Virus record (IMG/VR): IMGVR_UViG_3300009111_000006 | DNA: 57,871 bases | Strand: one strand, 5' to 3' | Source of the DNA: a virus | Shown here: piece by piece, positions 1-57,871 of the stretch | Numbering within the stretch: the stretch's first letter is position 1 | How the letters are laid out: every line of letters starts with the position of its first letter | Made by a program: the position numbers and the translations under genes | Notes under the pieces: model-generated | Seen by the model: the letters and a program-made list of their open reading frames with translations, nothing else | What the model was told of the DNA's origin: nothing | Database searches by the model: none

Positions 1-123
1 CTTATCGTCGCGTTGCACGTCGATCCAAGCGTAGAGCGAACAGGAAAAGAGAAACCTATTTTTTCTGTGGATGAGAGAAAGGAAATTCTTTCAGCGATCA
101 AGTATATCGACCAGGTCGTGACC
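1..123. repeat. Terminal direct repeat, copy 1 (identical to 57749..57871). Either circular-assembly overlap or terminal redundancy.
   Basis: Exact 123-bp identity between the two window ends. An ORF is continuous across the junction. Confidence 0.95.
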
Positions 124-315
124 TACTGCGTTGAGAGTGACCTGACAGAACTGATGAAGCAGGTTCATATCGACGTGCGCATTCTTGGGAGCGATTATCT
201 CAAGACTCCACAGAAAATCACTTCCCCGGAAATGTCCAACGAAGTGTACTTTCATCTGCGAAACCATGATTGGTCTCAAACCAAGATAAAGAGACTCTTG
301 CGGGAGAAAAAATGA
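1..315 (+). CDS. Cytidylyltransferase-fold sugar-phosphate nucleotidyltransferase, C-terminal part. The gene starts at 57659 and crosses the junction; 134 aa in total.
   Basis: In frame with 57659..57871. The N-terminus has GSFDIIHPGY (an HxGH-type motif) and the C-terminus has RILGSDY and WSQTKIKRLL. This resembles TagD / RfaE domain II. Confidence 0.75.
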   Translation, partial: LIVALHVDPSVERTGKEKPIFSVDERKEILSAIKYIDQVVTYCVESDLTELMKQVHIDVRILGSDYLKTPQKITSPEMSNEVYFHLRNHDWSQTKIKRLLREKK

Positions 316-1232
316 GAATTCTTATCACTGGCGTGGCAGGGTTTATTGGAAGTCACACAGCCGAAGTTTTGCTAAAAGGGAAACACCAGGTCATGGGCGT
401 GGATGATTTCTCCACTGGTAGGCCGGAAAACCTGAGAGATTTTGTTGACTCAGGTGGAAGGTATGTAACTGCCGACATCACACTTCCATCCATTCTTGAA
501 GTCTTCCAAAACTTCAAGCCAGAAGTAGTCATTCACCTAGCAGCGCAGGCTGCGATAACAACATCCATCGACAATCCTGACAAAGACCTGAAGGTGAACG
601 GGATGGGCACGATCAGGCTCGTGCGGGCTGCGAAGAAGTTTAGCGTCAAACGATTTATCATCTCGTCCACGTCCGCTGTGTATAGGGAGCAGCATGTGCT
701 GTGGAATACTGGCGAGAAGACAGCTTTCGGGCCCACATCCCCTTACGGCATCAGCAAGATGGCGGCAGAGTTCTATGTGCGTTCTTTGTTCCAGAATTCC
801 GTAATCCTGAGATACGGGAACGTTTATGGCCCAAGGCAGGTTCCGATCGGCGAGAACCAGGTCATCCCGCGCATGATCCGCCACCTGCAATATGGCGACA
901 AGTTTTATATTCATGGCAGCGGCGAGCAGAAAAGAGACTTTGTATACGTCTCGGATGTTGCCAAAGCCAACACTTATGCAATCACTGGCGAAGCTGGCAC
1001 CTATAACATCGCCAGCGGCAAGTGCGTCTCTGTGAACGAAATTGCCCGCGTAGTGGAAGAGATTTACGGGATCCCGGGTTACAAATGGGACCACACCGAA
1101 GTTGAAGATAATCGTCGCAAGGTATGCCTGGACATTTCGTCCGCAAAAAAGAACCTGTACTGGAGACCAGAAGTTGACATTCGGGAAGGTCTCATGCGCA
1201 CGGCAGTTTGGTGGAAAGGAAAAGACCAATGA
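312..1232 (+). CDS. NAD-dependent sugar epimerase/dehydratase (GalE-like SDR)
   Basis: MRILITGVAGFIGSH Rossmann motif and YGISK (YxxxK). ATGA start-stop overlap with the upstream gene. Confidence 0.85.
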   Translation: MRILITGVAGFIGSHTAEVLLKGKHQVMGVDDFSTGRPENLRDFVDSGGRYVTADITLPSILEVFQNFKPEVVIHLAAQAAITTSIDNPDKDLKVNGMGTIRLVRAAKKFSVKRFIISSTSAVYREQHVLWNTGEKTAFGPTSPYGISKMAAEFYVRSLFQNSVILRYGNVYGPRQVPIGENQVIPRMIRHLQYGDKFYIHGSGEQKRDFVYVSDVAKANTYAITGEAGTYNIASGKCVSVNEIARVVEEIYGIPGYKWDHTEVEDNRRKVCLDISSAKKNLYWRPEVDIREGLMRTAVWWKGKDQ

Positions 1233-4045
1233 GAGTTTATATCGCCCCAGATTACTCTGACAAGGACAAGAACGCTGACAATGGCGGTATTCGGCGCGTT
1301 GCCGAAGCCATGATGAAACACTTGCCAACTTTTGGCGTGGAAGTTGTACATGACCCGGACAAAGCCGATGTAATCTGCAACCATGGCGCGATGCTGGTGG
1401 AACGGCCTGGAGTTCCCAGCGTAAATGTAAATCATGGACTTTACTGGTCAAGGCAACCATGGGGCGCTGGATACCAGGAAGTCAATGAACTGGTGGTCGA
1501 GTCGATGCGCCATGCAGTTGCCCACACTGCCCCATCGCAGTGGGTATCAAACGCAATTCGCCGTGGTGGATTTTTCTACCCGGAAGTTGTGTATCATGGC
1601 GTGGATCCGGAAGAGTTTTCGGTCGGAGAAAACAAGGGTTACGTGCTCTGGAATAAGGCACGCGCAGACTTTGTTTCTGATCCGAACGACATGCTCAAAG
1701 TATCTACCTACCTACCAGAACGTCAATTCGTCACGACAATTGGAAACCCAGCCCATAATGTGAAAGTTATTGGGAATACACCATTCGAGAACATGAAGCA
1801 AGTTGTAGCTGATGCGGGAGTTTATCTTGCAACGGCACGCGAAACATTTGGGATTGGAACACTCGAGGCTATGGCCAGCGGCGTCCCTGTAGCTGGCTGG
1901 GATTGGGGCGGACAGAGCGAAATCATCGTCCAGGGCTATACTGGCTACCTTGCCCCTCCAGGAGATTTCCAGGCGCTGGCCGACTGCATTGAAAAATGCT
2001 TCGAGCACCGTGAACGCTTATCAGAGAACTGCATCAAGGATGTGCGTGAACGATGGACATGGGAGCCGCGCATCAAGCAGTATGCCGACATCTTCAAACG
2101 CGTCCATAAGAAATATAACCTGCGCGGCAAGAAACCAAAGGTGAGTGTGATTGTCACGGCCTACAAACTTGACCGTTATCTCCCCAAGTGCCTGGAGTCT
2201 ATTCGAGACCAGACCTTCAAGGACTTTGAGTGCCTGGTTGTTGACGACGTACCACTTGAGACAACTGCGGCGATTGTAAAGGACTTCTCCAAGAAAGACC
2301 GGCGCTTCCGATACGTCCCGGTAGTAAATAATCTGGGTTTGCCTGGCGCACGCAACTTTGGTTTCAGTCAGGCGCGAGGCCTATACATTCGTCATGTAGA
2401 TGCGGATGACTACATCGCCGATAATGCACTTTCCCTGGAAATAAAAGCACTGGACAATGACTGGGGCGTGCATATCGTTTATGGGCATCTCGAAGTCACC
2501 CGAGAAGATGGGTCTCGCATTCTTGAAAACGGAGAACCTGTGCGCAGCGGATGGCCGCCGGATCAATTCAATTGGATGCAACAAATGAGCCACCTGAACC
2601 AGTTGCCATCCTGTTCCATGGTCAGGCGCGAAGTATTTGAACGCACAGGTGGATACAGAGACCGCATGAAACGCGCAGAAGATGCTGACTTCTGGTGCCG
2701 GGCGACATCTGGCGGTTTTCGCGCCTATAAATTCACGCAGGCTGTTACTTACTTCCATCGCCAGCGTGGTGACAGCAAGGGTGCCATCGAGTGGCACGAA
2801 CAAGGCAAAGAACCTGACTGGACATCCTGGTTTCCGTGGAGAACAGGTGCAGGAGATTACGAGCAGGCGACTCAAATCATTCGTAAGTACGGTGGTGAGC
2901 ACCCATCTCCAAACTTTGTTCCATTTGGAGCACAAGGAAAGCCTCCTCGCTCGCTGCGTTACTGGTATGTGCATGACTATGCATATCCAGTAGTAAGCAT
3001 CATCGTTACTTGCGGACCAAGTCATAAGCGTTATCTGATGGACGCTCTCGACTCAATCCAGGCGCAAACATATCCTGACTGGGAATGTATCGTCGTGAAC
3101 GACACGGACGAACAGTGGGATAAAGACCTTCCAGGTGCGCCATGGGCAAAAGTCGTCAACATGCCGAGGAACAGTGGCGCAGCCGCGGCCAGAAATGCAG
3201 GATACGATCTCGCAAAGGGAAAGTTCATCGTTTGGATGGACGCTGATGATTACTGGCTTCCCTGGTATCTCGACAGAATGGTCAGCGCGGCGGAACAAAA
3301 CGATGGAGTCATCTTCTCGGATATGATCACGCGCACCAGCGAAAGCGTGTTCAAAATCCATCACTTCAACGAATTCGATTGCTCAAGGGTTCCGATCTCG
3401 ATGCAATACGCAGGTTCGTCTGTTTTGTATCCACGCAAAGTTGTCATGAGCGTTCGTAACTTGCAGGCTGGATGGGATGAGAAAGTTCCGGGGATGGAAG
3501 ATTGGGATTTCCAGGTTGCGGTTCACTCGCTCGGATATTGCGCATATCGCATCCCGGAACCACTGTTCGTATACCGGATGTACAGTTCAACCAAGCGCGA
3601 AAAAGACTATAATAATGGTGATGCCATAAAGGATTACATGGATAATAAGTGGCGTCACTATAGAACAGGAGCGAGACAAATGGCCTGCGGATGTTCAAAG
3701 AAAACTCTGGTGATGAAACCAGCCAATAGCACGTTGCAATCGTCTGGATCGTTTGCGAACGCAATCCAGCCCATGATGGTTGAAGGATCGCAGATGGTAA
3801 ACGTTGAGTACGTTGGCCCGGTTCAAGAACCTTTCACGATCAATTCTCGCGTTCAGCCTGGAATACGCTATCGCTTCGCGAACAATGATTACCATCGCGT
3901 AAAGACGGTGCTGATCCAGGATGCCGAATTCCTGATCAATCTTCTCGATGGAAATGCGGTTCCGCTCTACCGGGTTGTGCCAACCGGCACTGCTGCGGAA
4001 ACGAATGACCCGGCTGCATTCCTCGGACAGGCAATTCAAGCATGA
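1229..4045 (+). CDS. 938-aa fusion of three glycosyltransferase domains (GT4/GT1-type plus two GT2/GT-A) with an unassigned C-terminal domain of about 120 aa
   Basis: GIGTLEAMASGVPVAGWDWGGQSEII (EX7E-type GT-B). VSVIVTAYKLDRYLPKCLESIRDQTFKDFECLVVDD and VSIIVTCGPSHKRYLMDALDSIQAQTYPDWECIVVND (GT2). ATGA overlap with the upstream gene. Confidence 0.85.
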   Translation: MRVYIAPDYSDKDKNADNGGIRRVAEAMMKHLPTFGVEVVHDPDKADVICNHGAMLVERPGVPSVNVNHGLYWSRQPWGAGYQEVNELVVESMRHAVAHTAPSQWVSNAIRRGGFFYPEVVYHGVDPEEFSVGENKGYVLWNKARADFVSDPNDMLKVSTYLPERQFVTTIGNPAHNVKVIGNTPFENMKQVVADAGVYLATARETFGIGTLEAMASGVPVAGWDWGGQSEIIVQGYTGYLAPPGDFQALADCIEKCFEHRERLSENCIKDVRERWTWEPRIKQYADIFKRVHKKYNLRGKKPKVSVIVTAYKLDRYLPKCLESIRDQTFKDFECLVVDDVPLETTAAIVKDFSKKDRRFRYVPVVNNLGLPGARNFGFSQARGLYIRHVDADDYIADNALSLEIKALDNDWGVHIVYGHLEVTREDGSRILENGEPVRSGWPPDQFNWMQQMSHLNQLPSCSMVRREVFERTGGYRDRMKRAEDADFWCRATSGGFRAYKFTQAVTYFHRQRGDSKGAIEWHEQGKEPDWTSWFPWRTGAGDYEQATQIIRKYGGEHPSPNFVPFGAQGKPPRSLRYWYVHDYAYPVVSIIVTCGPSHKRYLMDALDSIQAQTYPDWECIVVNDTDEQWDKDLPGAPWAKVVNMPRNSGAAAARNAGYDLAKGKFIVWMDADDYWLPWYLDRMVSAAEQNDGVIFSDMITRTSESVFKIHHFNEFDCSRVPISMQYAGSSVLYPRKVVMSVRNLQAGWDEKVPGMEDWDFQVAVHSLGYCAYRIPEPLFVYRMYSSTKREKDYNNGDAIKDYMDNKWRHYRTGARQMACGCSKKTLVMKPANSTLQSSGSFANAIQPMMVEGSQMVNVEYVGPVQEPFTINSRVQPGIRYRFANNDYHRVKTVLIQDAEFLINLLDGNAVPLYRVVPTGTAAETNDPAAFLGQAIQA

Positions 4046-4359
4046 TTACCTGGATTGAACTTACGATCTTCTCTCTGGCAACCTGGCGCATATCTTCGTT
4101 GATCGTAAACGAGGAAGGCCCATTCGATATTTTCCTGCGCATCAGGGAATTTATTGGCATACGGCATGACGATAACGGAAAACCGCTCATGGTTCCTGAG
4201 CGGTTTTTTCCTAAGCTTATTTCTTGCGTATGGTGCTCGAGTGTTTGGGTTGGATTTGCGTGGACTGCAACCTATTACTTTTTCCCAGAAACAACCTATC
4301 TTCTTGCTATGCCATTCTTTTTGAGCGCAGTGGCGATTATATTCAGTAAGTATGCCTAA
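4042..4359 (+). CDS. Small membrane protein, DUF1360-like
   Basis: Two or three hydrophobic helices, ATWRISSLI and CVWCSSVWVG motifs. ATGA overlap with the glycosyltransferase gene. Confidence 0.6.
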   Translation: MITWIELTIFSLATWRISSLIVNEEGPFDIFLRIREFIGIRHDDNGKPLMVPERFFPKLISCVWCSSVWVGFAWTATYYFFPETTYLLAMPFFLSAVAIIFSKYA

Positions 4360-4398
4360 CGGTTTGCGTTACCCGCAAGTGGCCGCTGCTGCCACTTG

Positions 4399-5010
4399 TC
4401 AGGTACGCGCGGTGTTGGCTTGCGTAAAGGCATCATATTGATCGATTGCCCAAACTAGGGCGTAACAACACCAAAGAAAACTATAGGTATAGCGTTTATT
4501 ATCAAATTCCCACCAATCATCAAAGTTGATTTTATCTGAGCGAAAGTCACGAATCGCGCAAATAGCCTCGACCATGTCCTCAGCCTCGAGAAGTAGAGCA
4601 ATCTCCTCCATGATCTCGACTGGTATTTCTTCGTCAACTTCAAGCGATAGATGTGACCTGGTAGAGCCCAAAACATTTTCCCGAAATTCATCGATACTGA
4701 ATTTCTCGACCCCTTCGGGCTTATTTTCAGCGACAACCTTTTCTGACCAATAGCCGGGATTGATTTCCTTTCGGCTATTCCTGAAAAAGGAAAACATATC
4801 TTCAACGCGCGTAAAAACAAACGCGCCCATATCTCCGGTGTAAGCAAGATAGCCAGGCCAGGTGATGATTTCAAAGCGGTAAATAGAACTTCCGTTATTC
4901 GAGAAAATCAAGTGGCGATAAACCCCATCATCCCGAATAACATTCATGGAGTGGTTGACAACATCTTTCAAAAACCGATCTTTGTTTGGTTGCTCGTTAT
5001 TTTCTGACAT
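4399..5010 (-). CDS. Hypothetical protein (203 aa)
   Basis: Long ORF with an AAAGGATAAT-type RBS. It lies opposite in orientation to the surrounding late genes. Confidence 0.6.
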   Translation of the reverse strand: MSENNEQPNKDRFLKDVVNHSMNVIRDDGVYRHLIFSNNGSSIYRFEIITWPGYLAYTGDMGAFVFTRVEDMFSFFRNSRKEINPGYWSEKVVAENKPEGVEKFSIDEFRENVLGSTRSHLSLEVDEEIPVEIMEEIALLLEAEDMVEAICAIRDFRSDKINFDDWWEFDNKRYTYSFLWCCYALVWAIDQYDAFTQANTART

Positions 5011-5094
5011 GGAAATTATCCTTTCTTAGCAAGCCGAACTATGATTTTAGCAGAATGTACATCTAAAATTGCATTAGCGCGAAATATTTACGCT

Positions 5095-5283
5095 TCATTC
5101 TGCGTCAGATTGCTCGCTGGACACTACGCGCTGAACAAACTTTTTCAGGCTGGCATAGACGTTCGGATCGAGATAGACCACGTCGGTTGGGGCTACAGGG
5201 CTGTTTGCCATCAGGCAAATCTGATACCCATCGAAACTTGCGTAAAGACCATCGCCTAAATATTCCGTCTCTTCTTTTGGCAT
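5095..5283 (-). CDS. Hypothetical protein (62 aa, start at MPKEETEY)
   Basis: ORF co-oriented with and upstream of 4399..5010. Confidence 0.45.
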   Translation of the reverse strand: MPKEETEYLGDGLYASFDGYQICLMANSPVAPTDVVYLDPNVYASLKKFVQRVVSSEQSDAE

Positions 5284-5340
5284 AGTGTTCTCGCGATTCC
5301 TTTCTGATAACATTATACAGGCGCGATAGTTCTTGAAAAA

Positions 5341-5354
5341 GTGACAAATGTCAT
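5341..5354. promoter_or_regulatory. RTGAC-N4-GTCAY box (GTGACAAATGTCAT) in a divergent intergenic region. TATAAT at 5382..5387.
   Basis: One of 11 copies of this motif. The TATAAT ends 6 nt before the ATG at 5394. Confidence 0.55.
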
Positions 5355-5393
5355 GTGTTCGGAGAATTTTGTAATGTATTGTATAATTGAGAT

Positions 5394-5705
5394 ATGGAAT
5401 TCCCTATCATCTGTTCCAGGTGCGGGCACGAAAACATGGTAGACCTGGAAAATCTGGAGAGACGGCCACTCGACAGAACCACATGGATGGATGGGTTCCA
5501 ATGCACATGCGGAGTTTGGAAGCCAGTCTGGTTTGAGACTGCTCTGCTATCAGATGCCATGCGCAGGTTGGACAGCTCGAAGAAAGATTTTCGCTATCAC
5601 TTTGCGAAAGCCCTGAAGAGAGCGATGGCGACCTATGAGCGCGGAATGGGAATCTATGGCACGCAGCAACTTCAGGACATGGCTACCAATCGACCGCTGG
5701 GCTGA
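5394..5705 (+). CDS. Zinc-ribbon protein (CxxC...CxC), possibly a regulator. Apparently leaderless.
   Basis: CSRCGHEN...CTCG. The -10 hexamer lies 6 nt upstream of the ATG and there is no SD. Confidence 0.5.
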   Translation: MEFPIICSRCGHENMVDLENLERRPLDRTTWMDGFQCTCGVWKPVWFETALLSDAMRRLDSSKKDFRYHFAKALKRAMATYERGMGIYGTQQLQDMATNRPLG

Positions 5706-6876
5706 AATCATCGGGATCAATCCCCTGCACTTCAACCAGCTTACGTCAGAAACCTACATGCCGAATAATGTTTGCGGCGATGCGTGGTTCCAGTATTCCT
5801 GGCAACATTCTGATCGCATTGGTCGAGAAGATGTAGCCATGGCAATCCAGGAAGCAGAATTCCAGATTGCTGCGGAGGTTGGTTATAACCTGATCCCGGA
5901 TTGGACAGTGGACGAACGTCTTCAGTATCCACAGCCTGGCGTTCCAGGTGTGTACAATCTATGGGGAACAAATCCGCGTGGAATGATGAAATCTGTCGAG
6001 TTACGAAAAGGGCATGTTATCTCGGGCGGTATTCGCACGAAGGTGCTGATCCAGGCTGGCGCAGCGGTTGTCCGATCGGACTCGGATGGCGATGGCTATA
6101 ACGAGACTTGTACTGTCACCGTTCCGATCACCACCACTGATACGAACGAAGTGCGTGTTTATTACCCTGCAAAAAATGGGGATGATGCCTGGGAGATACG
6201 ACCGGCGACAGTTTCCATTTCAGGCGGCTTCGCTACGATCACATTCAAGTCATGGCAAATTGTGGATGCTGAAAAACAGGAATACATCAACGCGGATCCG
6301 CTCGAGGCTGGCGATCCAGCATCCTATGAGGCAACCGTTGACGTATATCGACTGTACAACGACCCATCCACCCAGTTGCAGTTCATGTGGGAAAACTCCG
6401 GCCTGAATTGCTGTGGAAGTTGCGTTGCCTGCCAGTTCAGCACACAGGCAGGATGCTTTCATCTTCGAGATCAGCGATTGGGGATATGTGTCCCTTCTCC
6501 CGGAGCGTGGAACGCGGCCACCCAGCAGTTTGATTATGCAGAATTCAGCGCGTGCCGGGAACCAGACCAGGTGCGGTTCTGGTATTACTCGGGTTACAGA
6601 GACCAGAGTCTTGCACGTCCACATGTTCAGATGTCGCCTTACTGGGAATATGCCGTAGCTTTTTTTGCCGCTTCAAAGCTGGATCGTCCAGCCTGCGGAT
6701 GCTCGAACGTGTCCGAATTTATTGAGAAGTGGCGCAGGGATGCGGCTTTTGTCTCGCAGGAAGCTGGTGGAATGTCGATACCGCAGGAGTTCCTGGCAAA
6801 CCGACTGGGAACATCTGTGGGCGCAATCTATGCCTATCGCAGAGTACATCAGAACGGAATACGGATTGTCAAATGA
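5635..6876 (+). CDS. Virion-module protein (head-tail joining region), function unknown
   Basis: 413-aa ORF, first large gene of the tail arm. The start could be 5656 instead. Confidence 0.6.
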   Translation: MSAEWESMARSNFRTWLPIDRWAEIIGINPLHFNQLTSETYMPNNVCGDAWFQYSWQHSDRIGREDVAMAIQEAEFQIAAEVGYNLIPDWTVDERLQYPQPGVPGVYNLWGTNPRGMMKSVELRKGHVISGGIRTKVLIQAGAAVVRSDSDGDGYNETCTVTVPITTTDTNEVRVYYPAKNGDDAWEIRPATVSISGGFATITFKSWQIVDAEKQEYINADPLEAGDPASYEATVDVYRLYNDPSTQLQFMWENSGLNCCGSCVACQFSTQAGCFHLRDQRLGICVPSPGAWNAATQQFDYAEFSACREPDQVRFWYYSGYRDQSLARPHVQMSPYWEYAVAFFAASKLDRPACGCSNVSEFIEKWRRDAAFVSQEAGGMSIPQEFLANRLGTSVGAIYAYRRVHQNGIRIVK

Positions 6877-7172
6877 AAATATCAACGATTACAGGCCCGG
6901 ATGGAAGGAAGTACCAGGCAATCACTGATGACGGTGACGACAAAGCGATTGTCATCGGCCCACCGGAAGGACTTGTGGATGAACTTGGATTACCAGAACC
7001 ATTCGCAACACGCCTGCATAACATCTTGCACGCACGCGGACTGATCAACTATGATGCCGTTCGCGCCAACCCAAAAGCCATCATCGGTACTTTACAGGAA
7101 TTCTTCACGCTGGATTCCCAGCGACTGACAGAAATGTTCTTCAAGATTGAACAGGAGGCTCATCATGAGTGA
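6873..7172 (+). CDS. Hypothetical virion-module protein (99 aa)
   Basis: ATGA overlap with the upstream gene. The start at 6873 was chosen from the coupled start-stop. Confidence 0.55.
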   Translation: MKISTITGPDGRKYQAITDDGDDKAIVIGPPEGLVDELGLPEPFATRLHNILHARGLINYDAVRANPKAIIGTLQEFFTLDSQRLTEMFFKIEQEAHHE

Positions 7173-8664
7173 CGTAAAAACTATCAATGCCTTGAACGTG
7201 CGCATCTGGTACGTTGAAGGTGGCGTTCATCCCACCAAGGCACCCGAGTTCCTTGCGTTGGGAAAGTTCTCGACTGATCCGTCGCAAAGCGTTGGCGAAG
7301 ATACACGCGTATCAGCCCCGGACCCGAACAGCTTCAACCGTGACATTCAGGTTGGGACTGTTCCCGGCGAAGTGGCGCGTGCAACCTTCTCGATTGGGGC
7401 ACGCACAACGGCGCAGCGTTCCATCCTGCTCGACTGGAAGAACCGCAAGTGTCGCGTTGACTTCTTTGCTCTAATGGGTCGCTGTGGAAATCCACAGGAC
7501 TTTACCCAAGGCGGAGAGAAGTGGATTTACTTCCCCGATGGGCGCATCAGCCAGCACTCGTTCGAGAACTTCGGTGCCTACGGACGAGACGAGAACAATC
7601 CGACCAATGAAATGGTGGATGCGACGAGCGAAGAGTATTACGAATTCCGCTATGAGCGCAACGAACAGATTGCCAGTTCCGAGACGGTTCGGGAGATCGC
7701 AACGGTTGATATTTATACCGGGAACGACTGCGAGAACTGCCCCGATCCGTGTGACCGGATGCTGATGACCATGATCGGCGCAAGTGCCACTCCTGGCACC
7801 CAGCCGGTCATTCTGTACTCATCCGATGGCGGCGAGACTTGGGCGCAGCAAACTATCAGCACCTTGTTCTCAAACGAGAGCATTTCGGATGGCGAGATCG
7901 TTGGCGGCGACTTCCTGATTATCTCGAGCACTGCCAATGAAATCCACTGGACGAGCATTGAAGACCTGTACGAAGGCACAAACTCGTGGAGTCAGGTCAA
8001 TAGCGGTTTCGTGGCTGGAAAAAACGTTCGCGCCATCTCCGCGGCTGATCCGCGCCATATCTGGATCGCAGCCGATAGCGGCTATATCTACTTCGCCAGC
8101 AACTTCAAATCAGGCGTGACCGTCCAGGACGCAGGCGTTGCCACCACGCAGAACCTGAAAGCCATCCACGCCATGGATAACGAAAACGTTCTGGCCGTTG
8201 GTGAAAGCAATGCCGTTATCCGCACCCTGAATGGCAAGACCTGGGAAACCATCACTGGACCAGCCGTTGGCGTGACGCTCGGTTCTTGCTGGATGTGGGC
8301 GGAAGATGTCTGGTTCGTTGGCGAGGGTGCCGGTGGAACTGGAAAGTTATGGCTGACCGTCAATAGCGGAAAAAGCTGGTCGCAGGTTGGGTTGCCGTCC
8401 AGTTATCTGCGCATCGATAAAATCAAATTCATCAGCGAAGCCGAAGGATACATCCTTGCCCGCGATGGCAGTCAGGAATACATCCTGCGCACCATCACGG
8501 CTGGCAACGAATGGACCGTTTTACCGCAGGGAAAGAGTGGCACGCCAGTTGATAACTCTTACCTGAATGACATTGCCGTGTGTTCACGGTACTCCAACAC
8601 CGTCCTGGCGGGTGGTGTTGCCCCCAATGGCACGAGTGGTATTGCCATTCTTGCACAGGGATAA
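7165..8664 (+). CDS. Putative major tail (tube) protein with a C-terminal BNR/Asp-box beta-propeller
   Basis: AGGAGG RBS. It sits directly upstream of the chaperone pair and tape measure. YSSDGGETWAQQ, NSGKSWSQV and NGKTWETI are Asp-box repeats. Confidence 0.6.
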   Translation: MSDVKTINALNVRIWYVEGGVHPTKAPEFLALGKFSTDPSQSVGEDTRVSAPDPNSFNRDIQVGTVPGEVARATFSIGARTTAQRSILLDWKNRKCRVDFFALMGRCGNPQDFTQGGEKWIYFPDGRISQHSFENFGAYGRDENNPTNEMVDATSEEYYEFRYERNEQIASSETVREIATVDIYTGNDCENCPDPCDRMLMTMIGASATPGTQPVILYSSDGGETWAQQTISTLFSNESISDGEIVGGDFLIISSTANEIHWTSIEDLYEGTNSWSQVNSGFVAGKNVRAISAADPRHIWIAADSGYIYFASNFKSGVTVQDAGVATTQNLKAIHAMDNENVLAVGESNAVIRTLNGKTWETITGPAVGVTLGSCWMWAEDVWFVGEGAGGTGKLWLTVNSGKSWSQVGLPSSYLRIDKIKFISEAEGYILARDGSQEYILRTITAGNEWTVLPQGKSGTPVDNSYLNDIAVCSRYSNTVLAGGVAPNGTSGIAILAQG

Positions 8665-8686
8665 TCTGTAAGTCAAAGAGGGAAGC

Positions 8687-9226
8687 ATGGATCAAGAAAC
8701 CAAAGTAGCACAGGCGGTTGAGGAAGCCAACCGCCAGAACGATCTTGTCGAATTATCGACAGGTGTTATCCTGCGAGCACATAAAGCAAACCCGACCACG
8801 CTGGTCAAGGTCATGGCGAACTTTCCGCGCCCAAAGCCTCCTGTGCAGTTCATGAAGATCATGGGGCGCGAGATGGAGAACCCGGATGACCCGGACTACA
8901 TCGATCGGGTGAAAGCGTGGAAGACGGAAAGCAGCACGGCCATCCTGAATGCACTTATCCTGCTCGGGACATCTCTGGAAAGCAAACCGAAGGGGATGCC
9001 TGGCCCGGATGATCAGGACTGGCTGAATGAATACTCCGTGCTGGGCTTGCAGACGAACTTTGAGAACAAAAGCTGGCGATACCTGACTTGGGTTAGTTTC
9101 AAAGCCTGCGCCGATGAAAATGACCTGAGAATGATCCAGGAAGTGGTTGGGCGCTTATCGGGCGTGCGGGAGGTGGATGTCAAAGCCGCCAGCACGTTTC
9201 CTGGGCGTAACAATGCCAGCGGGTGA
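8687..9226 (+). CDS. Tail assembly chaperone (first ORF)
   Basis: Position immediately upstream of the tape measure gene. It overlaps a second ORF in another frame. Confidence 0.6.
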   Translation: MDQETKVAQAVEEANRQNDLVELSTGVILRAHKANPTTLVKVMANFPRPKPPVQFMKIMGREMENPDDPDYIDRVKAWKTESSTAILNALILLGTSLESKPKGMPGPDDQDWLNEYSVLGLQTNFENKSWRYLTWVSFKACADENDLRMIQEVVGRLSGVREVDVKAASTFPGRNNASG

Positions 9227-9500
9227 AGTAGACGCTGACATAAACGAAGTTGAATTGCAATATGGCGTCAGCGCAGGCATAAACCTGCGCATTTCCCAAA
9301 TTGGGATGGTGCCACTCTACGAGGAACACGCTGCGCGACTGAAGTATGGTCATAAACTTAGCGAATGGCATGAGATGGACTACATGGAAAAGGCTCTTGT
9401 GGTAGCCATGTACAGAACGACGAATTCCATCCAAAACCAACAGTCGGAAGCTGAAATTCGCGCAGCGCGTTCCAAGAGTAAAAAAGACAAGGATGCCTGA
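9213..9500 (+). CDS. Second chaperone-region ORF, either independent or a frameshift extension
   Basis: The frame is open from 9147 at the latest and is +1 relative to 8687..9226. It ends at the tape measure start. Confidence 0.45.
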   Translation: MPAGEVDADINEVELQYGVSAGINLRISQIGMVPLYEEHAARLKYGHKLSEWHEMDYMEKALVVAMYRTTNSIQNQQSEAEIRAARSKSKKDKDA

Positions 9501-12016
9501 TGGGTGAACTCGAACAGATTGGCGTAGAGGCAATTGTCGAAGGCTTATCAAACTTTGCCGGAGACATGCAGACCATGCAGAAATCCTTCGAAGGGGTTTC
9601 CAGCAGCTCTACGTTTCTTGAGCAGGCATTAGGGATGGCCGGAGATGCTTTACAGAGCTTCGGCGATTTTATTGTTCATATTGCGGAGTACACAATCGGG
9701 GGACTACTGAAGGATGCCATCCAGGGCATCATTGGATATATCGATGACATGATCAAGGGCACAATCGAGGCTGGAAGCGAATTCCAGACCCTTGAACTGC
9801 GCCTGCAAGGTCTGAACACATATGAGTTATCTAAGTCGGTTGGGGATTACAACACTGCGGCAGCGCAGGCTGTGGAAGTAACAAGGGAACAGCTTGAATG
9901 GTTGCAGAAACTGGCTGTCACGACCCCTTATGATGCGACAGACATTGCCAATGTGTACACCCTGGCACGATCCTACGGGTTCGTGGATGAAGAAAGCCGC
10001 TCGCTTACCGAGTCGATCACAAACTTTGCTGCAGGCATGGGACTCGGAAATGAACAAATCGAACGCATCATTATCAACTTCGGACAGATGCAACAGCAGG
10101 GAAAGATTACCACGCGGGAGTTGACCGACCTGGCGCGTGGTGCTTTTGTGCCTGTCAATGACATCATGGAAAAAGTCATTGACAATATGCAAAAATCTGG
10201 CGGAGTGAGTTCAGCTTTCGCGGATGAGATTGCAAAACTTTCAGATAAGCTCAAGGGATACGAAGAGCAACTAATAATTGCAGAAAAACGCCAACAGGAA
10301 TTTGGAGATACAACCAAAGAATCTGTGCGCATGGCGAACCAGGCGAAGATCGATGACCTAAAGCAAAAGATTGCTGAAACAACAGCAGAGATTGCTGAAT
10401 ACAATAATGCAGCCAGCGGCACCGGCGAAATCACCAAAGAAATGTTCGACAAGATGAAAAAAGCTGGCATCCCAGCAGAAGAATTCATCAAAGCGTTTAT
10501 TGAAACAACAGGAGAGCGTTTCCCGGAAGCTGGAAAGAAGATGGCTCGCACTCTGGAAGGTGCAACCAACAACCTGCAAGACCTTGCAAAGAGTATTCTC
10601 GGCCTGGACGTAGTCAAGCCCATCTTCGATGTACTCGGCGGGAAAATTGCTGATTTTGTAGATTCGTTCTCATCCACAGAGAAATTCGATCAGTTTACGG
10701 CAGCAGCTCAAGGCGTTGGTCTTGCCATCGCAGATATACTGGAAAAAGTTCTTGGACTTGCACCAAGTTCAGAGTCGCTCGTTGATAACATCATTCTTGG
10801 GCTACAAAACTTATCAGCTTGGCTTACCGAGAACAGTGACTCGATTGTGCAGTGGGCAAAAGACCTGGGCGACTGGATTGCCAATGTTGTCGTTCCGGCA
10901 ATCCGTGATCAGCTTGTACCATGGATACGGGATGAACTTGTGCCTGCAATTGCCAGCTTCATAAGTTGGATATGGGATCATCGCGAAGGGATCATGAATT
11001 TCTTCGCGCAAATTGCACTGCTGATTATCAATAACTTGGTTCCTTTTATTCGTGACCAACTTATCCCGGCTGTGCAAACCCTGATTGGGTGGTTGACAGA
11101 GCACTGGGACGAAATCTTGCCATGGCTTATCCTGGTTGTTCAGGGATTTATTGCTTTTGAAATCATCATGACTGTTGTGAAATGGGTATCGGCGCTTATT
11201 GCTGGATTTCTTGGTTTTGTGGCAGTAGTTGTCGGGACGATTGTAAGCTTATTGTCGGTCGGGAAAACAATTGTCGAAGTTGGGGTTTTCTTGCTCGGAT
11301 TGCTCGCGAACGTCATGCTGATCAAGTTTGCATTTGATTTATGGCAGCAAGCGGTCGATACCGCCGCAAGAGTTATTGCGCTTGTACTGAACAATCTCGC
11401 TCGAGATTTACGCGACAACATCAATGTGATCAAATACTACCTCGACTCGGGAGACTGGTTTCATGCTGGTCAAGCTGTAATCTTGTCAATCATCGAGGGA
11501 CTTTATTCGGTTCTGGGAAGTCTTGGGTATGTTGGCCAACAGATTGCCAATGCGGTTGGCGGAAATCTCGATGGAGAACTTTGGAGATTTTATTATTTTG
11601 GCGCAAACATCGTGAACGGCATCATCGAGGGCATCAACGGGAATGTTGGCGCACTTTCGGATGCACTTGTCAACGCTGCGCAGCAGGCATGGAACCAGTT
11701 CACGGAATTCTGGCAGATGAACTCTCCGAGCAAGTTGTCCGACAAGGGCGGAGAAAACATCATGGTCGGTCTGGTCAACGGTATCACGGATAAAATATCT
11801 GCAGCGCAGGCGGCGATGTCGAAAGCTGCGTCAAGTATTGCAATGCCGATGATGGAACTTCCATCGGTAGCGCAGTCCATGTCGGTGGCAGCACCATCGA
11901 CCGTAAGCACAAATTACCAGACGACGAATAACATGAATTTGACGATCAACTCGTCTGCGAACACAGAACCAATCATCCAGGATTACAATATGCTGAGTAG
12001 TCTTGCAGGAGCATAA
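9500..12016 (+). CDS. Tape measure protein
   Basis: 838 aa, helical and low-complexity, with an internal hydrophobic block (WLILVVQGFIAFEIIMTVV...). Canonical position. Confidence 0.85.
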   Translation: MGELEQIGVEAIVEGLSNFAGDMQTMQKSFEGVSSSSTFLEQALGMAGDALQSFGDFIVHIAEYTIGGLLKDAIQGIIGYIDDMIKGTIEAGSEFQTLELRLQGLNTYELSKSVGDYNTAAAQAVEVTREQLEWLQKLAVTTPYDATDIANVYTLARSYGFVDEESRSLTESITNFAAGMGLGNEQIERIIINFGQMQQQGKITTRELTDLARGAFVPVNDIMEKVIDNMQKSGGVSSAFADEIAKLSDKLKGYEEQLIIAEKRQQEFGDTTKESVRMANQAKIDDLKQKIAETTAEIAEYNNAASGTGEITKEMFDKMKKAGIPAEEFIKAFIETTGERFPEAGKKMARTLEGATNNLQDLAKSILGLDVVKPIFDVLGGKIADFVDSFSSTEKFDQFTAAAQGVGLAIADILEKVLGLAPSSESLVDNIILGLQNLSAWLTENSDSIVQWAKDLGDWIANVVVPAIRDQLVPWIRDELVPAIASFISWIWDHREGIMNFFAQIALLIINNLVPFIRDQLIPAVQTLIGWLTEHWDEILPWLILVVQGFIAFEIIMTVVKWVSALIAGFLGFVAVVVGTIVSLLSVGKTIVEVGVFLLGLLANVMLIKFAFDLWQQAVDTAARVIALVLNNLARDLRDNINVIKYYLDSGDWFHAGQAVILSIIEGLYSVLGSLGYVGQQIANAVGGNLDGELWRFYYFGANIVNGIIEGINGNVGALSDALVNAAQQAWNQFTEFWQMNSPSKLSDKGGENIMVGLVNGITDKISAAQAAMSKAASSIAMPMMELPSVAQSMSVAAPSTVSTNYQTTNNMNLTINSSANTEPIIQDYNMLSSLAGA

Positions 12017-14455
12017 ATGAGCGCATCCATACGCATCCTCGTCCCGGATGAGACCACAAACTATATCAAGAACCCGGCGATACGATACGACACGACCGGG
12101 CACATTGCCATAGGTAGTACCATCACGCGCACGCTTGACCGTGCGCGTTTCGGGATCGCATCCCTGAAAATCGTCACAAGTGGAAGTGCTTTTTACGAAG
12201 GTTCCTACTATCGCGTAAGTTGGTTGCAAGGCATCCAATCGCAGGTGACGGCCAGCGTTTATGTTCGCGGAGCTGGTTCTATTCGCATCCGATTGATTGA
12301 AGGTGCGAACCAGTGGTTTTCAGAGACCATCTTCCTGGATGATGTGCGCTGGCACAGGATTTCAGTGACCGGCAGGTGCTCGGGAAGCAACGATGTACGC
12401 CTGTACGTTGAAACAAGCCTGAAAGCACAGGCAGTGACTTTTTACGCGGATGGTTTCCAGCTTGAACCAAATGGATACGTAACTACCTATTGCGATGGCG
12501 ATCAACAGAACTGCCTGTGGAATATCGTGGCGCATGGCAGCATTTCGACCAGGCCATTTGACACTCGCAGTGGCGGACGCTGGATTACACTGGTTGGCTG
12601 TGATCGCGTTGACAAGAATCTGTATGCCACCGTAGTTGGCGGGCTGGGCGTTGCCCCAATCCGAAATAACACGCAATCCTATGCAGACTCTCCGGGAAGT
12701 TACTTCCAGGACATCAAGGTTCTCGATCGCGTGATAACAATCACTTTTCATGCAAAATCTCCCGATCTGGCTCGGAAGAAGGATGTCAGCCTGCAAGACT
12801 TGCACGAGCTGCGCGAGATGCTTTTTGACATCATAAAGCCGGATAAGACGATCGGCGGAGAAGAATTCGTTATTGAGTACCAGGATGGCGGCGAGCCGAT
12901 ATATGTTCGGGCGCGGTACGAAGCCGGTCTGGAAGGCGAATGGGACATGCGTAACCGCTGGGAGATGTCCTTCCCGGTCAGGTTTATTGCTGTGGCACCC
13001 TACATCTTCAGCGATGATCAGCAAGTATCCATGCTGGACATCAAAGAAACGGCAACCTATAATTACGTCATGGGACGCTTCGATGGTATCTGGCGTGAGC
13101 TAAATGGCGGCTTCGATAACTACGCAGTGGCTTTTGCCATCGGAAAGCGTGGAGAAATCTACGCAGTTGGTAACTTTGTGCGAGCAAACAACAAGACAAC
13201 TGCCATTGACCCGCAAATCCATGCGAACTTCATTGCTTATTGGGACGGTACTCAGTGGCAGCAACTTGGTACGGGCGCAAATGGTTTTGTGAACGGCATT
13301 GCGATCGCGCCGAATGGCAACGTTTATGTGGCTGGAAACTTCACGTCCATTGGTGGCGTGGCGGCAAACCGCGTTGCCGTGTGGAATGGCTCCGCGTGGG
13401 CAGCGATGGGAACCGGATTGAATAGCGCTGGGTTTGATGTGAAGGTTGCCCCAAGTGGCGATGTGTATGTTGGCGGATCGTTCACGCAGGCCGGGACAGT
13501 CCCTGCTTATTACTGCGCACGCTGGGACGGCAGCTCGTGGCATAACATGGGTCTGGAACTTGGGCTGAACAACTACGTGAATACAATTGCAATCAGCGCA
13601 GATGGAACGGTTGTCTATCTCGGTGGAGACTTCACGGACGAGTTTGGAAGCCCTGGAAACCTGGCGCTGAACTATGTTGCAGAATACGAACCGCTGTTCA
13701 ATCAGTTCTTTGAAATGGGAGACGGTTTTGACGACTCAGTCTATAAAATCGTGCTTTCGTCATCTAACACCCTGTATGCCTGCGGAGAGTTCCTATCATC
13801 CGGCGCACAGCCCATGCTGTACGTGTCCTACTGGAATGGTGGCGCGTGGTTTGGTCTTAGTTCAGGCGCGAATAACACGGTACGCGACATCGATGTGAAT
13901 AGCCAGGGTGTACTGCTTGCCGTTGGCGATTTCACTCGCATTGGTAGCGTGGATGCACAGTATGCGGCCATGTGGAACGGTTCATCCTGGGTGAACCTGG
14001 ACACAGACATCACTGGGATTGGCTACGCAGTTGCCTTTGACGCGAAAGGGAACATTTTCTTGTCATTCAATGGCACAGTAGCTGATAGCGCAGCAATCAC
14101 CACCGTGAACAACATCAGCACGGCTGAGACATCCCCAAAGATATACATTCTTGGGCCAGGCACTCTGCGATGGATTGAGAACCAGACAACCAAGAAACGT
14201 GTTTATGCTGACCTGAACATCCTAAATGACGAGGAAGTCCTTGTGGACTTTGCGCAGGGAAAGGTGATCAGCAGCATTCGTAGCGACCTCGCTTATGCCA
14301 TCTCGCCCGGGTCAGATGTGCGTGCCTGGACGCTCCTGCCAGGCCAAAACAAGATTGCTGTGCTGATGGATAATGATGTTGACGCTTTGATGCAAATCTC
14401 TTACACTCCACGCCATTGGAGTGCAGATGCTATGTATGATCAGGATGGTGTATAG
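12017..14455 (+). CDS. Distal-tail/baseplate protein carrying a multi-blade beta-propeller insertion
   Basis: It follows the tape measure gene. About 60-aa repeats of the form W(D/N)G..W..(M/L)G.G.N..V.....G.VYVGG.F (delta-60/DUF5122-like). Confidence 0.65.
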   Translation: MSASIRILVPDETTNYIKNPAIRYDTTGHIAIGSTITRTLDRARFGIASLKIVTSGSAFYEGSYYRVSWLQGIQSQVTASVYVRGAGSIRIRLIEGANQWFSETIFLDDVRWHRISVTGRCSGSNDVRLYVETSLKAQAVTFYADGFQLEPNGYVTTYCDGDQQNCLWNIVAHGSISTRPFDTRSGGRWITLVGCDRVDKNLYATVVGGLGVAPIRNNTQSYADSPGSYFQDIKVLDRVITITFHAKSPDLARKKDVSLQDLHELREMLFDIIKPDKTIGGEEFVIEYQDGGEPIYVRARYEAGLEGEWDMRNRWEMSFPVRFIAVAPYIFSDDQQVSMLDIKETATYNYVMGRFDGIWRELNGGFDNYAVAFAIGKRGEIYAVGNFVRANNKTTAIDPQIHANFIAYWDGTQWQQLGTGANGFVNGIAIAPNGNVYVAGNFTSIGGVAANRVAVWNGSAWAAMGTGLNSAGFDVKVAPSGDVYVGGSFTQAGTVPAYYCARWDGSSWHNMGLELGLNNYVNTIAISADGTVVYLGGDFTDEFGSPGNLALNYVAEYEPLFNQFFEMGDGFDDSVYKIVLSSSNTLYACGEFLSSGAQPMLYVSYWNGGAWFGLSSGANNTVRDIDVNSQGVLLAVGDFTRIGSVDAQYAAMWNGSSWVNLDTDITGIGYAVAFDAKGNIFLSFNGTVADSAAITTVNNISTAETSPKIYILGPGTLRWIENQTTKKRVYADLNILNDEEVLVDFAQGKVISSIRSDLAYAISPGSDVRAWTLLPGQNKIAVLMDNDVDALMQISYTPRHWSADAMYDQDGV

Positions 14456-15735
14456 TGGCGACATACGAGTTCTGGCTTTTGGATGATACTGGGCGCAGAA
14501 TGATGTTGCTTGAAGGATATACTTACGCGGCATACTCCCGAAGCGTATCGGGATTTGGAACATTCGAGATCGGTTTCCCGTACCAGGAGTTTTCCAAGAA
14601 AATCTCACCCATCTTTCGCCCTGACTGGCGCATCGATGTATGGCGTTCACCGGCACCCGGAATTCCCATGCGCCGGGAACAAACCTACCTGTTGCGAATG
14701 CACAAGATTGACACGCGCACGGATGGCGTTCAAATCTTGAAATACTATTGCCGGGATCCAAAAGACTTGCTCAATCGCCGCTATGTTCTCCAGGCGGCTG
14801 GACTTTCATTCACGCGCAAAACAGACTACATCGATGACATGATGAAAGCGATTGTGCGCGAACAAATGTTATATGGCAATGCGCTTGACCCGGATGGCGT
14901 GCTTGACCCGGATCGCGCTTTTCCAACCGGGGAATTCCTGGTGCAAGCCAACCAATCTTTGGGCCCATCGTTTACCTATAACTTCTCAGACCGGAATGTG
15001 CTGGACATCCTGAAAGAATTGCAGGATGCGAGTTTCCAGCTTGCGCTGGACAATATTGGTTATGAACGGATTTACTTCGATGTAGTCCCTTATGAACTAA
15101 AGGGACTCGTGGAAGAAATCCTTGATGAGCAAGACCCAACCAGCCCAATCCTGGATGAGATGGGCATGGCGTTACTGGATGAACTTTCGCTGATCGTTTC
15201 CACTGAACTTGGTTTCCGCTTCGAGACCTACTCCGGCTTGCGCGGCAAAGACCGCACGCAGGGTGTTATTTTCAGCGTAGAGAACAACAACCTGCTTGCC
15301 CCATTCTACTCCCTGAGTCACCTGGAAGAAGTGAACACGGTCATCGTCAAAGGCTTCGGGCGTGGCGACAGCCGGGCGCACGTGACAGTGCAGAACGATG
15401 TCCTAATTTCACAGTCCAGGTGGGCGCGTTATGAGAGTTTCAAGGACGGCAGCGACGAGCCTGACCAGAACCTGCTCGAGAACCTCGGGCAGGAAGTGCT
15501 GTACAAGGGAAAGCCGGAAGAAGAATTCTCCGCCGAATTCCTGAATGTGCCAGGTGGCCCAGATTCTCCACGCAGTCTGTATGCGGTTGACTGGGACTTG
15601 GGCGACTTACTACCTGTCCGTTATGCCGGAAAGAGCTTCGATGTGGAAGTAGATATCGTTTACATAGCAATCAGCGAGGACGGCAAGGAAACAATCTCGG
15701 GAAGGAGTCGTTCCAATGCCATCGCTACGTCATGA
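14455..15735 (+). CDS. Minor tail protein (ReqiPepy6 Gp37-like / Tal-position protein)
   Basis: GTG start overlapping the upstream stop. The N-terminus YEFWLLDDTGRRMMLLEGYTYAAYSRSVSGFGTFE is typical of that family as I recall it. Confidence 0.55.
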   Translation: MATYEFWLLDDTGRRMMLLEGYTYAAYSRSVSGFGTFEIGFPYQEFSKKISPIFRPDWRIDVWRSPAPGIPMRREQTYLLRMHKIDTRTDGVQILKYYCRDPKDLLNRRYVLQAAGLSFTRKTDYIDDMMKAIVREQMLYGNALDPDGVLDPDRAFPTGEFLVQANQSLGPSFTYNFSDRNVLDILKELQDASFQLALDNIGYERIYFDVVPYELKGLVEEILDEQDPTSPILDEMGMALLDELSLIVSTELGFRFETYSGLRGKDRTQGVIFSVENNNLLAPFYSLSHLEEVNTVIVKGFGRGDSRAHVTVQNDVLISQSRWARYESFKDGSDEPDQNLLENLGQEVLYKGKPEEEFSAEFLNVPGGPDSPRSLYAVDWDLGDLLPVRYAGKSFDVEVDIVYIAISEDGKETISGRSRSNAIATS

Positions 15736-17035
15736 TGATATTCTCTTGCGGTTGATCAAAGACATGAACGATGTACGGTCTGCGCTCCGAAAAGTGGTGG
15801 CAAATCTTCCTTTGTATGATATTGCTAACGAGAATACGCCTGCGCAGTTGACTTCGAATCAAAATAACTACATTCCGGGGAATTATGATGTTTTGATGTT
15901 GAGTTCATCCCAGAATGTTGTCATAACGGGAATTGCAAATGGAGTAAAGGGACGCAGGTTGCAGTTATTTAATGTTGGAAATTATCCAATTATTCTTTCT
16001 CACGAAAGTCTAGATTCCATAGCTGCAAATAGGTTCAGATTCCAAACCGGATTTGCTTCAGCCATAGAACCTGATACAAATCTGACTGTTTATTATTACA
16101 AAGCGGATCAGCGATGGGTAGCCGGGACTGAAATTCTTGATATTGCTGGAAGGTGGACGAGTAGAACATGCCCAACTGGACAATGGAATGATGTTGTATG
16201 GGCGGAAGCGCTGGGTCTTTTTGTTGCAGTTGGGACTGGCCCAACAAACTATGTGATGACATCTCCAGATGGAATTGTTTGGACGGCACAAACTGCGCCT
16301 GCACCCGGAGGTGGTTCTACCGGATGGCTCGGAGTAACATGGTCCGAAGATTTGAATTTGCTTGTTGCTGTCGGTACCGGCACTACGAACAGAATAATAA
16401 CGTCGCCAGATGGAATAAATTGGACTGCGCAAACTCCGGCTTTTTCAACAACTCTTTATAGCGTTGCGTGGTCTCCGTCGCTTGGAATGTTCGTGATCTG
16501 CGGAGGCGATCACTCGACAAGCTCAACGTCGAACAAAATCATGACATCCACAAACGGCACGGTCTGGACAGCTCAAACAAGTGCGCTGACTGCCGGATGG
16601 TTCGATATTGTATGGTCTCCAGAATTGGCGATGTTTGTCGTTGTAGGAGAGTCTGGAACAAATGCCGTTGCAACTTCAACAAATGGAACGGCCTGGACAG
16701 GAAGATATAATAGCGCCACGGATGTCGGTTGCATTGTCTGGTCTCCCGAACTAGGTGTATTTGTTTCAGGGTTTTCTTTTTCGTCTGGAGGGCTAATTTC
16801 CTATGATGGAATAAATTGGTCTAACCCCGGAGGGGTTCCGAGAATGACCGACGTTGCATGGTCCCCAGAACTAGGAATATTCCTGAGCGTAGACACGTTC
16901 TCAAGTTCATATTACTCAATAAGTGGATTAACATGGGTAGCAGGTTCTACGATAGTTACGAATGGGATTTGCTGGTCATCCATCAAGAACACTTTTGTGA
17001 GCGTTGGAAATAACTTGGTATATACATCACCATAA
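15716..17035 (+). CDS. Tail fibre/receptor-binding protein with a repeat propeller
   Basis: At least six repeats of TS(P/T)(D/N)G..WTAQT ... W(S)(P/E)(E/S)L..FV.VG. Confidence 0.6.
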   Translation: MPSLRHDDILLRLIKDMNDVRSALRKVVANLPLYDIANENTPAQLTSNQNNYIPGNYDVLMLSSSQNVVITGIANGVKGRRLQLFNVGNYPIILSHESLDSIAANRFRFQTGFASAIEPDTNLTVYYYKADQRWVAGTEILDIAGRWTSRTCPTGQWNDVVWAEALGLFVAVGTGPTNYVMTSPDGIVWTAQTAPAPGGGSTGWLGVTWSEDLNLLVAVGTGTTNRIITSPDGINWTAQTPAFSTTLYSVAWSPSLGMFVICGGDHSTSSTSNKIMTSTNGTVWTAQTSALTAGWFDIVWSPELAMFVVVGESGTNAVATSTNGTAWTGRYNSATDVGCIVWSPELGVFVSGFSFSSGGLISYDGINWSNPGGVPRMTDVAWSPELGIFLSVDTFSSSYYSISGLTWVAGSTIVTNGICWSSIKNTFVSVGNNLVYTSP

Positions 17036-17038
17036 CCT

Positions 17039-18508
17039 ATGGCAAAGATTTCTGCTTATCCCGATGGAGGTTCTCCGCAAAACTCTGACAATTTCATCGT
17101 TGCCAGGGCTGGTCGAAATTTCAAGTTACTCTGGTCTTCTATCGTGTCTGGATTGCAGACGACGCTGACCATTATCGAGTCGATGTTTTCTTTCTCGGAC
17201 ATTACCACGGCAAACTCGAGTACGACAAAGCACGGACTATTGCCAAAACTTAGTGGAGAAGCTGGTCAGTATTTGGGCGGGGATGGAAACTGGTACGACC
17301 TTCCGATAGTTTTAAATCTTTTCCTGGATAATACAGCCAGCAGCATTGCCGGGTACAAAACGCTTACCCAGACCAGACCTGTTGCTGCCGAAACAAATGT
17401 GAGCGCCAGTATACCTGCGGCGAATACCGTCATCGAAGAATTCGCGGCGGCGGCAGATCAGTTTGCATTCATAAGCGCTTCCGTTCTGCACATTCATGTT
17501 CATTTGGCAAAGACGGCAGGTGTAAAGACAGCAACGGCAAGCGTGAGTGTTTACCATAGAACCAGCGGCGGAACAGAAACACTGCTTGGATCGTCTGCGC
17601 AGACAGGGAACCTATCTGGAAGCAGCACGCCATACGACTTGGATGTTTCCGTACCAGACACAGCGTTCGCATCCACCGACCGGCTGGTTATAAAGTTCTT
17701 TGGGACTCCTGGAGGAGCGGGTACTGATCCGACTGTAGCTGTATACTTCCAAGGGTCAACAGATAGTCGTATTGAAATAGGAACATCCCCTTCCCTTTCA
17801 GGATATGCTCCGCTTGCATCGCCAGCGTTTACCGGGGTTCCTACTGCTCCAACGGCTGCGCAAGGAACAAATACAACACAAGTAGCTACCCAAGCGGCTG
17901 TTATTCAGGAAAAACTTGCTTTTGCTACGTCTGGAACCGATGTCTGGCGCGTTGGAACATCTCCGGGAGGTGTATCAGCTTTTTCTGGGACAATAGCATC
18001 TATTGCGGCTGACCGTCTATCCTTGACATACAATGTTGTCAGCGGGCAAGAGGGCGCAATGGTCGTTATTAGTACGAGTCAGTTGGCAAAGATGAGATTG
18101 TACAACACGACCAGGGGAAATTATGCTCTTATTAGCCAGAATGTTGTGGCGACAAACACAACTACCTTGACGGCGGCAGCTCCTGCAAACTGGCAAGTGG
18201 GCGACACAATCAATATAACAAGTCAGTTACCTGGTGGTGGAGCTGGATATGTTGACTTGGAAGTTACATCTGTGGTGAACGGGCGATCTGGTCTGATATT
18301 ATCTATATGGATAGCATCCGTAAATGTGAATGACGCATTCTGGGTTGTAGATGCGGCGGGTGGCTTTGCTGGATATATTGCGGAATCAGTCGCAAGTGCT
18401 TTGGTAAACTCCATAGCGTTTGTCACCCCCCAGTCATCCGCGTTTTCCGTGCAGTGGAATGGCTCCCCGACAACTCTTATTATCCGTTTATTAGGATACT
18501 TACCGTAA
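17039..18508 (+). CDS. Tail fibre protein
   Basis: LASPAFTGVPTAPTAAQGTNTTQVATQAAV is the classic fibre motif. Last gene of the late arm. Confidence 0.75.
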   Translation: MAKISAYPDGGSPQNSDNFIVARAGRNFKLLWSSIVSGLQTTLTIIESMFSFSDITTANSSTTKHGLLPKLSGEAGQYLGGDGNWYDLPIVLNLFLDNTASSIAGYKTLTQTRPVAAETNVSASIPAANTVIEEFAAAADQFAFISASVLHIHVHLAKTAGVKTATASVSVYHRTSGGTETLLGSSAQTGNLSGSSTPYDLDVSVPDTAFASTDRLVIKFFGTPGGAGTDPTVAVYFQGSTDSRIEIGTSPSLSGYAPLASPAFTGVPTAPTAAQGTNTTQVATQAAVIQEKLAFATSGTDVWRVGTSPGGVSAFSGTIASIAADRLSLTYNVVSGQEGAMVVISTSQLAKMRLYNTTRGNYALISQNVVATNTTTLTAAAPANWQVGDTINITSQLPGGGAGYVDLEVTSVVNGRSGLILSIWIASVNVNDAFWVVDAAGGFAGYIAESVASALVNSIAFVTPQSSAFSVQWNGSPTTLIIRLLGYLP

Positions 18509-18538
18509 AAAAGAGCCGGTTTCCCGGCTCTTTTTTTT
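18507..18538. terminator. Bidirectional intrinsic terminator between convergent arms
   Basis: AAAAAA-GAGCCGG-tttc-CCGGCTC-TTTTTTTT. Confidence 0.85.
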
Positions 18539-19844
18539 ATTTTGCTGCCATTCCTTCTACCGCGTATTGGTGCGCCTGAATGATTTCTTTCACGGCGACT
18601 TCGTCTGGTTTTTCATCGAAGTCGTTCCCGCTGATGTTCATAATTTTCAACAGGACGCGCACCTGGATGCACGAAATCGTGGTCGTGGATGGGTCTGCGC
18701 ACAGCCAATCCAGGAACTCATGGCGGAAAAGATTATTCCCTTTGAAACAATGCTTTCCAAGAATTCCTGCCAACACTTTGCGGTTATGGTCGCTAACTTC
18801 GCATTGCTTTCCACTTTCAGCGTAGTTCTTTTCGATAGCGGTGCAGGCATCCTGGAATTTGGACTTGAACATATCTGGGGCGTATGGACGATCAGAATTT
18901 GCTTTCTCCTGCTTTTTCTGCGGTTGCTGAACTGGCGACTGTGCTGTCTGCGCAGGCTTTGGTTCAGGTTCAGGATCGGGTTCTGCAACTCCAGTAACGC
19001 GCACCGGTTCTTCTTCCCATTCGCTATCGTAATCGGCCTGGTCTGGCTCTGGAAGTGCGCGTGTTTCCCCTTCCACGATCATGTTTTCCATAATCTTGCG
19101 GTCAATCATGAGATGGAATTTTCCAGTCCATTCCTGCGATGGGATAACGTGGCACATCCAGTCATCCATTTTTACTTTCTTCCCATCGATCTTCTTTGTT
19201 ATCTTTTCTTTACGCCGAAGAAGAACAAAGTAAATATCGCAGATTGATTTGTTATACCTTGCAGCTTGCTCTGAGTAAGCTGCAAGTTCCTCCGAGATCG
19301 ACACTATATCGTAAACAGAAGTTGTTACGAGCGTCAGATGGGCAGCTCTGCCAATTTCTGGAACAACGACTTTCAACCTGCCCTGCATATCAAGCATGAC
19401 CGGGTTGTTTTTTCCTCCGACATGCGCAACTGGCTTGTCAAGACGCGGACCTTCTTTGATAAGCTGTTCCCCAACCGCGTTTCTGGCAATGTAATCGCGA
19501 ATGCAGACTTCGCCAGTCTCGTAGTCGTAGAAATACTTCCAGCGTCCACCATCTGCAACATCCCCTGTTGCCTGCGCAATCATGCCGCCTTTGACATAGG
19601 CCTCGTAGTAAGCATCCCAAATCCTGGGAATGTCAGGATAAGGAAAGCGTATGTTTATCTCCCGAGGGTGGTCGCCATAGACGGCAATAAAAGCGTCTTT
19701 GGCTTCTTTTTCGTCTTCGCGAAATTCGACGCGAAAGTAATCGAGATTGGCTCCGGGAGCATTTGCTGTCTTAGGTGCTCCCTTGTGAATTTTTCCAATC
19801 TCCGTGAACATTCCGGCACGATCGGTGATATTTACAATGGGCAT
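18537..19844 (-). CDS. Hypothetical early protein (435 aa) with an acidic/Pro-rich linker. A DNA-binding or recombination role is possible.
   Basis: AGGAG RBS. First gene at the distal end of the - strand arm. I could not place the family. Confidence 0.55.
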   Translation of the reverse strand: MPIVNITDRAGMFTEIGKIHKGAPKTANAPGANLDYFRVEFREDEKEAKDAFIAVYGDHPREINIRFPYPDIPRIWDAYYEAYVKGGMIAQATGDVADGGRWKYFYDYETGEVCIRDYIARNAVGEQLIKEGPRLDKPVAHVGGKNNPVMLDMQGRLKVVVPEIGRAAHLTLVTTSVYDIVSISEELAAYSEQAARYNKSICDIYFVLLRRKEKITKKIDGKKVKMDDWMCHVIPSQEWTGKFHLMIDRKIMENMIVEGETRALPEPDQADYDSEWEEEPVRVTGVAEPDPEPEPKPAQTAQSPVQQPQKKQEKANSDRPYAPDMFKSKFQDACTAIEKNYAESGKQCEVSDHNRKVLAGILGKHCFKGNNLFRHEFLDWLCADPSTTTISCIQVRVLLKIMNISGNDFDEKPDEVAVKEIIQAHQYAVEGMAAK

Positions 19845-19853
19845 AGTATTCTC

Positions 19854-20174
19854 CTAAAATCCTAATTCTGAAAGAATGGCTTCTTGTGAAACTTTTTCCC
19901 TGCGCTTCATGTCCGGGAAGATGTCGCGCAGATTATTCCGAACTTCATGAAAAGCATAGCGAGCATTCTCCATAATGATACCTGGCGTATTTCGACTAAT
20001 ATGACCACTTACCTCGACAGACCTTCCGCACCCAGTACAAATAACTTGCACGTTCAGCTCGCCATCAAATTCAACAATGGTCAGGTCATTCCAGTCCTGG
20101 GCGCAAACGCGACTTTTCACAACGCGCTCGGCCTCCTGGCGAGAAAAACCAAATAACTCCCCTTCTAAACTCAT
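19854..20174 (-). CDS. Hypothetical protein with a CxxC motif
   Basis: ATGA coupling to the upstream gene. Confidence 0.5.
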   Translation of the reverse strand: MSLEGELFGFSRQEAERVVKSRVCAQDWNDLTIVEFDGELNVQVICTGCGRSVEVSGHISRNTPGIIMENARYAFHEVRNNLRDIFPDMKRREKVSQEAILSELGF

Positions 20175-20590
20175 AACACAACTCCAAAACCAGCAAGCCG
20201 CTTCGCTTCGCCAATTTCATCCACGTGCGCACCGTCCAATTTCTCGATTTCCTGTTCGCATGTTTCGCGGACAAACTTTCGAGCTTCGTGCCGCCAGAAG
20301 TCGTTATCCGAGACACGAATGATTTTATTGGAGCCAACTCGACTGAATGTTATCTTCCCGGACGTGTCGCAGGCGAGGTAGTATCCATTGGTTTGGTACA
20401 AAACTTCGCCATTCACGACGTCCCACTTGCGATATGCGACATCGAGGCTGGCGCTGGATACGATCTTCCTGGCGTAATCAACCGGGGAAAGTTCAACGAT
20501 AATTAGGTCAAGTCCACCACGCATCATAAAACCACCATTGTGGTGCCTTGGGTCAACTTCTTCTTGTTGCGAAATAATTAGTTTTGGCAT
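20171..20590 (-). CDS. Hypothetical protein (139 aa)
   Basis: ATG at 20590 preceded by TAGGTGA. Confidence 0.5.
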   Translation of the reverse strand: MPKLIISQQEEVDPRHHNGGFMMRGGLDLIIVELSPVDYARKIVSSASLDVAYRKWDVVNGEVLYQTNGYYLACDTSGKITFSRVGSNKIIRVSDNDFWRHEARKFVRETCEQEIEKLDGAHVDEIGEAKRLAGFGVVL

Positions 20591-20609
20591 AATTTTCACC
20601 TATAGAAAT

Positions 20610-20652
20610 AGTATAGCCCCCGGCAATGCCAGGGGCAAGTGACTTTTGTCAT
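20610..20652 (-). promoter_or_regulatory. Promoter (-35 TTGCCC, 17-nt spacer, -10 TATACT) with the RTGAC-N4-GTCAY box abutting the -35
   Basis: Box at 20639..20652, -35 at 20633..20638, -10 at 20610..20615 (read on the - strand). Confidence 0.55.
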
Positions 20653-20666
20653 GTGATGCGCATGAT

Positions 20667-21212
20667 CTATGTCAATATTCCTTCAACAAAGTCTCCTTCT
20701 GGAGGAGGAAGTATATTTTTCATAGCAGAGCTCTCTCCCCACATCTGGCTAACGGTTTTATCTCCATCGGCCAGCATCCACGGCATGAGTGCAGAGTATC
20801 CTGGAGAAAGTTGTTGTAAAAACCATGTTCCATCCAGAGCAACTCGCAGCATAAATAACGCCATTCTCATCGACTTTTCGCGACGAGAGTCGTAAGAACG
20901 AGAAGTTCTCAGATCGTTTTTTACCGGAAGCGCAGCAATGTCTATTCTCCCCGGTATAACAGAGCCGCCAGGAGATTGGATAACATAGGATAACTGAAAT
21001 CCATCTCTCTTTCCAGAAGCTGACATAAACTGCCCTTTCCGAAATCCCGTAACAAGCCCTCCCAGTCTTCCGATGGATGAAAAAACTTCTGACTTCAGGG
21101 TCTCCAGCGACTTTGTCGTGGACTGTCCTTGCCACCCAGCATCACTTGTAACATCGTCAAAAAACGGAACATTATCTGGAGACGAGTGGTTGTTTTCTGG
21201 GACAAAATTCAT
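20667..21212 (-). CDS. Hypothetical protein (181 aa)
   Basis: AGGAGG RBS. Confidence 0.55.
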   Translation of the reverse strand: MNFVPENNHSSPDNVPFFDDVTSDAGWQGQSTTKSLETLKSEVFSSIGRLGGLVTGFRKGQFMSASGKRDGFQLSYVIQSPGGSVIPGRIDIAALPVKNDLRTSRSYDSRREKSMRMALFMLRVALDGTWFLQQLSPGYSALMPWMLADGDKTVSQMWGESSAMKNILPPPEGDFVEGILT

Positions 21213-21213
21213 G

Positions 21214-21342
21214 TCATTCCTCCTGGCAGAAGCGATAAATCAGCTTGTATCGGGCTGAACATCGCCTCGAGATAATGGCTGAGACGATGACACTCAGGAT
21301 GAACACGAGAGCAAACTGCTTTTTAGAAGGGATGATCTTCAT
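21214..21342 (-). CDS. Small single-pass membrane protein (42 aa)
   Basis: AGGAGG RBS before MKIIPSKK, followed by a hydrophobic helix FALVFILSVIVSAII. Confidence 0.4.
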   Translation of the reverse strand: MKIIPSKKQFALVFILSVIVSAIISRRCSARYKLIYRFCQEE

Positions 21343-21646
21343 CGAAATCCTCCTGCTCTTGCAGAGTAAGTTCTTGGACAGGGGCAGTGAGCGAAACAAT
21401 CATAGGAGAAGGAAGAGATTGTGCAACTCTTCGCGCAATCTCTTCGTCAACCGGGACAATACTATAAACAGCCTTTGGGCTGAAAAAGCGCGTATGCGCT
21501 GGTGCTCCACTCGTCTCGGGAATATCAAGGCGCACAAATCCGGCACCGGCAACAACCTGTTCGCTTACTTTCCCGGCGACACGCGTATGCCCGAACAAAT
21601 CCACGACTGCCCAAATTTCGAAGGGTGCCTGTTCTTCTTCGCTCAT
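21323..21646 (-). CDS. Hypothetical protein (107 aa)
   Basis: ATGA coupling. Confidence 0.5.
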   Translation of the reverse strand: MSEEEQAPFEIWAVVDLFGHTRVAGKVSEQVVAGAGFVRLDIPETSGAPAHTRFFSPKAVYSIVPVDEEIARRVAQSLPSPMIVSLTAPVQELTLQEQEDFDEDHPF

Positions 21647-22188
21647 GCCACATCTCCAATCACAGAAAACAGTTCCTGGACGCGCTTACGTAATGGATCC
21701 GGAAGGTCTGGACAACTCCCCAACGCAAGCAGGCTCTTTGCGGCACGCTGGGCATAATATGTCCACGGGCGTTCTTTGCCGTAGCGAGAGCGAACGTGCT
21801 CGTCCACATCGCGACTTGATAAACTACCACGCGCCTGCACCACGTCCATCAGGATGGAAAAGACTTCGTGCATCTCTAGGTCATAGCGGGTCATGGCTTC
21901 GTAAAGAGAACGGAAGTGGGAAAGGTACACCATTGGCCACTTCCTGCACTTGCGGACGTTGACGTGGAACTCTGGTTCTTTGCGCAGCAGATCATAGAGC
22001 ATATAGGCGTGCGCCAGGTCTTCGACTGCATCCGGGCTGATACCCATCGTGCGAGCCAGCGCCAGCGTTCCATCGCGCTTATATTGACCAACTACCTTGC
22101 TTGCCCAATACGCAGCCACCCAGCGGCTATTGTCCCCTGCGCGATAGGCTTTACTGGCATAAGCGGAGATTTTATCGAGATCAGTCAT
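21643..22188 (-). CDS. Hypothetical protein (181 aa, start at MTDLDKI)
   Basis: GGAGTGAG RBS. The start lies just after the upstream stop. Confidence 0.5.
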   Translation of the reverse strand: MTDLDKISAYASKAYRAGDNSRWVAAYWASKVVGQYKRDGTLALARTMGISPDAVEDLAHAYMLYDLLRKEPEFHVNVRKCRKWPMVYLSHFRSLYEAMTRYDLEMHEVFSILMDVVQARGSLSSRDVDEHVRSRYGKERPWTYYAQRAAKSLLALGSCPDLPDPLRKRVQELFSVIGDVA

Positions 22189-22189
22189 G

Positions 22190-22459
22190 TCACTCACTCC
22201 GATGCTCGACGCGCATTCGGCACTGATGGTCGGCCATATTGGACGGACCCGGTTTCTCGCTGCGCCGTTCATCGTAGGACGGCTGATTGGTGTAGGAAGG
22301 ATCGTGATGATGATCTGCTACAACGCGAGCACTCCCAATTCGCTCTCCAGATGATGACGAGAACAGAGAAAAAGCCATACCGATCTTTGCAAGTATGCCT
22401 GTTCGAACATTGAATTCATCGCCAACTTTCACATTATCAGGAACCGTTACTTTTGTCAT
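22190..22459 (-). CDS. Hypothetical protein (89 aa, start at MTKVTVPD)
   Basis: GGAGG RBS. Confidence 0.5.
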   Translation of the reverse strand: MTKVTVPDNVKVGDEFNVRTGILAKIGMAFSLFSSSSGERIGSARVVADHHHDPSYTNQPSYDERRSEKPGPSNMADHQCRMRVEHRSE

Positions 22460-22475
22460 AAGAGCCTCCATAAAA

Positions 22476-22519
22476 ATATTACTCCCGACACAGATCGGGA
22501 GTAAAGTGACGAATGTCAC
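22476..22519 (-). promoter_or_regulatory. RTGAC-N4-GTCAY box, then a CTCCCGA/TCGGGAG hairpin, then a TAATAT -10
   Basis: Box at 22506..22519, hairpin at 22482..22501, -10 at 22476..22481. Confidence 0.5.
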
Positions 22520-22522
22520 CTT

Positions 22523-22867
22523 TTAGTCATACATCTTTTTTAGCTGCACATCACCGTGCTTGTGCCACTTGCTGTGATGAAACTGGCACAGAACGGTGAC
22601 TTCGTTCAGACTTTCGCTTCCGAGGTGCTCATAACTCAGATGATGAACATTCAGCCGATTGCGGCTGTGGCATCCCTTGGCCTGGCATTCCCAACCGTTG
22701 GCTGCAAGAGCGGTTTGCCTGAAGTGTTGCCAGTGTCCTGATTTGAGATAAGAATGCCGATACCAAATGCGCCAGAACATGCGCTTTATCTCGCGCCGAA
22801 ACAGGACGTAAGCTAACAGCACAAAGATAAAGACGAACAAGACCAGGCTAAAGTTAGAAGTCTCCAT
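22523..22867 (-). CDS. HNH endonuclease with an N-terminal transmembrane helix
   Basis: LNVHHLSYEHLG...LCQFHHSKWH. N-terminal FSLVLFVFIFVLLAYVLF. Confidence 0.75.
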   Translation of the reverse strand: METSNFSLVLFVFIFVLLAYVLFRREIKRMFWRIWYRHSYLKSGHWQHFRQTALAANGWECQAKGCHSRNRLNVHHLSYEHLGSESLNEVTVLCQFHHSKWHKHGDVQLKKMYD

Positions 22868-23258
22868 CTTTCACCTCCACAATCGAAATATTATGAACCG
22901 CCTTCATCAGCTTTACGCGGATGACATAGTCCCTGGTTCTGCGGCCTTTGACATCTTCGACGATCTCTCGTGATGTCCTATAATCCCAATACTGGAAGTC
23001 GGCAGTGTACTTTCCTATTCTTTCGCCATTGACCGTTATGCTCCAGGATGGATGGATAACGAGATCGCGGATTTCTCCGGCCTGTTCAAGTACCTTCAAA
23101 TATCTGTATCTGCGTCCCTCGACAAGGCTGTCGAATTTTATCCCATCGATGGTGACTTTCTTGGCATTGTACTTGTTTTTTCCTTTGCCCTTGACCATTG
23201 CTTCGTACTCTTCCTTGGTCACGTACTCGACATAGTCGTCTTTTCCAGTTACTGGCAT
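22854..23258 (-). CDS. DUF1064-family nuclease (Holliday-junction-resolvase-like)
   Basis: KYNAKKVTIDGIKFDSLVEGRRY...YTADFQY...EDVKG pattern. Confidence 0.7.
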   Translation of the reverse strand: MPVTGKDDYVEYVTKEEYEAMVKGKGKNKYNAKKVTIDGIKFDSLVEGRRYRYLKVLEQAGEIRDLVIHPSWSITVNGERIGKYTADFQYWDYRTSREIVEDVKGRRTRDYVIRVKLMKAVHNISIVEVKDGDF

Positions 23259-23259
23259 T

Positions 23260-23655
23260 TTATTTGCACTCCCCAACGTACTTAATGTTTACGTAGCCAG
23301 TAACACCCTCGGATGGTACCCAGACCTCGACAAAGCCATCGTAGCCATGCGGAGAGTAGAAAATCTGGACTGGCGTTCCGCGCAGCAGGGCATTTGGAAT
23401 AACTGTTGGCGAAGACTCCCATGGCTTACTGCGCAACCATAAAGCCTGATCTGCGGCAACACAACGCGTGAAAGCATTCGCCAACACTACTTCGTCTATA
23501 TCGTCACTGACCGCCAACACTTTCGCAACATTTTTTTCAATCCCCAGTGTTGGCATCGAGTGAATGTCAACACTGGGGACAGAACGAGATGGTTGTGTTG
23601 GCAGAGAACAACCTGCCAACACAACAAAGATAATCACTACCAACACTTTATTCAT
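23260..23655 (-). CDS. Lipoprotein with an SH3b-like domain
   Basis: Signal peptide with lipobox VLAGC. C-terminal LRSKPW...GTPVQIF...GFVEVW...GYV. Confidence 0.65.
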   Translation of the reverse strand: MNKVLVVIIFVVLAGCSLPTQPSRSVPSVDIHSMPTLGIEKNVAKVLAVSDDIDEVVLANAFTRCVAADQALWLRSKPWESSPTVIPNALLRGTPVQIFYSPHGYDGFVEVWVPSEGVTGYVNIKYVGECK

Positions 23656-24210
23656 GCTTCAACTCCATGCCAACAGTCCACTTCTCCAGCGGCAACACAA
23701 TCCGAAGGCACTGGCCGTCCTTCGTTTTCGTTCGCCAACACATTCCAGCCGCTTCCAGGTTCTCCACGGTTGTCCGTAGAATTTGTGCCAACAGTTCCAT
23801 TTCTGGATTGCTTGCGTTTGACATACTCTGCAATTGTGTTGGCGTAGAGTCCGTAGCTGGCGGTGTGCTTTCCGCGTTTTCCGCTGATAGTAAGGATGGT
23901 GCTACGTTTAGGGTCAACACTGGTGGATTTGCGGATAACGATGGCGGGATACTTGCGGTCGCATCCTTGAACCTGGATTGTGGTAGCTGGTCGTTCCGTT
24001 GGCGTGATAAGGATTTCATCGCTTTCAACCTTTCTGTTGGCAAAAGTGTTGGCAGTCCCCGCCACCCCTACTGTTGGCGGGGGTTGGTAGGGTCCGTGAA
24101 TTCGGTCTGCTTTTCCTGCCGCTCGTGCCCGTTTGGGGAAAACTGTTGGCGCGAAGCATCCTGATTATAGGCTTGCAACTGTTGGCGTGGCAACTGTTGG
24201 CGAGACTGTT
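23480..24210. repeat. Array of at least 15 exact TGTTGGC/GCCAACA boxes (consensus A-S-TGTTGGC) plus variants
   Basis: GCCAACA at 23480, 23513, 23615, 23669, 23734, 23787. TGTTGGC at 23548, 23596, 23837, 24035, 24047, 24072, 24144, 24180, 24195. Confidence 0.9.
23652..24065 (-). CDS. Hypothetical ORF, with the reading frame unresolved against the overlapping 23648..24043 ORF
   Basis: Two long ORFs in different frames both end at the lipoprotein start. The N-half of this one and the C-half of the other look protein-like. Confidence 0.3.
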   Translation of the reverse strand: MAGTANTFANRKVESDEILITPTERPATTIQVQGCDRKYPAIVIRKSTSVDPKRSTILTISGKRGKHTASYGLYANTIAEYVKRKQSRNGTVGTNSTDNRGEPGSGWNVLANENEGRPVPSDCVAAGEVDCWHGVEA

Positions 24211-24889
24211 GCAGGACATCTGGGATACCGTCCCCGTCTTCGTCAATACCAAGTTGGCGCAACACTTCCATCAGGGCAGCAGGAGAACCGTGCCGACTTT
24301 CGATTTCTTTGCGGCGGTTGACCGATTGTTGCGTGAGAGTCAGGATGAAATCGCCTGCCTTGATCTGTTCGCCCTGGAACTTAGCACGCGCCATGGCCTG
24401 GGCGGTTTGCTGTTGTGCGCGAATACCATCGTCAATGTAGAAATAAATCACAGCCATGATCGCGTGAATACTGGCGATCAGAACAAGCGTGATGACTGTA
24501 GCGATTTCGGCTGTTTGCACGCCAACACTTTCGACGCCCATCATGTTGATTACACCAGCCGCTACGCCAACACCTACGATGGAAAACAGGGCGATCACTG
24601 CGCCAGTCACAGCAATTTTCTTCTGCAATTCGCTGGCGTATGGGCGCACGAACAGGAATTCGTGCAGCAGGAGCGGTCCAAAGCCTGCCAGGAATGCCAG
24701 GATGCCGTACAGGGAAAAACCAGTCATCCACCAAACGGTGACACCAGAGATGATGTCCAGGAGGCAGAAGACGGCATTCGCGAATACGATGGCAGCATAG
24801 AGTGCCCAGTTGCTGGGTTCTTTCTTCTTGCGTTCAGGTGCCTTGACTGCATTGAGAAGTTCGTCGCGTTGGGTAAGTGGATTGCTCAT
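24068..24889 (-). CDS. Polytopic membrane protein (273 aa) with a Gln-rich tail
   Basis: At least four hydrophobic helices. AAAGGAAAA RBS. Confidence 0.6.
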   Translation of the reverse strand: MSNPLTQRDELLNAVKAPERKKKEPSNWALYAAIVFANAVFCLLDIISGVTVWWMTGFSLYGILAFLAGFGPLLLHEFLFVRPYASELQKKIAVTGAVIALFSIVGVGVAAGVINMMGVESVGVQTAEIATVITLVLIASIHAIMAVIYFYIDDGIRAQQQTAQAMARAKFQGEQIKAGDFILTLTQQSVNRRKEIESRHGSPAALMEVLRQLGIDEDGDGIPDVLQQSRQQLPRQQLQAYNQDASRQQFSPNGHERQEKQTEFTDPTNPRQQ

Positions 24890-24901
24890 ATTGTTTTCCT
24901 T

Positions 24902-25099
24902 TCACTCATAGTTTTCAGGTTGGAAACATTCTTCGATTGGTTCAAGTTCAATGTCCGTATGGACGTTGCCATTGTGGTATGGAACTGCACGCACGTAAGG
25001 CGGAGATCGCGGAGTGAAATCCATCTCCGACATGATAAGTGCCAGGATGGGTAACTCAATATAAAACAAGAGAACAAGAACCTCGTAGATTTCAGGCAT
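24902..25099 (-). CDS. Small membrane protein (65 aa)
   Basis: Start overlaps the upstream stop (ATGCCTGA). Helix VLVLLFYIELPILALI. Confidence 0.45.
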   Translation of the reverse strand: MPEIYEVLVLLFYIELPILALIMSEMDFTPRSPPYVRAVPYHNGNVHTDIELEPIEECFQPENYE

Positions 25100-25490
25100 A
25101 ACGGTCACTGGTTCCACATTGCGGCAGGCTATCGTAATCGTCCTGACTCCATGCTGATGCTGCGCTCGCGGCATCCTGGCCGAATTCGCTAAGAACTGCG
25201 CATTGATACGCAGAGTCTGGGTGTATCTCGGTCAGTGGATTATCAATTCCAGCTTGCCCGCAGTGAGGGGCAGCGTGCCGGTTCGGAGTCCATTCTTTTC
25301 CGGGAGCGGCATTCTGAACATGATAAATCTTTGTGGGATTTTGCCCACGGTTGAGACCACCAAGCACAACAACATGATCGATATGCTCTCCGCTGCGCAC
25401 CTGTTCTTGAATGCGCTCCATCTCGTGAACGCCATTCAGATCATGAATGACAGATGTAATTGCTTCGCTGATGGCAAAGAGAATGTTCAT
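25092..25490 (-). CDS. Hypothetical protein (132 aa, start at MNILFAIS)
   Basis: ATGA coupling to the 49-aa ORF upstream. Confidence 0.5.
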   Translation of the reverse strand: MNILFAISEAITSVIHDLNGVHEMERIQEQVRSGEHIDHVVVLGGLNRGQNPTKIYHVQNAAPGKEWTPNRHAAPHCGQAGIDNPLTEIHPDSAYQCAVLSEFGQDAASAASAWSQDDYDSLPQCGTSDRYA

Positions 25491-25636
25491 GGAATGTCCT
25501 TCAGGAACTGCGACAGAAACGCAAAAAGTGCAACAAGAACAAGTACACATCCAGAGATAACCGCGAACACGCTGCATGGAGGTGCGACTTCGGATTGTTC
25601 AGGGAGATTGCTGTATTCTTTTTCTTCGTCGTCCAT
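25487..25636 (-). CDS. Small membrane protein (49 aa). Below the ORF-track cutoff.
   Basis: My translation is MDDEEKEYSNLPEQSEVAPPCSVFAVISGCVLVLVALFAFLSQFLKDIP. AAGGAA RBS, with a promoter upstream. Confidence 0.4.
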   Translation of the reverse strand: MDDEEKEYSNLPEQSEVAPPCSVFAVISGCVLVLVALFAFLSQFLKDIP

Positions 25637-25658
25637 AAGCCATTCCTTTCGTAAGTTT

Positions 25659-25701
25659 AGTATAGCCAGCGCGTCACATAAAAATAAGTGACGAATGTCA
25701 T
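25659..25701 (-). promoter_or_regulatory. RTGAC-N4-GTCAY box followed 22 nt later by a TATACT -10
   Basis: The box at 25688..25701 overlaps the methyltransferase stop codon. The -10 is at 25659..25664. Confidence 0.5.
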
Positions 25702-27194
25702 GTTTCTACCAGGTCCGCAAACATTGGGAGCGATTTTAGGGCGTTCTTGGGTGTTTTCTTCTGTGCTCTCAGGATTGCCTGCTCTGTGATGTACTCGAAA
25801 GAGATGTCTGTGCCTGCATATCGCAATCCAAGTTCTCGCGCCACCTGCCCGGTTGTGCCTGAGCCGAAGAATGGATCATAGACAATTCCGGGAATAGGTT
25901 CGTGCTCGGGACACTTGCAGGTCTGGCGGTAGCCGATTACTTTTGATGGGAAAGTGGTGTTATCGTGATCGAGTCCAGCTTCTCTCCCTGCCTTGACGCC
26001 CATCTGCAATCTTTTGTGAGAAGATTGCGGGTCTTGATCTTTATGCTTGCCATCATAAGTATCTTTTCTGTCGATGCTTTTCTTTACCACAACCGGTGCC
26101 CATGCTTGTCCGCAGTGTGGGCAGCACCGGGATGGGGTTGTGGCGCGAATGAGCGGAGAAATCAGATCGGGCGGGAATACTGCATAATGAGCACCTTTCC
26201 AGGGTGCCGGTGACGGCGACATGACGGTGCGAGGATTGCGCATTGACCATGATTGCCCTGCTACATCAGATGGCGTTCCCCATGCCTTGAGACGATTTTC
26301 GTGTACACTGTTTGAAAATCCGCCACCCGTAACTTCTTTCGCGCCTTCTTTCGCATCTTCGGCATTGGAGTAATACCCCATGCACTTGGTCAGCATAAAA
26401 ACGTACTCATGCGAACGAGTGTGACGCCATGAGCCTTTGCGCATGACTGGTGCGCCGACTTCGCCGGTGCCGTTGCAAATTTCACAGTTTGGATCCGCCT
26501 GCGGTTCGGCAAAAGAACCATCAGGATCGTGGTCAGTTTGCGGATGGTCGCCGTAGGCTTCTTTCCGATACGCTTCGGAACCACGCTGATCTTGAACGCA
26601 CGCGCAACGCTTGGGTTGAAATCTCCAACCGTTGACGCTTTCGGGCATGGCAGATTTCTTTGCCCATACACAATCGTTGCGAACTACCCAGCCATCGGCC
26701 TGGGCAGCGAGCATAACGCGATGGGGAATGCCGATCAGGTTTCCGGGAACTAAACTTATCATAGATGTGCTTGGTCGCTCGTTTTCGCGATTATCATATC
26801 CGTGATTCTTGATGGATGAGCCGGATTTTATTTCTCGCTGATGACCATTGCCACGATTTTTTCCGCCATAATTTCCCCACGAACCGCTGTACGAATCACC
26901 TACATCCCACCACATTACTCCATCGTCTCGCAGGACGCGCCAGCACTCGCGCATGACAAGCAGGGTATGCCAAACATACATCTCGACGGTTGGTTCTGCG
27001 CCATAGCCACCAAGCCATGCAGAAACATCGACACAGGCGGGGACGCCAGTCATCGGGGAGTAAGTTCCACCAGGCCAGTCGTGTTCCTGTTTCCCGGAAT
27101 AAGCCCGAAGTCCGAAGTAGGGCGGCGACGTAACGATGGTGTGAAATGATTTCTCTGCGAACGGAATGTACAAGGATGTCGAATTTACGATCAT
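25698..27194 (-). CDS. DNA N6-adenine/N4-cytosine methyltransferase (beta-class) with an inserted zinc ribbon
   Basis: SPPYFGLRAY near the N-terminus, DPFFGSGTTG near the C-terminus, CEICNGTGE insert. The ORF is open to 27314; the start at 27194 is preferred on the GGAG RBS. Confidence 0.8.
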   Translation of the reverse strand: MIVNSTSLYIPFAEKSFHTIVTSPPYFGLRAYSGKQEHDWPGGTYSPMTGVPACVDVSAWLGGYGAEPTVEMYVWHTLLVMRECWRVLRDDGVMWWDVGDSYSGSWGNYGGKNRGNGHQREIKSGSSIKNHGYDNRENERPSTSMISLVPGNLIGIPHRVMLAAQADGWVVRNDCVWAKKSAMPESVNGWRFQPKRCACVQDQRGSEAYRKEAYGDHPQTDHDPDGSFAEPQADPNCEICNGTGEVGAPVMRKGSWRHTRSHEYVFMLTKCMGYYSNAEDAKEGAKEVTGGGFSNSVHENRLKAWGTPSDVAGQSWSMRNPRTVMSPSPAPWKGAHYAVFPPDLISPLIRATTPSRCCPHCGQAWAPVVVKKSIDRKDTYDGKHKDQDPQSSHKRLQMGVKAGREAGLDHDNTTFPSKVIGYRQTCKCPEHEPIPGIVYDPFFGSGTTGQVARELGLRYAGTDISFEYITEQAILRAQKKTPKNALKSLPMFADLVET

Positions 27195-27327
27195 ATTTTC
27201 TCCAGTGCCGTCCAGAATGGTCGATTTTGCCAAAAAACAGGGGGTTAGAGCGTTTTTTATGCCATACCCCATGCTCTTTCTACCGGATTTTTGATTTTTC
27301 AAATCCCGGGGCATTCTACGGGCAGTT

Positions 27328-28677
27328 TCAGGCGTTTGTGTCTATAGTCCTAAAAGATGCGTTCTCAAACTTCCCATAGGTTTGCCTGAACAGCAAGTCA
27401 AAACGTCCAGTGGGTCCATGGCGATACTTGGCGAGGTGGCAGTGCTTGATACCCGGATTGCCGCTGTCTGGGTTGATAAACAACACCCAATCTGCATCCT
27501 GTTCGATGTCGCCGGTTTCCTTCAGGTCTTTGAGAACCAGCTCGGAGTCCTGTCCGCGGGTGTCAATATCGCGGGAGACCTGGGCGGCTGTGATCACAGG
27601 CATATCGAGCTGCACGGCGATCTTCGAGATGTAGTTTGATGCAATCGCAACCTGACGCACGCGGCTTTCGGCTTTCGCTTCAAACTTCCCGATGTAATCA
27701 TTGAAAAGCATATCGCACTTGCCCTGTTGCTGCATCTGGGCGATACGGGAGTAGAGCGCGATCGGATTGCGTTCATCGATAATAGTCAATGGCCATGTAG
27801 AAATTTGTCCAATAGCATCATTTACGGCTGTATGTTCGTCGTCTGTCAAGGTACCATCCTGAATCTTCTCGGAGTTGATTTTGGTCAAGGCTGAAATCAG
27901 GCGGATGGTCAGGGCTTTTGCGGTCATCTCCATGGAGTTGAACACAATCGCTGGTCGGTTCAGGCGTGTTTCGATGTGTGTGATGGTGGTCAGCATCCAG
28001 GCGGTTTTTCCCTGACCAGGGCGACCAGCTACGATCCCGGATTGTCCAGTACGAAAGCCTTTCTTGAGCTTGTCGAAATCGATCAGTCCTGTCGAAAAAC
28101 CAGGAACGACACCATTGCGCATGACACCTTCGACATGGTCATAGGTCATGCTGGCGGCATCTCGGGCAGTAATCTCGCTTTTTTGTGAGTGGCTTGCGGC
28201 CACGTTTTGCAGACTGCCAACGCTGTCAGCGATAACTTTGCCGACTTCGGCACTCAGGTCAAAGGCACCCTGCGCAATACTATTGGCTGTTTTTATGAGT
28301 CCGCGGCGAACGCTGTACTCTTTGATCTTAGTAGCATACTGCTTGGCATTCTCGTAGGATGCACCAAGGCTGTCATTCACACAGCCGGTCAGGAAGTTAA
28401 AATCAATTCCATCTGCCATCCATGGGAGCGAATCGCCTGCCTCGTCCAGGATGGTGATGATGTCGGCCTGGACATCCTGTTCACTGAGTTTTGCAATCTT
28501 GTTCCAGATAAACCGGCATCGTTCGATGTAGAAATCTTCGGGGGTGACAATTTCCGAGGCGGCTCGGAACATCACAATCGATTGCAGGGCACAGCCAATC
28601 AGGGCACGTTCAAGCTGAGCGTTGTGCGGGATTGTGTTCAGGGTTGTTTCGGTGTCAAATTCTGGTTCAGGCAGCAT
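27328..28677 (-). CDS. dnaB: Replicative DNA helicase DnaB
   Basis: PHNAQLERALIGCAL N-terminal domain. Walker A GRPGQGKTAW. RecA-like C-terminus. The ORF is open to 28710. Confidence 0.9.
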   Translation of the reverse strand: MLPEPEFDTETTLNTIPHNAQLERALIGCALQSIVMFRAASEIVTPEDFYIERCRFIWNKIAKLSEQDVQADIITILDEAGDSLPWMADGIDFNFLTGCVNDSLGASYENAKQYATKIKEYSVRRGLIKTANSIAQGAFDLSAEVGKVIADSVGSLQNVAASHSQKSEITARDAASMTYDHVEGVMRNGVVPGFSTGLIDFDKLKKGFRTGQSGIVAGRPGQGKTAWMLTTITHIETRLNRPAIVFNSMEMTAKALTIRLISALTKINSEKIQDGTLTDDEHTAVNDAIGQISTWPLTIIDERNPIALYSRIAQMQQQGKCDMLFNDYIGKFEAKAESRVRQVAIASNYISKIAVQLDMPVITAAQVSRDIDTRGQDSELVLKDLKETGDIEQDADWVLFINPDSGNPGIKHCHLAKYRHGPTGRFDLLFRQTYGKFENASFRTIDTNA

Positions 28678-29824
28678 GTTTATTCTCCACTTCCGTGATT
28701 CTTTTTCCAATCCAATAGCCTACTGGAACGGCGATGGCGTTACCGAGTTGACGATAGCGAGCGCTATCTGACTGTCCTGATGTCCATCCAGTCGGAAACC
28801 CCTGTAATTTTTCGCATTCTTCAGGAGTAAGCCTACGAACACCAAAGATATGATCGTTTCGTAGAATGGAAAGTTTTTGATATGCACCATGAGCACTCTT
28901 TCCATCGCCCGTGTGCATAAGCGGTAGAGAAATTCCTTCTCCGTGCGTAAGCCCATCACGATTTGCATCAAAAATAAGCGGCTGGGCAGGATTAGAACGC
29001 AGGCTAATCATATCGGGAGTGCTAATGGAATTGTTTTGCTCGACGATCCCAATCAGGTGCCCGCTCTCGGCGGCTTGCTGTGTTGTCATGGCGTGTCCGT
29101 GCCGCTTTGAGTGCGCAGCAAGAGTTCCGACTATGTAGGTTTCTCTGCTTGGATCATACCTGCCGCTTCTTGAAGAGCTTGCTGTAATTGCGTGGGTAAT
29201 GCTCGTCCCCGGTTTTTTGCTCTCTTGAGTATCCCCTGCGCCGCTTTCGGACTCAAATAAAACTTCTGCGGAACGTCCGTCTCCAGAATGTCCCACAATG
29301 AAGACTCTGCGACGGCGCTGGGGCACTCCGAAAAACTGAGCGTCAAGCACCCGCCAGGAGATTTTATATTTTGGTCCCCATGCGAGGCCTGCGCTTTTCC
29401 AGCCTCCGACAGGGATTTCCGGTACGCATCCGGTAAGGACGCCAATAACGATTGCAAAGTCTTTCCCGTCATTGGACGACAGTAAACCGGGGACATTCTC
29501 TGCAACGAACCAGTCCGGGATAAACTCGTCAATAGTTCTTGCAAATTCGTAGAACAATCCTGATCGCTCTCCAGCAAGACCTTCCCTTTTTCCGGCAATG
29601 GACAAGTCCTGGCAGGGAAATCCGCCGACGAAAACATCGGCATAGGTAATGGTTTCTTTGTTCGCATTGCGAATATCTCCTATGTTTTTCACTTGCGGCC
29701 AGTATCGTTTCAAAACAGAAGATGCCTGGCTGTCCTTTTCGCACTGGAACAAGGGTGTCATTCCAGCGTTTTCAAAAGCCAAATCAAAACCGCCAATTCC
29801 TGAAAAGAAGCTGTTGAATGTCAT
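28667..29824 (-). CDS. DNA (cytosine-5)-methyltransferase
   Basis: FFSGIGGFDLAF (motif I), GGFPCQDLSIAGKREG (IV), ENVPGLLS (VI), QLGNAIAVPV (X). ATGA coupling at 29824. Confidence 0.9.
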   Translation of the reverse strand: MTFNSFFSGIGGFDLAFENAGMTPLFQCEKDSQASSVLKRYWPQVKNIGDIRNANKETITYADVFVGGFPCQDLSIAGKREGLAGERSGLFYEFARTIDEFIPDWFVAENVPGLLSSNDGKDFAIVIGVLTGCVPEIPVGGWKSAGLAWGPKYKISWRVLDAQFFGVPQRRRRVFIVGHSGDGRSAEVLFESESGAGDTQESKKPGTSITHAITASSSRSGRYDPSRETYIVGTLAAHSKRHGHAMTTQQAAESGHLIGIVEQNNSISTPDMISLRSNPAQPLIFDANRDGLTHGEGISLPLMHTGDGKSAHGAYQKLSILRNDHIFGVRRLTPEECEKLQGFPTGWTSGQSDSARYRQLGNAIAVPVGYWIGKRITEVENKHAA

Positions 29825-30132
29825 TTCTCGCATGACAAAATCTCCCCCAGTAGCTTTATCTGGGCATCCATGATGTTCATGATTTTTGAGATCAGCATCC
29901 ATGTTCGTGCAATGTGCTTATGCAGGGCGAGCGGAGTGCTGCTATCAACAACTTCCATGTGCTTGGCAAGTTCTTCCTGCGTGATTTCCAGGCAGGTGAC
30001 ATGAAAGTTGTACAATGCGCGTTCGTGGGTATCTTCCCAGCGAAAGTGGCATTTCTTGCATTCGACGGTGCCATTTGAAACGACAGGCCCGTTGCAATAA
30101 GGACATGGAAGAGCGATGGTTTTAGCCAACAT
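29821..30132 (-). CDS. Zinc-ribbon protein (103 aa)
   Basis: CPYC...CKKC. Confidence 0.5.
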   Translation of the reverse strand: MLAKTIALPCPYCNGPVVSNGTVECKKCHFRWEDTHERALYNFHVTCLEITQEELAKHMEVVDSSTPLALHKHIARTWMLISKIMNIMDAQIKLLGEILSCEK

Positions 30133-31174
30133 TTTCGTAGTCCGCTTTCATCCAGGCGGGCAGTTCTGTGTTTGCATCCTGAGACGCCTGGATTTCGATG
30201 GCCTTATTCTCTCGGGAAAGACGTGCTGTTTTTTGCCCAATCACCCAATGGGTAAGGCTGCGGGGGGATGAAATCCAACTGACTTTTCCTTCGGACTTGA
30301 TGACTTCCATGGCCTTGACAACATCCACTGGTTGGCAGCGCTGCGCCATCCAATCTTCAAAAGTGGATACCCATTCGTGGAAGTTCCGCTTGGTGTATTC
30401 CAGACCAGTGGCTCCACAGACTGCTTTCCCAAACGAGTGATAAATCTCAGGAAGCTTTGTCCATGAACGGCCAGCGGCAAGCTGGTTTTGCTTCAGCAAG
30501 AAAGCGAGTTCTTTGTCGGATGCTTCGATGATTGATTTCAGTTCGCTCTCAGAGAGTGTGTTTCCCTGTGTTTCAGTGGGTTTTGTGTTTACGTCCGACG
30601 ATACCCCTGGTATTACGTGGGACGTAAGGCTGGTATTACGTGGGACGTAAGGCTTCTCTTTTTTAGGTGTTACGTCCGACGTAATACTTCTTTTTTGAAT
30701 ACTTGCTGATGTAGCTTTTTTTGTGCGATATTTCGCGATTTTTTTGCGATCTTCCAGCCGCTTTTCAAGTCCATCCATATCGATGGCGCTTTCTTGATCC
30801 TGCAACCAGTATTCTTGGCCGTTTACGAAATCTGGTTTATCCGTAGTCGGAACGAGTACCTTATAGGTCTCGAGTCCATCAAGAGCCTTTCTCACGGCCT
30901 GGATACCTAACCCGCAACCCCTGGAAAGGATAGAGCCGTCTTTCTTTGATACGATCCCATCGGTAAATTGCGACAGGCTAATCTTATCCTTTCGGCTGAT
31001 GATGTTGTCCTGAAATCCCAAAATTCTGCGGATTGCATAAAACAAAACCGTATTTTCTTCTGGGGTTAGATAGGACATTAGATTATCTACAAAGTAATTC
31101 GGGCACTGGAAAGAATTCGGGATGATTGAATTTCCACCCGCGCTATACCTTGCCCGCAAATCTTTCACTTCCAT
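30122..31174 (-). CDS. Replication initiator, lambda O-like
   Basis: N-terminal NSFQCPNYFVDNLMSYLTPEENTVLFYAIRRILGF (Phage_rep_O-like winged helix). Iterons lie inside the linker-coding part. AGGAGG RBS. Confidence 0.7.
   Translation of the reverse strand: MEVKDLRARYSAGGNSIIPNSFQCPNYFVDNLMSYLTPEENTVLFYAIRRILGFQDNIISRKDKISLSQFTDGIVSKKDGSILSRGCGLGIQAVRKALDGLETYKVLVPTTDKPDFVNGQEYWLQDQESAIDMDGLEKRLEDRKKIAKYRTKKATSASIQKRSITSDVTPKKEKPYVPRNTSLTSHVIPGVSSDVNTKPTETQGNTLSESELKSIIEASDKELAFLLKQNQLAAGRSWTKLPEIYHSFGKAVCGATGLEYTKRNFHEWVSTFEDWMAQRCQPVDVVKAMEVIKSEGKVSWISSPRSLTHWVIGQKTARLSRENKAIEIQASQDANTELPAWMKADYENVG
30589..30750. other. Candidate replication origin: four dyad boxes TTACGT-N3-ACGTAA plus a flanking A+T-rich tract
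   Basis: Boxes start at 30589, 30613, 30636 and 30670. The middle two belong to a perfect 23-bp tandem repeat (30608..30653). T-runs at about 30690..30745. Confidence 0.65.
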
Positions 31175-31197
31175 TTCTACCTCCTAAACAAAAACTC

Positions 31198-31264
31198 CTT
31201 TTGTCTGTGCTTCGTGCCTTGTGGCGATCCCAGAGCAGGGGGAAGGCAACGAGGCACAGACAAA
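31198..31264 (-). terminator. Long imperfect hairpin (about 20 bp) followed by a U-rich run, just upstream of the initiator RBS. Terminator or attenuator.
   Basis: 31198..31217 pairs with 31244..31264. The - strand RNA continues AAAGGAGUUUUUGUUUAGGAGG. Confidence 0.5.
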
Positions 31265-31317
31265 AAGAGTCCGTCTGCCCTAATCGTATTTTGGCCGCCA
31301 CAGCCATTGAAATTATT

Positions 31318-31683
31318 CTATAACGGGTCTTCTTCTTTGTCAACAGGCTTTTCCGGCTCAGTTCCCGGAGCGTATCGGAAGCCCACATCGACATAGGTAA
31401 AATTGCAGTCTGGGTCACGCGTGGTAATCTGCGCATTCATGTCGATGTCAAGCGTCACGATTTGTGCGCCCTGATCTTTGATGCGGCGGGCGAAGACTTC
31501 CAATGCGCGTGCGCGGCAGGTTTCACGCTTTCCGCGATACTCAGGCAGCGGGCCGACGTACAGCGCACCTGCGTATTTATTGAGTTCTTCGACGATGTCG
31601 CCGAACTTGATTTTCCCAAAATGTTCGTTCATGTACTTACGAGCTTCTTCAAACGTTTGTGGGGGTTTGATTTTTTCGTTCAT
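31318..31683 (-). CDS. Hypothetical protein (121 aa)
   Basis: GGAG RBS. Confidence 0.5.
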   Translation of the reverse strand: MNEKIKPPQTFEEARKYMNEHFGKIKFGDIVEELNKYAGALYVGPLPEYRGKRETCRARALEVFARRIKDQGAQIVTLDIDMNAQITTRDPDCNFTYVDVGFRYAPGTEPEKPVDKEEDPL

Positions 31684-31687
31684 GTTT

Positions 31688-32134
31688 TTACTCCATCCAG
31701 GCGGATAAATCTTTCTTCATGTAGACCCGGGGTTCTTTTTTGACAGTCGCAACGGAAGCGGGAATCTTTCCTGACAATGCAACCTGTTCAAACACTTCCA
31801 CGTCCAACTTGAGAGACAGTGCCATGGGCATGTTCTTTTGGCACCATTCGATGGCTTGCGCCTGATCGTACACAACGACATCGAATTCTTTGATCTCCCA
31901 CGGCAAGCCACCCGGCTTCTTTTCCTTCGTGGTATCGAACAGGGAGAGAGCACGCTTTTGGACTTCGTCTGTCAATAAGGCAGCGTCTTCGGCGTACTTT
32001 TTCTGTGCAGCTTCGAATGATTTGTATTCGTCCGTAGCCTTTACAGCGGCGAGCATCTCTTTCAGCTTCGCCGCCACGAGATCGGCGTTGTGCTTGGCGA
32101 TGGCCAAAGCCTTTATTTGCTGAGAAATCTCCAT
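31688..32134 (-). CDS. Coiled-coil protein, tentatively Gp157/Gam-like
   Basis: Start at MEISQQ overlaps the upstream stop (TAATG). The family call is from memory only. Confidence 0.4.
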   Translation of the reverse strand: MEISQQIKALAIAKHNADLVAAKLKEMLAAVKATDEYKSFEAAQKKYAEDAALLTDEVQKRALSLFDTTKEKKPGGLPWEIKEFDVVVYDQAQAIEWCQKNMPMALSLKLDVEVFEQVALSGKIPASVATVKKEPRVYMKKDLSAWME

Positions 32135-32454
32135 TACTTTTTCTCCATTTCTTTTTGAACACATTCGATTTTGTCCCATCCAGTGACAAGGCGGATCGCC
32201 CTGGCGACATTGAAGGGGCGTTCTTCAATAATGCCGAGTAACTCCATGTTCTCCAAGTAGTAGCCGATAACGCTGGATGACACGTTGAAGCGTGCGGCCA
32301 TCTCACGCAGGGAAGGGGTGAAGCCGTGTTCTTTCTGGAAGCCCTCGATGAATTTCGCGAGTACCACCAGCTTTCCAATCTTTCGGAACACAGGCCTCGG
32401 GCGGCTTGTATCAGAGCGGGAGTTTAGGTATGAGAATTGCACTTTCGCCTCCAT
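32134..32454 (-). CDS. Winged-helix DNA-binding protein resembling the LexA N-terminal domain
   Basis: GFTPSLREMAARFNVSSSVIGYYLENMELLGIIE. Confidence 0.55.
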   Translation of the reverse strand: MEAKVQFSYLNSRSDTSRPRPVFRKIGKLVVLAKFIEGFQKEHGFTPSLREMAARFNVSSSVIGYYLENMELLGIIEERPFNVARAIRLVTGWDKIECVQKEMEKK

Positions 32455-32626
32455 TCAGGATTTCTTCTGCATCGATAATAACAACATAATGCCGTGTCGG
32501 GATGGTGGTCATGTTCTTACCGTTATCTCCACCAGTAGGGGCATAAGAAGCATTTTGCCCGCTTTTGCGCAGTTCGCGAATGCGTTCGAGAGCATCATCC
32601 AGTGACGTAGCAAGGATTCGGGTCAT
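32411..32626 (-). CDS. Hypothetical protein (up to 71 aa)
   Basis: ORF only. It overlaps both neighbours. Confidence 0.3.
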   Translation of the reverse strand: MTRILATSLDDALERIRELRKSGQNASYAPTGGDNGKNMTTIPTRHYVVIIDAEEILNGGESAILIPKLPL

Positions 32627-32921
32627 TCGCTTTCTCCAGTACCATGTTATTCATGGCAGTTTTTGGATTACAAATCGGGCAAAAGTAAGATGGTTTATGA
32701 CAGTTTTTCAATCGGCGTTCGAAGTCTCTTCCGGCACCCTTCCAGGTTCTTACGACTTTCCAGGTGATACCGGCCTCGGTGACGTGCTTCATGATGACCG
32801 CTCCGCTGCCATTCTTGTGGTGACGCATCCTAAAACTCAGGTTGCTATCTTTTTCGACAAACCCAATGTAGTGCTGGGCGTGAGAAAACTTTTCATCGAA
32901 GTGGATAAGGTAGACTGTCAT
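32595..32921 (-). CDS. GIY-YIG-like nuclease domain protein
   Basis: VYLIHFDEKFSHAQHYIGF ... R..HH..G.... Confidence 0.5.
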   Translation of the reverse strand: MTVYLIHFDEKFSHAQHYIGFVEKDSNLSFRMRHHKNGSGAVIMKHVTEAGITWKVVRTWKGAGRDFERRLKNCHKPSYFCPICNPKTAMNNMVLEKANDPNPCYVTG

Positions 32922-32967
32922 TGTATCTCCTGTTAGCATTATAGAACATCGTTTCTATCAAACCAAT

Positions 32968-33027
32968 ATGACAAATGTCACTTCTTTTCGGTGCGGATGT
33001 AATTCCGATACGAATCGGGAGTATAAT
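32968..33027 (+). promoter_or_regulatory. Divergent control region: RTGAC-N4-GTCAY box, a TTCCGAT/ATCGGGA hairpin, and TATAAT
   Basis: Box at 32968..32981, hairpin at 33003..33020, TATAAT at 33022..33027. Confidence 0.5.
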
Positions 33028-33068
33028 TTTTATGTCGAATTCGATTTTCTGTTCATGTGGAGGCACAA

Positions 33069-33524
33069 ATGAAACGCTTTTTTATGGTTCTCGCCGTTGT
33101 ATTGGTCCTGACCGCGTTGCTGGTTACTCCTGCGCTGGCCATGTCTGCGCAGCAGGCGGGCGAGCCTGACATCATCGATGTCCTGGTTCAGCTTTCGGTT
33201 GGGTTTGGTACCCTGGTTGGCACAGGGGCATTGATCAGCGCATTGGTTGGGATATTGAAATTGATCCCCAATCTGATCACGGATGGCAATTCCGGGCGCT
33301 GGTATGCCGGTCTGTCTTTGGTCGCTTTCGTTGCTCTCGGTTATTTCCAGGTCTTCAAGCCTGACATCGGACTTGACTTCCTTGACCAAAAAGCTGCGCA
33401 GGTCGCCACGTTGTTAATTTTCGTAAGTGGTTTTCTCGGGCAACTGTTGAGCGGTTTCGGCTGGTATAAGCTGTTCAAGAACTTGAACTTGCCTATCCTG
33501 GGAACGTCTTATTCGAAAAAGTAA
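33069..33524 (+). CDS. Membrane protein with a signal/anchor and two or three helices (holin-like candidate)
   Basis: GGAGG RBS. It is a stand-alone + strand gene between a promoter and a strong terminator. Confidence 0.5.
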   Translation: MKRFFMVLAVVLVLTALLVTPALAMSAQQAGEPDIIDVLVQLSVGFGTLVGTGALISALVGILKLIPNLITDGNSGRWYAGLSLVAFVALGYFQVFKPDIGLDFLDQKAAQVATLLIFVSGFLGQLLSGFGWYKLFKNLNLPILGTSYSKK

Positions 33525-33535
33525 CCTACGAAAAT

Positions 33536-33570
33536 AAAAAGTCCCCTGAGAAATCAGGGGACTTTTTTAT
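33536..33570. terminator. Bidirectional intrinsic terminator
   Basis: AAAAAGTCCCCTGA-gaaa-TCAGGGGACTTTTTTATT. Confidence 0.85.
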
Positions 33571-33590
33571 TGTTTTCCTAACGGCAAGCA

Positions 33591-33791
33591 TTACCGGCAG
33601 GTTTCCGGAGTGCCTTCGGACTGATTGCTATCAGTGGCAACTTGTCCGGTGGATGCAATGTTGGGTGCCGGTGGCGCGAGAGACCGCTTATTGCACTCAA
33701 CGTGCGCCCTTCGTGGATTGAAGTCTAAAAAAACTAAATCCCACGCTTCGCCAACTACTTCTTTTTCGCAAAACGGACAGATGTAAGTCAT
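33591..33791 (-). CDS. Zinc-ribbon protein (66 aa)
   Basis: CPFC...HVEC. AGGAG RBS. Confidence 0.45.
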   Translation of the reverse strand: MTYICPFCEKEVVGEAWDLVFLDFNPRRAHVECNKRSLAPPAPNIASTGQVATDSNQSEGTPETCR

Positions 33792-33838
33792 TTTTCTCCT
33801 TGTGCGCCTAACTATGATTTGAACGGAATGTACATCAG

Positions 33839-34336
33839 TTATTGCTTTTTTTTGAATTCTGTCGCGGCATCACGGCAGGCGAGATCGCACCATTTATTCC
33901 ACTCACTGACGATCGTGCCGCTTTTACCGACTCCGGCAGCGAGTTCATCGCGAGTGGGATGTCCTTGCACCAGAACAAACTTGATTTTATTCCAGTTTTT
34001 CAGGCGCATGGCCTGGGAGCGGTAAAGTTCAACCATCCACGGGGGGATGTTTTTCCATCGCCATCCATCGCGCAGTCGTCCAAGCGTCACGGCGCTGTCA
34101 GAAAAGACGGTGCCGCACCAATCGGCGGGCTGGGCTTGCAGGGCATAGAGCACGGCGAGCATCTCGGTGATGTTGTTCGTGACTTCCTTGTGGGGGATGC
34201 CAACGCTGGCAGGGGTAACGCAACCATTGAAACCGCGCACAAATTCGCCATTGTTCACTTCGCACCAGGCCCAGGTGCCGCCCTCGGTGCTGGGGTTACG
34301 TCCGATCACCCCTCCATCTGCATAAAGGTCTGTCAT
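33839..34336 (-). CDS. Ribonuclease H (RNase HI-like)
   Basis: YADGG...TNNITEMLAVLYAL...FSDS pattern. ATGA coupling. Confidence 0.75.
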   Translation of the reverse strand: MTDLYADGGVIGRNPSTEGGTWAWCEVNNGEFVRGFNGCVTPASVGIPHKEVTNNITEMLAVLYALQAQPADWCGTVFSDSAVTLGRLRDGWRWKNIPPWMVELYRSQAMRLKNWNKIKFVLVQGHPTRDELAAGVGKSGTIVSEWNKWCDLACRDAATEFKKKQ

Positions 34337-34782
34337 GATGATTTCTCCCAGTATTCGGCGGGACCGGATACGATTTCAAACAGGGGGTGCGGCTGGATGT
34401 ATTCAGCAACAAAAAGTTCCATCCATCGTTCGGATTGCTTGCGCTTGTCAAGCTGGATTAGAAGCAGTTTCGCTTCCGCGGCGATCTGTCCATCGGTTAC
34501 TCGTAGGCGCAGACCGGGGGTGAATTGGGGGAGCTTTGCACGCCCAAAATCGTTGTTGCGTCTCTCGGATTCGTCACACAGACCATGGAGATAGTTGGCG
34601 ATGAGTTGAAGGGGGGATATGTCTCCACGATTGAATGGTGTCAAGCACAGATGATGGCGCGGAGATAAATCAAGAAAATCTTTCTCTTCTTTGATGATGT
34701 CCAGGGCTTGCAGGGAGTCTGCCCAGCAGATTTGCAGGGCACGTTTGTCCAGGTAACTGGGGTGCAGTGACCATAGTCTCAT
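34333..34782 (-). CDS. Pyrimidine-dimer DNA glycosylase family protein (DenV-like)
   Basis: MRLWSLHPSYLDKRALQICWADSLQA is the typical N-terminus, so the start is set at that Met. Confidence 0.65.
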   Translation of the reverse strand: MRLWSLHPSYLDKRALQICWADSLQALDIIKEEKDFLDLSPRHHLCLTPFNRGDISPLQLIANYLHGLCDESERRNNDFGRAKLPQFTPGLRLRVTDGQIAAEAKLLLIQLDKRKQSERWMELFVAEYIQPHPLFEIVSGPAEYWEKSS

Positions 34783-34876
34783 TTCTTTATGCCTTTCAGC
34801 CAAATTACAAGCCACATCAATAAGGATGTGAACTTGCGGACAGGGCGGGGAGCACCCGAGAGAATAATTTTCTCCA

Positions 34877-35122
34877 TCATAAATGCACCTTGTGGTTATG
34901 AACGGATACCGCCATGTACAGGGGGGTAGGATCACCGGGGAATGTCTGCATCGAGACCTGGTTATCTGTTACCATTTCGGCCAGGATGTCTTTGAGAATG
35001 GCGGGGTGAGTCTTCATGTCCTTGGCGATCACCTTTGCATCCTCGAGCGGGTGCCAGACGATGTATTCATAAATCCGTTGCTTGAGATTTTTTCTAATTG
35101 CTTGTTCTGCTTGATCATCCAT
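34877..35122 (-). CDS. Small putative winged-helix regulator (81 aa)
   Basis: GGAGG RBS. It is divergent from the RHH gene. Confidence 0.4.
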   Translation of the reverse strand: MDDQAEQAIRKNLKQRIYEYIVWHPLEDAKVIAKDMKTHPAILKDILAEMVTDNQVSMQTFPGDPTPLYMAVSVHNHKVHL

Positions 35123-35167
35123 AGTAGCCTCCATAATAATTTTAGCGATTTTAGGTTGCTAATGAAA

Positions 35168-35237
35168 GTGACAAATGTAATGGTTTAGGCAAGATAAAAT
35201 CCTACGTATTGACTTTTTTATTCTCGGGGGGTATTAT
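35168..35237 (+). promoter_or_regulatory. Box variant plus a near-consensus promoter (TTGACT, 17-nt spacer, TATTAT) firing a leaderless gene
   Basis: Box at 35168..35181, -35 at 35209..35214, -10 at 35232..35237, ATG at 35244. Confidence 0.6.
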
Positions 35238-35243
35238 TTCTGT

Positions 35244-35483
35244 ATGCCAAAACGTAATAAAGATTTTCCATCGAGGTTGGATATAAGCGTGCCTCCAGAG
35301 ATGCGTCTGCAACTGATCGCCATCGGTTACTACCGGGGGATCGGCGGGGAGTATGCGACTCCAGCCCGCAATATGCTCGACAAGGGGATCGCCGAATTCT
35401 TTCAGGGACTTTCATCGGTAGAGCGCTCCCGCTTTGATGAAATTCTTGCGAGTGTCAAGATTAGGGAGGTAGGCTTGCCATGA
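35244..35483 (+). CDS. Ribbon-helix-helix (Arc/CopG-like) DNA-binding protein
   Basis: RLDISVPPEMRLQLIAIGYY is a beta-strand-helix start. No SD; the ATG lies 6 nt after the -10. Confidence 0.5.
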   Translation: MPKRNKDFPSRLDISVPPEMRLQLIAIGYYRGIGGEYATPARNMLDKGIAEFFQGLSSVERSRFDEILASVKIREVGLP

Positions 35484-35725
35484 TGAACGCTTTCCGATTC
35501 GTATCGGTAATTTATGCCGACTTGCGCAAGGCGCTGCAAAGTAAATTCGTGCGCACTGCCTTGTTGCGTGCTTACTCTCGCAGGCTGGCCGCAGGGATGT
35601 CTTATGTCTGCATTGTACTTGGGGTGATTTTGTTTATTTTCCAGCCTGGTAACGCGGCATTGTTCTTTGCTATGGCAGCGCTTTTCAGAATGCAATTTCA
35701 TCGGATGGACAGGTGGATGTTATGA
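35480..35725 (+). CDS. Small membrane protein (81 aa)
   Basis: ATGA coupling. Helix VCIVLGVILFIFQPGNAALFFAMAALF. Confidence 0.5.
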   Translation: MMNAFRFVSVIYADLRKALQSKFVRTALLRAYSRRLAAGMSYVCIVLGVILFIFQPGNAALFFAMAALFRMQFHRMDRWML

Positions 35726-35946
35726 GACTGAGTACATTTGTGGGCGCTGTGAACTGGACGAGTGCAATCATCTTGTTGTGGTTGATGGTGCTCGGGTCTG
35801 TGGAAAATTCCACCACCACCTGGTTTGCTTTCTGGTTCTTTGTGGTGATGGGTCTCTTGTCTGGCGCGGCCTCGCTCTATGATCCCGATGCGTATCGGAA
35901 ACGCAAGCAGGAGAAAATGCAGGACAGGCACGACATAGGGACATGA
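35722..35946 (+). CDS. Small membrane protein (74 aa)
   Basis: ATGA coupling and AGGTGGA RBS. Two hydrophobic helices. Confidence 0.5.
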   Translation: MRLSTFVGAVNWTSAIILLWLMVLGSVENSTTTWFAFWFFVVMGLLSGAASLYDPDAYRKRKQEKMQDRHDIGT

Positions 35947-35948
35947 GA

Positions 35949-35976
35949 AAAACTCCCCGGTTATCCGGGGAGTTTT
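35949..35976. terminator. Bidirectional intrinsic terminator
   Basis: AAAACTCCCCGG-ttat-CCGGGGAGTTTT. Confidence 0.85.
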
Positions 35977-35977
35977 A

Positions 35978-36334
35978 TTATCCGTAGTTCTGGGGAGTGA
36001 AGTCATCGGCAGCGGTGCGGATACCCAGTTCCGCTTCGAGCTTCCTGATTTTGAGTTCCAGCAGGCGGATTTCTTCAACCTGTTTTGACTGGCGGATCAC
36101 GGCGTTCTCGGTGTTGGCCTGGGTCATCTGGTAGCGATAGATCACACCCTGAGTCTGGTGCAGGACTTGCTGTTTGCGGAGGGCGATCATTTCCTCGTCA
36201 GCTTTGAGCTGGGCACGGCGGGCTTTCATTTCGGCGGCTTCGGCCTGGGCCTTGCGCACCTGGGAGAGATTGACGCAACCAAGGATTGCATTCGTGATAG
36301 CAACAAAGGTATGAACACGTTTTTTGGTAGCCAT
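35978..36334 (-). CDS. Coiled-coil protein (118 aa)
   Basis: AAAGGAATAAT RBS before MATKKRV. Confidence 0.5.
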   Translation of the reverse strand: MATKKRVHTFVAITNAILGCVNLSQVRKAQAEAAEMKARRAQLKADEEMIALRKQQVLHQTQGVIYRYQMTQANTENAVIRQSKQVEEIRLLELKIRKLEAELGIRTAADDFTPQNYG

Positions 36335-36350
36335 GGGATTATTCCTTTCT

Positions 36351-36881
36351 TTATTCTGGCGCAAAAGCGGGGGCGCAGGTGAAACTGATTGAATTGCGGC
36401 GATTATTTCTTTTCGCAGCTTGAACCATCGAACCAGCGATCTCGATGTCTCTCTCGATGTTATGGGTGGCGTGTACCCATGCGAAAGTGGCTGTTATACC
36501 TTCGTTCTTCAGGCAAGCAGCGAGGCGGGAGCAAAAACCTTCGGCGTTATCGCTGGACAGGATGAAGACAAGTTCGTCACCCGAAAACCAGCGGGCACGC
36601 AGCATACAATCGGCGGCGCGAACATGAATCGCCCGCTTGATCTTGCCGTTCATGACCTCGTAACCGTTCTTACCACCTTCGCTGTATTTCTCGTTCAGGG
36701 TGTGTAGGTTATCAATATCCATGAAGATCACACAGCGGGCAGTGTTGGCGATGCGGGGAAGTTCATACTTCAGGGCGGCTCGGGTGGTAACACCAAAGGC
36801 GGGATCCACCGAAAGTTCATTGACCATCATCTGCATGGTCAAGAGTTGGGCTTGCAAGTCGTGGTAAGAATGGCGTGGCAT
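36351..36881 (-). CDS. Stand-alone GGDEF-family nucleotide cyclase-like protein (SGDEL motif)
   Basis: DPAFGVTTRAAL, FMDIDNLHTLNEKY, RWFSGDELVFIL, TATFAWVHA and MVQAAKRNNRR line up with GGDEF-domain landmarks. Confidence 0.75.
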   Translation of the reverse strand: MPRHSYHDLQAQLLTMQMMVNELSVDPAFGVTTRAALKYELPRIANTARCVIFMDIDNLHTLNEKYSEGGKNGYEVMNGKIKRAIHVRAADCMLRARWFSGDELVFILSSDNAEGFCSRLAACLKNEGITATFAWVHATHNIERDIEIAGSMVQAAKRNNRRNSISFTCAPAFAPE

Positions 36882-36903
36882 GGTTGCGTTTCCTTTCGTT
36901 TCA

Positions 36904-36947
36904 AGTGTAGCAAAGTTCCGATACACATCGGGAGTGTCAAATATCAC
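36904..36947 (-). promoter_or_regulatory. Box variant, then a TTCCGAT/ATCGGGA hairpin, then a TACACT -10, upstream of the GGDEF gene
   Basis: Box at 36934..36947, hairpin at 36916..36933, -10 at 36904..36909. Confidence 0.45.
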
Positions 36948-36965
36948 AAAAAGCGTGTGACATAT

Positions 36966-37199
36966 TTATTTTTTCGTTGCTTTGATCAGGTAGCAGATCG
37001 GCTTTCCGGTTTTCCAGTCCTTGGGCCCGTCTTCTACGTGCCATTTGTACTCTGGGCGACGCTGGTCAAGGTTGTATTGCACTGCCCATGCTTCTTCCTG
37101 GGTGCGTGCGGCAGTGTGGGGAAGTTCAACGAGATCGCAGAAGATCATGATCTTCTTCAAGGAGATTGTCTGAATCAGATTGTGAAGTTTTTCGCTCAT
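36966..37199 (-). CDS. Hypothetical protein (77 aa)
   Basis: AAAGGAATAAT RBS. Confidence 0.45.
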   Translation of the reverse strand: MSEKLHNLIQTISLKKIMIFCDLVELPHTAARTQEEAWAVQYNLDQRRPEYKWHVEDGPKDWKTGKPICYLIKATKK

Positions 37200-37203
37200 G
37201 AGA

Positions 37204-37434
37204 TTATTCCTTTGCAATGTTGTCACGGTGGATGGAGATCGGCTGTCCGCTTTCCAGCGCTCTTACCCCAGACTTGGTACACGTCCAGGGCAGTCCATAG
37301 GGGGTATAGAAGGGGAGCTGTGTTTTTTCTGGATTGTTCAAGTGATCGGTGCGGACATAGCAGGTGTTATTCCAGCGATCAGTTACCTTCGTCACTGCAA
37401 AGTGACCGGGGAGCGGTGCGACTTTTTCAGACAT
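37204..37434 (-). CDS. Hypothetical protein (76 aa)
   Basis: AAAAGGAATAT RBS. It overlaps the upstream stop. Confidence 0.45.
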   Translation of the reverse strand: MSEKVAPLPGHFAVTKVTDRWNNTCYVRTDHLNNPEKTQLPFYTPYGLPWTCTKSGVRALESGQPISIHRDNIAKE

Positions 37435-38773
37435 GGGAATATTCCTTTTTGATGGTCTTGAATTCATCCGTAACGTTGATCGCCTGGGTATCCTTGTGGG
37501 CGGTCAGGATGGATTGGAAGAGCTTACGTGTGGTGGTAAGAGTAATCCAGTCAAGCGAACCGGTATCACTGGCGGGGGCGTGCTCGGTGCTTTCTTTCCA
37601 GTTCTTGCGCTGGAGGTTGCCAAAGGCGCGATACAAGCGGCGCAATTCATTAGCGCATGTGGCGGGGAGATTCTTATACTCCCGGCGGATGCGTGCCCGC
37701 TCTTTGTTCATGGCGGTCATTAGTTCCGATTTGGAAGTCCGCACCTGATCAGGTGCGGACTGGTTGATTGGTTGGGGATTGCAAAAGACCATGGCGAAAA
37801 TTGCGCCCCATTCGGGGTGTATTTTGCCCCAGTTGTCAGTCTGATTTTGCACTTTTACAACCTGTATACGGTCACACTGTACAGCATCATCGGCTGGGGA
37901 TGTTTCCAGCCCGCGGGGATCCATTTCGTAGGGGAATGGGTCCTGCTTTTGTTCGTCGAAATTCCAGCCCGAAGGTTGCCAGATGAACGGAGTGGGATCG
38001 GAGTACTCGCGTTTTTCGCCGTAAGCATCCGTACCATCACCGGCCTGTAATTGGGTAGGACTTTCCAGGAACAGGGGCATAATGATGTATTGAATGTTGG
38101 CAAACTTGAACAGGAACGGCGCATTGTGGGCGTTCATGGTGACGGTAATCGCTTCACCATCGGCGGATTTGGTCATTTCATACAGGAACTTTGCGTTGAT
38201 ACCAGCCACAAACGGGGGAACATTTGTCACATTACAGGGGATGTCCCAACGAGTCGAACCGATTTCTTCACTCTTGCTTGCGAGCACATGCCCGGATGAC
38301 GTAATGCTCCAGTGAATGGGATTGTAGGGGAGTTGGGCGCTTTTGGCGAATGAATTCATGTGAGCGGCGGCGGCGGTAAAGTCGGCGGGCAATTCATAGG
38401 TGTATTTCGCCATGCGGGGGATGATTTGGTTGTAATCCGGGAAGGTGGCCTCTACCAGCGAAACCGCTTTACCGTCAATCTCGTGCTTGACCATATCGAT
38501 CGAGATCATTTGTCCCTTGCTTGTTTTGCTCTTTGCAATGGCTTTCATGGTATCCATGGAAACCAGCATCCCGGCGTGCAGTTCGTCAACGGGCTGATCA
38601 GTTTCGAATTCTGCAACGGCTATGCGGAAACCATCGGCGGATACGAGGCGCAAGGTATTGCGGTAATGGTGGAAAAACACGCCACAAAGAGCGGGGCGTG
38701 CATCATCTTTTGACGCGCAAGGGATGACACGATTGATTGCTTTCTTGAATTCAACGGCTGAAATGGTGATCAT
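37427..38773 (-). CDS. DnaN (beta sliding clamp)-like protein with only two clamp domains, plus a C-terminal extension of about 210 aa
   Basis: RPALCGVFF...LRLVSADGFRIAV (domain I), FPDYNQIIP, ...QYIIMPLFL (clamp C-terminus) at about residue 236 of 448. Confidence 0.6.
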   Translation of the reverse strand: MITISAVEFKKAINRVIPCASKDDARPALCGVFFHHYRNTLRLVSADGFRIAVAEFETDQPVDELHAGMLVSMDTMKAIAKSKTSKGQMISIDMVKHEIDGKAVSLVEATFPDYNQIIPRMAKYTYELPADFTAAAAHMNSFAKSAQLPYNPIHWSITSSGHVLASKSEEIGSTRWDIPCNVTNVPPFVAGINAKFLYEMTKSADGEAITVTMNAHNAPFLFKFANIQYIIMPLFLESPTQLQAGDGTDAYGEKREYSDPTPFIWQPSGWNFDEQKQDPFPYEMDPRGLETSPADDAVQCDRIQVVKVQNQTDNWGKIHPEWGAIFAMVFCNPQPINQSAPDQVRTSKSELMTAMNKERARIRREYKNLPATCANELRRLYRAFGNLQRKNWKESTEHAPASDTGSLDWITLTTTRKLFQSILTAHKDTQAINVTDEFKTIKKEYSHV

Positions 38774-38817
38774 AAGGATTATCCTTTCTAATATAGGGGG
38801 AGTTTATCTTTCCATGA

Positions 38818-38848
38818 CTGTACACAATTCAGGGGGGATTGTGTACAG
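38818..38848 (-). other. Perfect 11-bp stem-loop flanked by direct GGGGGAGTTTAT repeats (38796..38807 and 38863..38874)
   Basis: CTGTACACAAT-9 nt-ATTGTGTACAG. Confidence 0.7.
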
Positions 38849-38875
38849 ATAAGAAGACAAGCGGGGGAGTTTATT

Positions 38876-39226
38876 TTAGATTTGGCAGGGTTCAACGTCC
38901 GCAACATATTTACCGTCAATGTTGCGATCAATAAAGTATCGATATGCAACCTGAAGATTTACGTCTTCAGCCATACTCGTGCAGTAGAATGATCCATCTT
39001 CAAAAATGACTTTGTAGGCGGTCAAGGTGTCACTGCCAATTGACCGGCCTTTGATGCAACCTTCCCATGAATAGCGACGGCCACAATTGCAAATGATGTC
39101 AGGTCCAGGCTTGAACCATGATTCGGGGGAGTTTCCACATGGGCAACGTAGGTGACCGGGGGCAGGATACCCAGCGGGGGCATTATTGCGAATCCAAGCG
39201 ACTTTTAAGAGTTTAGAAGTGATCAT
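38876..39226 (-). CDS. Cys-rich hypothetical protein (116 aa)
   Basis: CPCG...CNCG. AAAGGATGG RBS. Confidence 0.5.
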   Translation of the reverse strand: MITSKLLKVAWIRNNAPAGYPAPGHLRCPCGNSPESWFKPGPDIICNCGRRYSWEGCIKGRSIGSDTLTAYKVIFEDGSFYCTSMAEDVNLQVAYRYFIDRNIDGKYVADVEPCQI

Positions 39227-39241
39227 AATTACCATCCTTTT

Positions 39242-39499
39242 TTATTTGAATTGCTGGCAGGTGGCGCACCATTCCTTGCCAGTGATAACGTCAGTTACAA
39301 ATTTGTGAATATGGCGATAATGGGCAACATTAGCGAGGACTTGCATTTTGTAGGACATACCAAGTATCGACGCACTAAAGGCAAGATCGACTGCATACTC
39401 CATATCCATGCCGCAATCAATCAAGCCTTTGACCTCGTTCGTCATACTTTCAACGCGATTTGTTGCCCATGTTTTTATGTCAAGATTGTTAGCGGGCAT
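39242..39499 (-). CDS. Hypothetical protein (85 aa, start at MPANNL)
   Basis: AAAGGATAAT RBS. It fits between its neighbours, so the longer 39242..39853 ORF is rejected. Confidence 0.45.
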   Translation of the reverse strand: MPANNLDIKTWATNRVESMTNEVKGLIDCGMDMEYAVDLAFSASILGMSYKMQVLANVAHYRHIHKFVTDVITGKEWCATCQQFK

Positions 39500-39506
39500 A
39501 GGGGGA

Positions 39507-39872
39507 TTATCCTTTCTTATTGCGCTTGCAGTGACAAATTTGGTTGTTATCGCCGATCTGGTACCCATGCCATGGTTGACCTTCAAAATCAAACCAAACA
39601 TCCACGCGATCACAACCGAAGTTATGGCGGGAGGTTGAATATTGCTTGACCTTGAATTCAACTTTGCCAGTCCAATCAGTGACAAAGTACTTGCCATCAC
39701 GTTTGACCAAGTACATTGTATTTTTGCCAGTAGTGCGCATGATCTCGCGTTCATTCTCGGCGCAGCAATCCCAACAAATCTTTTTGTTGTCGGGGGTGAT
39801 ACCGTAACCGCGAGTATGTTCACTGTGATCAGATTCGATATGTCCACAGTCACAAATAATCTTTTCGTTCAT
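39507..39872 (-). CDS. Cys/His-rich hypothetical protein (121 aa)
   Basis: CDCGH...CWDCC...CHC. AAAGGATGGCATACG ATG. Confidence 0.5.
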   Translation of the reverse strand: MNEKIICDCGHIESDHSEHTRGYGITPDNKKICWDCCAENEREIMRTTGKNTMYLVKRDGKYFVTDWTGKVEFKVKQYSTSRHNFGCDRVDVWFDFEGQPWHGYQIGDNNQICHCKRNKKG

Positions 39873-39920
39873 CGTATGCCATCCTTTTTTTTTGAATAGG
39901 GGAGAATTGATTACACATGA

Positions 39921-39948
39921 CTGGTTACAACCAAGGGGTTGTAACCAG
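39921..39948 (-). other. Perfect 12-bp stem-loop followed (on the - strand) by the TCATGTGTAATCAATTC box
   Basis: CTGGTTACAACC-aagg-GGTTGTAACCAG. Box at 39904..39920. Confidence 0.7.
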
Positions 39949-39961
39949 ATTCTGTACTCAA

Positions 39962-40609
39962 TTAGTCACGGGGGATGTTGTTATAGAAGGCGGACATTTC
40001 GCCGAAGTCAACGCATTTCAATGTGCTGCCAGTCCACACAAAGAGCTTGTGTTGTTTTTCCTTGCTTTCTTGCTTGATAATCTCACGGCTAAAATCACCC
40101 TGCTTGGTGATAATCCATGTACCAGTATCGCGAACCATCCAAATAAAGCGGGCGGATTGTGCAAGCGTACCCAACACCAAGGTGTCATGATGATAGAAGT
40201 CATCTTCATAGTGCCGGATTGTGCTGTCCGCTTGTGCTTTCATGGCGGTATAGGCTGGGTGACTTTTCCCGTTCTTATGGGTGACTTTCAAGGACTTGAT
40301 CGCCTTGCGAATGGCTTTCTTTGCATCTTCAATAGCTAATTCGCTTGTGTAGCGAATTGCGTCATTCTCCCCTTGCCAATTGGCAAGCGAGTCATTCTCA
40401 TTGCGCATAAGGCGATAATGCCATTCTTCAGCGATCCCTTTATAGTCAAATTTGGGGGAGAATGTTTTCTTGTCAATGTCACAAGAGACTTCTAAATAGG
40501 TGTAATTGTGCTGATACGGGTAGTAATTACTAGCACCATGATCAACGGCGATCACTGCGGCGCTATTGGAAGACTTTACAGTTATGGTATAGTTTTTCTT
40601 TGTAGCCAT
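39962..40609 (-). CDS. Hypothetical protein (215 aa)
   Basis: Its 19-nt RBS/start context is identical to that of 39507..39872. Confidence 0.55.
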   Translation of the reverse strand: MATKKNYTITVKSSNSAAVIAVDHGASNYYPYQHNYTYLEVSCDIDKKTFSPKFDYKGIAEEWHYRLMRNENDSLANWQGENDAIRYTSELAIEDAKKAIRKAIKSLKVTHKNGKSHPAYTAMKAQADSTIRHYEDDFYHHDTLVLGTLAQSARFIWMVRDTGTWIITKQGDFSREIIKQESKEKQHKLFVWTGSTLKCVDFGEMSAFYNNIPRD

Positions 40610-40929
40610 CGTATGCCATCCTTTTGGACTTTTTTCTTTTTGAAAATAAAAAAATTTGAAGCGAATGCCCCGATAATGCTGGCAATCGCGGTAACTATCG
40701 TCACCATTGCGGACATAATAGGTCTGATTATGTCCGCTGGGGTGAGTTTAGCGAAACTTCAAAACATGGCGAATTTCATACAACGAAACAAGAAGGTTTT
40801 GCATAACATATCTGGTATGTCGGAATGATGTTCCTGGCGCGTGTCTGTTTTTCCACAGATCGCGTATATCATCTGTGAGACGTCTTTCTTCTTGTTTTAG
40901 CTTATGGGTGGGGAAAGTTGAATACATAG

Positions 40930-41346
40930 CTATCTCATCATCTTTGCGCTTTTGCGGTAGTTGTATACCTTGCGTCTGGCATTCGGGTTCAAGGTGTGTA
41001 CATGGCGCAAGCCGTTTTCGTCTTCTGTTATTTTTGCTACAACGTAGTCGCCATTCGAAACTGTTCTGGTAGTGATGATGGGTTCGATTTTGTCAAAGCT
41101 GTCATTGAAGTGCGATTCGCTGAAATAGCCGCCCTGGATGGGCTGGCAGCTCCATTCGCCGGGATTAGTGAGCGGGGCTGTCAGTTTCAAGCCGCGTTCT
41201 TTCATCCAGCGCACTAGGCCGCGTTTTGTCTCAAAGGCTGTGTGAGCCGTGCAATGCGACGTTACCGTGTACCAGTAATTGCATGTTCTTTCGTGTTGTT
41301 CCTGGGTAAGAACGCAAACATATAAGCCATCGTGGTATCCGTACAT
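40930..41346 (-). CDS. Hypothetical protein (138 aa)
   Basis: AAAAGGAAAAAA RBS. Confidence 0.5.
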   Translation of the reverse strand: MYGYHDGLYVCVLTQEQHERTCNYWYTVTSHCTAHTAFETKRGLVRWMKERGLKLTAPLTNPGEWSCQPIQGGYFSESHFNDSFDKIEPIITTRTVSNGDYVVAKITEDENGLRHVHTLNPNARRKVYNYRKSAKMMR

Positions 41347-41533
41347 GATATTTTTTCCTTTTTTTGTGAATGATTAGAATATGTTGGTAACACATGACCG
41401 GGAGCGAATATCCTTGCCTTATACGTCAGGCTATATTGTTACCCTGTTGGGACGTATCAAGGGAACTGTATTCGCGCCCAGATTCTGTTACTAACGATTT
41501 TATGCTTAACTTAATTGCAGTTAAGTACAATCA

Positions 41534-41791
41534 TTATTTGGCGTATACGATTTCTAATTCAACGCAATTACAAGCGAGACCAAAGCAAGGGTGAGCATAA
41601 AAGAATTCGTCATCGGCTGGGCTGTAAATAACGTGCTCGTATCCTGCCAGCTTTGCGCGTTCCTGATATTTGCGCTCAAAGTTTTCGATTTGCTGGATTT
41701 CGCTGTCATCCAGCCCGCTTGTATCGCCGTTGACAAGTGCGCATAATGCCCACGCAGGAAAGTTTTCAGTTCCGTATAAGGTTGTATCCAT
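41534..41791 (-). CDS. Hypothetical protein (85 aa, start at MDTTLYG)
   Basis: GGAGAAAAAAA RBS. Confidence 0.45.
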   Translation of the reverse strand: MDTTLYGTENFPAWALCALVNGDTSGLDDSEIQQIENFERKYQERAKLAGYEHVIYSPADDEFFYAHPCFGLACNCVELEIVYAK

Positions 41792-41849
41792 TTTTTTTCT
41801 CCATTCTGATTGTGTTATGTAGCGGACAAATTGTGATGTCGGCTTATAA

Positions 41850-42020
41850 CTATCGAATTCTGCGTACCCACCCAGCGGGCGGAAATGCAGCGACTTTTTC
41901 AATGTCGGCTTTCACGTTGACCGGTAACTCTGCGGGCACCTTGCCAGCTAGGTCAACCACGATCACATTTTTTACTGCGAGTAATAAGCGAGGGTCTAGA
42001 TTTTCAGGTATGCCGATCAT
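41850..42020 (-). CDS. Hypothetical protein (56 aa). Below the ORF-track cutoff.
   Basis: My translation is MIGIPENLDPRLLLAVKNVIVVDLAGKVPAELPVNVKADIEKVAAFPPAGWVRRIR. AAAGGGTAAT RBS. Confidence 0.35.
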   Translation of the reverse strand: MIGIPENLDPRLLLAVKNVIVVDLAGKVPAELPVNVKADIEKVAAFPPAGWVRRIR

Positions 42021-42032
42021 GTGATTACCCTT

Positions 42033-42185
42033 TTAGAAACCAAAGACTTTAGCGAACATATTGACGTTACCAGCGGCGCTATTAGCAGCGCTCATGTCTA
42101 CCGTTGAACCAGCAGCGGCAGAGAAGTAGCAGAACAGGCAGTACACAACGAACAGGAACAGAGCGAACAGTGCGACGTTTTTCAT
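42033..42185 (-). CDS. Small secreted or membrane protein (50 aa, start at MKNVALF)
   Basis: AAAGGATAAT RBS. Hydrophobic N-terminus. Confidence 0.45.
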   Translation of the reverse strand: MKNVALFALFLFVVYCLFCYFSAAAGSTVDMSAANSAAGNVNMFAKVFGF

Positions 42186-42229
42186 GAGATTATCCTTTTT
42201 GTTTGAATGGTTGAATTGAGTACACATGA

Positions 42230-42254
42230 GAGTGAACTAGAGCCTAGTTCACTC
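42230..42254 (-). other. Perfect 11-bp stem-loop followed (on the - strand) by the TCATGTGTACTCAATTC box
   Basis: GAGTGAACTAG-agc-CTAGTTCACTC. Box at 42213..42229. Confidence 0.7.
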
Positions 42255-42455
42255 ATTCTGTATTCAATTGTCGATGTCTTTATAGTCTTCTCACTGGTAG
42301 AGCTGCCATCGGTGTACCCAGTCGCTACTGGTGGAACCTACGTATATACTCAGTTACCGCGTGTGAGACTTTGTTCTTATTTGGTTGTCAATGTGCTAGT
42401 GTTTCTTACTTCCTTGTTTCTATACTTATTATAGCACGCGTGAGCGATAACAATA

Positions 42456-42491
42456 GTGTCATTTGTCATATATTTTTATGACAAATGTCAT
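42456..42491. promoter_or_regulatory. Two RTGAC-N4-GTCAY boxes in inverted orientation, 22 bp centre to centre
   Basis: GTGTCATTTGTCAT (42456..42469) and ATGACAAATGTCAT (42478..42491), inside the 445-bp early/late divergent region. Confidence 0.6.
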
Positions 42492-42612
42492 AATACATTT
42501 GTTCTATATTGCCAAACACGAACTTTATTCGTTGCTCGAATTCGACATAGGCACTACTTCTCACGCACGATTTCCGATTTTTCAATTCCATCCATATTTC
42601 CCCCGATAAAAT

Positions 42613-42655
42613 ATGACGAATGTCACTTGTGACGCAGCTCTCGCTGTTGTAAGAT
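42613..42655 (+). promoter_or_regulatory. Late-arm promoter: the box abuts the -35 TTGTGA, 17-nt spacer, -10 TAAGAT
   Basis: Box at 42613..42626, -35 at 42627..42632, -10 at 42650..42655, AAGGAG RBS, ATG at 42673. Confidence 0.55.
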
Positions 42656-42672
42656 GAGACAAAGGAGATGCT

Positions 42673-42927
42673 ATGAAACGTAAATTGCACAGACTGAAGG
42701 CGTGGCCGGAGTATTTTTCTGCTGTGAAGAGTGGAAAGAAAACTTTTGAAGTCCGCAAGAACGATCGGGATTTCAATGCCGGTGATATTGTTGAGCTGAA
42801 CGAGTGGAATCCAGATTCTCAAGAGTATTCTGGAAGAGCGTTGACCTTTACGATTGGATACGTTCTTCGCGAAGAGTTTGGATTACAGCCTGGTTACTGC
42901 GCGTTTTCTCTTTTACCGAGAGAGTAA
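42673..42927 (+). CDS. DUF3850 / ASCH-like domain protein
   Basis: HRLKAWPEYFSAVKSGKKTFEVRKNDRDFNAGDIVELNEW. Confidence 0.65.
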   Translation: MKRKLHRLKAWPEYFSAVKSGKKTFEVRKNDRDFNAGDIVELNEWNPDSQEYSGRALTFTIGYVLREEFGLQPGYCAFSLLPRE

Positions 42928-42956
42928 AAGAGTATTTTCACTTAGGAGAAACGACA

Positions 42957-43220
42957 ATGTCTGAATCTGGATCGAACGTTACAAACGACGAACTGATGAA
43001 CGACATCCAGAATACCGAGCGGGAACTGGGTGCCTACCGTGCCATTGCCAACGGGTTTGAAGTCTTGGCTGGGTTGCCGGAGAATTCGCCGACTGATGAG
43101 AGGAACTATCAGTTCCAGGCTGGCAGGTATCGTGATCGCGCCGAGGCGTGCGGGAAGTTCCTGGCGAAGTTGCTGAAACTGGCGGAGGAGCGTGGTTTGG
43201 CTGAGAGAGTGGGGGACTGA
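42957..43220 (+). CDS. Hypothetical protein (87 aa)
   Basis: AGGAG RBS before MSESGSN. Confidence 0.5.
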   Translation: MSESGSNVTNDELMNDIQNTERELGAYRAIANGFEVLAGLPENSPTDERNYQFQAGRYRDRAEACGKFLAKLLKLAEERGLAERVGD

Positions 43221-43399
43221 TGACCGAGAAGCAGATGCTTGCCCTGAGAAAAGTGATCGAGTACCTGGACGAGGAGCGAAAGGACTATCACGCGAGCGGG
43301 AGGCCGGAGGGTCATGTCTACGAAAGCGTGATGGTGTTGGAAGAGCTTTTGGACAGGGAAGAGCGTCTCGAGTTGTTCATCGCGAGGAAGAAATATTGA
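43220..43399 (+). CDS. Hypothetical protein (59 aa). Below the ORF-track cutoff.
   Basis: ATGA-type overlap with the upstream stop. My translation is MTEKQMLALRKVIEYLDEERKDYHASGRPEGHVYESVMVLEELLDREERLELFIARKKY. A terminator follows. Confidence 0.45.
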   Translation: MTEKQMLALRKVIEYLDEERKDYHASGRPEGHVYESVMVLEELLDREERLELFIARKKY

Positions 43400-43420
43400 C
43401 CGCCGAGAGGCGGTTTTTTC
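43399..43420 (+). terminator. Intrinsic terminator
   Basis: ACCGCC-gaga-GGCGGT-TTTTT. Confidence 0.7.
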
Positions 43421-43421
43421 T

Positions 43422-43430
43422 TGCTATAAT
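43422..43430 (+). promoter_or_regulatory. Extended -10 promoter TGcTATAAT for leaderless gmhA
   Basis: The TATAAT at 43425..43430 ends 6 nt before the ATG at 43437. No SD. Confidence 0.5.
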
Positions 43431-43436
43431 GTGTGT

Positions 43437-43955
43437 ATGGAACATCTTGACCAGGTCATCAAGTCGGTTACGCTGATCGCCCAGCCGGAGATTGAAAAAG
43501 CGACATTCCTGCTTACCGAGGTGCGCGATCGCGGGAATAGTGTGTGGATTGTCGGGAATGGCGGGAGTGCTGCGACCGCATCGCATTTTGCAAACGATCT
43601 GTGCAAAATGGGCGGGGTGAAAGCATTTTCATTGCCGGACATGACATCTCTAGTGAGTGCGCACGCGAACGATGATGGGCATGGGGCGATGTTCTCTGAA
43701 CCACTGAAGAGGATGCTGAATACCAACGATGTGCTGGTCGCGATCTCGTGTAGCGGGAATTCCGAAAATGTTGTGAACGCTGCGCAGTTTGCGATGAGCA
43801 TTGGCTGTGTCGTTATTGCGATGACCGGGAACAGGCCAAGTCGGTTATCGTTACTCAAACCGGATGTGCTAATTCAAGCCATGGCGGAACACATCACGGT
43901 GCAGGAAGACATACACATGATCGCCTGCCATGCGATTGCGAGGGGGATAAGATGA
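43437..43955 (+). CDS. gmhA: SIS-domain phosphoheptose isomerase (GmhA-like)
   Basis: VGNGGSAATASHFANDL and ISCSGNSENV. Confidence 0.75.
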   Translation: MEHLDQVIKSVTLIAQPEIEKATFLLTEVRDRGNSVWIVGNGGSAATASHFANDLCKMGGVKAFSLPDMTSLVSAHANDDGHGAMFSEPLKRMLNTNDVLVAISCSGNSENVVNAAQFAMSIGCVVIAMTGNRPSRLSLLKPDVLIQAMAEHITVQEDIHMIACHAIARGIR

Positions 43956-44248
43956 CGACTGAAAGAATAAGTAAGTTATCGGAGCTTATCACCAACGTAC
44001 AGATACTCATCGACAGGGGAGATAAGATGAGCGAAAAGGTGGAGGACTTACACAAAGTCGTCTTGATTGGGAATGGGAAGCCATCCCTGCGTGCCCAGGT
44101 AGCGCGGCACGATGACTGGATCAATAATGCCAATAGGCTGATCTGGATTCTTGTGACCGCAGCGGTTGGTCAGTTTATTGCCAGTATGTGTACCATGCTG
44201 GTTTTCATCATTGGCCTTTTTTGGCAATGGGGAGTGTTGAGGCCGTGA
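43952..44248 (+). CDS. Coiled-coil protein with a C-terminal membrane anchor (98 aa)
   Basis: ATGA coupling. LIWILVTAAVGQFIASMCTMLVFIIGLFW. Confidence 0.5.
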   Translation: MTTERISKLSELITNVQILIDRGDKMSEKVEDLHKVVLIGNGKPSLRAQVARHDDWINNANRLIWILVTAAVGQFIASMCTMLVFIIGLFWQWGVLRP

Positions 44249-44249
44249 G

Positions 44250-44993
44250 ATGCAGTGCCAGGCGTATGTGCGCAACTGCCGTGAATGTGGATACCACGAT
44301 GATCATCGCGCCAATGGAAACTGCCCGCAGTGTTGTGCTGACAGGCGCTGTCGCGAGAACGCAGTGCCGGGATATAAATGGTGCGATCGGCACGGTGGGC
44401 CTGCGCCTGGAAGAAACTTCTACGGATTGGGAAGGCGTATGACAACCGGGTCGGGCAGTTCATTTCCGCTGACAAGGCTGGCATCGAAATATCGCCAGAT
44501 GATCCAGGATGGCCGCATACTTTCGAACCGGCACAGCTTGGAGATTGTACGCCATCGCATCGAGCAGTTGGCAGATCGCATCGATCTGAATGATGCGCCG
44601 GATAGGTTTGCGGTTCTCTCCAAGCTATGGAAGGAATACACAAAGAAGATTGACGAGAAGCAGCCGCTCGAAGCCCATGCCGTTCGCCTGCAAATCGATG
44701 AGCAGTTCGAAGCTGCCTATCACGATTACGCAGCCTGGAAACAGATGTTCGAAGCGCTTGACCTGGACAGGAAGATGGTCGAGAGCGAAGTGAAAGTAGC
44801 CAAGGAAATTCAGGCAATTATGACCGCCGAGGAAGCATACGAGTTTGCGGCCAAGTTGCTGGGAGCGATAATGAATGTTGTTACAGACGCAGGGCAACTC
44901 CGCAGAATCCAATACGAGTTTACGCGACTTATTGGCGAAAAGCCTGAGCAGCGGGCTGGGTCAGGCGGCGGAGAAGTTATCGAAGTCGAATGA
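44250..44993 (+). CDS. Putative small terminase subunit with an N-terminal Cys-rich zinc finger
   Basis: Called only from its position directly upstream of the large terminase. Confidence 0.4.
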   Translation: MQCQAYVRNCRECGYHDDHRANGNCPQCCADRRCRENAVPGYKWCDRHGGPAPGRNFYGLGRRMTTGSGSSFPLTRLASKYRQMIQDGRILSNRHSLEIVRHRIEQLADRIDLNDAPDRFAVLSKLWKEYTKKIDEKQPLEAHAVRLQIDEQFEAAYHDYAAWKQMFEALDLDRKMVESEVKVAKEIQAIMTAEEAYEFAAKLLGAIMNVVTDAGQLRRIQYEFTRLIGEKPEQRAGSGGGEVIEVE

Positions 44994-47439
44994 TCCGGCG
45001 AGCTGGATAGAAGACAACTTCTACATCCCGGAGACCCGCAACGATCCCGATCTGCGCGGGTTGATGCGTTTGCAGGACTACCAGCGGGACGCGATCCGGG
45101 AAGCATTGTCCAAAGATGAAAATGGGCTGTATAAGTACTCGATCATCGTCTGGTCCGACATCAAAAAATCTGCCAAGTCGTCAATCGCCGCAGCGGTTGT
45201 GCAATATGGTCTCGAACATACGGAATGGGGCGAATACTACATCATTGCCAACGATCTCAAGCAGGCTGACTCGCGTGTGGCGCATTACCTGAGAAGGTCG
45301 ATCCAGTTGAACGCGGACAAGTCCACGAAGTATTCCACGCGTGGATACAAGATAACTTCGCAGAACGGCTCTTTCGCCGAAGCGATCCCGATTGATCCAA
45401 GCGGAGAGGCCGGATCGAACGCGGATGGAATTTTCTTCTCCGAATTGTGGGGGGCGAACGAAGAGCAGAAACACATCATGTGGTGTCTCGATCAGGACAG
45501 TGACGTTTTGACCCGGAAGGGCTGGAAAAAAGGCGTAGAACTTACGCGCCTCGATGAAGTAGCTGTCTACAATTATGGAAAGATTGAGTGGGAACATCCG
45601 CGTTCTGTTTTTATCGAGCATTACACTGGCAAGATGCACTTATACGAGCATAAAAACTTTAGTCTGATGTGTACTCCCGATCATCGGCTTTATGGACGAT
45701 ATTCTTATGCTGGAATGAAGTCAGGGCGATATGACACATTCGGAGTGATGCGATCCAACGTTCTGCGAGAAAGTGGATACGGATATTACCATCCGGTTTT
45801 GACTGCCGATCCGGTTGCGGGCGAAATCGACATTCCGAAATATATTTACATCGCAAAAACAAAATTCAAGCCGGAGAAATATATCCCGTGGGACAAGTGG
45901 GCTTCGTTCATGGGGTTATATCTCACCGAGGGCAGCACAGATACTTTCCGTGGGGTTCCTTGCCATGTGAAAATTTCTCAATTGCGGGAACCCCATCCAC
46001 AAAGGTATGACCGAATTCGCGAAATCCTGGAAGATGTTTTTGGCGATTGGCTAAATGTAAACAAACGTGACGGATTTTCAATTGGAAGCACAGAGCTTGC
46101 CAAGATTACAAAAAAGTTTGGAACGACATGGCAGAAACGCATTCCGAGGACGATCATTGAAAGCCCGCCGGATGTACTCGAAAAATTCCTGGAAGGATTT
46201 TGGCTTGGAGATGGAAGCAATCCAATCAAGTCTGGAACGAAAACTTATTGCTGTGCAAGCGAGGGACTCGCAGACGATTTGCAAGAAATCTTATTTAGAC
46301 TTGGATACCGATCGTCGAAACGCCCCCATGAAAAATATTGGAGAGTGAGCCAGATACTTGGATCGTTTGATGTTTCTGTCAGCAAAAAATCCTGGCAGGA
46401 AGTCGATTACTCCGGGAAAGTCTGGTGCCCGGTTGTCTCTACAGGATTGTTTATTGCAAGAAGGGAAGGCAGACCATTCGTGACCGGTAACAGTGAAATG
46501 ACGCTTTCGCCGACAAAATACGGAAAGTCCTTCCGTTGGGTGGAGTCGTATGCCGGGTTCATCGAAGAGTCGAAACTTCTGTACAGCCTGTACGAAACTG
46601 GCGTTAAACGTGGACAGCTTCTCTGGCCGGACAGGTTATATCCTGTAACTGGCGGCGCACCGGCACCGTTGGAACTGTATGTCAACCGGGATGCCCGTAT
46701 GTTGTGCCTGTGGAATACACAACCTCGCTGCCCATGGCAAACACCGGAGTATTACCAGTCAGAATCGCAGGTTTTGCTGCCTAATCAGTTTGCTCGTATG
46801 CACCGCAACCAGTGGGTGGCGAGCGAGGAAGTTTTCGTGCCGGTCGAGTGGTATGACGCTTGTTTCCATGGATCCCAGGATTGGCCAACGTATGACCATA
46901 AAAAGCATCCGATGATTATCGCCCTGGATGCTGGTGTTTCCTCGGATAACTTCGGTCTCTGGATGGGATGCAGGCACCCTGCATCATCGAAGGATGTGCT
47001 GACACAGTATGTCCAGCGCTGGAAGCCGCCGATCGGTGGAAAGATAGACTTCCAGGGCACCGTTGAAAATCCGGGCCCGGAGCGTGTTTTGCGACAACTT
47101 GTAAAAGAGTATAATGTAATAGAAATTGCCTACGATCCGTACCAGCTTCATGACATGGCAACCAGGCTCAAGCAGGAAGGACTTGCGTGGTTTCGACCGT
47201 TTGGTCAGGGCAACGAGCGCTTGCTTGCCGACAGCCAGTATCGGGCACTTATTAGAGATCGCAGGTTTTGGCACCGCGGCGAACCCGAGATGCGCGAGCA
47301 TGTTATGAACGCCAATGCCAGCGTGGATGAAAAGAACGACAATAAATTGCGCATCGTGAAGCGGAACGAAAGTAGCAAAATAGACCTGTGCATCACGGCC
47401 AGCATGGGTTCGTATGAAATCTTACGACTAAACCTGTGA
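44875..47439 (+). CDS. terL: Terminase large subunit interrupted by an intein (518-aa extein)
   Basis: Position before the portal gene. Terminase-like N- and C-terminal regions. The only in-frame ATG is at 44875, which gives a 119-nt overlap with the upstream gene. Confidence 0.75.
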   Translation: MLLQTQGNSAESNTSLRDLLAKSLSSGLGQAAEKLSKSNDPASWIEDNFYIPETRNDPDLRGLMRLQDYQRDAIREALSKDENGLYKYSIIVWSDIKKSAKSSIAAAVVQYGLEHTEWGEYYIIANDLKQADSRVAHYLRRSIQLNADKSTKYSTRGYKITSQNGSFAEAIPIDPSGEAGSNADGIFFSELWGANEEQKHIMWCLDQDSDVLTRKGWKKGVELTRLDEVAVYNYGKIEWEHPRSVFIEHYTGKMHLYEHKNFSLMCTPDHRLYGRYSYAGMKSGRYDTFGVMRSNVLRESGYGYYHPVLTADPVAGEIDIPKYIYIAKTKFKPEKYIPWDKWASFMGLYLTEGSTDTFRGVPCHVKISQLREPHPQRYDRIREILEDVFGDWLNVNKRDGFSIGSTELAKITKKFGTTWQKRIPRTIIESPPDVLEKFLEGFWLGDGSNPIKSGTKTYCCASEGLADDLQEILFRLGYRSSKRPHEKYWRVSQILGSFDVSVSKKSWQEVDYSGKVWCPVVSTGLFIARREGRPFVTGNSEMTLSPTKYGKSFRWVESYAGFIEESKLLYSLYETGVKRGQLLWPDRLYPVTGGAPAPLELYVNRDARMLCLWNTQPRCPWQTPEYYQSESQVLLPNQFARMHRNQWVASEEVFVPVEWYDACFHGSQDWPTYDHKKHPMIIALDAGVSSDNFGLWMGCRHPASSKDVLTQYVQRWKPPIGGKIDFQGTVENPGPERVLRQLVKEYNVIEIAYDPYQLHDMATRLKQEGLAWFRPFGQGNERLLADSQYRALIRDRRFWHRGEPEMREHVMNANASVDEKNDNKLRIVKRNESSKIDLCITASMGSYEILRLNL
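45484..46491 (+). mobile_element. Intein (336 aa) with a LAGLIDADG homing endonuclease
   Basis: Starts at Cys (W|CLDQDSDVLT). Block B TPDH. LYLTEGST and FLEGFWLGDGS. Ends ...FVTGN|S. Confidence 0.8.
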
Positions 47440-47445
47440 GGAAGC

Positions 47446-47733
47446 GTGAAGGATAACGAACTGCAAGATGCGATCTTTGAAGAGATCGCCAGGAGAACGC
47501 CATTCTCTTATCGCGAAATAAATTACGCGTACAGAATACTTGCAAGCATTGATAGGGTTATCGAGGCGACCGAACACGCAATAACTTTCGGCTCGTCTTT
47601 GGGATATGCCGTTTATCAACTAAACATGAAAGGGAAGCCAGATGAAACGCAATCCGCAGTTCCGGCCAGAGTACACCGTAAGAGAAGAATTGCCAAAAGT
47701 ATCCGACCAGAAGCTGATGTGCCCGTTTTGTGA
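47446..47733 (+). CDS. Hypothetical protein (GTG start)
   Basis: GAGGAAG RBS. It overlaps the next ORF by 92 nt. Confidence 0.4.
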   Translation: MKDNELQDAIFEEIARRTPFSYREINYAYRILASIDRVIEATEHAITFGSSLGYAVYQLNMKGKPDETQSAVPARVHRKRRIAKSIRPEADVPVL

Positions 47734-48106
47734 TATTCCGCACGAACTGTCGCCGACCGAAGCAGCAAAATGCGGAACGATCATCCGGGTGACAGCCGTT
47801 CAGACTGTGGTGCCGAAGCGCACCGTGCGCGACAAGAAACTGACTTGCCTGAAATGCAAGAAGGGCGACGGCGAGATGGTTGTTTATGGCAACAGTTACA
47901 TCCACCTCGTTGACTGTATGCCCGAGATAAAAATGCTTTCGGCTGAACCAAAGTACAGCAGGCTGGCAAAGTTTGTTCATGATCTGCCAGCCTGGATGAA
48001 AAAACGCATCGAGAAGAAAACCGGCATTGCCAAAAAGGTTTTGGATGTCGATCAGACAGGCCACGAGACTGGCAAGGTAGCCGGATACTTTTTCTACAAG
48101 CCGTAA
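47642..48106 (+). CDS. Zinc-ribbon protein (154 aa)
   Basis: CPFC...CLKC. AAGGGAAG RBS. Confidence 0.5.
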   Translation: MKRNPQFRPEYTVREELPKVSDQKLMCPFCDIPHELSPTEAAKCGTIIRVTAVQTVVPKRTVRDKKLTCLKCKKGDGEMVVYGNSYIHLVDCMPEIKMLSAEPKYSRLAKFVHDLPAWMKKRIEKKTGIAKKVLDVDQTGHETGKVAGYFFYKP

Positions 48107-48258
48107 TGTGCCCAGAAGCGAACCTTATCCTCACGCGATATATGTTTTCAGCACTCATGTATGCCGTTGGAAAAGGCACATTACGACAAATTTATAGAAT
48201 AAAGCGACAACTCGAAACACATAGATTGTTTTGTTGCAACTGCAAGATGCTGAAATAA

Positions 48259-48296
48259 AGTCACGGTGCTGATGCTGGGGCACCAGCACTGTGACT
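48259..48296 (+). other. Strong 16-bp hairpin 16 nt upstream of the portal start
   Basis: AGTCACGGTGCTG.TGC-tggg-GCA.CAGCACTGTGACT. Confidence 0.6.
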
Positions 48297-48312
48297 AACC
48301 GGAAGGACTAAC

Positions 48313-49812
48313 ATGCCAAACGTTCCGCAGCTAGTTCCAGAAACGCAATTTCCAACAGATGCAGTTCGTGAAAGCGTACAGGTATCGCCTGCACCTACCA
48401 TCTTACCGACAACCGGTTGGTTGACGATGGATATTGCATCAGCCGCAGATGAAATTACTCCGTGGGGACGCGCCCCAGCATTCAGGGACAGGCAACTGCG
48501 TGACTTTTGGCCGAATGAACCTTACCTGGCTGGCGCAATGTCGAATGTCAGTTTCAGGAATGCGTCATTCCTGTGGGAAATTCAGGGTCCTGACAAGATC
48601 GCCCAGGCCGTTACTGAGATGTTGCTCAATTCCATTGCGAATGACACGATTGGCTGGATACCGTTCATCGAGACGTTCTCGCAGGACCTGTATGCGCAGG
48701 ATAACGGTGCTTTCCAGGAAATTATTCGCGATCCTGGCATGGATGCCAACAGCCCATTCAAGAATGAGCGCGCCCCGGTTATTGGGCTGGCTAATCTCGA
48801 CTCAAATCTTTGCACGCGAACTGGTAATCCAGAATTTCCCATAATTTACACAGACGAGAATGGAAAATTCCACAAGATGCCCTGGTACAGCGTGATCCCA
48901 TTCTCGGATTACGCGTCGTCCATTCGTTCCATGCACGGCATTGGCTACTGTGCCGTAACCAGGGCGTTGAAATTATCACAGTACATCCGTTCTATAATCC
49001 TTTACAAGACAGAAAAGGTTGCTGGTCGCCATTACAAGCAGATGCACTTTGTCTCAGGCGTAAGTAAACAGGAACTAAAGGATGAAATGCAGCGAGGTCA
49101 GGAGGATGCGAACAATGCCGGAATGATACGCTACATCATGCCTGCTATCCTGGCGTCCCTTGACCCGGAGAAGCCTGTTTCAACGGCGACAATTGACCTT
49201 GCCAGCTTGCCGGATGGATTTGACTTCGATCAGGAAATGAAGTGGTATATCGCAGGACTGGCGCTGGACTTCGGCGTGGACTACCAGGAGTTTGCGCCCC
49301 TGCCAGGTGGGAACATAGGTTCAAGCCAGCAATCGATGATCCTGGATCGCAAATCGAGCGGGAAAGGCCCAGCTTCGTTCATGCTCAAGCTGGCGCAGGC
49401 GTATAAGTCTTATGGAGTTTTGCCGCGAAACTGCAAGATGGCTTTCCAGGACAAGGATGAGCAGGAAGCGCTGGAACGCCAAACCGTGCGCACGAAAGCC
49501 GCTGAAGAATATGCAATCCTAGCGCGTTCTGGAATTCTATCTCCCGATGCGATCCGGCAGGATGCCGTCAAGCGCAACATCTATGACAAAGCATTGATCG
49601 ATACCATGGACAAGGATTATGGCATCGACATTCTCTCTCGGAATAAATCAGCAATTGGACAGACTGGCGGGAACACACTGGCCGAAGATGCGGCCCGACA
49701 GACTACAGGGAACATAAGCGAGACATCTGGTGCGCAGTTACGCAAAGAAAAGCAGGGCTTTATTAGTGAATTGGTTTCCAAGTTGAAGCCATCCCGAGGC
49801 GTGCATGGCTAG
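48313..49812 (+). CDS. Portal protein
   Basis: 499 aa, lying between the terminase and the protease/capsid genes. GGAAGGA RBS. Confidence 0.75.
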   Translation: MPNVPQLVPETQFPTDAVRESVQVSPAPTILPTTGWLTMDIASAADEITPWGRAPAFRDRQLRDFWPNEPYLAGAMSNVSFRNASFLWEIQGPDKIAQAVTEMLLNSIANDTIGWIPFIETFSQDLYAQDNGAFQEIIRDPGMDANSPFKNERAPVIGLANLDSNLCTRTGNPEFPIIYTDENGKFHKMPWYSVIPFSDYASSIRSMHGIGYCAVTRALKLSQYIRSIILYKTEKVAGRHYKQMHFVSGVSKQELKDEMQRGQEDANNAGMIRYIMPAILASLDPEKPVSTATIDLASLPDGFDFDQEMKWYIAGLALDFGVDYQEFAPLPGGNIGSSQQSMILDRKSSGKGPASFMLKLAQAYKSYGVLPRNCKMAFQDKDEQEALERQTVRTKAAEEYAILARSGILSPDAIRQDAVKRNIYDKALIDTMDKDYGIDILSRNKSAIGQTGGNTLAEDAARQTTGNISETSGAQLRKEKQGFISELVSKLKPSRGVHG

Positions 49813-50299
49813 AATCAGCGTCAACATCCGTATGCCAAAGAAGATCGTGGATGCAAACGATTATCTTGACGCATTGGAAAGGGCGCAAAGGCTGATTGTT
49901 TCGAAAGACCTCGTGAAGCTCTTCGAGGAAACCGTTGAAGGTTGGGAGCATAAACCTGACTTCGTAACCAAGTTGAACGTAAGCAGCGGAACAATCAGTG
50001 TGACCGTTCGCGCCAGCGGGCAGTACGGAAGTCAATATGCGCTCGTTTCAAAAGGCTCTCCGTCGCACACGATCGTCCCAAGCACACAACCTTATCTTAG
50101 GTTTCAGCGTGGCTACCGTGCTGCCACAAAGGTTGGAGTTCTCAGGAGTGGTCCAAAGTCCAGGTTCGGAAACTACGTCTCTGCGTTGGGTGTAAATCAT
50201 CCTGGTTTTGAACCAAGAGACTTCCCAAAACTCATCAAAGAAGAATACAGCAGGCAATTTACGGAAGAAATGCAAGGCGCGATCAATAATGTCAAGTGA
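49805..50299 (+). CDS. Head-module protein of unknown function (164 aa)
   Basis: Its start overlaps the portal stop. Confidence 0.5.
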   Translation: MARISVNIRMPKKIVDANDYLDALERAQRLIVSKDLVKLFEETVEGWEHKPDFVTKLNVSSGTISVTVRASGQYGSQYALVSKGSPSHTIVPSTQPYLRFQRGYRAATKVGVLRSGPKSRFGNYVSALGVNHPGFEPRDFPKLIKEEYSRQFTEEMQGAINNVK

Positions 50300-50333
50300 C
50301 AAATGTCATATATATTCCATCTCATGCTATAAT
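50296..50333 (+). promoter_or_regulatory. RTGAC-N4-GTCAY box 18 nt upstream of the extended -10 TGcTATAAT
   Basis: Box at 50296..50309. TATAAT at 50328..50333. Confidence 0.5.
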
Positions 50334-50352
50334 TTTAGTAAGCGAGGTTGCT

Positions 50353-52065
50353 ATGGCAAATAGGCAGCAAAAAGAAGATCGGCGTCGGGCTATTCGCTTG
50401 ATGCAGGAAGAAAAGAAAAAGGAAAAGCTGGTCGAGAAGGAAATCCAGCCGCTCGACTATCTTGATCTTCCAGCAGAAGAACCGCAGGAAGTTGCCGAGA
50501 AGGAAATGGGAGAAGATGTATTCCCACTTCCCGGCCCGACATCCTGGGAAGAACTTGAAGCTGCAAAGATGGCCATGGAAAAAGCCCACGAACTGCGCGA
50601 AGCTGGGTGGAATGTTCAAGACCTCGTCTACAATATCGTTCGACATCCGATAATGGGCGCAAAAGAAAAAGCGTCCGCTATCCAGGCCGTTGGCACCGGG
50701 TTCGGAGAACGCGTTGATAAAATTATGTCGGATGATGGTGAGTACGAAGAAAAAGACCTTGACTTGCTTTCTGTACAGGCCGTTATAGCCCATGACGGAC
50801 GAAAAATTTCACTGGTAGAAAAAGCGCTTGATTATATCGAGAAGAAGAAGCTGACCACCAAGGTGGAGAACGCGCTTTCGGACGAACAATTTGCCCTGGT
50901 GCGCGAAGTCGATGGCAAGAAAGAACGCAAGTATCCCATTCACGACAAGGCGCATGTGCGCAATGCCCTGGCGCGAGCTGCACAGATGATTTCTGCGGGC
51001 GGGGATGCCGCCGCGGATGCAAAAGCGGCGTTGCCGAAAATCCGCGCTGCGGCAAAGCGCATGGGCATCGAAGTCTCGATGGAAAAAGATCGCAATGCCA
51101 TCCTGGTGGAAAAAGATGCCAGCGGGAACTGGCGCTGGGTTGGCTGGGTATCCAACAACTTCATCGATTGGGATGGAGATATTTTCAGCGAAAGCGCTCA
51201 CAAGGAATATGTTTCCTGGGTCAACGAGAATATGGATGTTGCCCCGGTATCAATGTCCTGGCATACTCCCGGTACGGTTCGGGAGAATCCGGTTGATTTT
51301 GTGACCTACGAGAACGGTTTCCTGATCATGAGCGGGAAACTCACCGAGAAAGAAGCTGCGGCTATTCTTACGGTTCAGAAAAGCGTTGAACTCGGGATGT
51401 CGCATGGAACATTTATTTTTGGACGCGATCCAAAGGATCCGCGTATTGTAACGAAATATAGAATGTATGAATCTTCGGATTTGCCAACCAATAACGCGGC
51501 GAATCCGTTTACTGACTTTGAAACAGTCACGAAGGAGGCTGGTATGGATAAGTTGCAATATCTCGCCGCGATCTTGGGAGACGAAAAGAAAGCCAAGGCT
51601 TTCCTCGAAAAGACCGGCCAAAAGCAGAAGGATTTGCAGGATGCAGGCATTGAAAGCAAGGGTAAAGACGAAGTTCCCACAGAACCTGTCGCTGCCGTTG
51701 TTCCCGAACCTATCGCCCCTGCCGTCCCGCAGGATGAGCACATCATGAAGATGGTCGAGAAGGTTCTCAAGGAAACGTACAAAATCGATGACCTGAACGC
51801 ATGGGTTTCCCAAGCGAACGAAGCCATCGAGAAGGTGCCTGTCCTGGAAGACCTGGTCAAAAATCTTTCGACAGCGACGGATGAAAAGGTGGCGGAGTTG
51901 CTGACCCCGCCAGCCGCAAGCCTGGCCTGGGCGATGAAGAGTCGCGCCAGTCAGTCCGACAAAACCGTCGCAGAACCGGAAGATGAAATCGTAAAAAGCA
52001 AGCCTGGCGTTCCGGGCGAATACTGGCTTTCGGATGCCACCGGCACCGTTCCAGTAAAACAGTAG
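50353..52065 (+). CDS. Prohead serine protease (HK97/S78-like) fused to scaffold-like regions
   Basis: WVSNNFIDWDGDIFSESAH...MSWHTPG...ELGMSHGTF. Charged coiled-coil N- and C-terminal regions. Confidence 0.65.
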   Translation: MANRQQKEDRRRAIRLMQEEKKKEKLVEKEIQPLDYLDLPAEEPQEVAEKEMGEDVFPLPGPTSWEELEAAKMAMEKAHELREAGWNVQDLVYNIVRHPIMGAKEKASAIQAVGTGFGERVDKIMSDDGEYEEKDLDLLSVQAVIAHDGRKISLVEKALDYIEKKKLTTKVENALSDEQFALVREVDGKKERKYPIHDKAHVRNALARAAQMISAGGDAAADAKAALPKIRAAAKRMGIEVSMEKDRNAILVEKDASGNWRWVGWVSNNFIDWDGDIFSESAHKEYVSWVNENMDVAPVSMSWHTPGTVRENPVDFVTYENGFLIMSGKLTEKEAAAILTVQKSVELGMSHGTFIFGRDPKDPRIVTKYRMYESSDLPTNNAANPFTDFETVTKEAGMDKLQYLAAILGDEKKAKAFLEKTGQKQKDLQDAGIESKGKDEVPTEPVAAVVPEPIAPAVPQDEHIMKMVEKVLKETYKIDDLNAWVSQANEAIEKVPVLEDLVKNLSTATDEKVAELLTPPAASLAWAMKSRASQSDKTVAEPEDEIVKSKPGVPGEYWLSDATGTVPVKQ

Positions 52066-52078
52066 CAGGAGGTGAATT

Positions 52079-53596
52079 ATGGGTTCCGCATATCTTGACC
52101 CGACGACCGATCCCAATAATGTCGTAAAGGCATTTATGGATTTGCTCGTCCAGAATGTTCAAAAGTCCACCGGTAATCCGGTTGGGCCTTACGTCCATGG
52201 GCCTGGCGGCTTGTTCGGCGTGCGTGGTCTCAAACGTGAGATTATCTCCACTCACACGCAGTTTACTGGCACGCTCGGGGAAAGCATTCCCATGGGTGCG
52301 ACCGGCGCTGGCCGTGATGGACAGACCAACGAAATTATGCCGTTGTTCCCGTACATTACGGGCTTCCTGCGTTCCGATCAGCAGGAAAAGAACGGCGTCT
52401 GCGATACTCCCGTTGAAGCTGCGCCGTTCAAGACCTGTATCCAGACCACTGTGTTTGGGCGCAAGGAATTCAAGACCCGCGAACTGGAAGTCAACCACGT
52501 TGGACAGGTGATCAACCGTGGCGAGTTCATGGACTTGCAGATCGTCAACGGCCCATTGGTTGAACAGATGGGCGGGCTGATGAGTGGGTTCTTTGGGCTG
52601 CAAAATCAGCAGGGTATCCTGGCTGGTCGCGAGATGCTGATGCGCTTCGTGGAAATTGGCGTGGCGTTCCAGCGATGGTTCTGCCCGACTGTTTACACCG
52701 GAAATCCGGCGAACAACAGTGCTGGCGGCGGCTACAAGGAATTCCCCGGCCTGGACTTGCTGATCAGCAAGACGAAGGTGGATGCCCTGACTGGTCAGGC
52801 GTGCCCATCGCTGTACAGCGACATCAAGGACTTTGGCTATCGCCAGGTTTCCAGCACAACTGACCCGGACATCGTTCGCACGATCACAACCATGATGCGG
52901 ATCCTGATCCGTAAGGCCGAACAGCAAGGCCTCGCCCCGGTCGATATTCGCATTGTAATGCGCGAACCCTTGTTCTATGAGTTGACCCGCGTGTGGCCGT
53001 GCCAGTACAATACCGATGGCTGCGCCGTTGGGCAGTCGCTGACGCAGGAAGTCAACATGAACGATGCCGTGCTTTTCCGTGACCGGATGCGCAATGGCAA
53101 GTACCTGCTTATCGACGGTCGCCAGGTGCCTGTGATCCTGGATGACTGCATCGACGAAGACAACCACAACGACAACGGTGCCATTCCGATCGGCGGATTC
53201 GCCAGCGACATCTACTTCGTGCCGTTCACGGCGCGTGGTGGCACCCTGCGCACCCTGTATTGGGAATACTACGACTACGGCAAAGATGTCCTACCTGCCA
53301 TTCGTGACGGTCGCTTCGGGCAGTTCTTCTGGTCTGACAACGGCGTGTTCCTGTGGGGCATCAAGCCGCCGACCAACTGGTGTATTGATGCGATCGCGAA
53401 GGTCGAGCCGCGCATCATTCTGCGCACCCCGCAGTTGGCTGGTCGTTTGACCAATGTGGTCTATGTGCCGCTTCAGCACACTGATGACCCGCTGCCCAGC
53501 CAGCCGTACTTCGTCAATGGTGGTGTTGTTTCTGGTCGCCCGGCACCCAGCCCATTTAGTGAATGGAATCTGTCTGGACCTGGTTTCAATAACTAA
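52079..53596 (+). CDS. Major capsid protein
   Basis: AGGAGGTGA RBS. 505 aa directly after the protease/scaffold gene, followed by a strong terminator. Confidence 0.7.
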   Translation: MGSAYLDPTTDPNNVVKAFMDLLVQNVQKSTGNPVGPYVHGPGGLFGVRGLKREIISTHTQFTGTLGESIPMGATGAGRDGQTNEIMPLFPYITGFLRSDQQEKNGVCDTPVEAAPFKTCIQTTVFGRKEFKTRELEVNHVGQVINRGEFMDLQIVNGPLVEQMGGLMSGFFGLQNQQGILAGREMLMRFVEIGVAFQRWFCPTVYTGNPANNSAGGGYKEFPGLDLLISKTKVDALTGQACPSLYSDIKDFGYRQVSSTTDPDIVRTITTMMRILIRKAEQQGLAPVDIRIVMREPLFYELTRVWPCQYNTDGCAVGQSLTQEVNMNDAVLFRDRMRNGKYLLIDGRQVPVILDDCIDEDNHNDNGAIPIGGFASDIYFVPFTARGGTLRTLYWEYYDYGKDVLPAIRDGRFGQFFWSDNGVFLWGIKPPTNWCIDAIAKVEPRIILRTPQLAGRLTNVVYVPLQHTDDPLPSQPYFVNGGVVSGRPAPSPFSEWNLSGPGFNN

Positions 53597-53617
53597 CCAA
53601 TCCTATCCGAACAAGGT

Positions 53618-53650
53618 GGGAGTGCGAGAAATCGCACTCCCATTTCTCTT
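53618..53650 (+). terminator. Intrinsic terminator after the capsid gene
   Basis: GGGAGTGCGA-gaaa-TCGCACTCCC-ATTTCTCTT. Confidence 0.75.
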
Positions 53651-53660
53651 GACTTTGGGT

Positions 53661-53750
53661 ATATAATGGATTTCAGAAGAGATAGTGCGTTCTGGCCGGA
53701 CGCATGATAAGCCGCAGCTTCCCCGGTTTCCCTTCTGAAATCCATTATGT
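53661..53750 (+). ncRNA. Long-stem structured element (16 to 19 bp closing helix around a 52-nt core)
   Basis: TAATGGATTTCAGAAG (53664..53679) is perfectly complementary to CTTCTGAAATCCATTA (53732..53747). There is an inner TGCGT/ACGCA stem. Confidence 0.5.
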
Positions 53751-53786
53751 ATCCAAGGGAAGAAATTGAATAAACAGGAGGAAGCA

Positions 53787-54734
53787 ATGCTTGAAGGTAA
53801 GATTCTCATTACGGGTGGTGCAGGCACGCTTGGACGCGCAATTATCAAGCGCTCCACTGAAGATAAATGGCCCTGCCAAATTACAATCTTTTCGACCGAT
53901 GCAATCAAGCACGCTTTTGTGCGCGAGCAGTATCCGCATGTTCAATCGGTCATTGGCGACATCCGCTCTTATGATGCCGTCTACAATGCCATGGCGGGCA
54001 AGGACATCGTCATTCATGGCGCAGCGGTAAAACATATCCCGGTCAGTGAGTACAATTCAATCGATACCTACGAAATCAACGTGGAAGGTTCGCGCAATGT
54101 TTGTATGGCGGCGATCCAGCATCACACTCCCCACGTTCTGGGTATCTCGACTGATAAAGCCTGTCATCCCGCAAATGCCTATGGCGCGACCAAGATGCTG
54201 ATGGAGAAGATTTTCCAGGAATATGCACGCCTGGGTTTCTCTACTCAGTTCCATCTGGTTCGTTATGGCAACGTGCTGGAGAGCACCGGCTCTGTTATTC
54301 AAGTTTGGAAGAAAGCCATCGAGGATCACCAACCGATCAAAATGACCGACCCAGAAATGACTCGTTTCTGGCTTTCTCCAGACCAGGCGGTTACGCTGGT
54401 GCTGAAATCACTTGAATTGCAGAGTGGGCATATCTATGTCGCGAAAATGCCAGCTCTGAGTATAAGAAGACTGGCAGAGTATGGACTTGGGCTTGAAACG
54501 TTGGAGGAGATGTCGGTTGAAATTATTCCGCTTCGACCTGGAGAAAAAACGCACGAGGAACTCTTGACCGTTGAAGAGTGTCCATACGCCACTGAGTACA
54601 GAGATCATTATGACTTACGACCAAGCACAGATGTTCGTTACTTGCCCCACTGCGCTGCACATAAATACTCCAGCGATGAACCTGACCGAGAGCTAAGAAT
54701 GAAAGAATTACAGGAGATGCTTGACAATGGCTAA
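53787..54734 (+). CDS. PseB/CapD-type nucleotide-sugar 4,6-dehydratase
   Basis: ILITGGAGTLG, HGAAVKHIPVSEYN, ISTDKACHPANAYGATKMLMEK, VRYGNVLESTGSVI, MTRFWL. Confidence 0.85.
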   Translation: MLEGKILITGGAGTLGRAIIKRSTEDKWPCQITIFSTDAIKHAFVREQYPHVQSVIGDIRSYDAVYNAMAGKDIVIHGAAVKHIPVSEYNSIDTYEINVEGSRNVCMAAIQHHTPHVLGISTDKACHPANAYGATKMLMEKIFQEYARLGFSTQFHLVRYGNVLESTGSVIQVWKKAIEDHQPIKMTDPEMTRFWLSPDQAVTLVLKSLELQSGHIYVAKMPALSIRRLAEYGLGLETLEEMSVEIIPLRPGEKTHEELLTVEECPYATEYRDHYDLRPSTDVRYLPHCAAHKYSSDEPDRELRMKELQEMLDNG

Positions 54735-54999
54735 ACTATCTGGAACGGCAACGATCAGTGTCAATATATCCTTAGTCTTGCCAGAAGGCGAAGCGAGAGC
54801 GCTTTTAGCCATTGCAACATACGATTCGCAAGAATTCTTGCGCATCTATAAAGAGAAAATGGGAAGTAGACTCGATGGAAGAGAAAAAGACCTTTCATCA
54901 TTATTTGCGAGTATTCGTCTTCTACTTCCTCCAGTTATAAAAAATATCGACGACGCAAGGAGTTCTTTTTCTGGCGAAACGGATAACTGCAATGGATAA
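54727..54999 (+). CDS. Hypothetical protein (90 aa) within the sugar operon
   Basis: ATG overlaps the upstream stop (ATGGCTAA). Confidence 0.45.
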   Translation: MAKLSGTATISVNISLVLPEGEARALLAIATYDSQEFLRIYKEKMGSRLDGREKDLSSLFASIRLLLPPVIKNIDDARSSFSGETDNCNG

Positions 55000-55004
55000 C
55001 TGCA

Positions 55005-55685
55005 ATGGATAACCTGCCTCGTCTCGCGATTGCGATGGTGACATATAGGCGAACCGAAGAAGCACTGCGAACCATCCGAGGCGTATCGGAAAACCTTGTA
55101 TACCCAAAAGAATTGATTGGCTGGTTCGTTGGCGATGATGGCTCTGACAAGGCTCACTCCAATGCCTTGATACAAGAGATTGTGCGCGCGAGCGATGGCA
55201 GGCTGGTCGATTATCACAATGAGCGCTTTACTCCCATGACTGGTAAGGGCTGGAATCGCGTACTCGGGATGGGATACCAATATTCCGATTTTGTCCTGTG
55301 GCTGGAAGATGACTGGGAACTCACAAAGCCATTTTTTATCGAACCATACATTCGTATGCTGATGGATCGCGAAGATGTTGGGCTGGTTCGTCTTGGGCAC
55401 CTGGCAGTTGGTTCTGATGTTCACATTGTCGGTCACAGTGGCGTGCATTACCTGAAATACCAGAAAACAACTCAGTATGCTTACAGCGGCAATCCACAAA
55501 TCCGCCATGCCCGCTACGTGAAATATTACGGCTGGTATGCGGAAAACAAAAATCCAGGCGAAATAGAGCTGGATTACGATGCACGCTTTCGCGCCAGCCC
55601 TGACGGCCCGGAAATATGGCGACCGGCTGACATTCCCGGCTGGGGTGTGTTTGGGCACATTGGAACGGAGAAATCGTATGAATGA
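55005..55685 (+). CDS. GT-A fold glycosyltransferase (GT2-like)
   Basis: LAIAMVTYRRTEEAL...GDDGSD...WLEDDWEL. Confidence 0.65.
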   Translation: MDNLPRLAIAMVTYRRTEEALRTIRGVSENLVYPKELIGWFVGDDGSDKAHSNALIQEIVRASDGRLVDYHNERFTPMTGKGWNRVLGMGYQYSDFVLWLEDDWELTKPFFIEPYIRMLMDREDVGLVRLGHLAVGSDVHIVGHSGVHYLKYQKTTQYAYSGNPQIRHARYVKYYGWYAENKNPGEIELDYDARFRASPDGPEIWRPADIPGWGVFGHIGTEKSYE

Positions 55686-56262
55686 CACCTACGATGGAAT
55701 TTCGGCAGAACAATGGCAAAAAGAACTTAGCGGGCAGAGCGATTGGAACGCACGTCACTTGATGATTGCATTCGCTACGCTTGGACTTCCAAAAACTTTT
55801 CTCGATGTTGGTTGTGGCGATGGAACAATGGTCAACGTAGCCCGACACCTGGGTGTGCTCTCATATGGAGTAGACCAGCTTATCGATGACCAGTGGGACA
55901 AAACGGCTTTCTCGCACCACAACCTCGTTGACCGGTATGTTCACCCATACCAATGCGAACTTGTCCTGTGCCTGGAAGTTGCAGAACATCTTCATCCATC
56001 GGCTCACGCAACCCTTTGCGACACACTTGTCGGGAACTTGAAAGAAGGTCGTGGAAACTACCTTATCTTCTCTGCGGCGCTCCCCAACCAGGGCGGAATC
56101 GGACACGTAGCAGAGAGACCCCCGAAATACTGGATGGATCAGTTTGCGCTGCGAGGATTGAATTTCAGGCGTGACCTGACGATCAATCTTTCGTTACACT
56201 GGTCTAACATTGGCTCTCCGCTTACCTGGTTGGCGGCGAATGTTCAGGTCTGGGAGAAATAA
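55678..56262 (+). CDS. Class I SAM-dependent methyltransferase
   Basis: FLDVGCGDGTMV (motif I), LCLEVAEHL. Its start overlaps the upstream stop. Confidence 0.75.
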   Translation: MNDTYDGISAEQWQKELSGQSDWNARHLMIAFATLGLPKTFLDVGCGDGTMVNVARHLGVLSYGVDQLIDDQWDKTAFSHHNLVDRYVHPYQCELVLCLEVAEHLHPSAHATLCDTLVGNLKEGRGNYLIFSAALPNQGGIGHVAERPPKYWMDQFALRGLNFRRDLTINLSLHWSNIGSPLTWLAANVQVWEK

Positions 56263-56263
56263 C

Positions 56264-57247
56264 ATGATCATAACCAGGACACCTTTGAGAATATCCCTTG
56301 TAGGCGGCGGAACAGATTTTCCTGAGTTTTACAACCGTCATGGCGGCGCAGTTATCTCATTCGCGATCAGTAAGTATGTCTACATTTCGGTAAACGAAAA
56401 GTACGATGGAAAGACGCGAGTATCTTATTCGCATACCGAGACTGTGGAAGATGTGAGGCAGCTTGAACACAGTATCGCCAGGGAAACACTCGCTTTCTTT
56501 GAAGAAAAAGGGCTTGAAATCACATCGGTTGCCGATGTTCCCGGTACCGGCACCGGGCTGGGTTCATCAAGCGCGTATACGGTTGGTCTCATCAAAGCCC
56601 TTTCCGCCCGGAACGGTGAACGCTTTCCGCCAAAGATGTTGGCAGAAACGGCCTATACCGTAGAAGCAAAATTGTGTGGCCATGCGGTTGGAAAGCAAGA
56701 TCAATATGCAGCGGCTTATGGAGGAGTTCACTTCTTTGAATTCAAAAAGGACTACACCAGCGTAGAGCCTATCCCCATGAGCGATGGAAAAATCAAGTAC
56801 ATCGAAGATCGTATGCTCCTGTTCCATGTTGATCTTATTAGAAACGCTGACACCATTCTTTCAATGCAACAGGAACGTCTCGTCAGCGATTGCGATACTA
56901 TCAATGCTGCGAAGAAAATGACAACCATTGCCTATGAGTTGCGCGAAATGCTGCGTGACTATGGCGCAGATGTGTCATTCATAGGCGATGTTCTTCACAG
57001 GAACTGGGTTCAGAAAAAGAAACTCAGCAACGGCATATCGCATAAATACATCGATGATTTGTACATCGCAGGCCGGAATGCAGGCGCAGACGGCGGAAAA
57101 CTTTGCGGTGCCGGTGGTGGTGGCTTCATGCTCTTTTTTGCAGAACCGGACAAGCATGAAGCAATCCGCAGAGCAGTTGGATTGCGCCAGATGACTTTCA
57201 AGATTGAAAAAGAAGGGTGCAAGGTGATCTATGACTCAAAAGCCTAA
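56264..57247 (+). CDS. hddA: GHMP-family sugar kinase, HddA-like (heptose-7-phosphate kinase type)
   Basis: MIITRTPLRISLVGGGTDFPEFY, PGTGTGLGSSSA, KLCGAGGGGF. Confidence 0.75.
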   Translation: MIITRTPLRISLVGGGTDFPEFYNRHGGAVISFAISKYVYISVNEKYDGKTRVSYSHTETVEDVRQLEHSIARETLAFFEEKGLEITSVADVPGTGTGLGSSSAYTVGLIKALSARNGERFPPKMLAETAYTVEAKLCGHAVGKQDQYAAAYGGVHFFEFKKDYTSVEPIPMSDGKIKYIEDRMLLFHVDLIRNADTILSMQQERLVSDCDTINAAKKMTTIAYELREMLRDYGADVSFIGDVLHRNWVQKKKLSNGISHKYIDDLYIAGRNAGADGGKLCGAGGGGFMLFFAEPDKHEAIRRAVGLRQMTFKIEKEGCKVIYDSKA

Positions 57248-57662
57248 AATGCTTTTCTTGGACGATAGAACAAAGAGAATTCACTCAGCAATTAGAAAGT
57301 ATGGAAAAGAATACGATCTGACCATCGTTACAAATGTCAGGGAATTCTTGAGATACGTTGACAGGGAAAAGTATGACATTATCAGCATGGATCATGACTT
57401 GTGCGGGCTTGATTACATGAGCATAAACGATCCGCAATCTGGCATGGAAGCAATTAGATATATACTTGATACACATTCATCTACCATCATTGGAGGTTAT
57501 ATAAAACATGATTGCTTAGTCATAATTCATTCTTCTAACAATATGGCATCGGATGCTATGGTATCGGCATTACAGAGTGCTGGCTTGAACGTAAGGCGAC
57601 AAAGATTTGAGTATGACGGCCCAGAAAACAGCAATTTCTTGAGCAACGGAGTTTCAGAATGA
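57231..57662 (+). CDS. Receiver (CheY-fold)-like protein, resembling phage CPR-type receiver domains
   Basis: MLFLDD, DIISMDHDL and IIHSSN sit at the expected beta1/beta3/beta4 ends. AAGGTGA RBS. Confidence 0.55.
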   Translation: MTQKPKMLFLDDRTKRIHSAIRKYGKEYDLTIVTNVREFLRYVDREKYDIISMDHDLCGLDYMSINDPQSGMEAIRYILDTHSSTIIGGYIKHDCLVIIHSSNNMASDAMVSALQSAGLNVRRQRFEYDGPENSNFLSNGVSE

Positions 57663-57871
57663 GAACCGGACTTATTGCAGGCTCATTTGACATCATTCAC
57701 CCTGGCTACATCCGCTTATTTCAGGATGCAAAGCGCCATTGCGACTTCCTTATCGTCGCGTTGCACGTCGATCCAAGCGTAGAGCGAACAGGAAAAGAGA
57801 AACCTATTTTTTCTGTGGATGAGAGAAAGGAAATTCTTTCAGCGATCAAGTATATCGACCAGGTCGTGACC
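57659..57871 (+). CDS. Cytidylyltransferase-fold nucleotidyltransferase, N-terminal part (continues at 124..315 after the repeat)
   Basis: ATGA overlap with the upstream gene. MRTGLIAGSFDIIHPGYIRLF. Confidence 0.75.
   Translation, partial: MRTGLIAGSFDIIHPGYIRLFQDAKRHCDFLIVALHVDPSVERTGKEKPIFSVDERKEILSAIKYIDQVVT
57749..57871. repeat. Terminal direct repeat, copy 2
   Basis: Identical to 1..123. Confidence 0.95.

Follow-up and report, generated by a model that had tools for sequence, protein, structure and literature searches.

The window analysed here, which is the whole 57,871-nucleotide stretch of viral DNA in IMG/VR record IMGVR_UViG_3300009111_000006, carries some 20 copies of a short word, TGTTGGC/GCCAACA, within ~1.2 kb and across three genes, and this array is under constraint at the level of the DNA. 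The array is conserved at the same syntenic position in related viruses, with a word that changes by lineage. With slightly better than even confidence, we interpret the array as a cis-acting set of ~20 sites for a phage-encoded, sequence-specific binding protein, which would most likely be the product of a small gene lying within it (ORF-A), and as a conserved cassette that T5orf172 fusion proteins would target. A protein-binding array was the general proposal of an earlier sequence-only reading of this DNA, and it is strongly supported by codon resampling, by invariant boxes among relatives and by positional conservation with lineage-specific words. The array and its inverted repeats, none of which is assigned to a strand, are as follows.

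23404..24572: full box array, with 18 exact TGTTGGC/GCCAACA copies and ~6 degenerate copies in both orientations
23480..24201: core of the array as delimited by the sequence-only reading, with 15 exact copies
23592..23625: perfect inverted repeat with 13-nt arms (GTTGTGTTGGCAG / CTGCCAACACAAC) and an 8-nt spacer, formed by two opposed boxes
23529..23591: inverted repeat of 28 nt, 79% complementary, around the box at 23548 and a degenerate box at 23566

The word occurs 32 times in the window, compared with 10.1 +/- 3.3 times in dinucleotide-preserving shuffles, of which 0 of 100 reached 32. Eighteen of the 32 copies fall in the cluster between 23404 and 24572, at a density of ~1 per 65 bp. Each of the 15 positions given by the sequence-only reading, which had suggested such a genome-wide count, was an exact match, and the cluster extends beyond them, with further copies at 23404, 24521 and 24566 whose flanks match those of the rest. 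"At least five" one-mismatch copies had been noticed; we counted 9 between 23200 and 24700, where ~4 are expected, and the flank fits the consensus in five or six cases. The degenerate forms in the array are TGTTGCC, TGTTGAC, TGTTGGT and CGTTGGC. The extended consensus of the box is A-(C/G)-TGTTGGC-(G/A), in which position -1 is C or G and position +1 is G or A in all 18 exact copies, and A occupies position -2 in 12 of the 18. The copies elsewhere, described earlier as isolated, number 14 and have consensus flanks in 4 cases, which is the chance rate, and therefore the array is unique in this genome. The only other strongly clustered k-mers are the iterons of an O-like gene.

Along the sense strand the boxes are oriented FF RRRRRRR FFFF RR FF R, and they are irregularly spaced, at 12-326 bp. 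A large-scale dyad around 23815 had been proposed from the orientations; it holds only approximately, and the relatives do not conserve the pattern. No grammar of orientation or spacing conserved across lineages was found. Both of the inverted repeats reported earlier exist, with arms of 13 nt at 23592-23625, and with the repeat at 23542-23579 being part of the 28-nt pair. When IMG/VR was scanned with a three-box pattern, the matches were mostly in-frame tandem coding repeats and nothing resembled the window. The same scan returned two unrelated high-GC contigs (L115 and L119) with 9-bp tandem TGTTGGC arrays. A sigma-54 promoter and an NF-I-like palindrome were also considered for a word that contains TGGC, and both were rejected by eye because their spacing did not fit.

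The array overlies three real genes and a promoter-like site, all on the minus strand.

24068..24889, minus strand: gene for a polytopic-looking 273-aa protein, with about four hydrophobic segments judged by eye and a soluble C-terminal part containing a GDGIPD motif
24164..24193, minus strand: sigma-70-like promoter match, TTGCCA-18 nt-TATAAT (11/12), directed toward ORF-A; a match to the consensus only
23652..24065, minus strand: ORF-A, 137 aa with a GTG start, encoding a small basic protein and lying wholly within the array, with 6 boxes
23260..23655, minus strand: gene for a lipoprotein-like 131-aa protein with a signal peptide and LAGC lipobox, with 6 boxes in its first two thirds

The 273-aa protein gene also has 6 boxes, the array running through its middle and 3' part. 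The boxes occupy six combinations of frame and orientation, and the peptides that they encode include RQQ four times, VLA four times, AN three times and PT three times, among others. For instance, the Q-rich tail of the 273-aa protein, with its four RQQ, is written by boxes, and the perfect inverted repeat at 23592-23625 sits in the signal-peptide codons of the lipoprotein gene. When synonymous codons were resampled with the amino acids fixed, 1.6 +/- 1.2 boxes were obtained, with a maximum of 7 in 2000 trials, and when the genes' own synonymous codons were permuted, 4.4 +/- 1.5 boxes were obtained, with a maximum of 11; the observed number is 18. These results bear out the earlier claim that three ORFs are crossed in different frames and that the constraint is on the DNA, and by codon resampling they exclude the boxes as a by-product of coding. 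Selection on the DNA was also seen among three relatives (L121, L124 and L126), in whose alignment the 8 shared boxes (56 columns) are all invariant compared with 66% of the other columns. Unshared boxes have turned over among these three, yet each genome retains 10-11 boxes.

It is scarcely credible that the boxes are Chi-like or other words specified by the host, or that they arise from coding or composition. In favour of a host word, some phages are reported to accumulate Chi sites (PMC12315714). However, the boxes are clustered at one syntenic spot and not spread genome-wide, and close relatives with 75% nucleotide identity across the array region, a value that holds among those relatives and not between them and the window, differ from the window in their word. 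Selection for RNA structure, in which complementary boxes would pair in a long minus-strand transcript, is only marginally more probable, and we consider it very improbable. Compared with shuffles, the sense RNA of 23380-24220 is better folded (z = -4.9), and opposed boxes give perfect 13-nt hairpins. Against this, what is conserved is a fixed word and not compensatory change, and no Rfam family was matched, the covariance models giving two matches only, at E ~0.8 and far under the gathering scores. Furthermore, the L145 array, in which 12 boxes point one way and 2 the opposite way, could not pair with itself.

In every relative found that is sufficiently complete, in ~12 lineages known from metagenomic contigs only, boxes are densely arrayed at this position, immediately 3' of the gene for a polytopic membrane protein, and shared boxes are unchanged among relatives while adjacent codons drift. 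No relatives were found among 50,697 deposited phage genomes (megablast and tblastn), nor, as prophage or plasmid, among the 185,579 reference bacterial and archaeal genomes scanned. The word itself differs between lineages. It is TAGTGGCA in L121, L124 and L126, S-TGTTGTC in L127-130 and L140-142, GATACTGG(CA) in L131 and L145-147, YGTTGGCA in L132, L136 and L148, CGTTRGKA in L122, L137 and L138, GTTAGTGGCG in L133 and TGTTGGCA in L143. The sequence-only reading had held that its proposal would fail if related phages did not conserve the boxes; the array is conserved in the relatives, and the word is not.

The gene order of membrane protein, small ORF and lipoprotein is kept even where the protein families differ. 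A membrane-protein gene occupies the position of the 273-aa protein gene in all relatives, and a lipoprotein-like gene follows the array in most of them; the positional counterpart of the 131-aa lipoprotein gene in L130 has SH3_3/SH3_4 domains. The array word follows the small ORF and not the flanking membrane gene. For instance, the membrane proteins of L127 and L145 belong to one family (49% identity), and L127 has ORF-A with TGTTGTC where L145 has an L131-type ORF with GATACTGGCA; L131 in turn has a membrane protein of the type found in the window, yet has GATACTGG boxes. In part this association is bound to arise, because box and ORF sequences physically overlap and would be transferred together.

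The most likely binder of the boxes is taken to be ORF-A, which is the best candidate. The family is real, with 27 cluster representatives, and its predicted core consists of three beta strands and a long helix, with pLDDT >90 for roughly residues 30-85 when 28 sequences were used; the model from a 4-sequence alignment was poor (pLDDT 41). The C-terminal tail, which contains W, is conserved. The promoter-like site upstream of ORF-A is overlapped by three boxes: the box at 24195 lies just upstream of the -35 element, that at 24180 in the spacer and that at 24144 just past the predicted start, near 24157. In other members of the ORF-A family, the start codon lies within the box of the lineage itself, as GTGTTGTC (V-L-S) in L127, L130 and L140 and as GTGTTGGC (V-L-A) in L143.

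It is nevertheless possible, at a rather low probability, that ORF-A merely underlies the array and that the binder comes from the host or is another phage protein, such as an early protein without annotation or the wHTH protein encoded at 32134-32454. ORF-A showed no detectable similarity to a known DNA-binding family or fold in Pfam, PHROGs, PDB or BFVD: nothing relevant was found in Pfam (E up to 10) or PHROGs, a profile search of PDB sequences gave no match, and the best Foldseek values for the model were E 0.67 in PDB and 0.04 in BFVD. A likeness of its core to AP2 or integrase arm-binding domains was an impression that found no support. In addition, YGTTGGC-like words are paired with two families between which kinship was undetected, ORF-A (window and L143) and A2 (L132, L136 and L148). 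No link between ORF-A and the small array ORFs of the other lineages came out of hhalign, and in a comparison of larger profiles, in which A2 and A3 were related (probability 95.5%) and A3 and the L131 type possibly so (45%), ORF-A matched no other array-ORF type. The wHTH protein is also kept in several relatives. In contrast, the word switches with the small ORF even though flanking genes keep their family, there are no boxes near the wHTH gene, and a host factor would leave the differing words of close relatives unexplained. No link to the boxes emerged for the DNA-binding proteins nominated earlier (at 32134, 35244, 34877, 44250 and 30122), and the O-like gene at 30122-31174 has other iterons. 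We found no evidence for the 273-aa membrane protein as a binder.

A further argument for the small ORF comes from one T5orf172 family in which the C-terminal domain varies and five array-ORF types recur there. Some 100 T5orf172 (GIY-YIG-like) proteins have a C-terminal domain that corresponds to the core of ORF-A or to the small array ORF of one of four other lineages. P0043 and P0109 consist of T5orf172 and the ORF-A core, and the other types are fused likewise (L131 type, E 6e-9; A3 type, E 9e-21; L133 type, E 4e-12; A2 type, by HMM). Among the 102 T5orf172 homologues returned, 89 of the 101 with a length of at least 140 aa have the C-terminus of one of these types. The array-ORF domains are therefore shared with T5orf172 proteins, and the fusions obey a heterotypic rule: in 4 of 4 contexts (L130, L136, L145-147 and L148), the array of the carrier is of another type than the fused domain, and the carrier sequences have essentially none of the words cognate to that domain. 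There is no T5orf172 gene in the window. The ICP1 protein Odn joins an iteron-binding domain of the RepA_N type to a T5orf172 nuclease and cuts at the iterons of the PLE origin (PMC8263062). T5orf172 fusions with a borrowed domain of heterotypic type match this precedent, and by analogy they look aimed at the arrays of other lineages, which they would cut. Where PMC10448857 treats T5orf172 genes in phages, they are described as homing-endonuclease-like and located at recombination boundaries. The fused C-terminal domains could alternatively be protein-protein adaptors.

For the function of the array, the sequence-only reading had offered a second origin, a packaging site or a centromere-like site. 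All three standard elements are unlikely, because the origin lies in the O-like gene, the terminase gene is 20 kb away and no ParA was found. A lambda-like origin is present inside the O-like gene at 30589-30750, where the iterons (TTACGTSSGACGTAA, four copies at 30589-30687) adjoin a T-rich tract. Origins of the lambda type have four or five repeats of ~18-20 bp in or beside the initiator gene; the array has boxes of 7-10 bp and lies 6 kb from the O-like gene, and no AT-rich unwinding element lies in or beside it, the GC content being 45-62% in every 100-bp window across 23.3-24.7 kb. A local flip and minimum of GC skew near 23.8 kb is not a sign of an origin, because the orientation of the boxes itself generates the skew. 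The array as an origin was rejected on these grounds, and ORF-A is also too small for known initiators. Since the boxes are unrelated to the O iterons, the array does not serve the O-like initiator as a second, oriR-like site either. Taken more broadly, a replication element, being either a second, late origin or a barrier to forks from the O-type origin 6.5 kb away that would trigger recombination-dependent concatemer synthesis, has perhaps one chance in several. Tight arrays of bound proteins can block replication forks. The replication module (O-like gene and DnaB) has the array at its downstream end, immediately upstream of genes for DUF1064, VRR_NUC and HNH nucleases, and the target in the Odn precedent is an origin. 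A model of fork stalling by G38P bound at SPP1 oriR has also been proposed in PMC3485210.

A centromere-like or anchoring site, which would position phage DNA through a partition NTPase or directly through the neighboring membrane protein, is less probable still. The boxes overlie a promoter-like site upstream of the small putative binder and, in some family members, its start codon, which recalls ParR/parC and omega systems, and the order of membrane-protein, small ORF and lipoprotein genes that persists despite differing families would suit anchoring. However, no ParA, ParM or TubZ was detected among the ORFs of the minus-strand block with Pfam and PHROGs, a search that covered part of the small ORFs of the genome, which disfavours a classical centromere, and the irregular spacing is unlike that of phased, contiguous centromere repeats. 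There is also no sign of plasmid-like carriage, since no prophage or plasmid relative appeared in the reference genomes. A pac site bound by the small terminase subunit is a distant prospect. A headful pac site lies in or beside the gene for the small terminase subunit, and known pac sites are clusters of short repeats over coding sequence, such as the P1 pac hexamers in pacA and pacL/pacR of SPP1. Against such a role, the large terminase gene (44875-47439) is 20 kb from the array and the candidate small-subunit gene lies directly upstream of it, not at the array; the array exceeds known pac sites 5-10 times in size, and in all long relatives it is internal, never at contig ends.

Returning to the array as a set of sites for ORF-A, we propose that the promoter inside the array would direct synthesis of ORF-A, which would bind each asymmetric box of 9-10 bp as a separate unit, in any orientation and at any spacing, and could thereby coat ~1.2 kb and feed back on its own expression. 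Some 20 sites are far beyond what autoregulation needs. The array and its binder would thus form a specificity cassette throughout this phage group, located between the genes for the polytopic membrane protein and the lipoprotein-like protein and having its own word in each lineage. By analogy to ICP1 Odn, the T5orf172 fusions of related phages, which carry a C-terminal copy of the array protein of another lineage, may cut the array of a competitor in a mixed infection, and such cutting could drive the diversification of the words. The cassette would be both important and exposed enough to draw this kind of attack. The complex would handle the genome rather than initiate replication or packaging. 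We prefer, with low confidence, a role in which it tethers phage DNA to the envelope, or organises it there, by way of the co-conserved membrane protein encoded upstream, an idea drawn from the conserved gene order only; it might also act as a roadblock to transcription or replication as well as an autoregulator. More tentatively, the array and its small protein may constitute a module that has not been described, neither origin, pac, par nor operator, in which a 1-kb nucleoprotein patch would couple the chromosome to envelope proteins encoded on its flanks. This module would also be fought over by many related phages, which would move its recognition domain onto a T5orf172 nuclease and so destroy or convert one another's arrays.

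If this interpretation is correct, a conserved and conspicuous cis element whose word is reset in each lineage would be an easily recognised genomic marker, and it would offer a natural experiment in which a DNA-binding protein co-evolves with ~20 sites inside coding sequence. The ~100 T5orf172 fusions would carry the Odn principle beyond a single phage and its satellite to a network of competing phages, which would help to explain mosaic boundaries and the replacement of modules in phage genomes. Boxes and binders could also provide orthogonal DNA-protein recognition pairs, and the fusions might be used as programmable nucleases whose targets the cognate array would predict.

Several known systems resemble the array in part. 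Mycobacteriophage stoperators (L5 gp71) and the P1 C1 operators are asymmetric sites to which a phage regulator binds one at a time and which can halt RNA polymerase during elongation, as the boxes might, but they are dispersed over the genome and mostly intergenic, whereas the present boxes are clustered in 1.2 kb inside genes, and stoperators have one orientation relative to transcription whereas the boxes have both. ParR/parC, the omega heptads and pAD1 RepC (8-bp TAGTARRR iterons) share with the array many words of 7-8 bp for a small protein, here a putative binder, whose promoter, here a consensus match, lies among them; in contrast, the repeats of those systems are phased, contiguous and intergenic and function together with a partition NTPase encoded alongside, none of which was seen here. 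The iteron systems of lambda (ori and O) and of the SaPI and PLE origins with Rep/RepA are alike in having short repeats over coding DNA (the lambda ori lies inside O), lineage-specific words that change with a linked protein, and sites that are, here putatively, targeted by specificity mimicry. Compared with them, the array has shorter (7-10 bp) and many more (~20) boxes, which are irregular, in both orientations and spread over three genes; it has no adjacent AT-rich region in a phage that already has a lambda-type origin elsewhere, and its putative binder has 137 aa without initiator-like domains. The closest parallel to the fusions is ICP1 Odn (Gp88; PMC8263062), in which T5orf172 is likewise joined to a domain taken from the site-specific DNA-binding protein of another element, for the fusions a putative one, the target, for the fusions a presumed one, is a repeat array and the carrier genome lacks the target words. 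The second domain of the fusions is homologous to an array protein and their carriers are heterotypic; no fusion with the ORF-A subfamily of the window was found. They differ from Odn in that T5orf172 is N-terminal and the borrowed domain C-terminal, and in that the borrowed domains are unrelated to RepA_N. Finally, the putative contest would be between related phages and not between a phage and its satellite, with ~100 variants of at least five domain types, of which the window carries the target side only.

The heptamer TGTTGGC/GCCAACA (the box) occurs 32 times as an exact match across the 57,871-bp window, whereas dinucleotide-preserving shuffles contained 10.1 ± 3.3 copies and none of 100 reached 32. 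The sequence-only reading had described an array of 15 boxes at 23480-24210; all 15 positions were exact matches, and additional copies with the same flanks were found at 23404, 24521, and 24566, giving an array of 18 exact copies (23404-24572). Within the array, position -1 was C or G and position +1 was G or A in 18 of 18 copies, and position -2 was A in 12 of 18, whereas the 14 copies outside the array matched these flanks at chance rate only. The one-mismatch copies noticed earlier were also found (nine in 23200-24700, most with the consensus flank, versus about four expected), as were both perfect inverted repeats. A genome-wide search for clustered k-mers returned two clusters only, this array and the iterons in the O-like gene. 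The original observation is thus confirmed and extended.

The array lies over three genes, and the same three were predicted when another gene caller was run independently on a second assembly of this phage.

Genes beneath the array
24068-24889, minus strand: 273-aa protein, apparently polytopic (about four hydrophobic segments by eye); array over the middle and 3' part
23652-24065, minus strand: ORF-A, 137 aa; entirely within the array
23260-23655, minus strand: lipoprotein-like protein, 131 aa, with signal peptide and LAGC lipobox; array over the first two thirds

Each of the three genes contains six boxes, with six combinations of frame and orientation represented. When codons were redrawn from the usage of the phage with the three protein sequences fixed, 1.6 ± 1.2 boxes were obtained (maximum 7 in 2000 trials), and when the synonymous codons of each gene were permuted within that gene, 4.4 ± 1.5 (maximum 11), compared with the 18 observed. 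Furthermore, RQQ occurs four times in the tail of the 273-aa protein versus once in its homologues, and the box sequences appear to bend the encoded proteins themselves. The earlier claim that the constraint is on the DNA and not on protein was therefore borne out.

Relatives were contigs of about a dozen lineages, reached via homologues of the 273-aa protein and ORF-A, and their words were identified, in an unbiased search, as the k-mer most strongly clustered in each contig. In every contig reaching far enough, a dense array begins within or just past the membrane-protein gene; the conservation expected for the boxes thus held for the position of the array, but not for the word itself, which differs by lineage.

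Box words in related metagenomic contigs (L-numbers, IMG/VR)
L121, L124, L126: R-TAGTGGCA, 10-12 copies
L127-130, L140-142: S-TGTTGTC, 9-16 copies
L131, L145-147: GATACTGG(CA), 10-14 copies
L132, L136, L148: YGTTGGCA, 7-17 copies
L122, L137, L138: CGTTRGKA, about 12 copies
L133 (contig ends there): GTTAGTGGCG, 4 copies
L143: TGTTGGCA, 12 copies

By their sequences, TGTTGGC, CGTTGGC, TGTTGTC, TAGTGGC, and TACTGGC look like variants of one theme. In an alignment of L121, L124, and L126, substitutions fell mainly at third codon positions, and therefore the array region is coding. The eight boxes common to the three (56 columns) were invariant, compared with 66% invariance elsewhere (a chance of about 1e-10 by a naive estimate, the boxes having been picked as shared), and unshared boxes were replaced at other sites, with 10-11 kept per genome. 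In this TAGTGGCA lineage the ORF after the membrane-protein gene (L121 6700-7170, L124, L126 1697-2086) remains open upstream in the -1 frame with respect to the membrane-protein gene and lacks a clear ATG, and its 3' end runs into the beginning of the following conserved ORF (101 aa). No orientation pattern or spacing was conserved between lineages. It is unlikely that the boxes were selected as RNA structure: although the sense RNA of the array folds better than shuffles (z = -4.9), conservation is seen in the word rather than in the pairing, the array of L145 is nearly one-directional (12 boxes versus 2), and Rfam gave no match.

Other repeats were seen among the contigs. In L143 (IMGVR_UViG_3300025030_000131), about 25-36 CGACCAAGTGA-like units, unrelated to the boxes, fill 500 bp (2110-2632) about 3.5 kb upstream of its TGTTGGCA array. 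Two unrelated IMG/VR contigs (GC 59-64%; L115 248-633, L119 2641-2903), with no sequence similarity to the window, carry tight 9-bp-period arrays of the window's box word (as TGTTGGCAA or TGTTGGCTG) in two opposed blocks, which look like intergenic arrays of iteron or centromere type.

ORF-A is a real gene, with 27 cluster representatives in its family and a conserved core (IQIQGSDRKYPAIVIRRK..GATIxTISKxGKH..LY..Y..I.AY..RR). In an AlphaFold model from a 28-sequence alignment, three strands and a long helix make up a confidently predicted core between disordered tails, and no known family or fold was matched in Pfam, PHROGs, or PDB sequences, or by Foldseek against PDB and BFVD. Across lineages the word tracks the small ORF and not the neighbouring genes. 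For example, L127 and L145 share one membrane-protein family (49% identity), with ORF-A and TGTTGTC in L127 and an L131-type ORF and GATACTGGCA in L145, and L131 has a window-type membrane protein yet GATACTGG boxes. TGTTGTC accompanies one subfamily of ORF-A, and TGTTGGC accompanies a second, that of the window and L143. Family members that were checked have their start codon inside a box of their own lineage: GTGTTGTC (V-L-S) in L127, L130, and L140, and GTGTTGGC (V-L-A) in L143. With larger profiles, hhalign found the small array ORF types A2 and A3 of other lineages to be homologous (probability 95.5%) and A3 and the L131 type possibly so (45%), and detected no relationship of ORF-A to A2, A3, or the L131 type; the same positional role is therefore filled by two or more protein types that are unrelated or have diverged beyond recognition.

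P0043 and P0109 are T5orf172/MUG113 (GIY-YIG-like) proteins with the ORF-A core as their C-terminal domain, and array ORFs of other lineages are joined to the same family in like manner: the L131 type in L136 (E 6e-9), the A3 type in L130 (54% identity, E 9e-21), the L133 type in P0111 (E 4e-12), and the A2 type, detected by HMM. Of T5orf172 homologues, 102 were returned, most of them 165-198 aa long. Among the 101 with a length of 140 aa or more, the C-termini were of L131 type in 58, A2 in 15, A3 in 14, and ORF-A in 2, and 9 were unassigned, several of these visibly like the A2 or L133 type. The fusion genes are located in or beside the array region, and in all four genomic contexts available the fused type differs from the resident one, and the carrier sequence essentially lacks the words predicted to go with the fused domain.

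Resident array and domain fused to T5orf172
L130: TGTTGTC with ORF-A; fused, A3 type
L136: YGTTGGCA with A2; fused, L131 type
L145-147: GATACTGGCA with L131-type ORF; fused, ORF-A type
L148: TGTTGGC with A2; fused, L131 type

The word-ORF tracking, the fusion of ORF-A to T5orf172, and the parallel fusions point to ORF-A as the candidate binder, instead of the phage proteins proposed earlier, which were mostly unsupported. The small array proteins would be sequence-specific DNA-binding modules for the boxes, and with copies of these modules related phages may attack or convert one another's arrays, which would account for the resetting of the word in each lineage. One report describes T5orf172 genes as homing-endonuclease-like and located at phage recombination boundaries (PMC10448857). 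The window contains no T5orf172 gene and shows the target side only. A 114-aa ORF at 32595-32939 has a GIY-YIG-like N-terminus by eye (VYLIHFDE...HYIGF) and a 56% identical counterpart in L135, and matched neither PHROGs nor a small HMM from three T5orf172 fusion domains.

Every gene from about 18.5 to 44 kb is on the minus strand.

Surroundings of the array
Upstream in transcription order, minus strand: O-like initiator (30122-31174), C5 DNA methyltransferase, DnaB-like helicase (27328-28710), N6/N4 DNA methyltransferase
30589-30750, mid O-like gene: lambda-type origin, with TTACGTSSGACGTAA present four times (an exact 23-nt tandem, 30607 and 30630, contains two of these), then T-rich tracts
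24193 to 24164, minus strand: sigma-70-like promoter upstream of ORF-A, TTGCCA-18 nt-TATAAT, overlapped by three boxes
Downstream: DUF1064 protein (PHROGs: Holliday-junction resolvase family), HNH protein, Gp3-like protein
44875-47439: large terminase gene

At 57,889 bp, the longest contig with the same protein is hardly longer than the window, which therefore appears to be a complete genome. No relatives were found among deposited phage genomes or in 185,579 reference genomes. Several other features were observed. L122 has GGACAGAAC iterons at the equivalent site of its own O-like gene. In the gap on the upstream side of the O-like gene, a 22-nt inverted repeat (31194-31270; 91% complementary, 33-nt spacer) beside a near-consensus sigma-70-like promoter (31315-31343, minus strand; TTGACA-17 nt-TAGAAT) may form an operator or regulatory hairpin of the replication operon. 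Exactly between convergent blocks (plus-strand ends 18508, minus-strand ends 18537), a 13-bp stem with A and T runs on its flanks (18507-18536) looks like a bidirectional terminator. At 854 aa the large terminase ORF is of unusual length; its match to terminase spans residues ~636-848 only, and the N-terminal 600 residues have one weak match, to a PHROG family annotated thymidylate synthase. A 945-aa protein with several glycosyltransferase-type matches (1208-4045) and a nucleotide-sugar epimerase-like gene (53766-54734) suggest sugar modification of host surface, virion, or DNA.

The comparative evidence, with the array kept across relatives and the word tracking the small ORF, supports the general reading of a protein-binding array, but the specific roles suggested with it were mostly unsupported. 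A standard origin is disfavoured by the lack of an AT-rich segment within the array and by the lambda-type origin elsewhere, and the local GC-skew minimum at the array is a product of G-rich boxes switching orientation. A pac site is likewise disfavoured, the terminase gene lying at 44875-47439, and for a classical par system the partition NTPase is missing, with no ParA, ParM, TubZ, or integrase among the ORFs scanned. Autoregulation is plausible, because three boxes overlap the promoter match and a box covers the start codon in other family members; about 20 sites are far beyond its need. Membrane protein, small ORF, and lipoprotein-like protein follow one another in this order even where all three belong to different families; by this sole positive hint on function, the DNA-bound protein would act together with envelope proteins. 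So dense an array should, in addition, impede RNA polymerase and replication forks. We rank envelope-linked genome handling with autoregulation first, followed by a fork barrier or late replication element, a centromere, and a pac site.

The array does not show the defining features of any known class that was tested. It is similar to arrays of iterons or centromeres that have a cognate specificity protein, and its position between the O-type origin and the resolvase/nuclease genes brings to mind the stalling of forks that has been proposed for G38P at SPP1 oriR (PMC3485210). The fusions resemble ICP1 Odn, a T5orf172 nuclease whose iteron-binding domain is copied from PLE RepA and which cuts the PLE origin at the iterons (PMC8263062), in architecture and in logic, a T5orf172 domain being joined heterotypically to a borrowed array-protein domain; Odn-like nuclease mimicry at large scale is predicted among the relatives of the array.

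Follow-up and report, generated by a model that had tools for sequence, protein, structure and literature searches.

A minimal GGDEF protein of an uncultivated tailed phage: a candidate diguanylate cyclase

Introduction

Canonical GGDEF cyclases (PF00990), such as PleD, WspR, SadC and DosC, share a catalytic fold that contains the metal ligands D327 and E/D370, the general base E371, the base-contacting N335, the phosphate-binding K442 and R446 and the cross-dimer R300, as well as a primary inhibitory site (I-site) composed of R359-x-x-D362 and R390. The protein described here resembles these enzymes in fold and in all of these positions, but it has no sensor or receiver domain, carries Ser for the first Gly of the signature and has Asn in place of Asp344, a replacement found in about 45% of its family. 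In the family, the signature is also preceded by one additional residue (R-W-[FY]-S-G-D-E).

The stalk cyclases GCN4-WspR (3i5c), Caulobacter DgcB (6ttr) and SiaD (7e6g), in which a single helix runs straight into the GGDEF domain, are the best structural matches over all 176 residues of the protein (TM-score 0.62-0.72, query-normalised). In these proteins the helix belongs to an artificial zipper or to a longer stalk under signal control, whereas the predicted stalk of the phage protein, about 2.5 heptads long, is its whole non-catalytic part.

Hypr GGDEFs, including Geobacter GacA and Bdellovibrio Bd0367, likewise have a naturally substituted base-reading position together with an obligatory central Asp in the signature (PMC6456294). 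Natural Ser/Thr-348 (Hypr) enzymes have GGDE[F/Y] exclusively, and those that make mainly cGAMP have Tyr, Ser, Ala or Gln at the cross-dimer position (PMC6456294). The phage protein differs from them in carrying Asn instead of Ser/Thr at the GacA S348 position (Ser occurs in 5 of 217 family members), in having Arg (R34) where GacA has Y304, and in lacking a receiver domain. A non-Gly first signature residue is also found in Pectobacterium ECA3270 (SGDEF) and Vibrio cholerae VCA0965 (AGDEF), which are active cyclases (PMC3974145); both are large sensor-linked bacterial proteins, compared here with the phage protein by signature.

Small GGDEF proteins have been annotated in other phages, namely the 183-aa "diguanylate cyclase" of SP-15, gp350 of phage G and a 152-aa protein of CN1. 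Their structures match that of the window protein (Foldseek E 1e-8 to 6e-5), but the identity is only 19-23%. The mCpol/Cas10 palm enzymes (Panoptes, type III CRISPR) share a distantly related palm fold, a minimal stand-alone format and a setting of phage-host conflict; the motif and specificity residues of the phage protein are of GGDEF type, and no 2TM effector partner accompanies it.

Gene and genomic context

The gene was identified in the 57.9-kb contig of an uncultivated tailed phage. The whole stretch of DNA that was analysed (57,871 nucleotides) is referred to below as the window.

36351..36881, minus strand: gene for the 176-aa minimal GGDEF protein, from the open reading frame and its sequence, stop codon included
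37427-38773: sliding-clamp-like gene near the GGDEF gene, in the replication/early region

The open reading frame starts with ATG, is preceded by an AAAGGA Shine-Dalgarno-like sequence and has a start site that is identical across all homologs; the gene is called likewise in public contigs. Against its ortholog in a 51.6-kb contig of a related phage, the gene gave a dN/dS of 0.09. The open reading frame is real and under purifying selection. A chance reading frame or non-coding sequence is ruled out by this ratio and by hundreds of homologs of near-equal length.

The surroundings of the gene form a replication/early region that encodes RNase H, a DenV-like glycosylase and DnaB. The sequence-only reading, which had described a stand-alone GGDEF-family enzyme with an SGDEL signature in a phage replication module, is borne out by this arrangement beside the clamp-like gene, RNase H and DnaB. 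The phage also has its own glycan-synthesis cluster.

A DNA search of INPHARED with the window gave no megablast match and no close cultured relative, and in a protein search of the same collection the best match of the window DnaB had about 30% identity. No cultured-phage homolog was obtained by tblastn with the window GGDEF protein or with the family member P0024; the cyclase matched only an uncultured 735-kb phage, in two records (29% identity). Scans of the window detected no c-di-GMP riboswitch, other Rfam family or tRNA, and no recognisable c-di-GMP receptor was found within it. PADLOC gave no match to a defence-system model.

A conserved element lies upstream of the gene.

36904..36943, minus strand: conserved upstream element, possible promoter/operator, recognised by its conservation in the P0002 phage
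36935-36940, minus strand: TTGACA, within the conserved upstream element
36918-36931, minus strand: palindrome CCGATGTGTATCGG (CCGAT-N4-ATCGG), within the conserved upstream element
36904-36909, minus strand: TACACT, within the conserved upstream element

This element is nearly invariant between the window phage and the P0002 phage, and its flanks diverge. The palindrome occurs 13 times in the window, against 2.2 copies expected, and another intergenic copy, flanked in the same way, is located at 33005. A box-plus-hairpin promoter belonging to the gene itself had been proposed at 36904..36947. A conserved element is indeed present there, but it is at most a putative promoter: a sigma-70 scan upstream of the GGDEF gene found no promoter, and the TTGACA and TACACT hexamers are separated by 25 nt in the window and 24 nt in the related phage.

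Family assignment and fold

36381..36812, minus strand: GGDEF catalytic domain, residues 24-167, from the family profile against PDB, hhalign against PleD, and the AF2 model with Foldseek

As a single sequence, the protein scored 18.8 bits against Pfam GGDEF (cut-off 23.8) and 26.5 bits against TIGR00254 (curated cut-off 37.4). A profile of six family sequences matched solved diguanylate cyclases in PDB with an E of 9e-7, and a profile of 55 sequences matched SadC (E 3e-12), with 43 diguanylate cyclase chains below 1e-3. The family aligned with the PleD catalytic domain by hhalign with a probability of 96.8% (E 3e-10). The AF2 model of the 176-aa protein had a pLDDT of 92.8 and a pTM of 0.86, and the best 50 of its 79 Foldseek matches in PDB (E<=1e-3) were all GGDEF-domain proteins, with a probability of 1.00 and TM-scores of 0.6-0.73. 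The viral matches were the annotated GGDEF proteins of Bacillus phages G and SP-15 and Bordetella phage CN1. On profile comparison and structure prediction, the 176-aa protein is a true but divergent GGDEF domain over its full length. The HMM and hhalign alignments also reproduced the four motif matches that had been made by eye: DPAFGVTTR corresponds to DxLTGLxNR, MDIDN...N to DxD...N, RWFSGDEL to RxGG(D/E)EF and AKRNNRR to AKxxGRN. The sensor domain is absent, as had been noted, and the protein consists only of a predicted dimerisation helix and the catalytic domain.

Active-site residues

36780..36806, minus strand: D26-P-A-F-G-V-T-T-R34, the DxLTGLxNR motif (hhalign against PleD), in which R34 corresponds to PleD R300
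36693..36719, minus strand: D55-I-D57...N63, in which D55 corresponds to the metal-binding PleD D327, D57 to D329 and N63 to the sugar-edge base-contacting N335
36570..36593, minus strand: R97-W-F-S-G-D-E-L104, the active-site hairpin (A-site), with SGDE at GG(D/E)E in the alignments
36396..36413, minus strand: K157-R-N-N-R-R162, the AKxxGR motif, aligned with the phosphate-binding PleD K442 and R446

A proper alignment finds the metal ligands and the catalytic Asp/Glu present in the protein. By alignment, D102 is a metal ligand and E103 the general base, and the signature reads S100-G-D-E-L104, the SGDEL described from the sequence. Within the family, D55, D57 and N63 are kept in 147, 141 and 147 of 157 sequences, respectively, and S100, G101, D102 and E103 in 130, 149, 149 and 150 of 157. 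K157 is kept in 150/157, and R161/R162 align with PleD R446. The catalytic and I-site columns taken together are 85-97% conserved across 157-217 family members. The active-site loop is one residue longer than the canonical one in the HMMER alignment. An SGDEF signature is compatible with activity, since the SGDEF enzyme ECA3270 is active (PMC3974145). R34 is kept in 135 of the 157 sequences (86%); an Arg of the PleD R300 type stacks on guanine across the dimer and favours guanine (PMC6456294).

Inhibitory site

36609..36620, minus strand: R88-A-A-D91, RxxD motif of the I-site, aligned with SadC, DosC, 3ign and PleD R359/D362
36525..36527, minus strand: R119, equivalent to PleD R390, the third primary I-site residue (hhalign)

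The sequence-only reading had seen no RxxD motif. The alignments contradict this, with R88-A-A-D91 and R119 falling on PleD R359-x-x-D362 and R390. These columns are among the most conserved of the family (R88 in 152, D/E91 in 143 and R119 in 146 of 157 sequences). By hhalign, the spacer between RxxD and the signature is 2-3 residues longer than that of PleD, so the predicted geometry of the I-site could differ from that of PleD.

Base-reading position

36648..36650, minus strand: Asn78 at the Watson-Crick-edge base-reading position (PleD D344, GacA S348), from alignments to five cyclases and PleD
36666..36683, minus strand: S67-E-G-G-K-N72, a lineage-specific six-residue insertion, treated as such by hhalign

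The guanine-specifying Asp of PleD (D344) is absent from the window protein and is replaced by Asn78. Tyr had previously been proposed as the base-reading residue; Tyr74 aligns instead with PleD H340 of the conserved "GH", and Asn78 falls at D344 in every HMM and hhalign alignment. The earlier placement can be traced to the insertion S67-N72, which shifted the frame of the alignment made by eye and is missing from 151-152 of the 157 family sequences. Among 217 family members, position 78 is Asp in 114, Asn in 94 and Ser in 5 (Asn to Asp about 45/55), and it covaries with position 99, Asn occurring with Phe and Asp with Tyr (total-variation distance 0.69). Phage members of the D78/Y99 type include P0024 and P0060. 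In P0003, whose identity to the window protein is about 80%, Asp at position 78 is combined with Phe99. Multidomain proteins of Bacillota that contain RWFSGDEF also have Asn at the base-reading position, which makes the Asn type a natural class of wide occurrence.

N-terminal helix

36813..36866, minus strand: N-terminal helix, residues 6-23, predicted coiled-coil dimerisation stalk (AF2 secondary structure)

The heptad hydrophobic positions of this helix are L9, L13, M16, V20 and L23, and the family keeps L/I/V at these positions with a 4-3-4-3 spacing. The best Foldseek matches include the stalk-plus-GGDEF structures 7e6g, 3i5c and 6ttr. From the heptad pattern, the model and the analogy with these structures, the protein would be expected to homodimerise through helix 6-23.

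Family distribution and gene neighbourhoods

The family is a large set of stand-alone proteins of 140-200 aa with the motif R-W-[FY]-S-G-D-E, comprising 311 representatives at 50% identity (E<=1e-10). Several unrelated phage contigs encode members, as do some bacterial MAGs. The phage contigs, by companion genes, include those with terminase and portal genes, those with Rad52, clamp and integrase genes and those with topoisomerase and exonuclease genes, in addition to IMG/VR contigs. The search for related loci used a 6-sequence alignment. A precomputed PF00990 match was present in about half of the close homologs retrieved and the rest had no Pfam match, so such genes can pass as hypothetical proteins.

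All-against-all BLAST of the neighbours revealed no partner gene common to the phage loci. Shared neighbours were found among the cellular members only, namely an ABC-2 transporter, a GHMP kinase with an NTP transferase or PAS histidine kinase, and a lipoprotein of about 190 aa.

Proposed function

The reading preferred here is an active, sensor-less minimal diguanylate cyclase consisting of one amphipathic helix and one GGDEF domain, which is product-inhibited and raises host c-di-GMP; its probability is put at roughly 0.55. On the alignments and the model, the 176-aa protein probably makes c-di-GMP in the infected cell. We infer its dimerisation, activity, product and host effect along the following lines. 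Helix 6-23 would form a parallel coiled coil that holds two catalytic domains permanently paired, by analogy with the GCN4-WspR fusion, which is constitutively active, and with the DgcB and SiaD stalks. One Mg-NTP would be bound per domain, with the metal held by D55 and D102, the phosphates by K157 and R161/R162 and the base by N63 and N78, and R34 would stack on the base bound to the partner subunit. E103 would then take the proton from the substrate 3'-OH in the partner subunit; the product would be a 3',5'-cyclic purine dinucleotide, with c-di-GMP the most likely one.

As there is no input domain, the level of transcription from the early/replication region of the phage would determine output, and binding of the product at the I-site (R88, D91 and R119) would cap it. 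The phage has no conserved partner effector, and the product would therefore have to be read by c-di-GMP receptors of the host. The host would probably become less motile and change its surface glycans or adhesion, which could serve for example to exclude superinfection or to hold the cell in place; the glycan-synthesis cluster of the phage may take part.

Alternative readings

The GTP specificity of the window protein is not assured, because Asn replaces Asp at the guanine-reading position. The Asn78/Phe99 subtype could be an active cyclase with changed purine specificity that, in the manner of Hypr GGDEFs, produces c-di-AMP, 3',3'-cGAMP or both and sends a signal other than c-di-GMP into the host, perhaps disturbing cyclic-dinucleotide signalling or defence. 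The amide of Asn is able to pair with adenine as well as with guanine at the Watson-Crick edge, and this general chemistry points the same way as the near-even split at position 78 with its covarying position 99, the occurrence of Asn in the Bacillota RWFSGDEF proteins and the almost invariable central Asp of the signature (149/157), as in Hypr enzymes. Against this, residue 78 is not Ser/Thr, the I-site that by alignment binds c-di-GMP is intact, and the guanine-favouring R34 is kept in most members; Hypr enzymes that retain the cross-dimer Arg make more c-di-GMP (PMC6456294). The Asp/Phe99 pair of P0003 suggests that Asn and Asp at position 78 are interchangeable without re-tooling, and no paper on Asn-type GGDEFs was found in the literature. 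Altered specificity is unlikely, though of the alternatives it fares best. Non-canonical specificity had also been suggested on first reading; its Tyr argument falls, and a weaker version based on Asn78, with Asn in about 45% of the family and a covarying loop residue, stands.

A wider form of this proposal, also doubtful, takes the whole R-W-F-S-G-D-E/Asn78 branch (phage, MAG and larger Bacillota members) as an unrecognised specificity class, in which Asp-to-Asn at the base-reading position, coupled to Tyr-to-Phe in the active-site loop, lets the enzyme use ATP or other purine NTPs instead of, or besides, GTP, and phages flood the host with c-di-AMP or 3',3'-cGAMP from a constitutive mini-cyclase. 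If true, such flooding could manipulate host physiology, or jam or decoy cyclic-dinucleotide-based defences.

The strong conservation of R88, D/E91 and R119 would also suit a protein that mainly binds c-di-GMP through its I-site, either as a sponge that lowers free host c-di-GMP or as a sensor that informs the phage. Degenerate GGDEF domains such as PelD and FimX are well-known c-di-GMP receptors, and phage nucleotide sponges exist; both serve as precedents. A receptor would have no need of D55, D57, N63, D102, E103 and K157, however, and these are equally conserved. There is also no output domain or conserved partner for transmission of a signal and no PADLOC match, and this role is considered improbable. 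A mimic or decoy, as the sequence-only reading had suggested, found no positive support, since conservation is equal for catalytic and binding residues and no defence-system model matches.

A Cas10-palm/mCpol-like or other palm nucleotidyltransferase, making linear or cyclic oligoadenylates or priming DNA with its place in the replication module being functional, is highly improbable: a weak Pfam Cas10/Cmr2 palm2 match (E 0.079, 13.5 bits, cut-off 27) and the neighbouring clamp-like, RNase H and DnaB genes speak for it, but the GGDEF match is stronger in every search, no Cas10 is among the best 50 of 79 PDB fold matches (E<=1e-3), the motif is SGDE[LIF] and not GGDD, equivalents of the cyclase-specific N335, K442 and R446 and of the I-site are all present, and the gene is not beside replication genes in other phages. 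The Cas10/mCpol assignment was rejected on the insignificant Pfam match, the GGDEF-only fold matches among those best 50 and the lack of a PADLOC match.

Significance

The window protein belongs to a known enzyme family, in which it is an unusual and unstudied variant, and does not constitute a new kind of system. Takeover of the host by a phage cyclase is annotated in a few genomes, and a literature search found no functional study of phage-encoded GGDEF cyclases. If the protein is active as the minimal diguanylate cyclase preferred here, it would be about the smallest natural architecture of this enzyme, with some 20 residues of zipper and a catalytic domain, and phages would write directly into the main lifestyle switch of the host, between motile and sessile life and in surface glycans. 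For raising c-di-GMP in heterologous hosts, a mini-cyclase that is constitutively active and limited by its product would be a handy tool. For the family, the near 50/50 split between Asn and Asp, together with the covarying loop residue, constitutes a natural experiment on GGDEF nucleotide specificity.

The mini-GGDEF gene and its upstream element

The cyclase-like protein of the window is a minimal GGDEF protein (mini-GGDEF) of 176 aa, to which all residue numbers refer.

Features of the window
36351-36881 (-), mini-GGDEF gene, 176-codon ORF, ATG at 36881 and end at 36351 (ORF analysis)
36904-36943, 40-nt upstream element with TTGACA, the palindrome CCGATGTGTATCGG and TACACT in that order
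35981-36334 (-), 118-aa protein directly downstream, 16-nt gap
37427-38773 (-), sliding-clamp-like protein, 448 aa
44875-47439 (+), large terminase, 835-854 aa

A Shine-Dalgarno-like sequence (AAAGGA) lies 9 nt 5' of the ATG. A GTG-started 198-aa version is unsupported: in the public gene calls for this contig the protein has 176 aa, and the close homologs all start at the same Met. Comparison with the ortholog (83% identity) on P0002, a 51.6-kb contig of a related phage, gave dN 0.091, dS 0.98 and dN/dS 0.09, a ratio that points to an expressed gene under strong purifying selection. The 118-aa downstream protein starts with a hydrophobic segment and continues as a long coiled coil, and no family match was found for it. 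Its gene is kept in the related phage (118 aa there) and is absent beside other family members.

The upstream element is nearly invariant between the window and the P0002 phage, whereas its flanks diverge. The palindrome CCGAT-N4-ATCGG occurs in 13 copies with at most one mismatch against 2.2 expected, a number reached in 0 of 100 shuffles. Another intergenic copy, flanked in the same way, is located at 33005, upstream of a further minus-strand gene. A regulatory role in the phage is plausible for the element, which may combine a promoter with an overlapping operator. The gene may have its own promoter, as the sequence-only reading proposed, but the hexamer spacing (24-25 nt) is not sigma-70-like and a sigma-70 consensus scan at the element gave no match.

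Copies of the palindrome include 33005-33018, 35494-35507, 35885-35898 and 36918-36931. Within 4 kb there are four exact copies, two intergenic with the common flanks actcCCGAT..ATCGGaa and two inside small plus-strand ORFs. Another palindromic motif, TATGACAAATGTCA, is present in three intergenic-looking, operator-like copies (two exact) at 32967-32980, 42477-42490 and 42612-42625. A 23-nt unit containing an inverted repeat, CTGGTATTACGTGGGACGTAAGG, is perfectly duplicated in tandem at 30607-30652.

Assignment to the GGDEF family

Alone, the protein scored below the curated cut-offs of Pfam GGDEF (18.8 against 23.8 bits) and TIGR00254 (26.5 against 37.4 bits); three unnamed PHROGs, which have no curated cut-off, were matched at E about 1e-4. 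Family profiles, in contrast, match solved diguanylate cyclases, with an E-value of 9e-7 for six sequences. The profile of 55 sequences matched 43 distinct cyclase chains below 1e-3, with SadC best (3e-12) and PleD, the reference diguanylate cyclase, at 2e-4. Alignment of the family to the PleD catalytic domain by hhalign gave a probability of 96.8% (E 3e-10). The numbering of the PleD sequence used in this alignment fits the well-known R313, D327, N335, D344, R359, D362, G368, R390, K442 and R446.

An AlphaFold2 model built from the 55-sequence alignment had a mean pLDDT of 92.8 and a pTM of 0.86. In a Foldseek search of the PDB, the best 50 of 79 matches at E<=1e-3 were all GGDEF-domain proteins (probability 1.00). 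In a viral structure library, significant matches were confined to phage proteins with a GGDEF or diguanylate cyclase annotation, from Bacillus phages G and SP-15, Bordetella phage CN1 and uncultured Caudovirales. The sequence-only reading had proposed a stand-alone GGDEF protein with the signature SGDEL; the profiles, hhalign, model and Foldseek matches bear this out, and on profile evidence the assignment can be regarded as settled.

Active-site and inhibitory-site residues

Three alignments to PleD (6-sequence profile, 55-sequence profile and hhalign) agree with one another.

Correspondence of the window protein with PleD (conservation over 157 family sequences except where stated)
D26...T33-R34; PleD D292...N299-R300; R34 is the cross-dimer Arg; R34 135/157
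D55; D327; metal ligand; 147/157
D57; D329; second Asp; 141/157
N63; N335; sugar-edge base contact; 147/157
G73-Y74; G339-H340; conserved 'GH', not a specificity residue
N78; D344; Watson-Crick-edge base reader; D 114, N 94, S 5 of 217
R88-A-A-D91; R359-x-x-D362; I-site (product-binding inhibitory site) RxxD; R88 152/157, D/E91 143/157
S100-G-D-E-L104; G368-G-E-E-F372; A-site (active-site) signature; D102 149/157, E103 150/157
R119; R390; third I-site residue; 146/157
K157; K442; phosphate binding; 150/157
R161/R162; R446; phosphate binding

The metal ligands and the catalytic Asp/Glu are present, with D55, D102 and E103 aligned to their PleD equivalents. Two details that had been argued as strange are wrong, although the observation itself was largely right. 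The supposed base-reading Tyr is Tyr74, which aligns with H340, and Asn78 occupies the D344 position. This misplacement by eye is understandable because of a six-residue insertion (S67-E-G-G-K-N72), shared with the nearest relative and a gap in 151-152 of the 157 members. The I-site, said to be missing, is fully present in its primary form (R88, D91 and R119). The sole disagreement concerns W98, a one-residue insertion with R97 equivalent to R366 according to HMMER, whereas hhalign places the extra residues further upstream. Under either alignment, RxxD and the signature are separated by 2-3 more residues than in PleD.

Distribution and genomic context

A profile run exhaustively against 1.84 billion representatives matched 1949 proteins at E<=1e-3, of which 311 reached E<=1e-10. 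The best 150 of the 1949 matches were all 113-236 aa and therefore stand-alone proteins. The family hallmark is R-W-[FY]-S-G-D-E-[LIF], with SGDE[LIF] in about 170 of 217 sequences.

Phage contigs carrying the family
Window and P0002; siphovirus-like (tape-measure protein, Dit); cyclase gene in the early/replication region, between the clamp-like gene and RNase H, DenV-like glycosylase and DnaB
P0024; adjoins terminase and portal genes
P0060; Rad52, clamp, integrase and amidase
P0123; topoisomerase, exonuclease and DUF5906 primase
Three IMG/VR contigs; carry family members

No BLAST-detectable member was found in cultured-phage databases, nor any close relative of the phage itself in INPHARED. 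The only INPHARED matches to the protein were in two records of an unannotated 735-kb uncultured phage, LR756501.1 and LR756503.1 (221186-221467), where residues 15-117 were matched at 29% identity (E 3e-4).

On the cellular side, the family is represented in MAGs of Latescibacterota, Gemmatimonadota, Handelsmanbacteria, Planctomycetota and Chloroflexota. The conserved operon there contains the mini-GGDEF gene, an ABC-2 transporter and a downstream lipoprotein of ~190 aa, with either a GHMP sugar kinase and NTP transferase or a PAS hybrid histidine kinase as a further partner. In some Chloroflexota MAGs (L012 2444-3601, L013 5383-6546 and L018 5968-7148), the mini-GGDEF is fused to or directly precedes a canonical GGDEF protein with a ribbon-helix-helix DNA-binding domain, possibly a cyclase paired with a c-di-GMP-responsive repressor. 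Since no neighbour gene common to the phage loci was found, the phage enzyme must lack a dedicated effector and act on host components.

The phage also carries a large NDP-sugar/glycosylation cluster (53766-57871 and 1-4359, plus 43431-43955), which looks like a heptose-type activated-sugar pathway. It encodes two epimerase/dehydratases, a GT2, a methyltransferase, a GHMP kinase, a CTP_transf_like nucleotidyltransferase, a DUF1360 protein, a 143-aa protein matching 'cREC_REC' (possibly a phosphatase) and a GT1+GT2+GT2 protein of 938-945 aa; a SIS-domain isomerase is encoded elsewhere. The cellular homologs likewise adjoin a GHMP kinase and NTP transferase, and SIS and sulfotransferase genes lie near the mini-GGDEF gene in P0123. 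A link from c-di-GMP to glycans is conceivable.

In the clamp-like protein, only residues 3-234 match clamp models, covering the last two of the three clamp domains; no family match was found for its C-terminal ~210 residues, and the homolog in the related phage has 411 aa. Terminase homology is confined to C-terminal residues 636-845 of the large terminase, which also has a faint LAGLIDADG match; an intein or homing-endonuclease insertion is probable.

Proposed mode of action

In the AlphaFold2 model, one long helix (residues 6-23) runs directly into the GGDEF fold. Its hydrophobic positions 9, 13, 16, 20 and 23 are conserved family-wide with 4-3-4-3 heptad spacing. The best full-length structural matches share this layout, namely SiaD with its stalk, a GCN4-zipper-WspR fusion and a DgcB coiled-coil-plus-GGDEF fragment. 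GGDEF enzymes require dimerisation for activity, since a single domain holds one GTP and the signature Glu activates the 3'-OH of the partner (PMC6456294). Together, these points suggest a coiled-coil dimer that forms constitutively and receives no signal. A Ser in first place in the signature does not preclude activity, as ECA3270 (SGDEF) and VCA0965 (AGDEF) are both active cyclases (PMC3974145). The data are most simply read as an active, product-limited cyclase that lacks a sensor, dimerises through a coiled coil and, produced early in infection, would raise host c-di-GMP, with product inhibition at the I-site as its sole brake.

Nucleotide specificity

The main uncertainty is whether Asn78 relaxes or changes purine specificity. 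The sequence-only reading had argued non-canonical specificity from the Tyr, an argument that falls; a weaker version based on Asn78 survives in the Asn/Asp split, which is a peculiarity of another kind and a real one. Position 99, directly before the signature, is the column covarying most strongly with 78 (N with F, D with Y; total-variation distance 0.69). This is not purely a clade effect, because P0003, a member ~80% identical to the window protein, combines D78 with F99. Larger Bacillota proteins with ARWFSGDEF also carry Asn at this position, so the Asn type is not confined to minimal proteins and would represent a widespread natural class. In these proteins (~345 aa; MAG loci L015-L026), the N-terminal part is a degenerate GGDEF-like region, and the C-terminal domain contains RxxD...ARWFSGDEF, apparently with Asn at the D344 equivalent (SYQKGN). 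Three points speak against a changed specificity: the guanine-favouring cross-dimer Arg is retained, the I-site is complete, and close relatives differ in whether they carry N or D. No paper on Asn-type GGDEF enzymes was found.

The protein is unlikely to be a pure binder or sponge, given that its catalytic positions are conserved to the same degree as those for binding. A Cas10/mCpol-like role was rejected on motif, fold ranking and the lack of a defence-model match.

A literature search found no functional characterisation of phage-encoded GGDEF genes. The mini-GGDEF protein is a variant, so far unstudied, within a familiar family of enzymes. It occurs in phages, where such genes have been annotated, and it would gain in importance should the Asn type turn out to produce another dinucleotide.

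Follow-up and report, generated by a model that had tools for sequence, protein, structure and literature searches.

A palindromic box at a fixed distance from the -10 hexamer in a phage genome and in Chloroflexota chromosomes, a probable site of a host class II activator

A short palindrome, RTGAC-N4-GTCAY, recurs between the genes of the phage genome considered here, raising the question of which protein reads it, i.e., a regulator encoded by the phage or one encoded by its host, and whether the adjacent operons are activated or repressed through it. The DNA analysed (hereafter, the window) is the whole stretch of 57,871 nucleotides of IMG/VR record IMGVR_UViG_3300009111_000006, which has the appearance of a complete, circularly permuted siphovirus-type genome. 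Its rightward arm runs from 42673 through the end to 18508 and carries sugar-nucleotide genes, a methyltransferase-like gene, head genes, the tape measure gene (9500-12016) and tail fibres; the leftward arm, from 42185 down to 18537, encodes a clamp-like protein, an O-like initiator, a DnaB-like helicase and two methyltransferases. No close relative emerged when annotated phage records were searched at the nucleotide and protein levels (the matches, to methyltransferases and portals, were all remote), and no closer relatives of the early region were found with the DnaB-like and clamp-like proteins as queries. Scans of the window for Rfam families and tRNAs gave no matches, and the searchable literature holds no mention of run SRR5817589, which carries the phage.

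Box copies and promoter geometry in the phage genome

The initial annotation listed 11 copies of the box, all of them in intergenic DNA or at gene ends, and every one was recovered at its coordinates, together with an operator-like motif in the main control region:

5341..5354, minus strand: box GTGACAAATGTCAT, proximal; -10 TATAAT at 5312-5317, 23 nt away; leftward promoter serving genes 5095-5283 and 4399-5010
20639..20652, minus strand: box GTGACTTTTGTCAT; -10 TATACT at 20610-20615, 23 nt away; gene 20171-20590
22506..22519, minus strand: box GTGACGAATGTCAC; -10 TAATAT at 22476-22481, 24 nt away; gene 22190-22459
25688..25701, minus strand: box GTGACGAATGTCAT; -10 TATACT at 25659-25664, 23 nt away; gene 25487-25636
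32968..32981, minus strand: box ATGACAAATGTCAC in a divergent junction; -10 TATAAT at 32938-32943, 24 nt away
35168..35181, minus strand: box GTGACAAATGTAAT, with one mismatch, in a divergent junction; -10 TAAAAT at 35139-35144, 23 nt away
36934..36947, minus strand: weak box GTGTCAAATATCAC upstream of gene 36351-36881; -10-like TACACT at 36904-36909, 24 nt away
42456..42469, minus strand: box GTGTCATTTGTCAT, proximal box of the leftward early promoter; -10 TATAAT at 42428-42433, 22 nt away
42478..42491, no strand assigned: box ATGACAAATGTCAT, distal box of the same leftward promoter and partner of 42456
42494..42506, plus strand: operator-like motif TACATTTGTTCTA, directly after box 42478
42613..42626, plus strand: box ATGACGAATGTCAC; -10 TAAGAT at 42650-42655, 23 nt away
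50296..50309, plus strand: box GTGACAAATGTCAT; extended -10 TGcTATAAT (hexamer 50328-50333), only 18 nt away

The motif is strongly enriched in the 57.9-kb window: exact matches to RTGACNNNNGTCAY number eight vs. 0.18 expected from dinucleotide-preserving shuffles, none of 100 shuffles contained eight or more, and RTGAC-N4-GTCAY with up to one mismatch occurs 22 times vs. 6.5 expected. A symmetrised weight matrix built from the eight exact sites yielded 10 matches at a score of at least 14 (0.45 expected). The ten top matches (score 16 or more) were all intergenic or touched only a gene end, in a genome that is 93% coding according to our own rough gene map (self-trained codon scoring), so the intergenic placement proposed earlier was borne out by a scan of the whole window. 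The copy at 36934, with two mismatches and a matrix score of only 10.3, is nevertheless intergenic and shares the geometry described below. The location of boxes at "nearly every operon start" turned out to be overstated: all four divergent junctions do contain a strong box, but only 10 of the 29 intergenic gaps of at least 45 nt do. Another weak site, at 40691, lacks a -10 hexamer at the 23-nt distance and probably matches by chance.

Box 25688 overlaps the end of gene 25698-27194, box 32968 stands at the head of the long leftward replication operon starting at 32921, and the promoter of box 35168 serves the 81-aa gene 34877-35122. The pair formed by 42456 and 42478 was confirmed at 22 bp start to start; the promoter of 42456 has a 242-nt leader before gene 42033-42185, and the first rightward gene has its ATG (42673) 17 nt from the -10 of box 42613. 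Box 50296, overlapping the stop of gene 49805-50299 and preceding gene 50353-52065, has a non-canonical spacing, and the 18 nt originally given for it proved correct.

When each box was oriented toward the nearest gene start before measuring, nine boxes were found to end 22-24 nt upstream of a TAnnnT hexamer, eight on the minus strand (5341, 20639, 22506, 25688, 32968, 35168, 36934 and 42456) and one on the plus strand (42613). This spacing had been reported at five sites, since the earlier reading followed the plus strand and eight of the nine promoters point leftward. The nine hexamers are TATAAT (three), TATACT (two), TAATAT, TAAAAT, TAAGAT and TACACT (one each), and at eight of the nine sites an ATG with a Shine-Dalgarno sequence follows 16-28 nt further on; the ninth, 42456, has the 242-nt leader. 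By a loose test, a hexamer occurs 22-24 nt from 10 of the 11 boxes vs. a 14% background at random intergenic positions (binomial P about 3e-8). At the same time, the six bases after the window boxes agree with TTGACA at only two to four positions out of six, making a poor -35 element.

Conventional promoters with both a -35 and a -10 element are not enriched in the early region (15 vs. 15.3 expected). One strong example, TTGACT-17-TATTAT at 35209-35237, has an inferred start about 70 bp downstream of the centre of box 35168, and it is canonical in the related contig L039 too. The lack of enrichment and the retention of the canonical form at this locus indicate that the box promoters are a distinct class.

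The same promoter in other viral contigs and in bacterial chromosomes

Three IMG/VR contigs (L001, L004 and L039) have the rightward arm in common with the window, at 35-70% protein identity. They retain the box pair in the divergent control region as well as the box before the terminase-like gene, and in L001 the SIS gene, too, is preceded by a box. Metagenomes contributed five further related control regions (a sixth match, L220, was the L001 contig again), in which the leftward -10 lies 22-23 nt from box 1, neither element having been part of the retrieval pattern. Box 42478 is invariant across eight related control regions, the retrieval pattern for six of which included this box, and one of these six is the L001 contig again. 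The late promoter in front of the terminase-like gene is more variable: its box is retained at distances from the -10 of 23 nt (L039), 18 nt (the window), 11 nt (L001) and 9 nt (L004), and an extended -10 element accompanies each of the three shorter spacings. One box of L001 is situated only 1 nt from TATAAT. Boxes at such short spacings overlap the core promoter, so binding there would more likely repress; hence, the same factor may act as a repressor at the short-spacing late promoter.

The box pair is not confined to these relatives. When IMG/VR was scanned for two boxes separated by 5-12 nt, 92 stretches were retrieved; in about 46 of them the pairs were of matrix quality with starts 21-24 bp apart, and the contigs concerned had a G+C content of 41-65%. 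Apart from the relatives L001, L004 and L039, no protein sharing was detectable between the window and these roughly 46 contigs. Pfam searches with 93 ORFs flanking 40 viral box pairs found no common family, and BLAST clustering of ORFs beside the pairs of 40-46 viral loci gave only small groups of related contigs. The geometry recurs all the same: taking as a good -10 hexamer any match to TATAAT at five or more of six positions, with A at position 2 and T at position 6 compulsory, the distances from 155 boxes in the IMG/VR loci peak at exactly 23 nt (17 cases) and at 46 nt (15), over a background of 0-4 cases per offset. The 46-nt peak comes from the distal box of a pair.

Bacterial chromosomes contain the same arrangement. 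In a one-genome-per-species collection of 596 Gb, a stricter paired-box pattern of about 40 bits (our own estimate) matched at least 120 stretches, where roughly one would be expected by chance, likewise by our own estimate. According to record titles, about 79 of the 120 stretches listed belong to metagenome-assembled genomes (MAGs) of Chloroflexota, labelled Caldilineaceae, Anaerolineae, Ardenticatenaceae, Promineifilaceae or "Chloroflexia", several contigs often coming from one MAG. About 40 of the 120 listed matches are not labelled Chloroflexota and include isolates of Streptomyces, Anabaena and Microcoleus, which suggests that similar paired palindromes are used elsewhere, possibly by unrelated regulators. 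Outside Chloroflexota, one MAG has long arrays of boxes with a period of 22, and in L166 an isolated pair stands beside a TetR-like gene; some of the isolated pairs outside the phylum may belong to other regulators. No sequence similarity between the window and the host loci was detected by blastn or tblastx.

The distances measured for 311 boxes in the genome loci peak at 23 nt (37 cases) and at 45/46 nt (52 cases), other offsets accounting for 0 to 11 cases, mostly six or fewer. Beyond the pairs used as seeds, these loci (about 800 kb) contain some 71 more boxes vs. about six expected, i.e., about one per 11 kb. Flanking sequences differ between sites, even in one genome, and an origin of the boxes from a repeat or MITE was rejected on these grounds.

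Genes downstream of the host boxes (n = 52) form a diverse set. Regulators are prominent among them, with ArsR/SmtB proteins of two subfamilies (10 of 52), PocR-HTH proteins (six), Rrf2 (two) and one LacI. The metabolic genes include those of multihaem cytochromes, GltD-like and other flavin oxidoreductases and a malic enzyme-PTA fusion, and components of ABC transporters and enoyl-CoA hydratases were found as well; no tRNA genes were associated with the boxes in the host loci. The host regulator genes have extra palindromes of their own, e.g., TTCAA-N6-TTGAA and CTGCAT-N4-ATGCAG, placed either inside the box-to--10 interval or shortly after the -10, which suggests that specific repressors are superimposed on a generic activating module.

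A logo was compiled from 61 host promoters selected on a -10 at 23 nt, so the information at its -10 is there partly by construction. It displays a distal box at about -72 to -59, the proximal box RTGACAWWTGTCAC at -49 to -36, T at -35, A at -34 and, further on, TAtaaT as the -10. From -33 to -13 every position stays below 0.2 bit, with no TTGACA-like -35 and only a weak TG-extension signal. The T, G and A of the TGA-N6-TCA core are invariant (61 of 61), and the inner half-site position is C/G in all 61 promoters. The outer base is C in 53 of the 61 on the promoter-proximal side and G in only 38 on the distal side, an asymmetry fitting a coupling to the polymerase. The composite promoter can thus be written as RTGACAWWTGTCAC, T-A, 21 unconstrained bases and TAnnnT. 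Since the spacer sequence is unconstrained, the phage is able to embed terminator hairpins of the upstream operon there: the spacer of box 22506 contains a terminator-like hairpin (-16.4 kcal/mol, z about -3.9) and that of box 20639 a strong one (-20.7 kcal/mol, z about -3.2). With the hexamer placed at -12 to -7, the box is centred at -42.5, the absolute position being accurate to about 1 bp. A half-box was rejected as the sigma -35 element, since it would imply spacers of 24-31 nt, an impossible length. The class II geometry proposed at the outset, with the box abutting the -35 and centred near -42, was upheld, and the same layout recurs in many other genomes.

Candidate readers of the box

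The box, on this evidence, is probably a host-type promoter element near -42, the site of a dimeric class II activator encoded by the host. The palindrome, the exact distance to the -10, the absence of a -35 consensus and the partner site two helical turns upstream together point to a dimeric activator of this class; activation, rather than repression, is suggested by the geometry. Such an activator would probably be host-encoded, given that its sites are found in host chromosomes and that no candidate protein is common to the box-bearing phages. By the motif, the host itself would be a bacterium of the phylum Chloroflexota, and the composite promoter would be native to a lineage of the Anaerolineae, Caldilineae or Ardenticatenia type.

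The mechanism envisaged can be summarized as follows. A host-encoded dimeric DNA-binding protein would occupy the box centred near -42, and often a second dimer would sit on the partner box 23 bp upstream, near -65 and on the same face of the DNA. The bound protein would stand in for the missing -35 contact and recruit the sigma-A polymerase reading the -10. In the phage, ten transcription units, distributed over both arms, are preceded by the box module, and most of the phage programme would thereby depend on the activity state of a global host regulator. Gene-specific control would be added via separate operators, e.g., TACATTTGTTCTA beside the box pair.

Among known systems, the class II CRP/FNR-dependent promoters offer a close parallel: their site is centred at -41.5, and the -35 is weak or absent. 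The FNR box is TTGAT-N4-ATCAA, the ANR/DNR box TTGAC-N4-GTCAA and the PrfA box TTAACANNTGTTAA. The present promoters share with them a 14-bp palindrome of 5-4-5 layout with the TGA-N6-TCA core of CRP/FNR sites, a centre within 1 bp of -41.5, a recognisable -10 behind a poor or absent -35, and a large, metabolically diverse set of targets. They differ in the outermost base, which is R/Y and not T/A, in the invariant inner C and G, and in the position of the partner box, only 23 bp upstream, which is not the usual spacing of CRP/FNR tandems. TGAC-N4-GTCA has been reported within FNR-type (FNR/ANR/DNR) boxes (PMC1274295, PMC4974557). When phmmer was run with E. coli CRP and FNR queries, strong matches were obtained in two of the 120 listed host loci and weaker ones in two more, the two strong CRP/FNR-like genes lying about 0.9 kb from a box pair; the same queries gave no matches in the phage or the viral loci. 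One of these two, the CRP-like protein of L121, has a GlxR-like recognition helix and its own canonical site, TGTGAAATGGATCACA (TGTGA-N6-TCACA).

The tandem boxes of DosR/DevR (a NarL/LuxR-type regulator) in Mycobacterium, GGGAC-N4-GTCCC, with the proximal one overlapping the -35, and the LuxR-type boxes at -42.5 are also comparable. Here the likeness extends to the GAC-N4-GTC core, the tandem about two helical turns apart, the proximal box at the -35 and, presumably, activation. These known boxes are, however, 18-20 bp long with other flanking bases, and no linked response-regulator gene was found for the present box. In phmmer searches of the host loci with CRP, FNR, DosR, Rex and LexA seeds, no regulator gene was consistently linked to the boxes. 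As for the ArsR-family proteins encoded downstream of some boxes, they were rejected as box binders: two subfamilies occur in one contig, each with a separate operator downstream of the -10. A member of the CRP/FNR-like family is at present our leading guess.

The principal competing explanation, which we regard as unlikely, reverses the sign of regulation: a global repressor, host- or phage-encoded, would sit at the -35 and occlude sigma region 4, keeping most phage operons and a large host regulon silent until its inactivation. A palindromic element with pairs about two helical turns apart is indeed typical of cooperative repressors, and at several sites in the relatives, as well as at 50296, the box overlaps the -35 or the spacer of an extended -10 promoter, i.e., classical repressor positions. 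The layout is also one base per half-site away from the Rex operator consensus TTGTGAANNNNTTCACAA, TTGTGAA-N4-TTCACAA (PMC5355995), with the same GTGAx-N4-xTCAC register, and redox and energy-metabolism enzymes are common to the Rex targets and many of the host genes concerned. Over the 61 promoters, however, the box does not conform to a Rex operator: the inner position is C/G throughout where Rex has A/T, the outer TT/AA is not conserved, and 38% of the distal half-sites begin with A, not G. Moreover, Rex is a repressor without a fixed promoter position, and a repressor in general has no need of single-bp precision, yet the distances cluster sharply at 23 nt, other overlapping positions being almost empty. 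Lacking a -35 consensus and having a weak TG-extension, these promoters would be poor even if derepressed, and the host regulator genes already possess separate operators of their own at classical repressor positions.

Still less probable is a dimeric regulator encoded by the phage, which would read the boxes and coordinate early and late transcription. Four proteins could be considered for this role: the LexA-N-like protein (32134-32454), the putative RHH protein (35244-35483), the zinc-ribbon protein (5394-5705), these three having been nominated by the initial annotation, and the 81-aa winged-helix-like protein (34877-35122). In favour of such a regulator, boxes occur on both phage arms. 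The 32134-32454 protein matches the LexA DNA-binding domain in Pfam, albeit weakly (23.0 bits vs. a cut-off of 23.7), and the LexA repressor structure PDB 3k2z (E = 5e-4), and the 34877-35122 protein has a faint MarR-type PHROG match, its gene being placed behind a box promoter. At the same time, the same promoters abound in bacterial chromosomes without any phage context, the ORFs flanking the 40 viral box pairs have no family in common, and phmmer found no homologues of the candidates in other box-bearing viral loci, except for the 35244 gene in L039. The latter gene and its L039 homologue are preceded by canonical -35/-10 promoters with no box at -42.

The similarity of the LexA-N-like protein to a LexA DNA-binding domain stands, if weakly; the zinc-ribbon ORF has no Pfam family match, and the RHH assignment of the 35244 protein received no family support. 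The chromosomal sites cannot be accounted for by any of these three proteins. Since the box occurs in chromosomes and in unrelated contigs, where the candidates do not recur, a phage protein as its regular reader was not supported, although one could bind the host-type box as a competitor or mimic. Multi-site repressor systems are known in phages, e.g., the stoperators of mycobacteriophage L5 and the conserved inverted repeats of phiC31, and the present genome resembles them in that a single short motif recurs in many intergenic regions. In those systems, the motif belongs exclusively to the phage and its cognate repressor, whereas the present motif and its geometry are common to host chromosomes and unrelated phages; abundant in chromosomes and accompanied by no shared phage protein family, the box does not qualify as a phage-private operator of the stoperator kind.

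The resemblance to the LexA box of Gram-positive bacteria, GAAC-N4-GTTC, was also pointed out at the outset, and on this basis the box could be the SOS box of the host lineage, making the phage SOS-inducible at every operon, a reading to which we attach very little probability. The 5-4-5 layout is indeed the same, but the half-site is TGAC, not GAAC, so the box does not match the Gram-positive LexA box, and none of the 52 genes downstream of host boxes belongs to a recognisable SOS set by Pfam families. Furthermore, about one site per 11 kb in the host loci is far above any known LexA regulon, and LexA sites are not known to keep strictly to a position near -42. GAAC-N4-GTTC sites do occur in the window, mostly inside genes.

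A better LexA-like candidate is the separate motif TACATTTGTTCTA, which is unique in the window and was found independently in L001 and L039, being followed by GAACTTTTGTTC in the latter. In three metagenomic relatives, it is located between box 2 and a -10 at 24 nt, i.e., in a repressor position inside a box-type promoter. TACATTTGTTCTA appears to be a more plausible target than the box for a phage regulator or for the host LexA.

Possible consequences for Chloroflexota and their phages

The reading we favour, a host class II activator acting at the box, can be extended to a broader proposition, which we put forward tentatively, at somewhat less than even confidence: that Chloroflexota of the Anaerolineae, Caldilineae and Ardenticatenia type possess a hitherto undescribed class of promoters with a 14-bp palindrome at -42, often doubled at -65, replacing the -35 element and read by a global dimeric activator, and that their phages have adopted this class for most of their operons, so that the box would serve as a host signature for uncultured phages. 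This abundant phylum, to which the filament formers of wastewater sludge belong, is mostly uncultured. To our knowledge, almost nothing is known of its transcription signals, and the searchable literature holds no description of the box sequence or of Chloroflexota promoter motifs. The class of mechanism, i.e., an activator site replacing the -35, is already known; what appears to be new is the motif itself, together with its distribution at the level of a phylum and its wholesale adoption by phages.

The sharply defined composite promoter provides a model for promoter annotation in the genomes of Chloroflexota and their phages, and the box itself a bait for DNA-affinity purification of the possible global regulator. 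The motif may also allow uncultured phages to be assigned to the Chloroflexota host group. If the proposition is true, the transcription programme of the phage would rely on a single host transcription factor to an unusually complete degree, and infection would be coupled to the physiological signal sensed by that factor.

Elements beside the paired boxes of the divergent control region

In the divergent early/late control region, which carries a pair of copies (42456 and 42478, boxes 1 and 2) of the 14-bp palindrome RTGAC-N4-GTCAY, here called the box, two further elements can be recognized:

Window 42494-42506; related phage contigs L001 351-365 and L039 6031-6060: conserved operator-like motif TACATTTGTTCTA, directly after box 42478
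Window 42186-42427, minus strand: 242-nt leader of the leftward early transcript

The motif TACATTTGTTCTA occurs only once within the window. In three related metagenomic control regions (L219, L222, L223), the motif sits in the interval separating box 2 from a TATAAT at 24 nt. In L039, GAACTTTTGTTC, the layout of which is that of a Gram-positive SOS box, comes after the motif. TACATTTGTTCTA is a candidate site for the host LexA or for the phage LexA-domain-like protein (32134-32442).

The leftward leader harbors a hairpin (42230-42254) and AGCACATTGACAACCAAATA, which is also present in the viral contig L081 (about 11690-11720) and, partly, in L070 (about 2360), although both contigs are otherwise unrelated to the window phage. 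The leader may represent a conserved leader RNA; the Rfam scan of the window returned no match.

Probable operators and tandem arrays in bacterial genome loci

Regulator genes situated behind box promoters of Chloroflexota display additional palindromes, probably autoregulatory operators of the respective regulators. A further set of loci, from one MAG, carries tandem arrays. Both sets are listed here:

L114, L125, L168, L173, L213 and L099, L155, L188, L216: Chloroflexota loci with ArsR-type or PocR-HTH operators, i.e., TTCAA-N6-TTGAA just 3' of the -10 (ArsR-type genes) and CTGCAT-N4-ATGCAG between box and -10 (PocR-HTH genes)
L100, L118, L130, L141, L142, L149, L154, L179, L186, L209, L211: loci with GTGACNNNNGTCAC arrays, MAG ONYS01

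The latter MAG, “Prevotella sp. RUG759”, contains many tandem arrays of GTGACNNNNGTCAC (4-11 copies each, 22-bp period), the arrangement of which is unlike that of the promoter box pairs. Its label may be unreliable (G+C 52-55%).

Variation of promoter architecture and gene content in the phage

The following promoters either vary among relatives in the spacing of the common layout (box, ~23 nt, -10 hexamer) or lack a box:

Window 50296-50333; L039 11370; L001 9886; L004 8393: box ahead of the terminase-like gene, kept in all four related phages
Window 35209-35237: near-consensus promoter TTGACT-17-TATTAT preceding the small gene 35244-35483
L039 1073-1101: TTGACA-17-TACGAT, likewise a near-consensus promoter, of the homologue of this gene

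At the terminase-like gene, the distance from box to -10 varies (23 nt in L039, 18 in the window, 11 in L001, 9 in L004), and the three short-spacing promoters (window, L001, L004) feature an extended -10 (TGnTATAAT). The box at this late promoter may be repressing, not activating.

The 35209-35237 element is the sole clearly box-independent promoter predicted; hence, gene 35244-35483 may constitute the first unit to be transcribed.

Two box promoters contain, within their 23-24-nt spacers, a strong hairpin with a U-rich tract behind it (22478-22503 and 20616-20636, minus strand), so the terminator of the upstream operon would overlap the next promoter. At 43398-43439, a terminator hairpin precedes a TATAAT only 6 nt from the ATG of the SIS-domain gene, whose transcript looks leaderless; in the orthologous L001 promoter, a box lies 1 nt ahead of TATAAT.

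The phage is unusually rich in sugar-nucleotide genes (312-4045, 43437-43955, 53787-57247), with two epimerases, a GHMP kinase, a SIS isomerase, and a 938-aa multi-glycosyltransferase. Together with three DNA-methyltransferase-like genes (25698-27194, 28667-29902, 44875-47439), this gene content is a hint that the virion or the DNA may be glycosylated.
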